Shown: one piece after another, positions 1 through 64,000 of the stretch
How the letters are laid out: each line of letters opens with the position of its first letter
How positions within the stretch are numbered: the first letter of the stretch is position 1
Source of the DNA: Marsupella aquatica
Taxonomy: Eukaryota > Plantae > Marchantiophyta
DNA: 64,000 nucleotides
Reading direction: 5' to 3'
NCBI GenBank assembly: GCA_973895155.1
Contig: OZ316895.1
Location: 186,001 to 250,000 of the forward strand
Made by a program: the position numbers and the translations under genes
Notes under the pieces: model-generated
Seen by the model: the letters and a program-made list of their open reading frames with translations, nothing else
Databases searched by the model: none
What the model was told of the DNA's origin: nothing

Positions 1-577
1 GTTCCCAACTGGTACTTGGTACTCCACTCATGGACAGTAGAGCTAACACGATCGGTGGCTCTACCTATTGTGACCTAGTCACTATATTCACATCCGTTGT
101 CTGAATTCTTACATGATTAACTGGTGCTTTAGTTTGTGCTTCAGTTCTTTGGTTCCCAACCACTCGCTGAGGTCTGCAACATTATCCTGCAATCGGATAG
201 ATCAGCTCCATGTCCCAAACAGCCTACACGGAGCACATTCTTTACCAGCAGACTTACAGGACAGTGAATCTCACAACAAGATCAGATCTGTCAAATTGAC
301 CTTTCACATGTAAAAGATCCCAGGCAAGAAGACCGACAATCCGGACTTAAATATTTACATTTCATGATGAAAAGTAACAGCTAACAGAGCAACGACACCA
401 ACGAGAAGGGGACACTTGACACATGTTCTCACTGGTCCCGTTTAAGAGAACTAAATTCTCTAAATGTCCTCCCTAAATTCTCTAAATTTGCATCCCTTTC
501 CGGAGAAAAATGGTCACTCAGACTTGAAGTTACCGTTAGAAATATCCGTTGGCCGGGTCTCAACATGGGAAGAGTTA

Positions 578-880
578 CAATAATAGCACCCGATGGTATT
601 ATTGACACATTACCCTTAAATGACCTCAAATTTTGATAAATGGCTATAATAGCGCCAGGCGCTATTATTGATCTGAACCAAAAATGTACTGCCTCAACAT
701 AATAGCGCCCGACGCTATTATGGAATGACGACTAAAATGACATTTCCTCGTCGAAATACATTAATATTGGTGAACTTCTTGACTTTCTGGATAATATGAG
801 TGTATTTTGACATTTTCAATAATAATAGTGCCAAGCGCTATCAATGTTGAGGACAAATATCTCTCTCATATAGTACTATT
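578..880. repeat. Cluster of short palindromic motifs (AATAGCGCC-N-GGCGCTATT consensus), probable subterminal repeats of a DNA transposon
   Basis: Imperfect palindromes at ~578-604, 647-670, 699-722 and 819-845. They lie upstream of the transposase remnant at 1.5-2.0 kb, and related copies recur at ~59669-59890. Confidence 0.5.
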
Positions 881-1507
881 CTAATGTGAATCCAGCTTTG
901 TAAGACGTTGTAAAAGAAGGAATTTTTCTTGGCGCTACTAATATTTGTTGTTGAAAATCCCGTTAAACTAACGAAAACATTTTATTTTTAATGGTCATCC
1001 ACTGCCATTCTTTTAAGACTTTTCCATTGAATCAACGGTAATTTAATTAAAATTCAAAAAGTTGATATCGTGTTTTCTTTGTTTGAGATGCTTTAGACGC
1101 GGTGAAATAAGAAACTAAAGCTAACACAACACTCTCATTTTACCATTCTGGTCAATGTTATTCGTGATGCAACGTGTAATTAGGGTAAAGTGTCCGATAA
1201 CGGGTGATGTGGTTACCATACCTGTGACTAATGGACCAGGTCGTTAGTGAGAATTATCTTTGCGGAAGGTATGATGTCAAGAGGAAAGACATTGCAAGTT
1301 TAGGAACACTTGCCAAAGGTCCTGCCCATTTTGATTACATTAGTGGAGAGAAATTCTGGGAACTACATGTAGGTGTCGATTACACGCTTTCCCTTTGAGG
1401 AAAAGAAGTGGTTCATGTTAAATTAGAGAAGGAAGTTGCACCGCAGGAAGTCGTCGACCTCACATCTGATGGCAAGGACTCATTCCTTGGATCTCCTTTG
1501 CTGATGA

Positions 1508-2006
1508 ATGTTGGAAACATCAACAAAGAGAGAATGCCATAATTTGGCAGAGCAATCATTTCCAATGCATCAATGTAGCAAGTTGAAGGAACGAGTTCCT
1601 CCTGTTTTTCCAAGATTGAACACGACAAATAGTGGATCTAATATGCTTCTTAAAGCTCCGTCTGTTCCTATCATCTACAGACGAAGCGCTTTAGACGCAC
1701 TTTTGAAATCTTGTCCAGAACAAAGTGAGCTTTCTCGCTTTGTGAGATCAGAGGCTTTCAAGCACGAGCAAGTAGAATTACTTCCAAAAACTTACAATGG
1801 CAATGTCATATTTGAGCTTCCACCTGTCAATTGTGTCAGTTCAAAAGGGAAGCACCTCCTTAACATGGACCGGTCAAAGGATTGCTACCTATGGACTCAA
1901 ATTCTCCCCACTTCAGCCAATGTCTTACCTAAGAAGATGTGGGAGTTTGGCAAAGTCAGTTGTAGCGGATCACTAGAATGTTGAAACAAATCATGCAAGT
2001 TGGCAA
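1508..2006 (+). pseudogene. N-terminal remnant of a MULE-like transposase with a GCM/WRKY-GCM1-type region
   Basis: Translation LPKTYNGNVIFELPP...MDRSKDCYLW...SCSGSLEC*NKSC fits the LPxxxxGxVxFELPP...MD..D..W...CxGxLxCxNxxC pattern. It has an in-frame stop and is cut at ~2006 by a LINE fragment. Confidence 0.55.
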
Positions 2007-3500
2007 TCATGTCATCTCTGATCCAAATCCGAGCACTTGCAGGTATCTCCCTTTCCGTGTCCCATAGAATTCAAGCCAGATCATGTGGGTAAGAGCTGAA
2101 CTCATCTCCCTGGCTATAGTACAGCAGTTGTCCAAAAGATTCTGCAATCTTCCGTCTACATCCTTCTAATACCAAGGCTCGATAGGGGATTTCTATCCAA
2201 ACCGGAAGCTTCATGTATGATTCATTTTTGATATCAAAAGAAGGGTCCCAAGCAAACGTACCGTACACAAAACGACATTCCATAAACCAAGGTGCATAGT
2301 CCAGCGCAACATCCCTATGATCCGGATGAGCAAAAACCACCAAATAAAAGTTCTTGCCCACAAACTTAACCTGCAACACCTGCCAATTCATCTCTTGTAC
2401 CATTGTTTCCTCCACCCACTCTCGAAAGACTGGAAGCAGAGGGGTTCTGTCTGTGAAGAAGCAAAGGATTGCACAATTATACAATTGTCTAGCATTGTTT
2501 GCTACTTCATCCAGGGACCACTCTACTGTGGTAAACAGCTTCTCATGCCAGTCATCCTTGGAGTTCTCTCCAATTTCTTTAAGGATCCGTATGCACTCTT
2601 AAGATGTTTCCTTCGGGGCGTCCTCCAACATTTCCGCATCCATATTGTTCCTCCCCTCAGTGTTAAATCCCCCACTACGTTGTTGTCCCCCCGACCTACC
2701 AGCGGCAATTCCCCCCGTCTGCCTGTATCGATCAGCGGTGCTACCGCCATCTCCAATCACCTGATGTGCTACTGTCACTGGTTGTGCATCCCTACTATGT
2801 TGTGCATTTCTCTCCTATTCCCACTGTTGCTGAGCTAAGTGAAACAATGCAGGCCTAGGTTCGGTCCCTCCATGTGTTCCCTCACCAGACCTTACCTGCG
2901 GTTCAACATATCCAGTGCGCGCATCTTGTGGGGAATACTGCTGCCGGTTGGAACCCAAGCCCCCATAACTGCCCTGAGAAGTAGCATCACTCCTGCCTCC
3001 CGCACAACCTCCCGACCAGCCAGTCCCAACAAGTGAGCTCTCTTGCTGCCCAGCACGCACAGTCCGAGCTCCATATCCTCTTCCACTAGTGTGCCAAGAA
3101 CGCTGGCCACCTTCCCTGGGACCGTAATAATCCATTTCAGAGCAGCCTCTATTCCTACACAAATCGTAATGCACTCAGAAATGTCACGGAGTACCTGCCA
3201 ATGTAAGTCTCACCTAAGGGCGCAATGTCGAAGCCATCCTCTTCTATCAAATGTCCACCAGATTCTTTTCCTTTTCCCTCCCTCCCTTCCTTGTCCCACC
3301 CTGGCTCCTTAATTTCTCCCTCTTACCTTGCCTATACCCTCTTTCCTCCCTCTTACCTATATACCGGCCTTCCCTAAATTGGCGCACCCTCCTCCTTTCC
3401 CCCTCCTTTCCTTGTACCCCACCATCCCCTTTCTCCCTCCTACCCTTGTCCCTCCATCCTCCCTCAATTGGCCCATCCCCTTTTTTCTCCTAAATTACCT
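2007..3500 (-). mobile_element. L1-type LINE ORF1 fragment (DUF4283-like region), degenerate
   Basis: ORF 2071-2484 (LYNCAILCFF...QVKFVGKNFY...PWF...FAWDPSF...LPVWIEIPY) is clearly homologous to LINE ORF1 at 25294-26226. It has frameshifts and a purine-rich 5' part. Confidence 0.75.
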
Positions 3501-3519
3501 TCAATGTCCCTTATTAACT

Positions 3520-4063
3520 TTGCGACCCATTTTGCGAATATGTTTCCTTCGCAATACCTTTGCTAACCTTTTCCGATCTTATAACATTTGCTACTTTCCA
3601 TTCCCATACCCTCGCAATCTTGTGAATTAACCCGCATTGTAAATTTTTGAGCCATACTTCATTGCACAATTTGTTGCCTAAGTCGGGATGATGTTGCGAT
3701 ATTAACTGGTTCACAAATTTGCCATTCATTAATGTTTGCAAACTTGCAATAAAGAACGTTTCACAACGCTCTGAGCGAGGGCCAATGACTGCAAAATGTT
3801 TGAGGTTACTAGGATCGCAAAAGATGTGTGATGGCCAAATGTTCGCAAACGGGCCGAATGGAGATGATATCGCAAAACATTTGCAATTCATAAAGCATCG
3901 CAAATAATTGAGATGGGTTATGCATCGCAAATTGGAGTTTTGATGACATTAGTATCGCTAATTGAGATGTGTGATCAATTGCAAAGTGAGCGATGGACAG
4001 TGTCTTGCATGGCGTTTCAGCGCGACTAAATCGGCTTCACAAAAGGCCAAATATGTAGTAGTG
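3520..4063. mobile_element. CACTA (En/Spm) element end with subterminal repeats
   Basis: Ends ...ATATGTAGTAGTG at 4063 (reverse complement CACTACTACATAT), preceded by many TTGCGA/TCGCAA motifs. The partner end was not found. Confidence 0.65.
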
Positions 4064-4130
4064 ATTTTTCCTGGTAACAATAATTTTTTGCTGGTAACAA
4101 CATATTAAAAACAAGAAACAAATTTCCTGT

Positions 4131-5094
4131 TTACATGTTTCCTGTCTTTGTCGCTATACCCTGATGGAATGGCGATGCAAAGATTGGTAGAAATGAAAAG
4201 CGTATGATCTCTCTTTCTCCAAATTTGGATGGTCTCCAAAGAAAATATTTCTCACCTCCCGCGTGAGACTTATCAACCATGAATCCGTGAATTTTAACAT
4301 CGTCTAACCCATTTTTTGAAGCGACCTCGATCATCAATCTCCAAGTTTTCTCAAGAGATTCAGTGTCCTCCGCTTTCAGCTCACATGTAAATATCGTACA
4401 TAAAGCTCTATAGTTGTGGTCATAAACGTGCTCCGTTCTTTAGACATTCGATTCATGACATCAAAACTCACCCACGCTCCTCCAAGGGGCCCACCATTTT
4501 TCAGAAGTTGCAGTAAATTGACTCCGGATCCATGACCTTTGATTGTCATTTTGAAAATATGAGCTTGGTCCTGCTTACAGCCTTGCCTCGGAAGGAAATA
4601 CCTTTGAACAAATGGGAACCTCATGTTCTTTTGCATTTGAACCAGATATTCAAGGTCTCCTCGCCCAGCCCCCGGCCCAGCCTGATCTTTCCAGACACTC
4701 TTAAACAAGGCAGAGAATTTCTATGGAGTCAAAACAAGCATAAGTGACTGCCAAATCTCAGTCTCTTCCATCTTCAAAATGTCATCGATAAATTCATCTA
4801 CTTAGTGCATCCTTGAAAGATCCAGTTGATTGCATTTTTTACAACACAAGGCGAGGAAGAAGGATTCTTCAAGTGCTCTTTTTGAATCTCTTTGACAACT
4901 ATTTTCTCTGAACTTCTAGACCAAACCTTTTGACATGGATGGTTATGCACACCCATATGGATTGCAAGGTGTGATATATGTTGCACAGTCACCGAATCCA
5001 GCAGAACTTGCGGGTACATGTAGAACAATTTTGTGGGGCAAACAAAATGGGAGTTGAAGAAGACAATAACAACAAACAATCCCCCCTGCATCAA
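4131..5094 (-). pseudogene. MULE-like transposase remnant (zinc-finger and catalytic region)
   Basis: Successive broken frames give CPTKLFY...LAIHMGVHNHP, IFKMTIKGHGSGVNLL...GGPLGGAWVSFD and IHGFMVD, in the order expected for one transposase. Confidence 0.6.
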
Positions 5095-5836
5095 TCAACT
5101 TTCCTATGGTACGCAGACCCCCTCAAGGTCCGATTGGTGGCGGTACCTTAAGTACCCATTATGGTCGTCCCAACTATTTTAGGATAATGAACATGCTTAA
5201 ATACTGCAAACGACAAAATTTTTGGGGTCCGCACATAGAGTTTTTGGTTGCCGGTGTGTCTTTTGTTTTCCTTGCGTTGGGCTAGTGCCTTTTTGGCTTT
5301 TGGGAACTTTTCTTGTTCTCCTTTAAATTGGGTTTTTGGTCTCTAGGATCATGTCTCCCGGTTCAACACCTCCTGCTTTTTGGCAATTTTATATACTAGC
5401 TCCCATACCCCTTCTTTGAACATCAATAGAGATGAGTACCAAAAAGTTCTTGAGACAAAATAGATGGGATAAAGTAATTTAAGAATAATAAAACAAAGGG
5501 AAACTCCACTTGAGGATTTTTTTCATCAAAAGGCAAAACTTGATGGAAAAATGGTGTAAATTTTAACATAAGGACATACTGTATGGCTTGTCAACATGAC
5601 ATACAACAAATGTAGGTTTGGAGTTGTGCTTCATGCCCAATTCATGATACAAGAAGGCAGCGGGCAGCGACAATGCAGAGCCAAGGACAACATTTTGTGA
5701 GTGCTGCAAGGTGGGTTTGCTCTTCTATTCTTGGCTGTCAGTCTGTTATTCACCTGTTATTCACCCCATCTCTTAGTGCATTTTCTTTTGTCTTTGGAAT
5801 CCCTGCTGCGACACGGTCGTAGTAAGCAGAAGAGGT

Positions 5837-6283
5837 AATCTCATCAGTTATTAGTCACTTTCATCAGTCAACTTGATATCAGTTGCCATCTCATCTCAGA
5901 GAGGTTGCCGTGTTGCGGTGCGAGAAAAACAATGAAAAAATAAATCTTGATTTTTTTTCAAAATTTGAGAGGAAAAGTTTTTTTTTTCCGCCATGGGGCA
6001 TCCGTATCATACGGACACCTCATCTCGGCGAGGCAACCGAGATGGGAGAAAAAAATTCCGAGTTTTCGTCTTCTCAATTTTTTTTGGTTGGTTTTTTTCG
6101 GTCCGTACGCTCATCTCGGCGAGGTCAACCAAGATTGAGTCAACCTCAACTGCCCGGCTGACATGCACGGAGTTGCAAAGGCCCATCTCAATTCCTTAAC
6201 TGAGATTCTGAAATTTTTGAGATACATGACATCAACAATTGATATCAATTATCAATTATTAGCCATTGATAACTGGTGATATT
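5837..6283. mobile_element. Possible MITE / foldback element (~447 bp)
   Basis: AATCTCATCAGTTAT (5837) and ATAACTGGTGATATT (6269-6283) are 13/15 inverted matches. A second inverted pair TTGATATCAGTTG / CAATTGATATCAA lies inside, with internal CATCTCGGCGAGG repeats. No clear TSD. Confidence 0.35.
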
Positions 6284-6499
6284 GTGTACATTAGAGTTGA
6301 TCAGGTCCCAGGTTTATGCTGGTTCCGCACTAATTGGAACCGAGATTGAGCTCTTTGACTGTTTGGTTTTAGTGGATGTGGAACACTGTTTTCTGTTCTA
6401 TGGGTCATTTTCGTACATTGTAATTTCCTCCTCTGGGTTGCTTTTTTCTAATCGTAAAATGAGCACTGTCATCATATATTTATGTGTGAAAAATTTCCA

Positions 6500-8092
6500 A
6501 TGTTGCAGGCATCGGTGCAGTATAGTAGCCCAGAAAGACCAAACATTCGTGAAGCTTTGGGTCGCAGGGTAACTGCGTTAAGACGTATTGTTGTCAAGAA
6601 CGCACGAGAAGTGCCCATTGTGGGGACATCTATTGGATATGTTGAAGGTACCTTAAGTCCGTGGCTGGAACCACTAATTTCACATGTAGAGAAAGATGGC
6701 ATGCACTTGCTGTCTCTTGTGGATAATAAGGTGATATTTGTGCACTCCTGTCAGCTTTTGCATCTAGGACGGTTGTCCTTTTCTCTGCATTCATTCGTAG
6801 CCTTTGAGCTGTTCCGTGCGATAGAAAGTCGGGTAGATTGATCAAATATTGGCCTCGTGAAGGGTCGCATTCTCTTTCTTGTATTGCGTAAATAGATGAA
6901 AACAGTACTCAAGTGCCCTTTAGCGTAGATTGGAGACAGGACATGTTTTAGGGTTTCTTCAAACTTCTTTGGAACTGAACGGTGTTTTGTTGATATTGAT
7001 CACAGATTCACGCAGTGAGTGATATTGCAATTGCATATGTACCTTTCGCGGAGAACTTCGTTCCCCAGTTTCAAGCAATCCTATCAGGCCAGGCGATTGA
7101 CACAGCATTAATACTTCTGGATAGGGTGCGTACACGGGGTGTTGTTGGTTCTACTGCAGATATCTGGGTAGACTATGAGCCAATCGTGAAGAGCGAATCC
7201 CTTAAACTTTACAGCTTTGTGATCAGAGTACCTGGCGGACACGGCGCGGTTTCGATTTTGAATGACATTAGCAGTCCCTTGGTGTCTTATGTTGCTGACT
7301 GGTTGGTGACGAACACGGAATTCAAAGACAAGCATGAGATTTCACTTCAGAGAGAAATCTCTCCTTCATATCTAGATTCACCTCGTACACCAAAAACCCC
7401 AAGTCCGGATGAATTAGACTTTAATGCGCTGGCAGCTGAAAGTGATTCCGACGCAGAGCGTTCAAGTGATCCATCCGCCATCGAACCTGTCGAATTACGG
7501 AGGTTGCTCCAAATACTGAAGGAGAGATCGACGTAATTGCAGTCAAGGACGGGGGATCAGCATCGACTGAGAACAAAGGGGTGCCAGAGCTTACCGTGGT
7601 TCACGAACATGAGGAAGAGCAAGATGAACTGGCCGATCTATTCGACACATGGGGAATGGGTGTCAAAGCTACAAGCCCAAGGGGCTTAAATTCGTTGAGG
7701 TACTTATCTTCTCCCTTCTTTCGGAAAACTACTCTACTGGTGGTCGAAGCTGTATGTGTGATTGTCGAGATGTCGTAACTAGTTTAGGTCCTGGAAAGAT
7801 GGGAGCGGTTGAGCCTCTTGAAGCATGGGTTTTGTTAGGCGATTTTCTACCTTCCGTGTTGTGGGGCCTTCACACGATTTGGCGATCTGCGAATAGTCAG
7901 CGAATATTATAGAAGTCGAACTATGAACTCATCACCGAATCTTTGATTTACAAAGTCATCACAACGACATATGACACTAAGCTTTACCCATCGCTTGAAC
8001 TATTGATGTGCAGGTCTTTGTCGTTGCAGGACGAATTTGGATCAAGAAAGCCTCCAGCGAAACCTTCTACCTCATTTTCCTTCCGATTTTAA
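6500..8092 (+). CDS. REF/SRPP (LDAP, lipid-droplet-associated protein)-like gene, divergent; apparent frameshift near 7490
   Basis: Exon ..6730 and exon 7006.. join in phase 0 via a GT-AG intron. The product YVEGTLSPWLEP...LLSLVDNK / RTRGVVGSTADIWVDYEPIVK resembles REF motifs (VEGTV...LLxFVDxKV; GVV...YEP). A second frame runs ~7490-7699, and a possible last exon is 8014-8092. The start is uncertain because 6509 may be an acceptor. Confidence 0.55.
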
Positions 8093-9026
8093 GAAGAAAG
8101 CTCTTAGAGTCTGCTTTGTCAATACGTCTCAATCCCTACACCTGATAAAAGTGGGTACTCCAACTCTATTTGGAATTGTTTTGAAATCTGTAGAAATGAA
8201 TCCCTGTCGTGTTTTTGTAGGTATACTGCTAAGGGCCTGCGTGATTCAAAAACACGATGTTTAGAGTGTATATTTGAAAGGAGATCATAGTATAGTGATC
8301 GATTCATTTGTCCTATCTCGGTGACATGAGGTGAAATCGCATAGATTGTCTTTTGCTTTTATTTGGAAGGAGATGATAGTACAACAACGCCTTCATCTCC
8401 TTTTCATTTGGGGACCTTGGGCTGGACATCGTTGCCGAGCACTACTAATCTGTAAAGATATAGAATCCGGACCACACGGTTTTACATAAGATGTCAAAAC
8501 GCCAAAGTCTGTGATGTACTTTCAGTCCAGTTCCTCCTAAAGTTGGGAGAAATGGAGTCCATTGTAATGTTAAAAAACATGTTTTCCTTGTTTCGGAGAT
8601 GTTGTCTACTGAGAACTTGCCAAGAATAGTGGTTGCCTTGCTTTTTAGACGAGTGAATGTGGTTCATTGAAGTATTCATAGTTTGCTGTGCAGCCTTCGG
8701 TCTCTAGAAGTAGCACCCTCAGGTATCGGGACGCCACTGGAATTATAAGGGCACTCATGTTTCTTCTCATTGGTGGGTTTGTATGGCCAGATCTAATCAG
8801 TAACGTTCCGGGTGAATTTCCATCGCTGAACTTGCAGCGATGATTCATTCTTCTGCTCTTGTATCTGAAGAGTTGAGAAGGATACCATTGGCCCAAAGTT
8901 ATAGAAGAAAGCTGCTTAACGTAAACATTGTCCGCCCCTCATAAAAGTATGTCTAGGAGTGTCGTAGGTGCGTGACATCCTTGTACCAGTCACTCATTGC
9001 TGTGCGAGTCTGTAACTCTTTTCCAG

Positions 9027-10075
9027 GGTCGAAATATGGTTACAGAGCAAAGTTTTGGTTATCGTAAAGTTGGTAGGGATGGTGTGACGGTGGCAGAGGC
9101 CTTTGCAAACTTGCCTACGGATCCTGGTCCTCCTATTTAAACCTCACTGAAATTCCCGTCGTTCTTTCTTCTTTTAAGTATAGATAAATGCGATGTTGGA
9201 GGTCGGAAAGAATCTTTACAACGAACTAGAATTTAGTGGAAGGCACGAAGCTTGACCGAGGTTATATACCTCCTTATTTTATATCAGTTGTTAAGTTCCC
9301 AAAAGTTGTAAGTTTGAAGGAATTGGAGCATGACAGCTTTTGATTTTGGCTTGCTACAGTGTGTTAGCAACACTTGTCAAATGATTTGGACAGATGCCTG
9401 CGTACATCGTAGCACAAAATGCTGGAGTGGAAGGAGCAGTTGTGGTGGGCAAGCTTCTGGAGCGGCAGAGCCTAGAGATTGGATACGATGAGGCAAGAGG
9501 TGTGTGACTTTTCTATGTCTTACTACAAATGATTTCTTCATGTTCTGTTATGATTAGGGAGATGCAGCAGCTGAAAATAACGAGCCGTTGCAGCAGTGGC
9601 ATTGTTGAATTAGTTAAGCAAGTACAGTCGATGAATTTAGTTGTGCCCCTTGCAAGCGGCGTGGTTGGTGTAAAATTTAGAAGGATTCGGCTTTCACTAT
9701 AATTGTTTGTAATTGTAATACAAATTCTGGTGTACCTTGAGTTGTGCAGCATGCAAAAATTTGGGAAAATGCTCTAATACAAACATGCGGAAGTCTTAGT
9801 AGAGAAGGGAAAACCTTTAGAAGAGAGCTCAACTCTGTCCTAGTTAGGTGGATTTGCTTTAGTGAGAATGTGATTTTTGGGGAGTTATCCGTACCTTGGT
9901 TTGATGTGGATGAGTCAACTCTTCTTGATGCCTAGCATTGGATTTGTTTTCGTATTTGGTTTTTACACTCTCAGGTGTAGATGTGGATATGGCCAACGCT
10001 GGCATCATTGATCCAGTGATCACTGAGTTGCCAAACAATGATTCCCCTGCATTTCCATACGGCCAGGACTGCAAA
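9027..10075 (+). pseudogene. CPN60: Mitochondrial chaperonin-60 remnant (three exons)
   Basis: 9027-9101 GRNMVTEQSFGYRKVGRDGVTVAEA; 9394-9499 MPAYIVAQNAGVEGAVVVGKLLE...GYDEAR; 9975-10075 GVDVDMANAGIIDP|VITELP. These match GroEL/HSP60 N- and C-terminal motifs with AG acceptors intact. The middle of the gene and the KV.RTAL..AASV segment are missing. Confidence 0.85.
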
Positions 10076-10482
10076 GTGTATTGGAGTGTGAACGAGCATA
10101 TAGATTCTTTTAGCTACCTGGATATGCCTCTCACAATTATTTCTGTATATTCTAAGACCATTGCATTCTTGACAGATCGCCGTTACTCTCAATTGAAACC
10201 GAGTAATATCGCTTTTGCACGTTTCCGTACCAAATATAGCAGCAGAGCAAGGGAGACAAGAAAATGTATCTTTGGACGGAGTTCTAGCCGAAGAACCAGG
10301 GACTTACCGGTCTGCCATCCTGTTGTTAGCGTTTTATTGTAGAAATATGGTCTTGACTGCAGAAACAAATCAAAGACAATTCATTGCACCTCGTGGAGCC
10401 GCTTGCATTTTGTGCTGATCGATCTGATCGTGGGTTGTGGTGCTCACAGAGGAAGCCCAGAACACCTGAGTTTATTCATAAG

Positions 10483-13400
10483 ATGACAAGGAAAGCACTT
10501 TGGGTGGATGGCTGCTCTACTCCAGCACGGGCGAAGGCAAGGCTCAAATTGATTACTCAAGGCAGATTGGAATCTCGTGCATATGGAATTGTAGGCCCCG
10601 TCATCCGGCAGATGTCTGGCGTGGCAAAAATTTACAGCCCGTGCCTACAGCGGGTGCAGCACGAGCTCGACGCATTTCGTGATCAGTGGAGGCTTCAGAA
10701 GAAGGTTGTCGAGCTGTATGGGAGGGAAGTTCAATCTGCACAGCCTGAATACAACGGGGAAGCTGAAGCCCGCACTGGTTTTCAAAGTGTAACGGGGCAT
10801 GACAACCATGTAGCACAGCTGGAGGCACCATCCCCTCAAACTCGCCCAGGAGCTGCCAAGTGGAGGGAAGCTGCAAAGATAATCGAGCAGAAGCGGAACC
10901 AGTGGAGGCTTCAGAAGAAGGCTGCCGAGCTGTATGGGAGGGAAGCTCAATCAGCACAGCCTGAATACAACGGGGAAGCTGAAGCCCGCGCTGGTTTTCA
11001 AAGTGTAAAGGGGCATGACGACCATATTGCACAGCTGGAGGCACCATCCCCTCAAACTCGCCCAGGAGCTGCCAAGTGGAGGCAAGCTGCAAAGATGATC
11101 GAGCATAAGCGGAACCCTTCACGTAAAGTCGTTGGTGGGATTGAATCACGTCAACAGAACTCTGACAGCTTGAAAATGCAACTCGAACGAACAGGTGACA
11201 TAAAATCGAAAATAACCAGATGTATAACAGCGGACGGTGTACAAGATATTCGAGAGCCGGAACCTCTATCCAGGGAGGAAGAGGAGCAATCTTCAGCTAT
11301 CTGTGAAGAAGCGGTGACTGAGAATTTAGGAAGGCAACACCTGATAACCGAGGAGCTGCTCAGGAAAGAAAATTGGAGGGAGGCAGGGCTCGATTTGATT
11401 GGCCAAGGCGGATTGCGATCTCTTTCCAATTGTGGCAACAGAGATTGGTCTCGAAACAATGCACAACGGAATGGCAGTAGTGACATGCATAGCGCGGGGA
11501 CCACGAGTCAAGCAATTGCTGTGCTGCAGAATCGTCTACAACGAGGCATTACTACAAACTCGTACACATATGTTAAAGTTCTGCAGATGTGCTCCAAACA
11601 GAAAGACCTTTTAGCGGCGAAGCAGGTGCAAGACCACATCATCCAGAGTGGTTTGGGCAAGAATCAATATGTGGCGGTAACCCTCCTGAATGTGTACGTT
11701 ATATGTGGAGCATGGATGGATGCGCGCCGAATATTTGATCAAATTGAGAACAAGAGTGTTATCACTTGGAACAACATGATTGCTGGATATGCTAAGACTG
11801 GTAAAGTTCAATCTGCATTCGAACTTTTCAATCAAATGTGCCAAGAAGGCGTGCAGCCTAATGAGATCACATATCTGAGCATCCTGAAAGGATGTGCCAG
11901 CTCATTAGCTCTAACATTCGGCAAAGAAATTCATGAGCGTGTTCGGCATGCCGGCTTTGAATTGGACGTGCGTGTAGGGACTGCTCTCCTACTGATGTAC
12001 GCAAAATGTGGGTCCATCACCGAGGCAAGGAACGTTTTTGAAAAGTTAACCAATCGAAGTGTCATTACATGGAATGTTATGGTTGGAGCATATGCAGCAC
12101 GTGGTCTTGGTGTGGAAGCATATCGACTGTTTCTCCAAATGAGACGGGAAGGTTTAGAACCAGATGCATTCACTTACGGGAGCATCCTGAATGCATCTGC
12201 AAGTGAAGGGGCTTTGGAATGGGTGAAGGACGTTCATGGTCAGGCTAGCAAAGCGGGAGTGGAGTCAGATTTGCGTGTAGGCAATGCACTGGTTCACATG
12301 TATGCAGAGAGTGGCAGCGTACATGATGCCCGACTAGTGTTTGACAAAATGCAGAAACGCGATGTATTCACATGGAATGTAATGATCGGTGGACTTGCAC
12401 AACATGGATGTGGGCGTGAAGCACATCGACTGTTTCTCCAAATGAGACGGGAAGGTTTAGAACCAGATGCAATCACTTATCTGAGCATCCTGAATGCATC
12501 TGCAAGTGAGGGGGCGTTGGAGTGGGTGAAGGAGGTTCATGGCCACGCTAGCAAAGCCGGACTGGAGTCGGATTTGCGTGTGGGCAATGCACTCGTTCAC
12601 ATGTATGCAAAGAGTGGCAGTATAGATGATGCCCGACTGGTTTTCGACAGAATGGAGAAACGTGATGTTGTCACATGGAATACCATGATCGGGGGACTTG
12701 CACAACATGGATCTGGGTATGAAGCATATCGATTTTTTCTCCAAATGAGACGGGAAGGCTTCGAACCAAATGCAATCACTTATCTGAGCATCCTGAATGC
12801 ATCTGCAAGTGCGGGGGCTTTGGAGTGGGTGAAGGAGATTCACGGTCATGCTACCAAAGCGGGACTGGAGTCAGATTTGCGTGTGGGCACTGCAATGGTT
12901 CACATGTATGCGGAGAGTGGCAGTATAGATGACGCGCGACTTGTTTTTGACAGAATGGAGAAACGTGGTGTAGTCACCTGGAATGTAATGATCGGTGGAC
13001 TTGCACAACATGGATGTGGGCATGAAGCATATCGGTTGTTTCTCCAAATGAGACGGGAAGGCTTCGAACCAAATGCAATCACTTACGGGAGCATCCTGAA
13101 TGCATCTGCAAGTGAGGGGGCTTTGGAGTGGGTGAAGGAGGTTCATAACCACGCTAGCAAAGCTGGACTGGAGTCGGATTTGCGTGTGGGCACTGCAATG
13201 GTTCACATGTATGCAGAGAGTGGCAGTATAGATGACGCCCGACTAGTGTTTGACAGAATGCAGAAACGCGGTGTAGTCACATGGAATGTAATGATCGGTG
13301 GACTTGCACAACATGGATGTGGGCATGAAGCATATCGACTGTTTCTCCAAATGAGACGGGAAGGCTTCGAACCAGATGCAATCACTTATCTGAGTATTCT

Positions 13401-14499
13401 GAGTGCATCTGCAAGTGCGGGGGCTTTGAAGTGGGTGAAGGAGGTTCATGGCCACGCTAGGAAAGCCGGACTGGAGTCGGATCTGCGTGTGGGCAACGCA
13501 CTCGTTCACATGTATGCAAAGAGTGGCAGTATAGATGACGCCCAACAAGTTTTTGACAGACTCGGGAAACGCGATGTAATCACATGGAACATAATGATCG
13601 GTGGACTTGCACAACACGGACGTGGGCATGAAGCCCTGGAACTTTTCGGGCAAATGAATGCAGACCATGTGAAGCCCACCGAGACGTCATTCACAGCTGT
13701 GTTGTCAGCGTGTTCTCATGGAGGCCTTGTTGATGATGGCCGTAGAATCTTTTCAGCTATGACGCAAGATTATGGTATCGAGCGTACTATTTTTCACTAT
13801 AACCTTATGGTGGATATTCTTGGGCGGGCGGGACGCTTGGAGGAAGCAAAACAGTTCATCAGTAAGATGCCGATTGAACCAGATGATGTGACTTGGACAG
13901 CCTTGCTTGGGGCTTGTAGAACTTACGGTAACGTGGAGCTGGGTGAACGGGCCGCTAACGAGCTTTTCAAGTTGGAACCCGGTAAGGCCTCTACATATGT
14001 GCTGCTCTCCAATATCTATGCAGCAGCAGGAAAGTGGGAGAAAGTGTCAGCTGTGCGCACTATGATGCAAGAGAGAGGTGTTCGGAAGGAACCAGGACGT
14101 TGCTGGATTGATGTTGATAACACGATCCATGAATTTGTTGTGGGGGATACATCTCACCCAGAAGCGGAGGCGATCTATACTGAGCTGAATAAATTGAGTG
14201 AAAAACTGAAGGCTGAAGGCTACATTCCGGATACCCAGCTTGTATTGCATGATATCAACGAAGAGGATAAAGAGCTAGCCCTTTGCTCTCATAGTGAGAA
14301 GTTGGCTATTGCTTACGGACTTATGCACCTACCTTTGGGAGAACCAATTCGTGTAAGCAAGAACCTTCGGGTGTGTTCAGATTGCCACTCAGCAACCAAG
14401 TATATCTCTAAGGTGACCGGACGCGAGATTATTGCGAGGGATGCAAATCGGTTCCACCATTTCAAAGATGGAATGTGTTCTTGTGGTGATTACTGGTGA
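10483..14499 (+). CDS. PLS-class pentatricopeptide repeat protein with E1-E2-DYW deaminase (organellar C-to-U RNA editing factor)
   Basis: Uninterrupted ORF (frame open from 10357; first ATG 10483). It has 23 PPR motifs (L-S, 6xP-L-S, P2-L2-S2), a PG box KEPGRCWI, HSEKLA, CSDCH and terminal CSCGDYW. Confidence 0.97.
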   Translation: MTRKALWVDGCSTPARAKARLKLITQGRLESRAYGIVGPVIRQMSGVAKIYSPCLQRVQHELDAFRDQWRLQKKVVELYGREVQSAQPEYNGEAEARTGFQSVTGHDNHVAQLEAPSPQTRPGAAKWREAAKIIEQKRNQWRLQKKAAELYGREAQSAQPEYNGEAEARAGFQSVKGHDDHIAQLEAPSPQTRPGAAKWRQAAKMIEHKRNPSRKVVGGIESRQQNSDSLKMQLERTGDIKSKITRCITADGVQDIREPEPLSREEEEQSSAICEEAVTENLGRQHLITEELLRKENWREAGLDLIGQGGLRSLSNCGNRDWSRNNAQRNGSSDMHSAGTTSQAIAVLQNRLQRGITTNSYTYVKVLQMCSKQKDLLAAKQVQDHIIQSGLGKNQYVAVTLLNVYVICGAWMDARRIFDQIENKSVITWNNMIAGYAKTGKVQSAFELFNQMCQEGVQPNEITYLSILKGCASSLALTFGKEIHERVRHAGFELDVRVGTALLLMYAKCGSITEARNVFEKLTNRSVITWNVMVGAYAARGLGVEAYRLFLQMRREGLEPDAFTYGSILNASASEGALEWVKDVHGQASKAGVESDLRVGNALVHMYAESGSVHDARLVFDKMQKRDVFTWNVMIGGLAQHGCGREAHRLFLQMRREGLEPDAITYLSILNASASEGALEWVKEVHGHASKAGLESDLRVGNALVHMYAKSGSIDDARLVFDRMEKRDVVTWNTMIGGLAQHGSGYEAYRFFLQMRREGFEPNAITYLSILNASASAGALEWVKEIHGHATKAGLESDLRVGTAMVHMYAESGSIDDARLVFDRMEKRGVVTWNVMIGGLAQHGCGHEAYRLFLQMRREGFEPNAITYGSILNASASEGALEWVKEVHNHASKAGLESDLRVGTAMVHMYAESGSIDDARLVFDRMQKRGVVTWNVMIGGLAQHGCGHEAYRLFLQMRREGFEPDAITYLSILSASASAGALKWVKEVHGHARKAGLESDLRVGNALVHMYAKSGSIDDAQQVFDRLGKRDVITWNIMIGGLAQHGRGHEALELFGQMNADHVKPTETSFTAVLSACSHGGLVDDGRRIFSAMTQDYGIERTIFHYNLMVDILGRAGRLEEAKQFISKMPIEPDDVTWTALLGACRTYGNVELGERAANELFKLEPGKASTYVLLSNIYAAAGKWEKVSAVRTMMQERGVRKEPGRCWIDVDNTIHEFVVGDTSHPEAEAIYTELNKLSEKLKAEGYIPDTQLVLHDINEEDKELALCSHSEKLAIAYGLMHLPLGEPIRVSKNLRVCSDCHSATKYISKVTGREIIARDANRFHHFKDGMCSCGDYW
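10684..11115 (+). repeat. 216-bp (72-aa) in-frame tandem duplication in the PPR N-terminal extension
   Basis: CAGTGGAGGCTTCAGAAGAAG begins at 10684 and at 10900; the two peptides are nearly identical. Confidence 0.95.
12061..13640 (+). repeat. 303-bp tandem repeat (P-L-S triplets), about five units
   Basis: P motifs start at 12061, 12364, 12667, 12970, 13273 and 13576 with high nucleotide similarity. Confidence 0.95.
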
Positions 14500-17311
14500 A
14501 CCCAGATTGAAATCTGTGTTGGGCTGGCTGGAAAGTGATCTAAAGCAGTACTCACTGGCAGCGCAGATACAATCAGGTTTTCGTTGCTGCAATTGTGTAA
14601 CATATTTTTTGAGATTCTTCAATTCGGGGTTGTAACTAGCCCTCTTCCCTCTTCTGGCTGAAAGACGTTTTCATGTAAGAGAAATGTTAGGGCGATTTAC
14701 TTTTGAGAGTCGAAATCATAGATGCGTGAAATCAAGCTCTTGGCCCGCCATGTAGAAATTTTGTTTGATATCTTCGTTATATTTTGTTGTCAGATTAGAA
14801 AAAGGGTTTGCATACAGTAGCTGCCTTGCCATGAACATAGTACTGGAGGGGAACTTACTTTGCTGACACGAGACGGTAAAATCAAGGGCATGAAGATAAA
14901 ATTCGCCGATGACAACCTCCACCAGCATAAAACTTTAAGCAATCAGTTTCAGAGTTCATTGACTTGCAGAGAAAGCCTTGGGCTCCCAGACTCATAAATG
15001 TATCCAGATCTGATACAGCTTGGTGATGTAGGTGGGAGACTAGACAATTCAATTCAATTCTAGGAAGGTGGCCATGTTCTTCTGCTTCGAAGCTAGTTGA
15101 CAGCCTGAATTCAACCAAAGATATGAAGTTCCACCTGCAACTCAACTGTTCTGAGCTTCGCAGATTTACAAGATAAGGTCGTGAAAGGTGCTCTAAAGTA
15201 TGTTAACTACTCCGGGTTTTGGGGAGGAAGTCCTCAAATTATGCGAGAATGAGAATGATGCACTGTACACTGCTATCCTCAAAGATCATCGGACAAGGCA
15301 GGAAAGTGGGCTGTATTTGCAGTAGAAATTTTGCTACGTTGATGGCATGATTGAAATCTGAAAGCTCATAGACAGTGCACATGAACGGAGAAGGGAGCAT
15401 AGTTCTGCAAGGAATAGTGGATGAGCATGTGTCTGTTGCTTCTGCCGGGCCCATGCCTACTTCAAGAAAATCGATTCATCTTGGAGAAGGTCTTGAGAGA
15501 GATTAATCTGTTATCTCTTCTTTTGGGTTTGAATTTTCTGGGGTGAGAATGATGTCGAAGACGTCTGGTGGAAGGACACCATTCTTCCTTTGAGCTAACG
15601 CAACAACATTCAGGCTGGCAGCAATCAATCATGAATTTTAATTTGTGCATCTTCTTGACAGTGGAATGCCAATGTGAGTTGTGAGTTGTTTTCCTCAATT
15701 GTTGGCAGTCAAAAGTCACCCGATGAGGTATTGTATGATGCAACCAAACAGGACATTTCGCTAGCAAGTGTGGAAATGGCTGGCAATACCCTACTGCAGC
15801 TGCAAATCCACTGGATTGCTCTGAGTCCAACCTGCCCACTTATCATCTTTTTGTGGTGAAGTCTCCACTGTTGCTTCAAACTCAGGTCCATCTGGTTTTG
15901 GCTCCTTTGTGCTTAGTGTTACTGTTGTCGGCTTCTTGACTCATTAGGCCTCAGTTAATACCTCCCTACCTTTCCATTCATTGTGTACCAAGGTGATTCA
16001 CCTCAAGAACAATCTCCTTTGTCCAAGCTACAGTGGTCCCTTATGGCTTCCAATGCTTAAACGGTACACCTGTAGATGGCCTCATGCCTACTCACTGCCC
16101 TTGCACAATATTAGCTGGTCCAGTTGTTGGGAGTGGGAGTCCAGAGGATCATACATATCTTATGGTCATTGCTGATGCAATGAGGCCGGTCTTCAGGCCA
16201 TTTCAGGGTGTTTGTGTACACGGTCTCTTGCATGCACTGAGTAGTCTCCACAGTCTCCAAGCTTCAGCATTTGGATTCCCATAACATTGTTGCTTAAACA
16301 TTAAAGCTCCCATGGAATTGATGTTTAATCTTAGACTCGACTAGTATTGATCAGGGTGATTTTCTTGGGGCAATTTTAGGCTCCCATAACATTATTTTTT
16401 GTTTTGTTGTTTAAGCGTCATTGGCATCAAAGTTGACTCACCCACTTGCAATCTTAGACTCCCATGACATTTCTGGTTAAACTTTGTAGCTCATGTAGCA
16501 TTGATGTTGAAACTTTCAAATTGCACTAGCATCCAAAGTGTCGTCATTTTAGTGTTGTAAAATATTCAATTTTGTAGGGCAGAAACGACATACAAAGGAG
16601 ATGAAGCTTGGTGATTGGTGGCACATTGGGGAGTTGGGATATATACTTGAGTGGACTCAATGTCAATCTACACACATCTAATTCAACCACCATTCAACGT
16701 TGTTAACATCAATCACCACCCTTGCAACCAACTCAACTCATTGCCGCACCACACCCACAATGCCAAGGCACATGGCCTTCTTGAATTCCTACTGCCTTTA
16801 ATCAGCTTCCTCAATGTGCTTATCGCCTTGGATTTTACTTCAGCACTACATTCAAGTCCAATTGAGATATAGGGCATCTGGTGGCAAGAGGGAGATCCTA
16901 TCTAACGGTTACGGGATCCAGTATGTTAGGGGGTACGAGGATTGTCACGCTCGATAACCGGAGTGTGCATTGGATCCTGTCTTTGACTGTTTTTTTCCCA
17001 TCCGTTCTCCTCATGCCGTTTTCATGTTGTTTTAGACTGCACGCCGTTGTTCATGGGATAACTATGGGCTGCACGATTGCTAGCGATTTTGCTGGCCTGA
17101 TGTACGTACAAAGAAATATGGTATATGTACAAATGTACCATCCATGGTAGGTTTATTATTCCAGTGGAAGAGTGAAGTTTATGTATAGAAACTACACTGT
17201 TCACCGTAATTAGTGTGACTAACACTAATTCAAGAGTGCCCATTTTCAGGGTCTACTCGCGAATTAGTGTTAGTCACACTAATTTTGTGCTAACACTATT
17301 TTCGCGCACAT

Positions 17312-17646
17312 TGTTAGGATTTACTCTTAGGTTTAGAGTTACGACTGTACCATAGTTAAGGCTAACCTTAGTCGCAAACTTGGTTAGGTTAGTCATGCTG
17401 TGCACACTCTATAACCAAGCTTGGAGAGTGGGAACTCAGGCTCATTGTTACAGAGCTAGTTGAGAGGTAGGGAGAGTTTGCGCTGTGATGTTTGGTATGG
17501 TTGGTCGTCCGAGAGTGCAGTAAAGTTCTTGTGTGTTCCCGTTGATGTAACCTCATGTGGAGGTGAACCACGTATCTCTCTGTGTCGACTCTTGTGCGTT
17601 GGATGGTTCATGGGCTTGCCGTTGCGATTGTTGTCTATGCTCAACA
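17312..17646 (+). mobile_element. Solo LTR, 335 bp (probably Ty1/Copia type)
   Basis: TGTTAG...TCAACA termini, 5-bp TSD CACAT on both sides, internal TATA-like CTATAA and GGTGAACCACGTA motif. Confidence 0.85.
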
Positions 17647-18254
17647 CACATGAATTAGTGTTAGAGTGGTCTCTTAAAAGTGGAAAAATAGAGCGAAGAC
17701 AACTATTTTGAAAAATTCACAACAAATAGTGTTACAATGGACTCAAGATCATCCAATTTTTCCAAGCAATTTAAACTAAAGTGAACAAAAATTGAAAAAA
17801 AAACTATTTTTAAAAATCTACAAAAATTAGTGTTACTTGTACTCAAAATCAATGTAACTAATGCAGTTGTGGTTAGTGTTAATTGGACGTGTTACTTGGA
17901 CGTTAAGTGTTACTTGGACTCAAAATCAATGTAACTAGTTTTGGGCTAGCCGAGAGTCAATTGATGCTAGCGAATTGATATCCATGCCAGATTTTGCATA
18001 TGGCAAGGAGAAAATGTTTCGGTGTCACCAATTTTTTTAGTGTTTGCTCGCAAGCTACATGACCCTCCTTACTGCACGGCCACACCGTTTCTCTACGATG
18101 TGACGGCGTTTGGGAGTCAATTGATTCATCCTCGTCCCCGCAGCCTGGCGCAACCTGTGGCCCCTCTTCAAAACCGCTCATTTTTAAGATCGAGATCTTT
18201 TCTTCGATCCTTTTCAATATATTTTGGTTCCCTGATTACCTTGCCCTACCCTTC

Positions 18255-18370
18255 TATAAATTCACGTCATGTTGTTCGTAATTAGCGCGTGCGTCTTTCT
18301 ATGTGCTTGGCGAGGCGAGGCGAGGACTGAGGAGAGGAGAAGAGAGGAGAGGAGAGGAGGTGGTGGAGCG
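18255..18370 (+). promoter_or_regulatory. TATA box and GA-rich 5' UTR of the UCP exon
   Basis: TATAAA at 18255-18260, followed by a GAGGA-rich tract directly upstream of ATG 18371. Confidence 0.5.
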
Positions 18371-18460
18371 ATGGTGGCAGAAGAGAAGCCGGGGAAGACC
18401 ACACACATCCCTCTGTATGGCACGTTCGCGAGCAGTGCGTCTGCAGCCTGCTGGGCAGAG
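18371..18460 (+). CDS. UCP1: First exon of a mitochondrial uncoupling protein (UCP/PUMP); remaining exons not seen in window
   Basis: MVAEEKPGKTTHIPLYGTFASSASAACWAE then GT donor at 18461. This matches the plant UCP N-terminus TFAxSAFAACxAE just before (V)CTIPLDTAKVRLQ. Confidence 0.75.
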
Positions 18461-18693
18461 GTATCGAAGGGTCATTCATGTTTGTGGCTCAAATTCTATC
18501 GTTCTAATATTTATTTCGGTGGGCAAAGTCTATCGACGGTAATAGCACAGGAAAACCCTAAACTTGTGTCGTGGGATGTAATTGTGGGTAACAGGCGAAC
18601 GGGCGCGTATGTGGAAATGTGCAGGGTTTACCCCTGAGTTAGCCATCTGGCACCCCAGTGTTCTACTGAAACAACTACTCGAAAAGAACCATC

Positions 18694-18783
18694 TTACTAA
18701 TAACCAGGCCCGTGACCGAAGGGTTACTAATAACCAGGCCCGTGACTGAAGGGTTACTAATAACCAGGCCCGTGACTGAAGGG
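18694..18783 (+). repeat. 30-bp tandem repeat x3
   Basis: TTACTAATAACCAGGCCCGTGAC(C/T)GAAGGG at 18694, 18724 and 18754. Confidence 0.95.
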
Positions 18784-20049
18784 GTCGGTCACAAAGGCTT
18801 AACTATTACACAGCTTCTAGGTGTGTTAAACCACAAATCAGGGTATAAGATGACCACCGGCCCTGCCCAAGCCATAATCACCTTGTCCATGCCAAACTGA
18901 TGTTCCCTGGTCGCTCGTGGTTTGTAGGGACTGCCCAAGGCCTTGCAATCTTGTCTACAATTTGGTAACTTTACAACAATAGAGTGAAGTTGAACACAAT
19001 TCATGCCCTCAATAGGTATTAATTTCATTTCATTTCATTATATAATATCCAGAAGTGAGAAGCTCCATTTTGAGCCCGAGCTCTGTCAGGTCTCACTTGG
19101 TAGTTTTGACCAACATAATATAACTCTGGGCACGATTCAAATGATGTAGACATGGACTTTTGGGTCTTCTCTCATGAACTTTTTTGGACAGCTTTGCATC
19201 CTGCTGTTTATTTCATTTGTGCAAAAATGAATTAATGTCAAAGAAGTGGAATTTGGTGTGGATGAGTCTTGCCGAGAAAAACAATGAAACTATACCTTGG
19301 GGAGAAAAACTTTTGGAGGCATTTTTGGGCCCCCATCACAAAAGCTGAACATAGTTCAGCCCAATAACCAAATTAGTCCCTGATGAATATCACACCTAAC
19401 CTAAGTAAAAGTAATGCAACCCATTCTCCTATAATAACTCAAACAAGAATCTAGATTTGTGTTTATAAATGTGTGAGAAGTTTAGAAAAAGAAGAAAATA
19501 ATATATTTTTCCGTTTTTGATTTTCATTTCATATTTTTTACTTTATTAAAAACTCCCTCAAATAGTGTTCTCCCCCTCTCACAAGAAAAAGGATAAAAAC
19601 AAAGACCCTTTCGAACAAAGATTTATAAAAATAAAATGCTTTCCCTTTTTTATTTTTAAATCCTCCCCTTAAAACACTTTTAAACCTCCATCCCACTCAC
19701 CCTAAAAGGTTGAAAATAACTAATGCAAAGAATATAATATCTCAACAATTAGAAAAAAACATTTCCTTTACCCGTTTTAATCCCTCCCCTTAAGGTAACC
19801 TTAATATTCCATCCCGGCCAAAGAATACAAATGTCTCTTTTTGGGTCTTTTTATTCCTTCCTTCCTTTACCCTTAATCCTCTATAGCCCAGCCTCAAACA
19901 AAGAAAATAATCTAAAAGGATCATCCATGTGTTCCATGTCCATCCTTTCTCCTAAATAGACAGGATGAAGAAAAATAGAAACACAAAAAGTCCGCTACTT
20001 TTCATTCCTCCCCTTTGACTTAGCCCCTATAAAAGAGTAGTCCCTCTTC

Positions 20050-20348
20050 TGTTGGGGATAATCTTTATCCCGATACACCATGCACATATAAACACCATAC
20101 AAAGTAGTCAACACAACGAGTACGTGGTTCACCTCTATCACGACTAAGGCTATGTCCATGGGAAAGCAAGCGACCTTTACTTCTCTCTTGCTTCACTCCA
20201 ACAATGAACTGAAGATCCACAAGGGCTGGCATCAGCCCTGGTTATATACAGCATGCATCAATGCTAACCTAAGCTAAGTCCTATTTAACCTGAGTTAGCC
20301 TAACTGCGGTTAGCCCTAGAGTCACAAGACTAAGAGCAATACTCAACA
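20050..20348 (-). mobile_element. Solo LTR, 299 bp (probably Ty1/Copia type)
   Basis: TGTTG...TCAACA termini, 5-bp TSD TCTTC, and GGTGAACCACGTA on the minus strand. An empty-site copy (GTCCCTCTTCCAGGTGA) occurs at ~20427. Confidence 0.85.
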
Positions 20349-22151
20349 TCTTCCAGGTGAAGAATAAAATTTATTAATTTCTTAACAATTATTCTTCCCC
20401 TCTTATTTCGCCCCTTCAAAAGAGTCGTCCCTCTTCCAGGTGACCCGTTTCACCCAAAGGAAAAGAAATGAAAAAGAATGAAATTGGAACAAGAATAAAA
20501 CAAAGACACAAAAAGGTACCTTAAAAAGACTCTCCCCTCTTATTCAGCCACTTGGAAAGCCATTGTCCCAGGTGACCCACTTCATCCAAAGGAATTAATC
20601 CGTGGACCCCCTGTTATTTTAGAGGTTGTTATCTAGAAATTGAAGCCTAGATGGACCTCCAAATCTAAACTAAGACAAAAAAATTTTTTTAAAATGGACA
20701 AGTCAATGTGAAACAGTTGCCAAACTTACCAAGGCAACCATAATTAACATCAATCACAAAACCAACTGCAATGTGAACTAGTGTTTAATGTGTGGGTAAC
20801 TTAATTGCCCACTTTAGCAAAACGGTGCTCAATGGTTTCCTCCATAGTACCGAAGGGATGCTAGATGCACTCAAGTTGCATCAAAAGTAATCACTTTTCA
20901 ATTCCTACACGCAGATAGACGAAAAGAGATAAGTCATCGGTGTCATCAAATCACTAACTTCGCATAATTGTTTAAGACATAAAGTTTCATGTAAACAAAT
21001 CTCCAATTGTGGAATTCGGAATGGATTGAAAGCTAGAGAAAGCTAGAGAAATTTAGAAACTCATGACCACTTTAGTACTTGATAAAATCTCCCAATGTCA
21101 CACTCATTGGAAAGCTAGAGAACTTTAGAAACTTACAATCTCCTCAAAATTCAACTAAATCTATCAATGTTAAGTTCATTAAAAAGCTAAAGAAATTCTA
21201 ACATTCATAATCTACTTAGTACTTGATAAAATCTGTCAATTTTAGGTTCATTTTCATCGAAGGGGTCAACATTTATTCAGGGGTTGTACAACATAGATTT
21301 TTATTTACGTTAGAGATTATGAAATCATGGGTAAAATCTATTTTTCAAATTACTTACTCAATTCTTATTGAATGATGACAATGCTGAGCTCATTAGTATC
21401 ATCTCTTCAAGATCTTTCCAACGCCATATTATACATGAGTTTTCATTATGATTTGACTCAGCAATGTCAAAACAATAATTGTTGTAGGGAAAATTTTATG
21501 TTTTGAATAAAAACCAAAATGTAAATAAAACCGTTACTAGGAACAATTTTACCTCAATCTTTTTGTCTTTTGATTTGCATGTCAATTTTTTTACATTCTT
21601 TTTACGGCATGGCGTCCCAGTTTTTACAACAAAGTTGCCATAAACACGAATGCAGAAGTTAATTTTATCCAAAAACAAGTCTCTTCCTGTTTGGAGCATG
21701 CAATGATGATGTGGCACGCTGTGAAGCCAGGAATTTTGGAAAGGATCCCTAATGGGGGGCCGTAATTAAAAAACAAAGAAGAAAAAACAAAGACATTGAA
21801 AATTGTAGAGAAACAAAAGAGATTCAATAGCGATAAACTCTCTAGAAAGAAACAAAACATTAAATGCTCCCTCTCATCTCCTTTTGTCTCATCCTGTTGT
21901 ACATGTACAATACTGTCAGTGGGGAAAATACTTTTACTCTCCTCAATGTAAGTCATCATGACAATAAGTGAGGCCTTGTTACAAAAGACAAAGTATATGG
22001 CAGACATGTATTGGAACCAAAGCATTGGAACCAAAGTATTTTGGGGCCATTTTTGTTCAGCGAATAAAGAACCATCTTACTAATAATTTGCGATCCAAAC
22101 CTACTCTGATGGCCTAGGTCTAGGGTGAAGCCTCTAGACACTCCTTCTAGG

Positions 22152-22290
22152 GTCACTTAACTTTTGGGTGCATGGAAGTGGGAGTGCAAGGAGTGGGGAA
22201 CACTTCATAAATGAAAGTGAGTCACTTAACTTTTGGGTGCATGGAAGTGGGGGTGCAAGGAGTGGGGGAAATTTTCATAAATGAGAGTGA
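22152..22290 (+). repeat. ~69-bp tandem duplication, with a dispersed third copy at ~23757-23830
   Basis: GTCACTTAACTTTTGGGTGCATGGAAGTGGG...CATAAATGA starts at 22152 and 22221. Confidence 0.8.
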
Positions 22291-25188
22291 GTTACTAATA
22301 AATGGCAAACAAAACCTAGAGTCCGAGTGGAGGACCTTGTCACCTAGTGCCTTCACCAATCTTAGTACTCTAGCCTAAGTACCTTTGGTGTCCAAATATC
22401 TACACAAAACTCCATGAGCAAGTAACTCGATGCCTCTATCATCGCCGACAACAACTAGCTCTCATACAAAGCTACACTTGCTCCTTAACATGACCGTCGC
22501 TCAATGGTCCTTATTATCTGCACACGCAACCAAACACATTAGTAAGTAACTTATCATGATCTCCAAGACCATTGTCTTCTCTGAAGCTCAACAGTCTTTA
22601 GTAAGTAGGTCTACGAATAGAACCTTTCGGGTCCGCATGTCCTTGCAATATTAAGTTGAAGCTAAGGCCGGTACCCATTGTTCATCCAAAATAACCCCTC
22701 TATTGGGTAACGCCCATGCTTCCCCACTTTCTATCCGTCACTGGTTGACAGCCCTGCCTCTAGGACATGCCCATGACCCAAATAGTTAGCTTGTCGCGAA
22801 GCTTGCCCCAAACACCACGACCAGTTCAGCTTCGACTCTAGCAACCATCTCTAGGCTCCAACTCAATTGAGAGTCTAGGGGCACTTGGACCTCAACACCC
22901 ATGCCTACTTTGCATTGCCTCCCCAACACAAGCTCCTATGGGAAACTGAATGCGATTTGGCTGTTGTTTTGGCAGGATTTGGTAAGTTGGTGAGATAGCC
23001 CCCGTAAACCTTGAACAGACTTCTCGTTGAGAAGTTATCATTGTTTTGGTTTGGTGTTTCCCCTTACTAGCGTGACTGTTGCGCTTCACGACTTGGGCTT
23101 GCCCCTGGCCCCCAAGGAGACACCACTTCACTTATATATGCTTTTGGAAACTTGCCACCCCAAACCAACTTTGGTCCCCTATATTTGGCCCTCAACCTAG
23201 ACTCCAACTTGATCACATGGGCACACAACTAGCTTGTTATGCCCATATTAACTTTCTAGTTAGACGTCCGTAAATGAAGTGCCTAGTCTATTGTGATCAG
23301 GCTGACGCAATGCTCATGCCCAGGCCCTAAGAACTCATTGACAGTTAGGGGTTTTGGGGCGGCTACACTCGAGCCGTACCGTATCTCATGCGTCAAGCAT
23401 CCGTTGCGCATGAAGTAAACTTCTTTGGCCTTGGGCCCAAGAGAGGCTCACACTCAAGCCCTTAGAACTCAAAGTCCGGACGGGGGTTGGGATGGTCCAT
23501 GTACCCTGAGCTTGGCCCTAGCTTCACATGACCTACACAGCTCCCAATGCCCGTCTAAGTCCTTTGTGTGCATCACAAGCTCAACGCATTGCCTTTGCTA
23601 GTGCAATGCTTCATTGCCCATAAGTCTTCCCATATTTAGTCCCCACCGGATGGCCGTTCCGGAGGCCTAGACCATAGAGGAGTTTGGTGTCAGAGTCAAC
23701 GACGCTGGAGCTAAGTGATAGGGTAGTGGAGTTCCACGACTGTTGGGGTTTAGAAGCACTTAACTTTTGGGTACATGAAAATCGCAGTGCAAGGAGTGGG
23801 AACAAAATAATCATAAATGAGAGAGTTACTAACAAATTGCAAACAAACCTAGAGTTGGGGTCTAGGCTTCTAGCTCGTGAAGCCTCTAAACTGTAACCCC
23901 TAATTAGGACCCCCACCAAATTTATGTCCATGGAAAGAATTATGGGATATTATGTATCTCAAGAAAGGCAATCATGTAGGATGATTTTTGTCATCATGTC
24001 TACTCACATTCAAAGAATAGGCATTAGTGCTTGTACAGTTAGTTAGAGAATATTTGTCTTGCAAGATTTTTTTCTTAAGTATTTGACCATTCATCATTAA
24101 ATCCATTTTTTGTCATTAACTCCATCAATAATTGACCATTGATGATCATTCTTTTATGTTAAACATTCCAAGAGAGATTAAGTTCTATTTCATACTAGGA
24201 ATGGGCTTAACTTGTGTCGTGTGGACACACATTGATACGCAACTCACACCATTGCACACCATATAAGACATAAAACATTCACAATACACCCATAACAATA
24301 TGTTTTCAAGAGTCCACGACAATCTAGCTTGTGCATAACGGAACCCCGTCATAATGTACTATGTCACACCATTCTAGGTAGTATTAGAATGTATTGTACT
24401 ATCTAGATCCATATGTTTAGTATGTGTGCTATATGAGCTGATAAGGTTTTGTTAGGTTTGTGTGAGAGGGTAGTTCTCTCTTGTGGGGCATCAAAAGGTT
24501 ATCATTTGATGTTGAGCCTTGGAGAGGGGAGCTCGTGTGGTGAATATGGTGGCTAAGACTCCTTTGATGTAGCGTGGATTTCTTGAGTGCAAGGTGCGTT
24601 GGCTTGACATACGTGTGTAATGGGATCCGACAAGATTGAGTGCGTGTTGTTGGCGTCGATCGCTGTTTGGATTCTATTGAAGATTACATTGAAAGATGTG
24701 AGTTGCAACTTTTGTTGTGCGGACTGTGCAAACATAAGTTCATTTTATGTTGATTGAGTTGGCGATGGTTTGTGGAAATTGTCTGAATCTGTTGCATGGA
24801 TCCGTGGTAGCTCCAATCACATTGAATCGGGTATTGAATAGATTGTTAGTATTTTGATCTGTTGCAGTCTGTGTTTCATTGTTGGGTTGGAGATTGCGGG
24901 TTGTTTTGAGAAGAAACGATCTACAGAGGGTTGCCTGTTTAGTGAAGAACTCGAGGTGCAAGAGAGATTGCTCACTATTTTGCCGGATTTGTAAGGAGAC
25001 AGTGTGTCGATCCAGGACCTATGCTGTCATTTTGATGCATTTTTGTGAAGGAAATTACCGCTGCTAAGTGTGGATGTTGATAGATTGGGCCTCAAGGCTG
25101 AGGCGCACCTGAGCCGTGTTCCATATGAAGCATTTTTGACTCCAAAGTTGCAAGATCTGTTTGCTGCGGACTGAGAGTGAGTGTTGCC

Positions 25189-27465
25189 CTTAAAGCAATG
25201 GAAAGGAATGTTCTTAAACAGGATGGGTTGCCAGATAATTATATCCTCCCTAATTTTGACTCGTGCACTTTGAGGTACTTCACGTTCAGTATCCTAGAGG
25301 ATACAGGCCCTGTCGTGCGGGTAGGAACTATAATCATCACCTTGGATGTAATGTAGCAGCTTTCCCAGTGATTCTGCAATCTTTATCCTGCATCCTTCAA
25401 GTACTAGCGCTCGAAAAGGAAGCTCAATCCATACTGGTAACTTAGTAAATTTTGCAGACCTTATATCAAATGAAGGGTCCCAGGGGAAGGTAAATACTAA
25501 TTTCCGCTCCAGGAACCACGGTGCACACTCTAAAGCCAAATCTCGATGCTCTGCCTTTTCAAATACAATCATATAGAAACTTTTCCCAACAAATTTCACC
25601 TGCATCACCGGCCAGCCTTGCCTCTCTACCATCCAGTCTTCCACCCATGCCCGGAATGTTGGCAGCATCGGAGTCCAGTCAGTAAAATAGCACAACATTG
25701 CACAGTTGTACAACTGCCTTACATTGCACGCTGCTTCCTCAAGACTCCAGTCCACCGTGGTGAATAGCTTAGAGCTCCAATCACCTTTTGTGTTGTCTGC
25801 AATCTCCTTTAAGATGTTAATACATTTATCCAAGACCCCTTCCCTTTCCCGTCCATCTGCCTTCTCCGGTGTTTCACGCTCAGTCGGGGCCCTAATCTCG
25901 ACCAGTTGAGGTCCAATGGCCTGAGGTCCTGCACCAGGGGTTCTGGCAGGTTCAGCATCGTGCTCAATAGTCCTACTCTTTGCCGGGCCCGGTGTGATCT
26001 CACTGTCTCTCGCCTTGCCAAGCTCATTGCTGTTCTCTTGTGGCTCCTTTGGGTCCGCCAGGCGCTTGCGCGCTTGATCCGAATTGGCATACAAGTCGAA
26101 GGGTTGTTGGGCCACAAAAAAAGGCCGGCGGCCAGGAGCATCCTGGGGCCCCCTGCCAAGGTGTGCAATCGAGCTACGTGAGTCCTGCCTGCTATATCTT
26201 GCATTATCCTCCCCTATCGACTCCATAATTTAAGCAGTAATTTCAAATGGTACTTAGAGTAGAGGGTTCCTTCTCACCTCTCAATCCGCCCTTCCTTCCT
26301 GGTGTCAACAAAGTCCCTCCACCCCTATCCCGTAAGTTGCTACTTTGTAATCTCCCCGTTAGTCAGCCGTTCATTCTTCCCTTCCCCGCATCAATAGCAG
26401 GTCCCCACAGTGAGTGTCTCCTGCCCACTGCTTCTACTTCCCCTTTTTTGCCTTGTGGGTCTTCCAATCTGCCCTTTAATTTTTCCTTTCCCAATCTATC
26501 CCTGTTACTAAGTCAGATTCATGCCGCTTTGCTTGGCTTCTAAGGCCCACTGCCCTTGCTCTCCGCTATTTACTTCAGATTTTGATCTCTTACTTTGCCC
26601 TGTCTTACCCTGTTGCCAGTGACAATGGTATTACCGTCAATTCCTCAGGTCCTCAAAGCTACTTCCCCCCAGCTCCCTATGGGTCACCAGTCAGCAATCA
26701 TGATCTGCAGTTGTCAGTCCCGTATCTTGTTGCGCCTCCGACCTTACAAATGAAGTCAAGATCCAGATCCCGTCACGGCCGTGCTTACCCCTTCCCAGTG
26801 TAATTAGGTTCCATGACCCCTAATCCAAATCACTTGCTCAGCGATGGCTCTTGGCTTCCTCTCTCTCAGTGTACGCAAAATCATAGGGAAAAAAGGTGGA
26901 ACAAAGCACTTCCGCCACCCACCCTAAATTGCCAAAGCACCCCCCTGAAGAAAGGTAAACATCTCCAAATAACGCCCTGCAATTGCCCGCCAACTCTCAA
27001 TGTGTAGAACCAAACAAAGTTCAGCCACCTTCCATCCGCCACCTTATACTTCTTCCGCCCTTGGAATAGCGCCGCCCCGCATCCTTCCAGATTGTTGCTA
27101 ATCAATCTTACAAGCTGTAATCCGAATCCGCTTCCTAATGCCGCACCTCCCTAAGTAAGATTATCTCTTCAAACAGATGTAGTGGGTCTTGCACAGGGCT
27201 CTAGCAGCCACATCTACCAGCAGCACCGACCCTAAACCATGCCAGTCCTTCCTACTTTTTCGTTTAGCTTTCTTCTCCAAGCATCCCTTCCATCGCTTCC
27301 ACCTGCATTTGCAAAAGTTACACCCCCCTAGACAGGAGTAAGCATCTTAGCACCCAGTCAACTATCAATCGTAACGCTCATCCACAAGACCAGATTTGAG
27401 TACACCCAGCACACCTTCAGCTCCGTCTGTTTCCCTTCAGCCCCCTCTCCTGTCCTTAGACCCTT
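25189..27465 (-). pseudogene. LINE ORF1, inverted 5' segment
   Basis: ORF 25294-26226 carries the DUF4283-like region and continues through a stop to ...KNIPFHCFK, the first half of the zinc knuckle, at 25189. Confidence 0.8.
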
Positions 27466-28682
27466 TTGGCCCGGGAATGCAGGGAAGGTCGGAATGTTGT
27501 TGCGGAGGCTGATCAGGAGAACAAGGGGGAGGCAGTGGATGACACCCCGGAGGAGTTGGATGAGACAACAGAAGGAGACCCGGAGGAGGTGTTGAGGAGC
27601 CAACTAGCAATGAATCTTCGGGTGAGATTGGGTGCGGAGGTGGTGGCTACCAGGGAGGATAATATGGTAACTACGGATATACTAGCGGTGGAATCACTGA
27701 TGCGAGAGGAAGCTGCTGCCGTGCCAGAGGTTACTAGAGTTGGGAATGGGCAATTAAGCATTTCTAAAGGTGTAGACAGGGGAGAAGGCGACCTGCTGAT
27801 GCTGCCACCTTGAAGAGACGGGGGGGCAGCGGAATTGGTTGCGCTTACTACACTACCATCCGGGGTGCTTGATGCGGGGGCACAAAGCTTTGCGCCTGCT
27901 GGGATGGCTGTCTCTACAATCGCTGATTCAATTGAATCACCCAGTGAGAGGGATGGTGCGGACCCATAAGCCTATTCATATCACGGGGACACAAATGCTG
28001 ATATGTCAGAATACGAAGAGTATGTATCTGGTAAAGGAAAGGAGAAAGCCAAGAAGCTGGACAAGAGGACACCTCCAATTACTAAGAAGGATCGGGCTCC
28101 TCAAGAGGCTAAAAAGCAACGCTCCCTCACTTTCTCATTGTCGTCTGTGCCTATGTAGGGATCGGAAAGTTGCGGGCACTGGGGGCGGAGCGGGATCAAC
28201 TAACGGTGGATATTGCTACTCCAATCGGCACGGATGAAGGGGGGGAAATGGAGCGAGCTTCTCCCCACCTGGCGGACTTAGTGATGGAGGATACAGGGGA
28301 CATGGATATTGCAATGCCAAGACGTAGCAGTGGCAGCACCGATTTGGGTACCCCATCGGGCGGGCGGGTATGTCTGTAAGCTCGAAGAGAATTGAGGGGG
28401 GACCGGCTTAAATGGGTGGGATGCTGAGGGCTGCCTCCTGGAATGTGTGTAGGCTGTGCGAGCCCAACAGAAAGACTACGGTGAAAAACTGGATTGAATC
28501 GAGGAAGGAAAGGCTGGACATTCTAGCATTGCAAGAAATTAAAGCAAATCGGTTCAGGCTGGACATCGCATTGAGAGCAATCCTACCTTCGTATCGTTGT
28601 GTCACGTCTATACCGGAGGAGGGACGGGGAGGTACTTCCCTTATGTTACACCCTGACATTAAAGTGGTAGCATCTGGAGTGG
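27466..28682 (+). pseudogene. LINE ORF1 C-terminus and ORF2 AP-endonuclease start
   Basis: Begins LARECRE (end of the zinc knuckle). ORF2 from 28421 reads ASWNV...DILALQEIK...GRGGT (APE motifs) and is cut at 28683 by an LTR. Confidence 0.85.
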
Positions 28683-30693
28683 TGTGGTGCGTCCCATGGC
28701 TCCCCAAACCCAAGAAAACCCCCTTGCTCAAGCTGATTCCCGCAGGTTTCGTCCTCGGCGAGGCCGTTTCTGCGGCTTAGCGGCATGGGACGCTGCTAAC
28801 TCTCCTTCTACTACTATTAACATTTTACACACATATACTGGACAGATCCTTCATCGGGTCATGAGATACTTAGCCGGCCTATTCTAGGCCTTCCCTTGTA
28901 TTCCTCTCCTGGTCTTCCCTTAGGTATGTTTGGATTCCGCCGTCGGAATGATCCCCAATTGGCTTGGTTAAGCCGCTAAGACCTCTCTTAGCTCGACACA
29001 TCCAACTCTCACTCCCTTGCTACTTCCCTTCATTGATGTGGGCACTCTTCACACAAGTTAATGCGACACACAAATAGCAAAATGACTCCTTCTGACTAAG
29101 TTATACCATGCACTTGCCATAAAAACAGTACATCTCATACACAAGCTCTGCGAACTAAGCCGTGAGGCCAACTCTATTCAGTTCTTAGGCATGAGGAAAC
29201 ATGAATATACACGGCGGCGGCGGAATCCAAACATAGACGTGGAGGCACAATAGCGGCATGTGATAGCCAAGCCGGGACACGCTTCCCACGCCGATCACCT
29301 GCTGTTCCTCCTTCAAGATCTTCTTCAGTTGGTTGAGGAGGTACCCGTTGTAATCCCGGCTTGGGTCTGGCCTTTCTGCCAGGTAGACCTGAGCCTTGCC
29401 GATCTCTGCCCTCGGCAAGTTACAATGCATGGTCACCCGCAAGAAATCGATCATCTCTCCGATGTGCGGGTTGGTGCAGGTGTTCCGGAAGAAGCCATTC
29501 TTCGTTGATGGTCCTGGGAACGACCAGAACTCCTTGTCAGGTAAGGTCTTCCTGGTATCAACCTTGGTCTTATTACCCATCGGCAAGCCAAACACCTCGG
29601 CAATCACCCGAGGAGTGAGATAGAAATCCTTCCCATACACCCTCGTGGAATTGGTCTCCTCCCATGATCCCACGAATTCTAATAAGTCTGAGTCCGGCAC
29701 CTCCGGCTTCAGCCATGGTAATCTTATGAAGGCTTCCAAGCCGGATCCGACCATGAAGCCCTGGTACTTCTTGGTCTGCATGGCCGTAAAGCATGCATCC
29801 TCCTCCCGTGCAAAATGTAATTGCACTTCCTCTGGTAGGGTCTCCGCCCAGCCTTTCCAGGTATCATCCTTTGTTGGAATGGCATTGATGGGATCGACCT
29901 CCTCCTCTTGGGCTTCTCCCTGCCTCCTGTTCTGCTGCTCTGCTGGCTTCCTTGGTGCCGCCGACCTTGTTCTTTTTGCCGGGGTGGCCTCTTCGTTGTT
30001 GTTTCCTTTCCTCTTCATCTCGGCTGCCGTGGATGTTTCTCCTAGCACAGTTGCCTTCGTCCACCCCTCTGTGCTACCCTTCAACTCCCAGTGCACGTCG
30101 TTGCAGCGGTTGATGGCTTCCCGAATGCCGACGATTCTATCTTTGCAAAACAGAAGGTCATCGAGCTGATTGGCAGTAGGAGTCCACAAGAACTCGGCCT
30201 TGATGAGTTCTCCTCCTAAGAAGGCAGACTTCTGCAACTCCCATAGTCGAGCGAGCTCCTGCCATTCTCGAGCTGCTCTCTCCGATTCTTCATCCTCGTA
30301 AGTCCTAATGTACTCAGTTGCCCGTTCGAATAGGCATCCCCAAAAATGTGCCGCTTGATTGACGTTGCTCATACCCTCCTTGAGTCAATCGTTGGTATCT
30401 GCTCCCGCCCAGAGTGCTTGCCTAAGTAGCTGACAGTAGTTGGCCTTCCGTAGTCGTCTGCCCAGTTCGTGCTTGCAAATGAGCCACCATTCCTCGCGAG
30501 CAGTCCTTACCCCTTTCCTCCTCTGGTCTTTCCTCCCGTTGGTTACCCCTAGCCGTCGATGCTTAGTGCGCCCTAACCCTAATCGTGTTCTCTCCCCCGG
30601 CGTCCTTACCTCCGGCTTCGGCTCGGGTTCCATAGTCACCCTTAATTGTTTATATTTTCCTTGTTTTTGTTACTATACTAATGTGTTTATAGG
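28683..30693 (-). mobile_element. Family A giant LTR, copy A1 (probable 3' LTR), with 2.6-kb internal deletion
   Basis: Starts with the TGTGGTGCGTCCCATGG terminus and is collinear with 46472-47004 and 49606-51057. It carries the ORF remnant 29185-30639. Confidence 0.9.
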
Positions 30694-30802
30694 GTATCTG
30701 TTCCTGCTTCCTGAGGGTCAGGCCGTTGTGCTCTTCCGGCTTCTAGTAGGGCCTCAATTTGCTCTGCCCTTGAGATTGGCTTGTAAGACGATCCCCTTGT
30801 AT

Positions 30803-33100
30803 TTAATTTGTTGTCGGGGATAGACGGCGTTGTGGATCCTGTCGGCTCTGCCACAACGCCTGAAGAAAATCCACGGTCCCTGTTGTAGCTCCCCACTTAA
30901 CCATTTCACCCAACTGGTCCACCTTTGGTGCTTCCTCCGGGATTGAAGCTAAAAAGGTGGATTCTATGGTAAAGCAGTCCTCGACCTCTTCTTCACCGTC
31001 CTCCAAGTCACTTTCCATAGGTTCTTGCCATAATCCGCTGGGGGGTACCTCTGGTCCAAAGACACTTTCTTCGGTTAGGTCAGTGAGGCATTCTAGCCAA
31101 CGTACCTCATCGGCGAATTCCAGTCCACTGTCGTATCCATCTCTCTCCCTGATGCTTTTCCTGCGGTCATCCTTGGTGTCCCAGGATACCGTGATAGATG
31201 GGGCCCCAAAGGTGAACTCCTTCTTACCCCAATCCTCTATCACCTTGGCTAGGTACAGCCATGGCCTGCCAATTAATAGCCGGAACGACGTAGGGTTTAC
31301 CGGCTTCATTACTACATAGTTAATGCTAAAGAAGATACCTCCTATCTCCGTCTTGATGCCGGTTAACACTCCCGTGGGAATGACTTGATACCCATTGGCC
31401 ATGTTTAACACTCTTCCAGTCATCTCCGGCGTTAGACCCCATCCTTTTGCTGTTGAATCAATCATAATACATACCCCTGATCCTCCATCAATGGGTACTT
31501 GCAATAATATTTCTCCTTGAATCATTAATGGTAATGTTGGGGCTCCTTGATCTTCTTCTATCATCAGCACATCGGATTTGGTTGCTACCTTGGGTAATCT
31601 TGGCTTGCCGAGAATCGCCTTCCTTAACTGCTTCCGAAAGTACGGGCTATTTTTCAATAATTGACCTACGGTTGCCGATACTCTAGATTCTAGCACATCT
31701 TTAGCCAGGTCATAGGGAACTATCGGCTTCTCTTCTGGCGGTGTCTCCATCTTGGCTTTGGCCTGTTTTTTCACGCTGGTTTCCACAGCCATTGCATCCT
31801 CCGAAGCAAACAACGCTTTTGCTCGTTTCACATCCTTGGCTATGGCTTCGGTATTCTCTAGGGTTTCTAATTCTTGCAATTGTTCCTTAACACTAGCCGT
31901 AATAGAGGGGTAGAACAACTTAGGGTGATCTCGATTGAAGTCGCTGTCCTTTGAAGGATTGGGCTCACTGGTGGGCTCATGGCTTACCTATGTTGCCGGC
32001 GCCTTTCCTTCCCCTTCTGTTGATGTTGACGAAGAGTCGATTCTTTCTTCCTTATCCTTCCCTTTATTTTTGGCCAGCCCATCCCACCTTTCCTTCCTTC
32101 TGGTAGATCGAGTAGAGACCCGGTAGCAATCATGATCCAAATCCTCTTCTGAGAAGGTTGATAGGGCCTCGGCCTCATCATCAGATGGTCCGAACTCTGC
32201 CTCGGTATCCATTTGCCATCCGAGTTCAATGTGGTTGATTTGAACTCCTCCGGGGGTAGTACCTGGCGGCAAGACCTTGACTGGCAAGAGCTTATGATTT
32301 GCGGCTAGGCCTGCCAACCACATAGGACATTGTCCTAGCATGTGACTCTCCTGTCGGCATCCCATACATAGCTAAGCTGGTTGTCCATCACCTTGTTTGC
32401 GTGCATTCGGGCATTCTCTAGCAAAATGACCAGGTTGACCACAATTATAGCATGCCGCAAATCTTTGCACATTCGGCCTAGGAGGTACTGACGGATTTTG
32501 AATAATCCGAGGATACATTTCTCCCGGATTGTTCCTTAATCCTGACCAGAGAGATGCAAGTCTATTGGATAGGTCTCGTGCTCCAGTCTCACTGATGCCA
32601 AAAACACTATCAGCGGCATTCCCTAAAAAGTACTCTACTTCTCCTTGACATGGTCTGACCTCAGCCACATGCCAAACATGACTAGTATTAAGTTTAGGAC
32701 ACGCATCTTTATGGTGTCCGGTTTTATAACATAAGGCACACCATATAGAGCTATCCTCCTGTACTACCTTCTTCTTCGGTTTTACCTCTGCTATTATAGC
32801 CTTAAGCTACTTGGTAAGGGCTACGATGTTATTTGGTGTTTTAGCCTCTAGCTTGACTTTCATCTTCCCCCTCCTTCTGCCCTTCCTTTTCCTAGTTTTT
32901 TCTTCTTCAAAACTAGAAGATGACTCACTCTTGCTACCTCCACTATCCGAGCTTGAGTTATCACTTCTTGACTTCTTAGAATGTTTCTTTTTCTTATCGT
33001 TTTTCTTATGGGTTGATCCTTCCTCCGATGAGGAACTCTTAGACTTAAGCTGTTTCTTCCGGCTTGTGATATCTGCATTAATGTGGTCCATTGCATGATT
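30803..33100 (-). pseudogene. Ty3/Gypsy gag-protease remnant
   Basis: One reading frame broken by TAG stops, with three CCHC knuckles (CALCYKTGHHKDAC, CYNCGQPGHFAREC, CMGCRQESHMLGQC) and aspartic protease motifs IDGGSGV and LLIGRPWL. RT and RNase H are absent. Confidence 0.9.
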
Positions 33101-34236
33101 GAGGACTACCATTTTTCTCCTTTTTTCTCCACAAAAAGGACTCGAGTCCTTGCCATTTTGCATTAAATGTGCAACATATCCCTCAATGGCCAAGATTGAG
33201 GATACATATATCAAAGGCTAGATTTGAACTGGTGAACTGATTCCATTAAATGAACTTTTTTGGATTTAGTAGGACCCTAGTAAAGCTTGCACTCGTATCC
33301 TCATATAGAGTACTTATGATGTGTTTAATGTCCTCGAGGCGAGTAGCCGTCGTTTACTTTTCAAAAAAAGGACTCGGAAGTCTTGGAAACCTACAATAAA
33401 TGTCCTCGCAATCCCCGCCGGCCAGGACATTTTGAAAACAAGGACTCCAAGTCCTTCCAACTTTGGCGCGATAGTCTCAACAGTAGTAAGGACTCGAGGA
33501 CAAAGGAGTATTATTGAGAGTTTTATGCCTGAGCTATCAAATTTTACGAAGTGTTTCATGGTGGACACCAAGCAGCTTGAGGTCCATAGCCAAAATCAGT
33601 AGTGTTCGAGTGTTGGGGCAGGAAGAGAGAGCGACGAGAAATTGCAAACGAGTAGGTATTTTGTTGCGCATTGCAAGATTGTCCATGTTGGCCCGGCCCA
33701 TTCAAACCATTGAGATAATTACAGCCCGAGAGCTCTCGTCTCAGCAGAGTTTATTGGCAACAAAGGGAAGCTAGTGGAGGACGGCCAACTTACTTCCGGA
33801 AGCGATTTCATTGTTTTTCTCACATCTGAGCACTTCAACGGGTTGCTGACATAGGTTTGGTTTGCACATGATGATCAAACTCTCAAAAATGATGGCTAGC
33901 ATTCTTTTGATTCCTTAGCTAACTTTTCGATAGACCGTCGTATGTACCCCTATCTGTTCGCGTGCTATTAACACGGGATTATCCGTCAGCTGCATTGGTT
34001 GGAGTAATGCAACCTTCTAATTCCATTGTGTAATGCATGTAGGCCGAGCGGGCGGTTTGTTTGAAGCTAGCGGAGGAAATTTTACCCAATTCGTTGGTGA
34101 TTGAATCCAACCAACATCCATTTTCAATCCGCAGCAGTCCTGAGGTAATAATGTAGGTGTTGGCCCGATACGCTTGCTTATACTTTGAGTTTTCACCACA
34201 ACTTTCCTCTGTACTAGCATATTTTTGAATGCCGTC

Positions 34237-37200
34237 ATGGATGCCTCAACTGATAATCCAGAAGCTCCTAGAACTTCTACTCTTGAGCTAGGAGAAATGG
34301 AGATAGTTACAGTCCCAGACCCTGTTCTCCCTCGTAGCAGCAGAGTCCGGTCCACTAGCAAACCAACCACGTATGTCTCCCAAGCTACAGATCGTGCTTC
34401 TCCCGACTCTCCAGCTCTTGTAGAGAGTATCAAAACTTCAAAACCAAAGACTAAGGTGGAGCCGCCTCTAGAGCCATGGGATCCTAAAGATTATGTGAAG
34501 GACGCAGAGTATTTCCATGTCACATTTGGTCTTCCAAATGAAGGTGTTAATCCTCATAAGATCAAAGACATTTCGAAGGAGCAATTGGCCAAAGTGTTTG
34601 GAGAGAAAGACAGGAATGGGTATAAGTTGAGTCTCTGTGTGGGCCTCCCAATTGAGGAGGTTTTGCAGCTATCCCAAGTCGTGGATGGTTACGATGCACC
34701 AGTGAATGGATTCTTGTCTTTCACTTTCATCAAAGGGGCATATGCAGAAAGGATCCAAAGGCGAAAGGTGGACTGGTGTGTGTATGCGGTGTCGAAGCTG
34801 AAGGGGCAAATTGCCCAATGGGAGCGAGATGGCAAGGGTAAGCCAGATGGGCCTCCTTGCGTTAGGAGGTTGCGTCTGTATTTGCCACCAGTGCCTCAGG
34901 AATTTAGTGAAGATACTCATAATCAGGTTAGGAAAAAGATTTGTATCAAGCATCAAGCGCCAAGGGGCAAAGCTCATCCGGGGACAGCCAATTCAGGAGC
35001 GGATTTTGGTAGCAAGGGAAGCGCACACGAGAGCGCACATCCCAAACCATTGGAGGCTGCCCTTTCTGCCCCCGCAACAACGCTTCTCCCTGCCAAGCCT
35101 ATTTCTCCTGTTGTCCCTATAGTGCCAAGAAGTCTTTTGCTTGCTATTCTGGATGGGCAAATAGTCACGATCAAATGCAGTCTTAGAGACACCCATGAGA
35201 GCATCAGTAAGGTTCAGAAGACTCTGCAAGACTTGGAGGCAGCAAACAAGGATCATCCAAAACTCAGCTCTGGTCTGGTGGACCAACTTCAGAAACTACA
35301 GCAAGAATTGCAAGATGTGAGAATCAAAGTGAAGGCCGCAGACACCTTGTATGATGACATGTCAACGGAAATAGAGCTTGAGGAGCTCAAGGGAGAGCAA
35401 GATGAGGAGGTACAATGTCAGACCTGTCCCTGTGTCCATCAAACTATCTGTAGGCTGGATATATATGTTTAGTTGAGATGTTGGATTCAATTTAGCAGGA
35501 CGAGGCATTGATGCATTGACGACGAGCTGCAAATAATGTTGTCGTGTGCATATATTTTTTGGGGTGGGCAGGAAAGCTATGTTGTTATCCTGCAACAGAA
35601 GTTGGAGGAGGGTAACAAGGCCATGGAGGCTTTGAAGGAATCTGAGTCATTTATCCTAAAGGGGATGGCTACATTTGAGAAGCTCATTGAGACCAGGAAG
35701 AAGCGCTTTGAACAGTTACCACACAAGGTGGCTCGTTTGAAAGTTGTGGAATCACAGTTGGAAGGACATGTGAAGCGTTTGGAGTTGGCTGCAGCAGCTC
35801 AAAAGGCTGAATTGTCCATTTTGGAGCCTGTGTTGTCCAATCCATGTCCAACATTGCAGCTTCGATTTGTTCCCACATCAACTACGATAGTGGGAACTGA
35901 AGTGTTCGTGAGTAATTGTCCAGTTTGTTGCCACGGGTATCATTGTTTCAATTGGGTTCCAGCAAGTTGTGGCCACGCCTATCATCCGCATTGTTGATTT
36001 ACCTTGTTGGGGGATAAAACAAGGACAAGTTGTTGCTTTGCTTGTGGGGAACCCTTTTGTGAAGATTGGATTCGAAGTTGGGGTCTTCCAAAGAGAGCGG
36101 TAGACAAGCTGCCGTCAGGTGAAGGCTCCTATATTCAGGATTTGAAGGCAACATATGGGGCTAACAGTGCCCAATTGGGCACATGTCGTCACCTTTTGCA
36201 ACAGATGCAGTCCACGCAAGCAGTGGTATGTGTATAACCAGACTAGGCCTGCAGGTCATGTTTAGGTAGTTGGACAGTTTGAGTTTTTAGTTGGGCCATT
36301 AAGTGAATGTCGTCATTGTGTGTGCAGGAACAAGCCGAGGTCCAAGCAACTGTGTTGTTGAACAATGTGGACCACACTAGTGTGGTGCATGAACAAGGTG
36401 CCCCTGTGGATGAGTCTCCTGAAATGCCAGTGTTCAATTCCACAGCAGCCATCGGACTGCATGTGAGGAAGAAATAGAAGCAGGAGAGTGAAGTAGCTAG
36501 CAAGGTGACCAGTACCCCATTGACATCTCTTGAGCTTGGCACCTTGCCCTTCACTCCTGAGTCTCGCTCTCATGTTTCATTCAGGCAACTGTTGAGCCTT
36601 GTTCAAACTGAAGCAGGAGAAACATCTCCTCCATAGTCCAGGAGTGCAATCCAATCCCAAGTTGTTCCTCGCAAGTCATCAATCTCCAGGAAAAGATTGC
36701 AACTTCTTGTGAGAGACCCGTAGCAAAAGGAAGAAGGTTTTTCTCTGGGTGCTGTAAACTGAATAATATAGAAAATCGTTTTATGTGCAGCAAACTAAAT
36801 CAGGGCGGAAAACAAGAGCCACTACTGTGAACTAGTTGTAGAGATCAAGCAGGTAACTATGGGTTTCCTACCTTGTGATGTTCTTTTGTCCTTTATTTGA
36901 TTGCCTTTGGTTGTCATTATGGTTTGTCACACTAGCAGGACTCGGACAACAAGGGCCAAGGAGTTCAAGTCCTTCTTAAGGACTTTCAGTTCTCGCTTGA
37001 GCACTTAAAGTCCTTCATAAGCACTTGAAGTCCTTATTGGAGTCGTGGGGCAAGGACTGGGAGTCCTTCGGCCATGACTAGGACTTGGAGTCCTTGGGTA
37101 GAGTCCTTGGGAAAGGACTAGTAGTCATTGGGAAAGGATACGGAGTCCTTGGGAAGAGTCCTTGGGCAAGGACACGGAGTCCTTGGGGAAGGACCCCGAG

Positions 37201-38033
37201 TCCTTGGGAAAGGACAGGAGTCCTTGGGAAAGGACACTTAGTCCATCGACAAGAACACTGAGTCCTTGGCTAAGTCCTTCGGTAAGGACTCTAAGGATTT
37301 ACCAAGGACTTGGAGTGAGGAAGGACTTGAAGTCCTTGGGAAATCCTTGCAAAAGTCTGTCGAGTGAGAAAGTGCAAGAGTCTTTGGTTAGTTTGTTTGA
37401 TTCAAATTGTTGAATTCTTGATTTTGAGAATGAGGTGCTTCAGTTTTGCAGATGGAGAAGCTTAGCCTATATGATACTCTCCATGAGGTCAGGATTGATC
37501 AGATATGGGGTCTATGTGCTGGAGCCTTTACTTATGAAGGCTGTGGGGGAGTTTTGAGTGACGGCCGTCCCTGCACCTTGGGAAAGCACAAACGGAGGTT
37601 GAGAATGCAGAATCCTGAGTCACCTTTAGGTCCTCGATCACGCAACAGACTCCAGCACTCTTGTTCTAGGGATGGGGAAGGAACATACATGTATTGTTTT
37701 GCTGTGCAGGTTGGCGATGTGGTGCTTCAAGTGAATGAAGCTAATGGTCTGCAGTTGATGGGGATCTCGGGCCAGGACTATAGGGATTCTGATGATGAGA
37801 GGAGAGATGAGATCAGGGATCAGGTTTTGGCAAGGACTTGGATCATCAGGTATGTCAAGGGTGACAAGGGAGGAGATCTGCCTCGAGCATTGTACTTTGA
37901 AGAAATCAAAGTCGAGGCTCCAGCAGACGAGTCGTCTGTGGCCGAAGTTGGCCTTAGCAAGCTTAAGAATATTGTTGCTGACCTAGGGTCAGACATACTG
38001 GAGACATTCAGGTCTTTTAGCATCAAAAAGTAG
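34237..38033 (+). pseudogene. Multi-exon transposon accessory gene: PMD/plant-transposon-like core, coiled coil, RING-like finger, RPA1 C-terminal-like OB fold
   Basis: Exon 34237-35409 (TFGLPNEG...NGYKL...VDWCVY); exon 35572-36226 (CPVC...CGHAYHPHC*...CFAC); small exons ~36328-36852; last exon 37452-38033 (FTYEGC...C...C...YCFAVQVGD...LMGISG). GT-AG boundaries are present, with in-frame stops. Confidence 0.55.
36940..37385. repeat. Degenerate tandem array of GAGTCCTTGGG(A/C)AAGGAC palindromic units in the accessory-gene intron
   Basis: More than 15 GTCCTT/AAGGAC motifs at ~12-21 bp spacing. Confidence 0.85.
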
Positions 38034-39274
38034 GCAGTCAAACTATACAAGAGGAAGGGTTTCGGATGGCTGGGTTAAATCATCTGGTTTTGGATGATAC
38101 TTTGTTAGGGATTGAGGCCTTGTGAGCCTCGTTTTCATTGTAAGACTTTTTCTTACCAACCATGTATTCATCTCAGAATTTGGTGCCTGGTTACAATTTA
38201 CAGAGTTTGAAGAAAATCGCACATGTTATTCATGCCCACATTCATGTCTATTTTAATTGAGTGGTTTGGTCACAAAAGCTCCATACATTTCGACTTTTGT
38301 TTCCACTAGGATCCTGTCTACGTGTGGGTGCTGCAAATTCCTTGCGGGATAATGTCTAGCTTCAACATGGGACACTTCTCCAGACCCGCTTTACTTTGAA
38401 GTATTGGCAAAGTGCATTATTATGGTTTATGTGATTTTTTCTATTGTTCTTTAGTCATGGCGAGCAACAGAACCATGCGGGTGTCCCCAACGTGATCAAA
38501 ATTATTGCCCCGCCGGTGAAATATTGAATATGTAATATTGAGTACATGCAAAAATGATAATTTAACTCTCTCAATTGAGAGACAAAGTGCCTCAAAACCA
38601 ATAAAACTCCCACTGGGATAGATATTCAATATTGTCCTAGTAAAGCCCCTTCAGGGTCGGACGAGTAGAATGGGAAACCTTGGAAAGAACCTGAAGACAT
38701 CAAGTATTTAGGCGACAAGGAATCTGTTCATGGATATGGATGGATTTAGGGTTTGTGCTATGTAAGCACTTTTCTGCAATTTTATTGAGGCACTTTAGCT
38801 ACTCAGAAAAAGTCTTAAAAATTGTTAGCATAGAGATTGTAGATAGTAGAAGCCACGGCTTAAGATTCACCACTTTTGGAGTTTAGGATTAGAAGTGAAA
38901 AATAGTCAAAGATGATAGATTTGTATGTTTTGTCAAAAAAGTATAATGACACTTAGTCATTCCGACACTTTTGAGGGACACTACCATTACAGCAGTACTT
39001 ACACAATGTTACTGGTTCTGCCTGACGGGTTGTGACCAACCATTGTTGATGCGAAAATGAAATGAAGGTGAAAAATAAGTCAATGCGCGCCTTACATTAA
39101 ATCTTTGAACAATTTTACAGTTCCATAAAAACCAGCCTCGCCTACGAGACAGAATTCTTGGAAATCTTCATGTAAGACAAAACTAGCCTCACCTACGAGA
39201 CTGAAACTTTGGATATCCTCATCACACACATCCAGAACCTACAGAACCTACACCTGCAGCGAGTCTTACAGAAC

Positions 39275-40627
39275 CTACACCTGCAGCGAGTCATAAATGG
39301 CTTCTATAGTGTCTGAGTCTAGTGTGTAAAATCTAGCACCTCGTCCCTTGCCTCCCTTGGGCACGTCACATGGTGTCAAACCAAATCGAATGTGAATGAC
39401 TTCCCCTGGGTGGCAGTAGCTGAAAGGAGAAGCAGAATTGAAGACAAACTTGTTTTCAGATCCTGGATATGGTTGGAACCACCTCCCCTTTAAGGCCATG
39501 TCCCCTGCCTTGAATTGTACCTGGTACCCATCAGCAAAACTCTTTGTGACTGTGTGGAGCACCTCTTCGCACTGATAAATGTAGAAATCTACATTATCTT
39601 GATTCGGTTGACAAGCACGACATGCATAGAAATCTCCCAATTGGACACATTCTGGCAGAGAGATGTTGTGAAGCAGTCCTTCACCCTCTCCGATGTTCTG
39701 TACATTAGGTCTGACATCTGCCTGCAATACCCCTTTGACCATCTCTAGGCGATACTTGCCCACCCATTCCTTGTTCTCACAATTCATTGGATCATCATCA
39801 ACACAAGCTACACAAAAACAACTGAGCTCTCGAACTTGCAACAATGTTGACAAACTCTTACTAAATCCATCAAAGCAGTGCAAAGATCTACAATCCTTGA
39901 GTGGATCACAATCCCACTTCTTCCTTCTGTTTACAGTGCCAACTGGAATTTCCCAAAAAACACGTTGAACGAGTTGCACATCACCATACTCTTGCAATTG
40001 ACCAACGACAAACTTGTCTTTGCAAAACTTACCACATCTGATGCACCCTCCAGACGATGACCATTGATGCCTTTCAGTTGCTCAGTTGCAAGCCCGGTCT
40101 TGATGTGACCTCCGAGAGCATCCTATTACAGCATACCAGAAACACAAATTAGAAGTCTCTTCGGTGTGCAAGTCTGGACATCCAACTCCATTAGAAACTT
40201 ACTACACTTCAGTTGAAAGGCGGGTATTCACAGAATTGGTTGCAAAGTGTGTTCAAAAGATACTCACAGCAACACCCTTCCCATGGCCAGAGGCATGGAA
40301 GAACCATTTCATCCGTGCACCAAACCTCGAGTAGTACCTACTGACGTAATAAAATGGTCTGCAGGCCTTGAACTGAGAGGCAGCCCCATCAGACCAAACC
40401 CAATGTTGATCAACATGAATGCCCTGATCAGCCATCCACTCCCAATGTGCATCCATGCAATGTTGCACAAAAAGAGTGTCATGACAGTTATCGTCACTAA
40501 TGTAGAAATGGTAATCGGCTATAATATCACGAGTCCTATCAGCATTTTGTGCTGCTTGCACAGGCCTACCCACTGCAGCTTCAAGTGAATCGGCATCTTC
40601 CCTATGTCTATAGGTAACATGGATTAA
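39275..40627 (-). pseudogene. DDD transposase C-terminal half (Sola2-like), two exons
   Basis: ISDDNCHD...WSDGAASQFK...WFFHASGHGKGVA | intron 40267-40123 (GTGAGT...TAG) | DALGGHIK...RELSCFCVAC. The 5' part is removed at 40628 by an LTR insertion. Confidence 0.75.
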
Positions 40628-40907
40628 TGTGACACGGGTAACGTGTCACTTGACCGAACCCAGGTCGTAGATTAGGACTTATACGGTCATTAGGACCGTA
40701 GCCATAGCGTAGAATAGCACGTATAGCCGTCAAGTTGCCATTATGATTAGATTAGGAGTAGGTTAAGATAACCGAATAATTACGAGTTCAGGAAAGGGAT
40801 TATTACGCACGACCGAGGTACGGTGGCGGCAGCGGAGTAAAAATCAGTTAGAAGAATCACGCTTGGACCGAGGCGCCGACTTCAGCTCGTTATCAATGAC
40901 CAAACGA
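40628..40907. mobile_element. Terminal fragment of a third LTR family (starts TGTGACAC)
   Basis: Abruptly interrupts the transposase, has a TGTGAC terminus like family B, and is fused to a family A fragment at ~40908. Confidence 0.5.
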
Positions 40908-42180
40908 GCTGAAGCCATTCTTTGTTGATGAGTTCATCGAGGCCATCGTTATCTTTGTTGATGGTCCTGGGAACGATCGGAACTCCTTGTCAGGTAAGGT
41001 CTTCCTGGTATCAACCTTGGTCTTATTACCCATCGGCAAGTCAAACACCTCGGCAATCACCCGGGGAGTGAGATAGAAATCCTTCCCATACACCCTCGTG
41101 GAATTGGTCTCGGGTTCCCATGATCCCACAAATTCTAATAAGTCTGAGTCCGGCACCTCCGGCTTCAGCCATGGTAATCTTACAAAGGCTTCCAAGCCGG
41201 ATCCGGCCATGAAGCCCTGGTACTTCTTGGTCTGCATGGGCGTAAAATATGCATCCTCCTCCCGTGCAAAATGTAATTGCACTTCCTCTGGTAGGGTCGC
41301 CGCCCAGCCTTTCCAGGTGTCATCCTTTGTTGGAATGGCATTGATGGGATCGACCTCCTCCTCTTGGGCTTCTCCCTGCCTCCTGTTCTGCTGCTCTGCT
41401 CGCTTCCTTGGTGCCGCCGACCTTGTTCTTTTTGCCGGGGTGGCCTCTTCGTTGTTGTTTCCTTTCCTCTTCATCTCGGCTGCCGTGGATGTTTCTCCTA
41501 GCACAGTTGCCTTCGTCCACCCCTCTGTGCTACCCTTCAACTCCCAGTGCACGTCGTTGCAGCGGTTGATGGCTTCCCGAATGCCGACGATTCTATCTTC
41601 GCAAAACAGAAGGTCATCGAGCTGATTGGCAGTAGGAGTCCACAAGAACTCGGCCTTGATGAGTTCTCCTCCTAAGAAGGCAGACTTTTGCAACTCCCAC
41701 AATCGAGCGAGCTCTTGCCGTTCTCGAGCTGCTCTCTCCGATTCTTCATCCTTGTAAGTCCTAGTGTACTTAGTTGCCCGTTCGAACAGGCATCCCCAAA
41801 AATGTGCCGCTTGATTGACATTGCTCATACCCTCCTTGAGTCGATCGTTGGTATCTGCTCCGGCCCAGAGTGCTTGCCTAAGCAATTGACAGTAGTTGGC
41901 CTTCCGTAGTCGTCTGCCCAGTTCGTGCTTGCAAATGAGCCACCATTCCTCGCGAGCGGTCCTTACCCCTCTCCTCCTCTAGTCTTTCCCCCCGTTGGTT
42001 ACCCCTAGCCGCCGATGCTTAGTGCGCCCTAACCCTAATCGTGTTCTCTCCCCCGGTGTCCTTACCTCCGGCCTCGGCCCGGGTTCCATAGTCACCCTTA
42101 ATTGTTTATATTTTCCTTGTTTTTGTTACTATACTAATGTGTTTATAGGGTACACCTCCATTTTCCCCACTTAACTGGCC
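40908..42180 (-). mobile_element. Family A giant LTR fragment (probable 5' LTR partner of A1)
   Basis: Nearly identical to 29490-30693, including subfamily-specific sequence (GTTACTATACTAATGTGTTTATAGGG). It flanks gag-protease in the same orientation as A1. Confidence 0.85.
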
Positions 42181-42290
42181 TAGCCACCTCCGTCTGCCCA
42201 GTTTGTATTCACTACAACCGCCTCAAGAAATACTATATGGACGAAGATGAAGTTGTTCGCGAGGACGCTTCACAATTAAGTGGGGAGCTA
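42181..42290 (+). other. Integrase C-terminus and polypurine tract of family A
   Basis: Translates IHYNRLKKYYMDEDEV (Gypsy integrase end, xHxxRLKxY). TTAAGTGGGGAGCTA directly precedes the LTR start TGTGATGCC at 42291. Confidence 0.7.
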
Positions 42291-42882
42291 TGTGATGCCT
42301 AGCCAGGAATCACTGGGCTAGTTTAAGGGGAAAAGGGAAGTGTACCCTAGAAACACCTTAGTATAGTTACATAAATAAGGAAAATATAAACAATTAAGGG
42401 TGACTATGGAACCCAAGCCGAGGCCGGAAGTAAGGACGCCAGGGGAGAGAACACGATTAGGGTTAGGGCACGCTAAGTGCCGGCGACTAGGGGTAACCAA
42501 CGGGAGGGAGAACCAGAGGAGGAGAGGGGTAAGGACCGCTCGCGAGGAATAGTAGCTCATTTGCAAGCACGAACTGAGCAGGCGACTACGGGCGGCCAAC
42601 TACTGTCAATTGCTTAGGTAAGCGCTCAGGGTGGGAACAGATACCGACTATCAACTCGAGAAGGGTATGAGCAACGTCAATCAAGCGGCATATTTTTGGG
42701 GATGCCTGTTCGAATGGGCAACTGAGTACATTGGGACTTACGAGGACGAAGAATCGGAGAGAGCAGCTCGAGAACGGCAGGAGCTCACCCGATTGTGGGA
42801 GCTGCAGAAAGCTGCCTTCTTAGGAGGAGAACTCATCAAGGCTAAATTCCTGTGGACGCCTACTGGCAACGAGCTAGACGAG
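42291..42882 (+). mobile_element. First ~590 bp of a family A 3' LTR, inverted relative to neighbours
   Basis: Near-perfect reverse complement of ~54803-55394. Confidence 0.9.
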
Positions 42883-45800
42883 CTGGTCCTGATCCTAATC
42901 CTAAACTTAGAGATCTGAGCCCGCCCTGCCCACTCATGCCTCCTCCCTCCACGTCCACCCTCCTTGAAAGGAGCGGCCTTCCACCACCGTCATGGCAACG
43001 GTGTCTGTTCCTTAGTGGACGCCCCCAATGCTTCCTCCTCAGCCACTGCCGTAGGTTCATTCTCTGACAGATTACCTGCCCTTGACTGAGTCAACTCTCC
43101 ATCGGCATCGGCTTCAACATCAGCCTCGGCTACGGCCTCAGCCTCGGCTACATTACCGAGTATCTTGGCCTCGGCTTTGTCATCCCCTTCTTCTAGGGTA
43201 GTTGGATCTTCTACCGTAACCCTGCCAGAGGTCGGTGCTGGGTTTACCTCCTTGGTGCTCACGACCTGTGGAGCCGTATTACTCCTTGACCCTGACGGTT
43301 TCCGCTTCTTCTTCTTTTCTGGTTCGGCAGCTGGCCCCTTCCCCTTCCCACTTACTTCCGGCACTAGTGCAAATGGCGCGGCTTGTCCTTCGGCCAGTAC
43401 CACTCCTGGTAACTTAGTGGCCTCAATTTGAGTTGGCCCTGATGAAGCCAAGCACTTAAATACTGCGGCTTGTTTCTTCAGCCGCTCCGTTTGGTTGTCG
43501 GCTCGTCGTTGTAAGTTCTCTAGCTTCCGCGTGCTTTCCTCCAACTCTTCCTGCACTTCGTCCAGGTCCTTGCGCGCCTCCTCTAGCTCCTTCTGGGCTT
43601 CCTCCAATTCCTTTTTAAACGTAGCTCTCTCCTCCCGGGTCGCTCTTAACTCCTTGTCGAGCTCTGCAATGATGACAGACTCCATCTGGTTCATCTTGGC
43701 ATAAGTCTGATCGAGCATATTGTCCTTCTCACGCAGGTCGGCTTTGAAGCTGGCCGTCAGGGACGCAAGCTCCTGCTGCAGCGCAATAATCTCTTGATAG
43801 GATTTCCCTAACTCGGCCTCCTTCTTCTCAAGGGCTCCGCGGATAACCTCGAGCTCCCCCTTCAATGCCCTTTCCCTTCTCTAGGTCTCCGCCATGGCCC
43901 GGTTGTTGGCTGTTATGTGGGCCTCCTCTGCATCCCTCAGCTCTCGCTTCCACTTCTCCTGCTCCTTGATCGCATCGGCCAACTCTCATTGGGTTCGAGT
44001 CAGTTTATTCTCGATAATCCGATTATCAGACTGTGCGGTATCCAATTGGCCCTGCATGATATTTAGCTCATGCCGCTTAATCTGCAACTCATCTTGGGCT
44101 TTCTTGGCCGCCCTGAGGTCTTTGATTTCGGCTTCCCTTGCCCTAAGCCGACGGATGACCTCGTCCTTCTTGCTTCTTTCCAAAGCCACCGCTTCTTCTA
44201 ATTGGCATTTCTCCAACATCTCCCTCTGAAAAAAGGGTCCTTGCTCCAACTCCTCCCCAAAGATGCTGAGCGCTAGCTCTCCACACATTTCCCCGTACTC
44301 CATGGCTCTATTTTTAGCATAGGTGGAGGAAGTAGAAGTCATCGACATCATCCACCGCGGCCTTTGTTCCCAAGCCGCCTTGCGGATCTCTTCTATTGTG
44401 GCTAGAGGGATGCTTCGTTTTTCTGCAAGCCGCCTGATGTCCTCTAGCCATTCTTTTCCTGGTAAATCCTTTTCCCTAGCCAGGGCTGCCTCCTCTTCTT
44501 CCCTGATTCGCTCCTGAAATTCCTGCGCCGTCTGTTTTATGCCGTCAAAGCTCGGGGGAGCGACATCTGGTGGGGGAGTGTCACGTCGTCGGCTTCGGCC
44601 TTAACTCAGACTTCAGCTTAGACGGGCACATCCCTCATAAATATGAGGGTTCGGGCAGGAAGGGAAGCACGTAATGCACCTTATTCTCGTAAACTAGCGC
44701 TAAGTGCGCATACTGCTAAATACGAACACCTCCTAGGTATGGTTTGTGTTCCGCCGCCGGAACGTATCTTAGTCGATAGCAAGATCGACCCTGACTTAAG
44801 GGCTTCTAAGCCTTCGTGTTGTCCGCCTTCGATCCGGATTCGATGATACAGGTCCTCAACCCGTGCTCGCAACCATTTACCCATAGGCTGCACCCTGTGC
44901 ACGTCTCGGGTAGTGCGTTCGGCCTGGCGCTGCCACCCATATACAAGAAACCCACACACATACACGCACACATGCATACAATCTCGATTTACACGAAGGA
45001 AAATGATGGGAAAGGATTTTACTACAAAGGAAATATATGCGTACACTTAGTTGACCCGACAGTCTCGGAATGAACAGGTTCAAGGCCGAGGGTGCACACT
45101 ACAATGGAGCCCGGCTCCGCACTCGCCCGGCGAGCTTAGTCCTACCCCCCCTTGGTACTCTTTCATTCCCAGAGGTCGGGACTCCCCGCACATACCGCGG
45201 ACGTCCAACTCTGAAACTAAAAACCCCCCTGCCTCTACCGAGGGGTGCACTAAATACTAAGGGCCGAGGGACGGGGTGTCCTCTCACCGAAGATTTGCTG
45301 ACTAAGGTCCTAACTAAGCTGACAGTCAGGCCGGAAACGGCTGTCTTATTAGAAGATCCTAATCTACGCAGGCTGGACAGCATGGCAGCGATGCTGTACC
45401 TAAGGCAGGTGCCTGTCCCAAGAGCCTGACTAAGCTAGTCCTAATCCTAATCTATTCCCGCTAATGCTTGGCACGCTTGCCAGAGCCGCCTGAATGGGAG
45501 CGGCCATCCCGCTGCCTTCGAAGCCTGTCATTGTCCGCCTTGAGGAGCTGGACCTGGTCCAATAGAGATTCGTTCTCTCACCTCGCCGCGTCCGTCTCCT
45601 CTGCTGCCTCCTGACATGCCTCCTCCAGCTACTGGGCGTCGCTCGTCAGTTTACCCGCCAGCTGGTCCTGCTTCTCGACCTTGGTTTGGAGCCGCGCCAC
45701 CTCGGCCTGCAGCGTGGCTATCTCCGCCGTGTCCCGCTGGGCCCGTTCCTCGGCCTCCTCCAGGTCTTTCTGCCAGGTGACAGTTTGATTCTTCAAACTG

Positions 45801-46471
45801 TCAATCTGGTTCCGGAGTCGTGTAATCTCGGCCTCGTTCCCAGCTTTGGCCTGTTCGGCTAGGGCGGTAAGAGCGTGCGCCTTTGCTAACAACTCATCGG
45901 TGGCTGCAACCTTGGGTCGTAGTTGCCGAAGCTCAGCCTCTTGAGCCGCAACTTCATTCTTTAGGTACACGGACTCCACCCGGTACCGCTCTATCCTCTG
46001 AAGGGCCTTTGACTGGGCCCGACCTGCCTTTACTGCGGCAACCAACTCCTGATTGAAGAAATAGGCTACCTTCCGGGCCATGAACTCCCCGGTATCCCGG
46101 GCAATTTGATGAGAGAAATCTCCCAGAAGCCCGTTCAGAAATGTACCCGGTACGAAGAGTTCCGGGTGGTCCAGGTTGTGCTTGTCCGGAGTTGGGCACG
46201 GGCAGACGTCAACACGCGCGGGGGCCGGGGCAGTGACGTCCAGCCCTGGGGACGTAACGTTGGAAGGGGCTGGAGCGTCCTCCTGTAGCAATGTCCGGTT
46301 CTCTGGAATAGCCACCGGTGGGTCTTTGGGAGAACCGGGCTCGGGTAAGACCTCCGCTGTACCGACTTTTGTACTTCGCCCGACCTGTTGGGTCGCATCA
46401 ACGGTTGCGACACCCGACCCATCCGGTACCTCCTCGGTTACGACTATAGCTACTTGTGGAGGTGGGGTGGG

Positions 46472-49400
46472 TGTGGTGCGTCCCATGGCTCCCTAAACCC
46501 AAGAAACCCCCCAGCTCAAGCCGATTCCCGCAGGTTTCGCGCTTGGTGAGGCCGTTTCCGTGGCTTAGCGGCATGGGACGCTGCTAACCTCCTTCTACTA
46601 TTACTATTAGCCTTTTACACACATATACTGGACAGATCCTTCATCGGGTCATGTGATACGTAGCCGGCCTAATCTAGGCCTTCCCTTGTCTTCCTCTCTT
46701 CTGGTTAGGTATGTTTGGATTCCGCCGCCGGAATGATCCCCAATAGGCTTGGTTAAGCCGCTAAGACCTCTCTCAGCTCGACACATCCAACTCTCACTCC
46801 CTTGCTTACTTTCCTTCCTTCTGGTTGATGTGGGCACTCTTCACACAAGTTAATGCGACACACAAATAGCAAAATGACTCCTTCTGACTGAGTCATACCA
46901 TGCACTTGCAATACAAACAGTACATCTCATACACAAGCTCTGCGAACTAAGCCGTGAGGCCAACTCTATTCAGCTCTTAGGCATGAGGAAACATGAATAT
47001 ACACAAGGTCACGGTATGACTAACCGAGAGCTTCTCTTACTACTTGATCCCAGCCCGGCTGGTGCAAACTAAAAACTTGCTAAAGAAGAGGCCCTGAGCT
47101 CCCCGCTGCCCAGGTACTTATCCTGGTAGTGGATCCGCCTAATTCTTTGCAGCGTAAGCCTAATCTACCTAACAGTAACCTACCTGCCCGAATCTACCTA
47201 TGTACAGCAAGGCAGGAGCACAAGTGTTGCTCCTACCAGTGGAACCGCAATCCCACTAAGCTAAGTGTCAGGGCCGCTCCTGGTCCTGATCCTAACCCTA
47301 AACTTGGAGATCAGCGCCCGCCCTGCCCACTCACGCCTCCTACCTCCATGTCCGCCCTTCCTAAAAGGAACGGCGCCCTTGCACTGTCACGACACCGGTG
47401 GTGGATCCTCAATGGACACCCCCAATGCTTCCTCCGCAACCACTGCCGTCCTCTGACAGATTACCTGCCTCTGACCGAGTCAACTTTTCATCGGCATGAC
47501 TGGGCCCACCCTCGGCTTCGGCATCGGCTCGGAAATCATTCTCGGCTACGGCCTCAGCCACGGCTTCAGCCACTGTCTCCCCGGCCTGCTCAAGAGGTGG
47601 ATCTGGGATACCGGCCTTATTACTGAGTAGTTTGGCTTGGGCCGCGCCATCCCCACCTTTGGTGATAGCGGAATCTATTGCCGTGTTCATGCCGGAGGTT
47701 GGCGCTGGTTTGAGTACGGCTTGAGGGGTCGAATAACCTCCGGACCCCGAAGGTTTCCGCTTATTCTTCTTCACTATCTCCATAGCCTGTTCCTTCCCTT
47801 TGCCGCCAACGTTCGGCACCGGGCCGTGTGTCACGGCTGGTCCTTCGGTAATTACCACCCCTGGTAACTGGTTTGCCCCAACGGGAGATGGACCTGATGC
47901 AGCTAAGCATTTAAATACTGCGGCTTGTTTCTTCAGCCGCTCAGTTTGGTTGTCGGCCCGACGCTGTAGGTTCTCCATCTTCCTTGTGATTTCCTCCAAC
48001 TCCTCCTGGGTCTCATCCAGGTCCTTACGTGCCTTCTCCAGCTCGTTTTTGGCTTCCTCCAATTCCTTGTGGGCTTCCTCCAATTCCTTCTTGGTGGTAG
48101 CCCTCTCCTCCTGGGTTGCTCTCAGCTCCTTGTCGAGCTCCGCTACGACCTTAGATTCCATGTTATGCATCTTGGCATAAGTCTGGTCGAGCTGGGCGTC
48201 CTTCTCCCGCAGGTCAGCCTTGAAGCTGGCCGTCAGGGACGCAAGCTCCTACTGTAGTGCAATAATCCCTTGATAGGATTTCCCTAACTCGGCCTCCTTC
48301 TGCTCAAGGGCTCCGCGGATTTTCTCGAGCTCCCCCTTCAACGCCCATTCCTTTCTTTGAGTCTCCGCCGTGACCCGGTTGTTGACTGCTATATGGGCCT
48401 CCTCTGCATTTCTCAGCTCCTTCTTCCATTTCTCCCTGTCCTTGATTGCGTCGGCCAATTCTCCCTGGGTCTGAGTCAGTTTATCCTTGAAAATCTGATT
48501 ATCAGCCTGCGTTGTGTCCAACTGCCCCTGCATGATGTTCAGCTCATGCCGCTTAATCCACAGTTCATCTTGGGCTTTCTTGGCCGCCTTTAGATCTTCA
48601 ATCTCGGCTTCCATCCTCCTAAGCCGCCGGATGACCTCGTCCTTCTTGCTTCTCTCTAAAGCCACCGCTTCTTCTAATTGGTTCTTCTCCAACTGCTCCC
48701 TATGGAAAAAGGGTCCTACCTCCAACTCCTCCCCAAAGATGCCGAGCGCAAGTTCCCCACACATCTCACCATACTCCATGGCTCTATTCTTAGCGTAGGT
48801 GGAATAAGCAGAAGTGATCGGCATCGCCCATCGCGGCCTCTGCTCCCAAGCCATCTTGCGGATCTCTTCAATCGTGGCTAGAGGTTTGCTTCCTTTTTTG
48901 GCTAGCCGCCTGATGTCCTCCGGCCAATCTCCTCTTGGCAAATCCTTTTCCCTAGCCAGGGCTGCTTCCTCTTCCTGCCTGATTCGCTCCTGAAATTCAT
49001 GCGCCGTCTGTTTTATGCCGTCAAAGCTCGGGGGAGCAACATCTGGTGGGGGAGACTCAGGGCTACTCTGCTGGTTGGGGTCCCCTCGTACTACCCTTGG
49101 AAGTGTGGGGATAAACCGGCCACAGGTCCTTACTCCTGGAACGTGATGGTCCAACCCATAGCCGGAGTTATCATGGCTGCAGTCCTCCACTGCCTCCTCT
49201 ACTTCTTGGACTTCCGGCTTCTCCCTCTCTTCTTCGTCGGTAGGAGCTTCAGGCAATTCTACCTCAGATTCAAAGCTTGAGACTCCCACGTACATTCGAG
49301 CACCCGGCTTGGATTCTGGCCTGATTCTGCTTAGGCTGACCTCTGGGGCAGTGTCCTGTATTGGTGCTGCTGCCGAAGCTGGTACCGGTGCCGATCTCTT

Positions 49401-51111
49401 CTCTTTCTCCAACATTTTCAGCAGATTCTGTATGCTTGGTTGCTGCATCGGCAAGTCTTCCTTCCTTGGCCTAAACACCTGCTCAATCGTAGGGCTAACA
49501 GGTGGTTGAGGCTTCTCTACTACCAGCCTCGGTGCTGGGGCTTCCTCGGGTGCCCTTACCTGCAGGGGAAGTACTGGGGCAAAGGTCTGACCTCTGGCAT
49601 ACCGACACAACAGCGGCATGTGATAGCCAAGCCGCGACACGCTCCCCATGCCGATTACCTGATGCTCCTCCTTTAAGATCTTCTTCAATTGGTTGAGGAG
49701 GTACCCATTGTAGTCCCGGCTTGGGTCTGGCCTCTCTGCCAGATAGACCTGTGCCTTGCCGATCTCTGCCCTTGGCAAGTTACAATGCATGGTCACCCGC
49801 AAGAAGTCGATCATCTCTCCTATGTGCGGGTTGGTGCAGGTGTTCCGGAAGAAGCCGTTCTTCGTTGATGGCCCGGGGAACGACCGGAACTCCTTGTCAG
49901 GCAAGGTCTTCCTGGTATCAACTTTGGTCTTATTGCCTATCGGCAAGCCAAACACTTCGGCAATCACCTTGGGAGTAAGATAGAAATCCTTCCCATATAT
50001 CCTCGTGCAATTGGTCTTGGGTTCCCATGACCCCACGAATTCTAATAGGTCTGAATCCGGTACCTCCGGCTTCAGCCATGGTAATCTTACAAAGGCCTCT
50101 AAGCCGGATCCGGCCATGAAGCCTTGGTACTTCTTGGTCTGCATGGCCGTAAAGCATGCATCCTCCTCCCGTGCAAAATGTAGTTGCACCTCCGCTGGTA
50201 GGGTTGCCGCCCAGCCCTTCCAGGTGTCATCCCTGGTTGGAATGGCATTGATGGGATCGTCCTCCTCCTCTTCGGCTTCTCCCTTCCTCCTGCTCTGCTG
50301 CTCGGCTGGCTTCTTTGGTGCCGCCGACCTCGTTCTTTTTGCCGGGGTGGCTTCATCGTTGACGGCTCTCTTCCTCTTCATCTCGGCTACCGTGGAGGTT
50401 TCTCCTAGCACCGTTGCCTGGGTCCACCTTTCCGTGCTACCCTTCAATTCCCAGTGTATGTTGTTGCAGTTCTTGATGGCCTCTCGAATGCCGATGATTC
50501 TGTCTTCGCAAAACAGAAGATCGTCGAGCTGATTGGAAGTAGGAGTCCACAAGAACTCAGCCTTGATGAGTTCGCCTCCTAAGAAAGCCGTCTTCTGCAG
50601 CTCCCACAATCGAGCGAGCTCCTATCGTTCTTGAGCTGCCCTTTCTGATTCTTCGTCCTCGTAAGTCTTGATGTACTCAATTGCCCGTTCGAACATGCAT
50701 CCCCAGAAATGTGCCGCTTGATTGACGTTGCTCATACCCTCCTTGAGTCGATCGTTGGTATCTGTTCCCACCCCGCATGCTTGCCTAAGCAGCTGACAGT
50801 AGTTGGCCTCCCGTAGTCGTCTGCCTAGTTCGTGCTCGCAAATGAGCCACCATCTCCTGCAAGCGCTCCTTACCCCTCTCCTCTTCCGGTCCTTTCTCCC
50901 GTTGATCCTTCCTAGCCGCCGATGCTTAGCGCGCCCTAACCCTAATCTTGTTTTCACCCCCAGCGTCCTTACCTCCGGCCTCGGCCCGGGTTCCATAGTC
51001 ACCCCTAATTGTTTATATTTTCCTTGTTTTGTCCCTATACTAAGGTGTTTCTAGGGTGCACTCCTGCTTTACCCACTTAACTGGCCGAGTGATTCCTAGC
51101 TAGGCATCACA
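46472..51111 (-). mobile_element. Family A complete solo LTR, 4640 bp (copy A2)
   Basis: TGTGGTGC...GCATCACA inverted termini and 5-bp TSD GTGGG (46467-46471, 51112-51116). Confidence 0.93.
47384..50996 (-). pseudogene. Family A LTR-encoded protein (~1100-1200 aa reconstructed)
   Basis: ORFs 50622-51002, 48249-50609 and 47409-48170 share one frame, separated by single TAG codons that read CAG in sister copies. The product has a FYLTP.VIAEVFGLP core, a long coiled coil and a KKxKRKP motif. Confidence 0.85.
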
Positions 51112-54100
51112 GTGGGTGAAGCTGGCATGTCCGCTGGACTTCGGGCCTCGGGTTGGGGCCGTCTCTCCAAGGCCGGGAAAACCCACCTAGCTGGGACCAG
51201 CTTTGTAACATTGACACGGGGAAGGGTTCGTCGATCAAACCGAGCGTACCACTCAAGAATGATCTCGATGTGGCTAGCAAAATACGCCTTCCCGCCAATG
51301 TACAGCGTCTTCTTTCGCCGCTCCATCTCTTCATGGAATTTCTTAGCGAAGTACGACGCCCACCTCCTAGGTTGATAGTTCTCGACCTGGATAACCTGGG
51401 CGGCGGAGATCTCTCCCCGGGGTTCCATCATGTGGAGGGCGTACCTCTGGAACTCCAGTCGCTCAGCTATCTCCGGGATGAGACAGGTCCTCATCACGAA
51501 CCCGTTGTCCACTGCTCCCTCTGAGGGAAAGCTTGAAGATTGGTACTTGGCTCCCTTGCCCCCGGGAGCCCGTGATTCAACTCGATGGTCACCTTCGGGT
51601 AACCCGAAGATCATCCTGAGCCATTCTTCCGTGAGGGACATACTCCTTCCCCGCAACCGAGTATGTTGACGCGCGTCATCATCATTCCTGACGAACTCCG
51701 TCATGTCCTCCCCGTAGTACCTGCAAGTGTTCCAGGGGAGGGAGGCGAGGTGCTCGAATCCCTGAGTCTTCAGGTACACCACATGCTTGGGATGGAGGAT
51801 GTTTTTGTGAACGTTTTCCCCCATGCGGTGCATTGTCACCTTGGCTACGCCTACCGTGGCCAACGGTAACCCGGATGCAATGGCGGATTCCTTCCTCTTC
51901 TTCCCAAGTGACTGGCTCGGGGAAGGTGACACCTCCCCATCCTCCCGATTGGGCCTGGGTAGTGCCACTGCCGTTAGTAACGGGCCCGGGTCGGCCACCA
52001 TGTTGTCTGCCGGGGCCGCTCCTGGGGTCAGAGCAGGGGGTGGGGACGATATAGTGTCGGCCCCCTGAGCGCTTGTTCCTCTGGGCCTCCTGGTCAAGGG
52101 TGGGGTAGCCTCGTCGTCATCGCTAAGATCCACAGCGTTGATGACGGAGCGTACTTGTGCTGGCTGGGCGATCGGTGGTGGGGTTTGGCTAGGCTGCGGC
52201 TGAGGCTGAGGCTGAAGCTGAAGCTGAACCTGAGGTTGTATGGGTACGGATACGGGTACGGGTACGGCTGAGTTGGTCATATTGGTTGATGGCCGAGTTC
52301 CCCTGAAGCTCTGTAGGTGCTGGTAGAAGTTCTCCGAAGCGAGTGCAGACGACCTTGTCGAACGGGTAGTGCTGGACTCGCTGTTGATGATAGCCCGAAC
52401 CTGAGCAGGGATGTGGTCAAAGTGATGTCGTTGCAAGTCAATCGTACCTGGGATATTGAAGACCTCGTCCGGAAGCTGAAGCAATGCTTCCCAGAACCCG
52501 ATATATTTGTCTCCGTTGAAGAAGTACCCAGATACTTCTGCTGGTCGGTAAAGCTCGCTCTGAGACGGGTAGTCAAAGTTAAGGATGTAGTGGTGTCGTC
52601 CTGCTAGGCGGATGGCTCTCTCGTACTCGCGTTCGATTTTGTATCGGCGCGGGTTGGAGTGTTTCAATGAGTCGGCCAAATGCCTTCCGGTAGATAGGAA
52701 CTGCGTCCAGAATTGAATGGCCGAGCTGGAGAGGATCGTGTGCGACATTCAGAGGAGATAGTAGTGGCGACTTAGAGCAAACGAGAGAGCTGGGGTCGAA
52801 GCTGGCGCGTGGACTGATGGACTGGTGCACTACAAAGGGTTGGCTCCCCTTTTATACCTTGAGGGCTTGTCGATCCTCCGACGTCTCCTCGATGCCCATA
52901 GGCTGAACCGCTCACGCATGTGGTGTACCGGCCACTCCGCCGGTCTGAGTCAGCGCGTGTCAGTGGCCGCTTCCTTAAGTTCGTTATACGGACCCAAGGG
53001 AGGGGCCCCTCCACGCTCGTAACCCGGGTGTGCGAATAGCGACCCGCCGCCAGTCCGAACCTGAATTCCCCCTTATTGCCTAATGATGTCCTACCCATAA
53101 TGATTACCTAAATACTATCGTTATGCTAATAATAGCGGCCTAAGACACTCCTAACGCGCGTGCTGAGCGCAGTTAGACCAAATCACTCATTAACCGCCGT
53201 ACCGGCGGCGTCACAGGGAGACTCGGGGCTGCTCTGCTAGCTCGGGTCTCCTTGAACTACTCTTGGGAGCGTGGGGATGAACTGGCCACAGGTCCTTACT
53301 CCTGGAACATGATGATCCAACCCGTAGCCGAAGTCATCATTGCTGTAGTCCTCTACCGCCTCCTCCTTGGCTTGGACTACCGGCTTCTCCCGCTGTTCTC
53401 CTGGTTTTGTCATGAACACGGCTTCACCTCTCACCGGTCTTGGTTCCTCCTCCGGCTTCCGTGTTGATCTCTTGTTCTCCTTGTCGTGGCCGGGAGCTAC
53501 GGCCTCCTTCTCCTCGGCTTCGGGACTTGAGGCTCCTACATACATCCGGACTCCCGGCTCGTGTTCCGACCTCCTTCTCTCCTTGACCCCAGTAAAGGGG
53601 TTTTCCCTTGTAAGCCGGCTTAGGCCTACCTCTGGAGCAGTGTCCTGCATTGGTGCTATTGCCGTTGCCGTTGCCGTTCTCTTTTCCTTCTCCAGCAATT
53701 TCAGCAGATTTTGCATGCCTGGTTGCTGCATCGGCAAGTCCTCCGTCCTTGGCCTAAACACCTGCTCGATTGTAGGACTGTCGGGCGGGTTGGGTTTCTC
53801 CGTTGCCGGCCTCTGTTCCGGAACCTCCTCTGGTGCCCTTGCCTGTAGGGGAAGTACCGGGGCAAAGGTCTTACTTCGGGCATACCGGCATAGTAGCGGT
53901 ACGTGATAGCCAAGCCGGGACACGCTTCCCTTGCCTATCACCAGTTGTTCCTCCTTCAAGATCTTCTTTAGTTGAGTGAGGAGGTAACCATTGTAGTCCC
54001 GGCTTGGGTCTGGCCTCTCTGCCAGATAGACCTATGCCTCACCGATCTCTGGTCTCGGCCAGTTGCAATGCATGGTCACCCGCAAGAAATCGATCATCTC

Positions 54101-55394
54101 TCCTATATGCGGGTTGGTGCAGGTGTTTCGGAAGAAGCCATTCTTTGTTGAAGGCCCGGGAAATGACCGGAACTCCTTGTCTGGCAAAGTCTTCCTGGTA
54201 TCTACCTTGGTCTTATTGCCCTTCGGCAAGCCAAACACTTCGGCAATCACCTGGGGAGTGAGATAGAAATCCTTCCCATACACCCTTGTGGAATTGGTCT
54301 CGGACTCCCATGATCCCACGAATTCTAGTAAGTTTGAATCCGGCACCTCCGGCTTCAACCATGGTAACTTTACGAAGGCTTCCAAGCCGGATCCGGCCAT
54401 GAAGCCCTGGTATTTCTGAGTCTGCATAGCCGTAAAGCATGCATCCTCCTCCCGTGCAAAGTATAATTGCACTTCCTCGGGGAGAATCGCCGCCCAGCCT
54501 TTCCAGGTGTCATCTCTTGTTGGAATGGCGTTGATGGGGTCGACCTCCTCCTCCTCGGCTTCTCTCTGCCTCTTGCTCTCCTTTTTTGCTGGCTTCCTTG
54601 GTGCCGCCGACCTCGTTCTTTTTGCCAGGGTGGCCTCTTCGTTGTTGTTCCCCTTCCTCTTCATCTCGGCTGCCGTGGATGTCTCTCCTAGCACGGTTGC
54701 CTTTGTCCACCCCTCCGTGCTACCCTTCAACTCCCAGTGTATGTCGTTGCAGCGTTTGATGGCTTCGCGGATGCCGACAACTCTGTCTTCGCAAAACAGC
54801 AGGTCGTCTAGCTTGTTGCCAGTAGGCGTCCACAGGAATTCAGCTTTGATGAGTTCTCCTCCTAAGAAGGAAGCTTTCTGCAGCTCCCACAATCGGGCGA
54901 GCTCCTGCCGTTCTTGAGCTGCTCTCTCTGATTCTTTGTCCTCGTAAGTCCCAATGTACTCAGTTGCCCGTTCGAACAGGCATCCCCAAAAATGTGCCGC
55001 TTGATTGACGTTGCTCATACCCTTCTCGAGTTGATAGTCGGTATCTGTTCCCACCCTGAGCGCTTGCCTAAGCAGTTGACAGTAGTTGGCCGCCCGTAGT
55101 CGCCTGCCCAGTTCGTGCTTGCAAATGAGCCACTATTCCTCGCGAGCGGTCCTTACCCCTCTCCTCCTCTGGTTCTCCCTCCCGTTGGTTACCCCTAGCC
55201 GACGGCACTTAGCGTGCCCTAACCCTAATCATGTTCTCTCCCCTGGCGTCCTTACTTCCGGCCTCGGCTCGGGTTCCATAGTCACCCTTAATTGTTTATA
55301 TTTTCCTTATTTATGTAACTATACTAAGGTGTTTCTAGGGTACACTTCCCATTTCCCTTTAAACTAGCCCAGTGATTCCTGGCTAGGCATCACA

Positions 55395-57365
55395 AACGTC
55401 AAGGATATATTTAAATGGGATGCTGTCCAATGAGATAGGATTGAAAAGGGGAGTCAGACAGGGATGTCCCCTATCACCGCTTGTATTTGTAATTTCTACG
55501 CAGCCGCTTATGGATTTCATGGATGCAAAAATAGCAATGGGTAGGCTGACAGGGATTCAGGTGTCTGAGGTACTTACAATCTGCTACCATTTTTTCGCGG
55601 ATGATTTGGGGATGTTTACACCTGCCACGGAACGGAATTTTTAGCAGGTTACTGCCATAATAGAATGCTACAAAACTGCCACGGGGGCTCGACTCAACTT
55701 GAAGAAATCTATAATTATCCCGATTGTGCTGCGGGTGGTACCGAGATGGCTCAGGGACATGGGATGTGTGATCAGTGGGAGGGGGGAGCTGCAGAAATAT
55801 CTTGGGGCTCCCTTAGGGGTGGATTTATCAATGGAGCAGCTGCACAGTTTTGTCCTAGACAGAATTGGACTGAGGCTTTCCTCATGGGCAAACAAGCTCC
55901 TGACATTCATAGGACGATCGCTGCTGGTGAGACACATTTTACAGGCCATACCGATCTATCACTCCATGTTTCTTAAAGCTTCCACTGGGCTGGCACAAAA
56001 AATGACGGCATTGTGCAGAGATTTCTTATGGGGTTATAATGCGGAGGGGGGTTGTCGGGTGCCATTGGTTTCTTGGGCCAGATTGTCCCGCCCGTTGGGG
56101 GAAGGGGGGTTGGGGATCAAGGACTTCAGGTGCCACTCTGATGCGCTGCTAGCTAAATGGTTTACATGAGCGCTTGACTCCCCGGAGTCTGAATGGGCTT
56201 GCTTGTTTGCTGAAAATTTGAAGCTGATAGGGTGGCACAACTACAAGGTGATACGAAGGAACAATTACTCTTTTCGAGACAAGATGTTGCTCTGCAACCC
56301 GGGGGCGCTTCACGGACTGGTTTACACAGGGGGACTTTGGAAGGCCTGGGAGGAATTGCGATCTAATCTTATCTTTTGCCCTGTGAGATGGTTACCGGGG
56401 AGGTGGTCTGTTGGAGATGCACTCCGCTGTCTAAAAGGCTTCCAGTCTTGGAGCAATGTGGATAAGGCTGCTACTACGGTGCTCTGTGGGAGATTGGTAT
56501 TAGAAGTATACAGGATCTTTGGTCGGAGGACAGCCAGGATTGGAAAAGGATGGAAGGAAGATGGGAACATTTGAGAGGAGTCACACCTGAGCACCTGTCC
56601 CTTGGCCGGTGCTTCTTGGATGCCTTATATGAAGTTGCACAATGTGATTGGGGATTTGAACCAGGACCGGGATGCTGGTGCTGGGCAGATAACCCTGCCC
56701 CTTTGAAGTGCTTTAAGTTACCCAACCGGAGAGCCTACCATCTACTTAGACCTGCTTTGGAGGAGGTGCAAAGCTTGAACAGAACGTGGGGCATCAACAA
56801 GTCTGAGCTAGAGTGGAAGGGGTGCTGGGCCGGTCTGTGGGGGGCATGCATGTCTTGCAGGCAAAGACCTTTCTGTGGAGGGTAATCGCATCGGGACTGT
56901 TCACTGGGGTGCGGGCTGTTAAGATTGGTAAAGGAAGTGGGGAATGTAAGCTTTGTCCGGGAAGGATTGGGTCCATTGCGCACCTGTTCATGGACTGCCC
57001 ACATGCACAGAAGTGTTGGGATCTCTGCTCACAGGGTTTTGGAGGAATGTTTGCAGGATACGCTGGTGGACTGATTGGGCTGCTAGACTCTGCGATAGGC
57101 AGACACCATAGCAAGATAGTAATGATGGTAGTGTTGTACCAGATGTTGTGGGCATTGTGGCTTGGGCGTAATGAGCACATGTTCCAAGTTGCTGGGTGCA
57201 GGAAACTTGATTTCCAATTCATTTTGGCTGAGGCGGCAGACCATGTTTCGGCTGTGGCGGCTGCTTTGCCTGCTTGTAACCGGAAAACATGATTACTGAG
57301 AGCAAAAGAAATGATTAACAGGGAGAGGATTGCTTGGCTGAAGCGTAGAGATGTGTGGATCACTT
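55395..57365 (+). pseudogene. LINE ORF2 reverse transcriptase C-terminal part and zf-RVT
   Basis: RGVRQGCPLSP, FFADD, KYLGAPL, CRDFLWG, GGLGI and CKLC...HLFMDC, with stops and frameshifts. Confidence 0.92.
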
Positions 57366-60300
57366 CAGGGTAGATAATCAGGAATAGAGGGATTTATGAT
57401 ATGATGACTGATTGACGGGAGGGCTGTTGACATTTGTGTGACCATGAATTGCCTTGGGGTTGGGCCACCTGTCCTGGGCCTGTGTGTAGGCTTTCTGTGC
57501 TGGTTGTTGATTGGGTGAATCTTTTTTGGTCTTCTATGTATCCTCTGCCATGGGGTTTTTGTGGCCAATATATTAAAAAATATACAAAATGTTGTAAGGA
57601 GAGTGAGTGTTGCCAATCCGGTTGCTGCGTAGTCGTCGCCATGCATTTTTGTGAAGAAAGAGACTACTAACAATTGCTTATGTTGCCAAATTTGATGTGT
57701 GGTTGGTTGCTGCAAGGGTAGTATATATCTGTGGATCCGACAAGGCAGGGCAGATTGTCGACGCGGCCGGCTGTCTACTGCGTTCTGTTGTGAAGAAAAC
57801 GGAGGACCAAAACTGGAAATGTTGCAAAAATTGGATTGAGTCTCGACGTAGTGAAGCGGGCGTGAAGGGCTCACTCTTTGACTCATCTTGATGGCTCACT
57901 CTTTGGCTCATCTTGGCATTTCGAGGCTTTGAGGCGATTTGGGACAAGAGGGCAGAGTAGGAGCGGGCGGGCCAGCAAGCCAGCTTGCTAATACGTGAGG
58001 AGAATTGCAAGTGCTATCATTTTGGGGTGACAGATTTGGTGCATAATAACAAGTGAGAGGTCACCGATCCCAAAGCTATTCCTCCCCTCACGCGCTTAAG
58101 TAGCTAGTTCTTATGTGGTGCATTGTACATGTTTCCTTCCACACTTGGTATCCAAGGAATGAGGTCCTACTAGGGTTTTATGCACTTTTGAATCCATCTA
58201 AATATGAATTCGTTTGCGGTGGATTCTTATATAATTGATATTGGTTCCTTGAGGCCTATTATGAAGGCCCTGCATTGAACATTATGAACATTGTTTGATC
58301 AATTTTGATCACTCTTGGTGTGGAGTGTGGAATGGCTCAATATAGGTTTATGTAAGAAACATTTTTTTGCTTTTTGAACAAGGAATAGTAAGAGAGACGT
58401 TTTAGTGTTAGCAAAGTATTTAGGGTTTGCAACCCTAAGTAACTAGGGAAGGCTAGTAGGAAATAATACAAGGGAGAAGATATCATGTTCCAAAAAAATG
58501 TCAATAGATAAGTAAGGTCTTTATGGTAGGGTAGAAAATGTTTCGTCCTTAGTTAGAATAGGCGACTAAATTGGGTCGGAAAATGACCCGACACTTGAAG
58601 TCTTAGTTTTGGTTAAAGATTTTTCCCATAGGTGCTAGGAGGTTCTTAGAGCACCCCTATGAAGACGACGTCAAGTGGGGTCTCAACCTAGGGTTTCCTT
58701 GTCTTTCGATGAGACTTAAATTAACAAGATAGCGGGTCCCGGGAAAAATAGCTAATGGGGAAAAGTAGGGATTCCAAGCTGGAGAGTGGGTTAAATATGG
58801 TCCACTCTATCCCTGGAAACTTGTGGGAGAACTTGGTAACCTTTGGTTACTTTTTGGGAGCATCTCACAGTTGAGAAGAATTTTGGAAAACATAATAATT
58901 AACCCTCTTTACCTAATTTTAGAAAATTGTTTATAAGGTTTTGTGTAGATATTAGTAAACCAGGATATAGTCCTATGTCTATAAAATGTGTGTATATTAG
59001 AAGTAATTTTGGACTCATGTGTGAGTTTTGGGGGCGGTCCAAAACGGCCTGAAATGGCTGTTTTTTCCACAAAAAAACGACATTTTTTCTAAGTGTAAAA
59101 CGGTCAACGCGGCTATGACGAAATGACGACGAGGCAGGCAATAAGCACGTAATGCTTCATGGCTGAGTGGAAAATTGAAGCTATGGTGGGCTGCGATATT
59201 GGCTGGCTGATTAGGACACGAGATGCTATGAAGGTCCTAGACCAGCAGTGAATTGAAGGAAGGGCCGCTTGAATTGACCTGGCTGCCGACTTTGTCACAA
59301 CATCTCCATTTAGAGGAACACTTCTCTTAAGTCAAACTCAACAGCATTGGAGAGTAGCATGTTCATCGCATCCTTGAACAACTTTGGGGAACCTGCCTGA
59401 TCAGCTGAACGGAAAGCCAGTTCCCATATTGTTGGACCTCTTCCTCTATTCAATCCTTTCCGATATGCGGTATATGCAACGACCTGAGATACAGCTCGAT
59501 TTTGATCCATTTCACATGCCTCAAAGATCCCAACCTTTTTTTCATTACCCATGCTTTCATTCCTGCGTGAACTGACTCTGATCCTATGCAGTTTGGAATC
59601 CTAGCGCCTTCTTCAGTACTTTTGTCCTAGAATGACAAAGTATAAAAACTAGTAAGCATCCGCTGAAGATACTAGCACCAGGCGCTAGTTAGAAAATTTG
59701 GATAAAACCATCAAATTATTGTGTAATCACATGTTTCTCAAAATAAATTATTCATATCTGGTCAATCTAGGAGAATGGATTACATGCTTTGGATATGGTG
59801 CTCAGGAATTGAATGTTCAGGAGTGGAATTGTATTGTACTTCTACAAGGGAAACCGACTTGCATATTACTAGCGTCGAGCGCTATTATTCACCAATCGAA
59901 TAAATTTCCCCACTGCCTCCAACGCACAACCCACCACGATATCCAACTTTGAAGCATTCAAAGCTTTCCAAGGAAGTAGTTACCAGACTGCCACCTTAGG
60001 TCAATCTCTCTTGAAAGTCGGTAGGCCTCCACAAATGTTGATGCATTACGTATTTTATCCCATAGCATTCAATGTTCTGTCTGCTTCTCTTCCAACACTC
60101 CTTCAACAGAATGGCAATGAAATGCTTGGTAAAAATGAAAAGCGTCAGTCCGCTCCCGTTCAAGGTTTAATTGGGTGCCCTAAAAAAAACATTCTGGATT
60201 GCCAAAAAATCGCTAGCCAAAAAATTGTTAGCCAAAATCTCCCAAAAAATCGCTAGCCAAAATCTCCCCAAAAAAAGTTTCTTCAAAAAATCAGGAAAAA

Positions 60301-61085
60301 ATGGCCGCAAAAAAGTGCCACCCATTTCCCTGTTACCAGTTTTTTTTCCTGTTACCAGTTTCTGTTATTTATTCTTGTTTTTTGTAAACACCTCGATACA
60401 ATAGCCTTTTCTAGAGCTCAAAGGGGATGTGTGGACCCAAACCAAGGCCAGGGGGGCAAGGTGAGGAGTAACACTAGTTTGAGGGTCTTGAGGAAACTTA
60501 AGCTTGAAGAGGAAAGTACTTTGGGTTCTTGGGTGTTTGTGTGAGAATCTACTCTAAGGTGACAGCTTGGAGTGGAGATCCCCCTTGCTGATCCTAGGAG
60601 AGTGTGAGTGCAAAAGTAGTCAAGGGAACTATCTCTCTAGAAGTGGAGAGCTGAAACTACTTATGTATGGGGTGATTAGACATTGTAAGCATATTTCAAA
60701 AGTTTTGTCAATCCTTTGTGACCCTAGTATGATAGGGAGCAGGTAATAGGTAGTTTTTTTAGGAGAAAAATCACTTAAGCTCCTAGTCAAGTGTTTGACA
60801 TGGAGAGTTGTTGTTTATCCATTTTTGTTGTTGGACTCTCTCCACACATGCTTCTTGCCCACACGTCATGTTAGTTTTGTGTGGGTGTTTGATTCCATAT
60901 GAGTGATTTGGATTAATTTGCAACCGAACACTCTAGTTGTGTTGTGTATTTCTCTCATGGTGATGTTGGAGTGATGCCCAACACACCATGGTGAGTGCTT
61001 GTGGTGCTGGTAGGGACAAATTGCCCAATTAGGGTTAGCACATAGAATAGATTGATGACTATGATTTTTTGATTGTTCATCATGG

Positions 61086-63641
61086 TGTGGTGCGTCCCAT
61101 GGCTCCCTAAACCCAAGAAACCCCTCTGCACAAGCCGATTCCCGCAGGTTTCGCTCTTGGCAAGGCCGATTTTGCGGCTTAATGGCATGGGACGCTGCTA
61201 ACTTCCTTCTACTACTATTACTATTAATATTTTACTCACATATACTGGACAGATCCTTCATCGGGTCATGAGATACGTAGCCGGTCTATTCTAGGCCTTC
61301 CCTTTTCCTCCTCTCTTGGTTTTCCTTTAGGTATGTTTGGATTCTGCCGCCGGAATGATCCCCAACTGGCTTGGATAAGCCGCTAAGACCTCTCTCAGCT
61401 CGACACATCCAACTCTTACTACCTTGCTTACTCCCTTCTTGGTTGATGTGGGCAATCTTCAAACAGGTTAATGCGACACACAAATAGCAAAATGACTCCT
61501 TATGACTGAGTTATACCATGCACTTGCCATACAAACAGTACTTCTCATACAAGATCTGCGAACTAAGCCATGAGGCCAACTCTATTCATCTCTTAGGTAT
61601 GAGAAAACATGAATATTCACAAGGGTCACAGTATAACTAACCGAGAGCTTCTTTAACTACTTGATCTCAGCCCTGCTGGTGCACTAAAAACTTGCTAAGG
61701 AAGAAGGCCCTGAACTCCCCGCTGCCCAGGTACTTATCCTAGTAGTGGATTCGCCTAATTCCTTGCAACATAAGCCTAATCTACCTAACTGAATCTACCT
61801 AAATGTACAGCGAGGCAGGAGCACAAGTGTTGCTCTTACCAGTGGATCCGCAATCCCACTAAGTTAAGTGTCAGGGCCGCCCCTTGGTCCTGATCCTAAT
61901 TCTAAACTTGGAGATCTGAGCCCACCCTGCCCACTCACGCCTCCTCCCTCCATGTCCGCCCTCCTTAAAAGGAGCGGCCCTCCACCACTGTCATGGCAGC
62001 GGTGTCTGGTCCTCAATGGACGCCCCCAACGCTTCCTCCGCAGCCACTACCGTAGGTCCATTCTCTGACAGATTACCTGCTCCGGACCGAGTCAACTCTC
62101 CATCGGCCTGACTGGGTCCACCCTCGGCTTCGGCCTCAGCATCGGCCACGGCCTCTGATACGGCTACGGTCTCCCCGACATGCTCTAGTGGTGGATCCGG
62201 TACCCTGGCTTCATCACCGAGTATCCTGGCCTCGGCTTTGCCATCCCCGCCTTCTAGGGCAGTTGGATCCTCTACCGTGATCCTGCCTGAGGTTGGTGTT
62301 GGGTTTACCTCCTTGGTCACGACGGCTTGAGGAGCCGTATTACTCCCTGACCCAGAAGGTTTCCGCTTCTTCTTCTTCCTTGGTTCGGCAGCTGGCCCCT
62401 TCCCCTTGCCACTTACCTCCGGCACCGGTGCGAGTATCTCGGCTTGTCCTTCAGCCAGTACTACTCCTGGAAACTTGGTTGCCCCTATTGGAGTTGGACC
62501 TGAGGAAGCCAAGCACTTAAATACTGCGGCCTGTTTCTTCAACCACTCCATTTGGTTGTCGGCTTGCCGCTGTAAGTTCTCCATCTTCCGCGTGCTTTCC
62601 TCCAACTCCTCCTTAAATTCATCCAGGTCCTTGCGCGCCTCCTTCTGCTCCTTCTGGGCTTCCTCCAATTCCTTCTTTAAGGTAGCCCTCTCCTCCTGGG
62701 TTGCTCTCAGCTCCTTGTCGAGCTCCGTAACGACCTCAGACTCCATTTTATTCATCTTGGCATAAGTTTGATCAAGCTGGTCGTCTTTCTCACGCAGGTC
62801 GGCCTTGAAGCTGGCCGTCAGGGATGCAAGCTTCTGCCGCAGCACGATAATTGCCTGATAGGATTTCCCTAACTCGGCCTCCTTCTGCTCAAGGGCACCG
62901 CGGATATCCTTGAGTTCCCCCTTCAGCGCCCTTTCCCTTCTCTGAGTTTCCGCCATGGCCCGATTGTTGGCTGCTATGTGGGCCTCCTCTGCGTCTCTCA
63001 GCTCTCGCTTCCACTTCTCCTTCTCCTTGATCAAATCGGCCAACTCTCCTTGGGTCCGAGTCAGTTTATCCTTGATAATCTGATTATTAGACTGCGCGGT
63101 ATCCAATTGCCCCTGCATGATGTTGAGCTCATGCCGCTTAATCCGCAACTCATCTTGGGCTTTCTTGGTCGCCTTCAGGTCTTCTACCTTGGCTTCCCTT
63201 GCCCTAAGCCGACGGATGACCTCATTCTTCTTGCTTCTCTCCAAAGCCACCGCTTCTTCTAATCGGCGCTTCTCCAACATTTTCCTCTGGAAAAAGGGTC
63301 CCTGCTCCAACTCCTCCCCAAAGATGCCGAGCGCAAGTTCCCCACACATCTCCCCGTACTCCATGGCTCGTTCTTTAGCATAGGCGGAGTGAGTAGAAGT
63401 CATCGGCATCATCCATCATGGCCTTTGTTCCCAAGCCGCCTTGCAGATTTCTTCTATTGTGGCTGGAGGGTTGCTTCATTTTTCTGCGAGCCGCATGATG
63501 TGCTCCGACCATTCTCCCCCATGGTAAATCTTTCTCCCTAGCCAGGGCTGCCTTCTCTTCCTCCCTGAGTCGCTCCTGAAACTCTTGTGCTATCTGTTTT
63601 ATGCCGTCAAAGCTCGGGGGAGCGACATCTGGTGGGGGAGA
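61086..63641 (-). mobile_element. Family A giant LTR, copy A4 (3' half), interrupted by A5
   Basis: TGTGGTGCGTCCC terminus at 61086 and a 473-aa open coiled-coil segment at 61991-63412. Confidence 0.92.
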
Positions 63642-64000
63642 TGTGGTGCGTCCCATGGCTCCCTAAACCCAAGAAACCCCCCAGCTCAAGCCGATTCCCG
63701 CAGGTTTCGTGCTTGGCGAGGCTGTTTCCGCGGCTTAGCGACATGGGACGCTGCTAACCTTCTACTACTACTATTAACATTTTACACACATATACTGGAC
63801 AGATCCTTCATCGGGTCATGAGATACGTAGCCGGCCTAAGCTAGGCCTTCCCCTGTCTTCCCCTCCATCTTGATAGGTATGTTTGGATTCCGCCGCCGGA
63901 ATGATCCCCAATAGGCTTGGTTAAGCCGCTAAGACCTCTCTCAGCTCGACACATCCAACTCTCACTCCCCTGCTTACTTTCCTTCCTTCTGTTGATGTGG
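63642..64000 (-). mobile_element. Family A giant LTR, copy A5, runs off the window
   Basis: TGTGGTGCGTCCC terminus at 63642, collinear with 46472 onward. Confidence 0.92.

Follow-up and report, generated by a model that had tools for sequence, protein, structure and literature searches.

Plant LTRs are commonly assumed not to code for proteins, and solo LTRs to be inert scars. Extra genes are nonetheless known from the plant Ty3/Gypsy OTA elements, and the accounts of these elements list the Ogre ORF1 with its PMD (PF10536), the Retand TRP28 (PF04195), the Athila ORF-1, the Grande gene23, nuclear and with a promoter of its own, and the Retrosat2 ORF0; LTRs of up to about 5 kb also occur among them (PMC7264820, PMC6317226, PMC4408406, PMC3485330). 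The non-chromoviruses Phygy and Selgy, from moss and spikemoss, are said to be short, in contrast to the eORF-bearing OTA elements (PMC6317226). Genes within LTRs are described in retroviruses, where MMTV sag lies wholly and HIV nef partly in U3, both being listed as made from spliced RNAs (PMC12789967). As for the PMD, the PMD-A type is reported to be Gypsy-encoded, and PMD-C proteins to associate with DNA motifs and to oppose Polycomb silencing (PMC5418596, bioRxiv 10.1101/2024.09.27.615353). At the level of titles and abstract openings, we found no report of a gene of kilobase size within the LTR of a plant retrotransposon, and the eORF positions in the supplements of PMC6317226 could include such cases; the sole phrase match, PMC6673714, was rejected as a precedent, being a methods sentence. 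Here we describe a liverwort locus in which about 70% of what appears to be a plant LTR is a gene under purifying selection.

A 4640-bp unit read as a solo LTR

The window is the whole 64-kb stretch of Marsupella aquatica DNA that was analysed (64,000 nucleotides), and its features are collected in the table. Unit A2, whose LTR sense is the minus strand with position s1 at 51111, is best read from its sequence as the solo LTR of a non-chromovirus Gypsy family, termed here family A. This reading is drawn from its TG...CA ends, its 5-bp target-site duplication, the lack of gag/pol and of terminal direct repeats inside it, and a 5' end that is found elsewhere beside an integrase and a polypurine tract (PPT). 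The length of 4640 bp and the ends agree with the earlier note: the unit has TGTGGTGC at 46472 and GCATCACA at 51111, GTGGG flanks both ends, and contigs in three of four public runs skip 4645 bases at 46466/51112, which gives the empty site. The absence of gag-pol within the unit, also claimed there, was confirmed by tblastn with two gag-pol proteins as queries. Self-BLAST (word size 7) found no terminal direct repeat in A2, which is thus not a deleted element bearing short LTRs; a TRIM/LARD-like, internally deleted element was rejected on the same grounds, neither A2 nor either half of unit B having such repeats. A TIR DNA transposon was likewise rejected, as there is no transposase Pfam match and the terminal inverted match is about 8 bp. 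The 5' terminus of A2 recurs at 42291 directly after an integrase C-terminus and a PPT, while at 51111 and 55394 s1 adjoins flanks that are not a PPT. The ends, the duplication and this PPT link together support the proposal that the unit is the LTR itself, with the gene inside in sense orientation.

The junction at 42291 is as the earlier note had it. The upstream frame ends HYNRLKKYY...SGEL, and the purine tract at 42276-42290 is followed by the LTR terminus. The PPT-to-TG junction is exact, and it recurs with variant letters in contigs of runs from two studies. Under a 31-letter rule it is spanned by one of the 32 listed pieces (run X2, 42228-42334), and four more enter the LTR by 24-28 letters. 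The depth of the integrase/PPT segment is of the same order as that of the LTR start in the public runs X1, X2 and X3; in run X5, the summed depth is 36,000-44,000 over the PPT but 66-318 in the LTR past s15, and other sequences stand both before and after the PPT at loose contig ends. The PPT is common to other LTR families.

The integrase is the last part of pol and adjoins the PPT, which is the arrangement that marks Ty3/Gypsy elements. The end of P0001, a gag-pol protein with gag, RT, RNase H and integrase families and the integrase at its end, matches the integrase end of the window at 6 of 13 residues (E 0.003). Neither a chromodomain nor an extra RNase H is among the listed Pfam domains of P0001, and searches of viral and genome contigs gave no locus for it. 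The window lacks an RT, RNase H or integrase core of family A, and the broken gag-protease likely belongs with this family. The earlier note had two copies flanking this gag-protease. Copies at 40952-42183 and 29246-30696 (96.4% alike) do lie on either side of 32833-31007, but about 7.7 kb of unrelated DNA lies between, and neither junction has a PBS or a PPT.

Ten BLAST pieces of A sequence in the window resolve into seven copies, the number previously given. The piece that follows the PPT at 42291 is inverted relative to A3, and its codons are under selection (dN/dS 0.20); judging from their likeness, it and the A3 5' part are probably the sister LTRs of one element. The 64-kb window shows no full-length element with a pair of LTRs, only rearranged sister pairs at 96.4% and 96.5%, and no PBS follows any of the four LTR 3' ends in the window, which abut a LINE, B, another A copy or unique DNA. 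DNA patterns of the LTR end and PPT gave no match in metagenome, prokaryote-genome and viral contigs. Two other TG...CA/TSD pairs (39031-40634 and 2010-18835) were set aside as chance-level. None of the A copies in the window could act in trans today, each being either truncated or interrupted by stops.

Table. Features of the window discussed in the text (positions are those of the whole stretch; s, position within the LTR of family A).
Feature	Position	Strand	Basis or remark
A copy with internal deletion, s55-1506 + s4108-4640	28683..30696	-	BLAST
Gypsy gag (zinc knuckles) and protease, broken	31007..32833	-	37% to P0001 over 637 columns
A copy, s23-1253	40952..42183	-	BLAST
Gypsy integrase C-terminus and PPT (42276-42290)	42197..42290	+	adjoining frame end, sequence likeness to P0001
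Start of a 3' LTR, s1-594	42291..42884	+	directly after PPT; has TATA, start codon, first ~70 codons of gene
A3, 3' part, s2058-3832	42883..44578	-	separated from 5' part by unit B
Unit B, probable solo LTR of second family, inserted in A3	44579..53215	-	TG...CA, TSD GGGAG, 3992 bp without A2
B gene, 3' part, coiled coil	45629..46471	-	in frame with 5' part
Target-site duplication GTGGG	46467..46471	+	partner copy at 51112-51116
A2, read as solo LTR of family A	46472..51111	-	4640 bp; TG...CA ends and TSD, terminal direct repeats absent, three of four runs have the empty site
Hairpin-forming motif common to 3' non-coding parts of A and B	46713..46733	-	A/B comparison
TGTA-rich tract, candidate poly(A) region	46912..47003	-	~400-500 bp after stop
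LTR-embedded gene, 1108 codons	47409..50735	-	N-terminal part, conserved domain, linker, long coiled coil, low-complexity tail
Conserved unnamed domain, ~186 aa	49605..50162	-	dN/dS 0.09-0.13
Sole TATAWA of A2 (s95)	51012..51017	-	282 bp before start codon; kept in all four other copies holding that end
B gene, 5' part, 544 codons, with homologous domain	51117..52748	-	TATAAA at 52851-52856, 108 bp before ATG
A3, 5' part, s1-2062	53216..55394	-	96.5% like 42291-42884
A copy, s2057-4640	61086..63641	-	BLAST
3' end of further A copy, apparently inserted in 61086-63641 copy	63642..64000	-	runs off window

The gene inside the unit and its relatives

The earlier note had placed in the unit a reading frame of about 3.6 kb for a protein of roughly 1100-1200 aa. 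The gene is real, with 1108 aa, but the 3588-bp frame (50996-47409) is not open in A2, in which stops at 50622-50624 and 48249-48251 break it. We do not take the first ATG (50996) to be the start, because the first 87 codons of the long frame are not under coding selection: their dN/dS is 0.75-0.95, and all four other copies have stops there. By contrast, codons 88-165 have a dN/dS of 0.10-0.20 and no stops. As selection begins at the second ATG (50735), the gene is taken to be 50735-47409, that is, 72% of the unit. Comparing dN/dS across copies had been proposed as a check, and the six pieces that overlap the frame give, against A2, 0.22, 0.26, 0.22, 0.26 and 0.29, with 0.46 for the shortest, values that are not near 1. 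Indels come in multiples of 3 in 13 of 16 cases within the frame vs 5 of 28 outside it; these counts and the dN/dS values are all measured against A2 and are not independent. From these sequence comparisons, the gene is under purifying selection. The earlier note had also said what would tell against it, namely short LTRs with the frame internal to the element, a DNA transposon or a dN/dS near 1; where this was testable, we found no short LTRs inside the unit, no DNA transposon and a dN/dS far below 1.

The product has coiled-coil Pfam matches below cut-off only, and basic clusters such as KRKR. No env-like transmembrane segment was found, the maximum KD19 being 0.92 for A and 1.29 and 0.77 for the two parts of B. 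The protein is predicted to be a nuclear accessory factor of the element. Its conserved domain has 67 relatives at E<=0.001, all unnamed and with liverwort proteins among them, such as CAM6090539.1, CAM6082161.1, CAM6105325.1 and CAM6101870.1 of Calypogeia fissa; the relatives were given by a full HMMER scan, while word-indexed protein searches gave no relative of the gene. Neither the A nor the B domain has a Pfam match up to E 10, apart from a sub-threshold MobI in B, and none of the 67 relatives matches PMD (PF10536), DUF1985 (PF09331) or Transposase_28 at E<=0.001. In an embedding search the nearest named families were DUF1985 and PMD (Atlas scores 0.89-0.90, with low shared-feature counts of 146-154), which the domain weakly resembles. 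Two structure models were of low confidence and unusable (pLDDT 31 and 34), and sequence searches of the PDB yielded either no match or coiled-coil noise (E>=0.096). Four metagenome loci, matching at 30-32% over about 60 residues (E 2e-4 to 3e-4), were dismissed as spurious. Two relatives are joined to weak DDE_Tnp_4 matches, and the domain is weakly matched in an ORF at 34189 that belongs to neither A nor B (E 0.002); DNA transposons may thus be another vehicle of the domain.

A2 is nested within unit B, whose single ORF of 825 codons in total is interrupted only by A2. The B and A proteins are 27% identical over 206 aa (BLASTP, E 1e-17), and this second, distant family appears, from its sequence, to be built like A, with a gene within the LTR; neither a PPT nor a second copy of B was found within the window. 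As a family with a protein 27% identical appears to share it, this layout would be old and not accidental.

Putative expression signals and rival readings of the unit

The layout of TATA, ORF and TGTA tract is common to A and B. The only TATAWA of each unit precedes its ATG (chance about 0.1 each), and the motif is absent from both 3' parts, where no second promoter was identified. The TGTA tracts are modestly above chance (6 vs 4.2 expected in A, 8 vs 3.9 in B). A 28-nt 3' motif shared by A and B scores 41 vs a maximum of 32 in 200 shuffles and gives a 5-6 bp hairpin in both families, the 71-nt folds being not clearly better than shuffles (z -0.28 and -1.84). Finally, divergence from the copy at 61086 is 0.12-0.33 before s3800 and 0.06-0.08 after it, a step that hints at a U3/R boundary lying after the gene.

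We infer from the sequence the expression of the A gene, its position in U3 or R and its function. Overall, we think it probable that A2 is the solo LTR of a non-chromovirus Ty3/Gypsy element with one conserved 1108-codon gene, which likely has its own TATA promoter near the 5' end and encodes a predicted nuclear accessory factor. The gene would lie in a giant U3 (about s1-3800), and its mRNA would start about 30 nt after the TATA at s95 and end at the LTR poly(A) region near s4100-4250, while the genomic gag-pol RNA would use a second, TATA-less start between the gene stop and that region. Each RNA would thereby carry the gene once, each round of reverse transcription would make two of it, and an intact solo LTR would by itself suffice for expression. 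An anti-silencing or targeting role can be proposed by analogy only; as the most likely job, tentatively held, the domain would recognise a motif in the LTRs of the family and oppose chromatin silencing, as PMD-C does at promoters of the host, and the coiled coil would serve as an arm for dimerisation or for a partner.

It is also conceivable, though unlikely, that the TATA at s95 starts both RNAs, the gene lying in an R of about 4 kb at both ends of the genomic RNA; use of the 5'-LTR poly(A) site would give the gene mRNA and read-through the genome, and gag-pol would need splicing or internal initiation. The only TATAWA before the gene and the TGTA tract after it, in both families, fit this, as does B, which without its ORF resembles an ordinary LTR with a U3 of about 390 bp. 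However, with an ORF of 1108 codons upstream, scanning would not reach gag, the divergence step near s3800 fits a boundary downstream of the gene, and the R regions given for retroviruses measure 15-250 nt (PMC12789967). A broader version strikes us as rather improbable: a liverwort-centred Gypsy clade whose LTR has become a gene complete with promoter, poly(A) site and an ORF of 800-1100 codons from an unnamed family of chromatin factors, the gene lying in a multi-kilobase R and each insertion or solo LTR seeding an expressible anti-silencing cassette. Placing the gene in U5, with a short R that ends before the start codon, would make it the first cistron of the genomic RNA, as in Ogre ORF1, with the PBS moved behind it. 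The 5' extra ORFs of Ogre and Retrosat2 and the room that 108-282 bp between TATA and start codon leave for a short R speak for it, but with poly(A)-like tracts downstream of the gene in both families and a minus-strand strong-stop DNA that would exceed 4 kb, we find it highly improbable.

The protein could instead be an integration-targeting or particle factor that steers insertions into copies of the same LTR genes. Indeed, A2 lies within the gene of B, B within that of A3, and the copy at 63642 in another A gene, at most 1 bp from the site of B, so that s2057-2062 is a candidate insertion hotspot; P0001 also has no chromodomain listed. Yet two other A ends abut LINE fragments, nesting is commonplace in retrotransposon-rich DNA and the pattern is drawn from one window, and we hold this role to be distinctly unlikely. 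We consider it very unlikely that the unit is no LTR at all and instead represents a deletion product or a non-autonomous element with a single gene, its ends being compatible with integrase and its 42291 copy having landed by chance beside the PPT of another family. That no PBS or intact element is seen in the window, that the PPT is shared by several families and that the domain has those possible transposon links would agree with it. Against it stand the exactness of the PPT-to-TG junction and its recurrence with variant letters in two studies, the lack of internal repeats able to serve as LTRs, inverted ends of only about 8 bp, and the 96.5% sister that the 42291 piece has at 55394.

Comparison with known systems

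If solo LTRs of this kind are expressed, the recombination that removes gag-pol would keep the accessory gene, which would change models of host control, and leftover solo repeats could be self-contained gene cassettes. Were the cassette reading true, solo-LTR formation, the main removal route of the host, would multiply a counter-defence gene instead of deleting it. The A and B genes are also a test case for the role of plant extra ORFs, and host genes annotated as unnamed proteins in liverworts may include such LTR genes.

Family A resembles Phygy and Selgy, as these are described, in that its polyprotein reaches the PPT and that the nearest polyprotein, P0001, lists no chromodomain or extra RNase H; Phygy is reported to prefer an NCGN target (PMC6317226), whereas the TSDs of A and B are 5 bp long (GTGGG, GGGAG). 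The likeness to MAIN/MAIL1/MAIL2 and PMD-A lies in the embedding search, in which DUF1985 and PMD came nearest, but A and B differ from PMD proteins in having no HMM support for membership, and the relatives identified by name are unnamed liverwort proteins. With the OTA extra ORFs, the A gene shares being a non-gag/pol gene kept across non-chromovirus Gypsy copies, without a membrane segment. Its domain, however, matches none of their Pfam families, and while those ORFs are described in the internal region, or up- or downstream of the polyprotein, the A gene is bounded by the TG next to the PPT and the terminal CA, and solo LTRs retain it. MMTV sag and HIV nef are a few hundred codons long. 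As described, they share with A and B a coding sequence in the LTR that is doubled in each provirus, but they are vertebrate retroviral accessory genes, whereas A and B are plant genes of 825-1108 codons, unrelated in sequence, with their own TATA box inside the LTR.

Unit A2 and its surroundings

A2, a minus-strand unit of family A that is read as a solo LTR, has imperfect inverted ends of about 8 bp. Contigs in which exactly 4645 bases are skipped at its site were found in three of four public sequencing runs, so A2 is an insertion, and the TG...CA unit with a target site duplication (TSD) described in the earlier note is borne out. No direct repeat was found between its ends (self-BLAST, word size 7), and gag-pol protein queries match nothing inside, in keeping with the claimed absence of gag and pol. 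The count of seven pieces also stands, as the ten BLAST pieces of family A in the window sort into seven copies.

A2 lies within a second unit, B, which is inserted in another family A copy and has a single 825-codon ORF whose sole interruption is A2. The domain of this ORF is 27% identical to that of family A over 206 aa (E 1e-17) and is followed by a coiled coil. No repeat is common to the two halves of B, which by analogy may be a solo LTR. Two different A copies have been hit at points within 1 bp of each other (s2057-2062, counted from the s1 end, 51111 in A2), one by unit B and the other by a further A copy. This may be an insertion hotspot; the further copy extends beyond the window, so its TSD is only putative.

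The window content is that of land-plant DNA, with LINE fragments and a PPR-DYW gene whose PPR motifs, judging by their repeats, appear to have been expanded internally and recently. Two sister LTR pairs (96.4% and 96.5% alike) occupy a block that is flanked by LINE DNA and looks like rearranged elements within it.

Features of the window
Feature	Position	Observation
PPR-DYW RNA-editing gene	10357-14499	1380 codons; five tandem 303-bp units (89% identity) and a 216-bp duplicate
Block with sister LTR pairs	28683-55394	LINE endonuclease at 28412, RT at 55396
Deletion junction of 28683-30696 copy	29212-29245	inverted filler copied from shared 3' hairpin motif
Broken gag-protease	32833-31007	
Short subterminal-type repeats	about 33100-33500, 36950-37350	DNA-transposon-like block
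ORFs in that block	34189-35997	weak core-domain match (E 0.002), coiled coil, Cys-rich tail
Transposase-like remnants, same block	39275-40600	by eye
Short piece adjoining 40952 copy	40641-40951	TGTCAC start; possibly end of a third LTR family
PPT and TGTGA start	42276-42295	continue into other LTR sequences in runs
Unit B	44579-53215	TG...CA; TSD GGGAG; 3992 bp net
Insertion points in A copies	44574-44578/53216-53220; 63637-63641	unit B; further A copy
A2	46472-51111	4640 bp; TG start, CA end; GTGGG on each side
LTR 3' noncoding part	46472-47310 vs 61086-61900	divergence 0.06-0.08
Telobox-like words	50938-50945; 47294-47301	predicted 5' UTR; past stop in A2
Frame in A2	50996-47409	1195 codons; stops at codons 125 and 916
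Gene start	50735	1108 codons

The reading frame and its selection

Both stops of A2 fall on sense codons in all the other covering copies (4/4 at the first, 2/2 at the second). Nei-Gojobori comparisons of the copies with A2 gave dN/dS values of 0.22 (641 codons, bootstrap 0.17-0.28), 0.26, 0.22, 0.26, 0.29 and 0.46, the last for a piece of 155 codons, over half of them upstream of the true start. By region, the values against A2 are 0.09-0.13 in the core domain (conserved, unnamed, ~186 aa), 0.19-0.23 in the coiled-coil part and 0.43-0.48 in the tail. Pairs excluding A2 lie at 0.16-0.41 in six of seven cases; for sisters 55394 and 42291 the ratio is 0.69 with a dS of 0.05, as expected for post-insertion decay. 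Indels are divisible by three in 13 of 16 cases inside the frame versus 5 of 28 outside. Codons 1-87 are noncoding-like (dN/dS 0.75-0.95, stops in 4/4 copies) and codons 88-165 coding-like (0.10-0.20); since selection begins at codon 88, the gene start is placed there. The ~3.6-kb frame of the earlier note thus contains a gene under purifying selection (0.22-0.29 in five pieces), but its first 87 codons do not belong to that gene, and in A2 it is broken by two stops; the window holds no intact copy of the gene.

The unit as the probable LTR itself

At 42291 (plus strand), the s1 end is preceded by a frame ending HYNRLKKYY...SGEL and then by a purine tract (the PPT). It resembles the C-terminal end of P0001, a Gypsy gag-pol protein of 1954 aa found by search; over 637 columns, P0001 and the broken gag-protease share 37% identity. 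Four runs were aligned to 42130-42430: in X1, X2 and X3 the summed depth of the integrase/PPT segment (which is no copy number) is of the same order as that of the LTR start, and at least one piece bridges the junction with at least 31 letters on each side (32 pieces listed, 1743 further), while four more of the 32 listed extend 24-28 letters into the LTR. Comparable depth and bridging pieces show that the junction is no local accident. On visual inspection, the loose ends ahead of 42197 in X1, X2 and X3 (6, 13 and 9 contigs, respectively; agreement 0.82-0.92) look like further integrase. What counts against the link to this LTR is that the PPT is also used by other families, most clearly in X5; several related families, some of which may be B-like, share the PPT and the TGTGA start.

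A shorter LTR would make the 3' end of the unit repeat internal sequence; there is no such repeat, so the LTR is not shorter than the unit, and the flanking TSD indicates its full length. The piece after the PPT, s1-594, includes a TATA box, the start codon and codons under selection, which places the gene start inside the 3' LTR. At 51111 and 55394 the s1 end adjoins non-PPT DNA, as expected of a 5' or solo LTR. No primer-binding site was found behind the four LTR 3' ends in the window, and no intact family A element was seen within its 64 kb. With the integrase end and PPT, the contigs across the junction and the missing internal repeat, the earlier identification of the unit as the LTR is supported, and the gene very probably lies in it.

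Transcription, protein and known systems

Counting both strands, each unit has one TATAWA, in sense and ahead of the start codon (at s95 in A, where 4/4 other copies retain it, and at s360 in B), a placement with a chance of about 0.1 for each unit. TGTA words cluster 400-700 bp past each stop in A and B, in modest excess, and close to their 3' ends both have the same 28-nt motif (score 41 versus a shuffle maximum of 32), which is retained in 4/4 A copies with that part and in one inverted remnant. A2 and the 61086 copy, which represent different subfamilies, diverge by 0.12-0.33 up to about s3800 and by 0.06-0.08 beyond it, so that the 3' noncoding part is well below the gene dS of 0.46; this may reflect constraint or recombination at a U3/R boundary. 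From this anatomy, the gene would sit in U3 and have a promoter of its own, while the genomic RNA would begin at another site, downstream of the gene's stop. The gene could instead lie within a giant R driven by a single TATA, which accounts more simply for the lone TATA per unit. We favour the U3 model, and hold it in full to be somewhat better than an even bet, because R stays short (15-250 nt in retroviruses, in the excerpt of PMC12789967) and gag translatable. On either reading, an intact solo LTR would carry a promoter, the ORF and a poly(A) region. The telobox-like AACCCTAA occurs in the predicted 5' UTR of all five A copies in which this stretch is preserved; in Arabidopsis, teloboxes serve as recruitment sites for Polycomb (bioRxiv 10.1101/2024.09.27.615353, in part).

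The A protein has no membrane segment, and it carries basic clusters (e.g. KRKR) ahead of the domain and a long coiled coil. Run against 1.84 billion proteins, a profile from the window's five domain sequences gave 67 hits with E<=0.001, none matching the plant mobile domain (PMD), DUF1985 or Transposase_28; a profile of 28 of these relatives alone recovers A (E 2e-43) and B (E 5e-50) and weakly matches the ORF at 34189. Ten clusters of these 67 hits were looked up, and four of them supplied the only named relatives, all from the liverwort Calypogeia fissa; a liverwort or another bryophyte is therefore the probable host. In liverworts, Polycomb acts against transposons. As a tentative working model, by analogy, the A protein would be a nuclear anti-silencing factor, because of this defence, because Gypsy elements encode PMD-A (PMC5418596, in part) and because PMD-C proteins are found at DNA motifs and counteract H3K27me3 (same preprint, in part). 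A possible kinship with PMD proteins comes from an embedding ranking, in which unnamed streptophyte clusters come top and DUF1985 and PMD stand at 0.89-0.90 (one source, a lead only).

Our literature search, with supplements and subscription papers outside its scope, found no report of a plant retrotransposon whose LTR contains a gene of kilobase scale. The extra ORFs of plant elements are located in the internal region (PMC7264820; also the parts seen of PMC6317226, PMC4408406 and PMC3485330), whereas the family A gene very probably lies inside the LTR. It would work in the manner of these accessory genes. A known gene wholly within U3 is MMTV sag (PMC12789967, in part).
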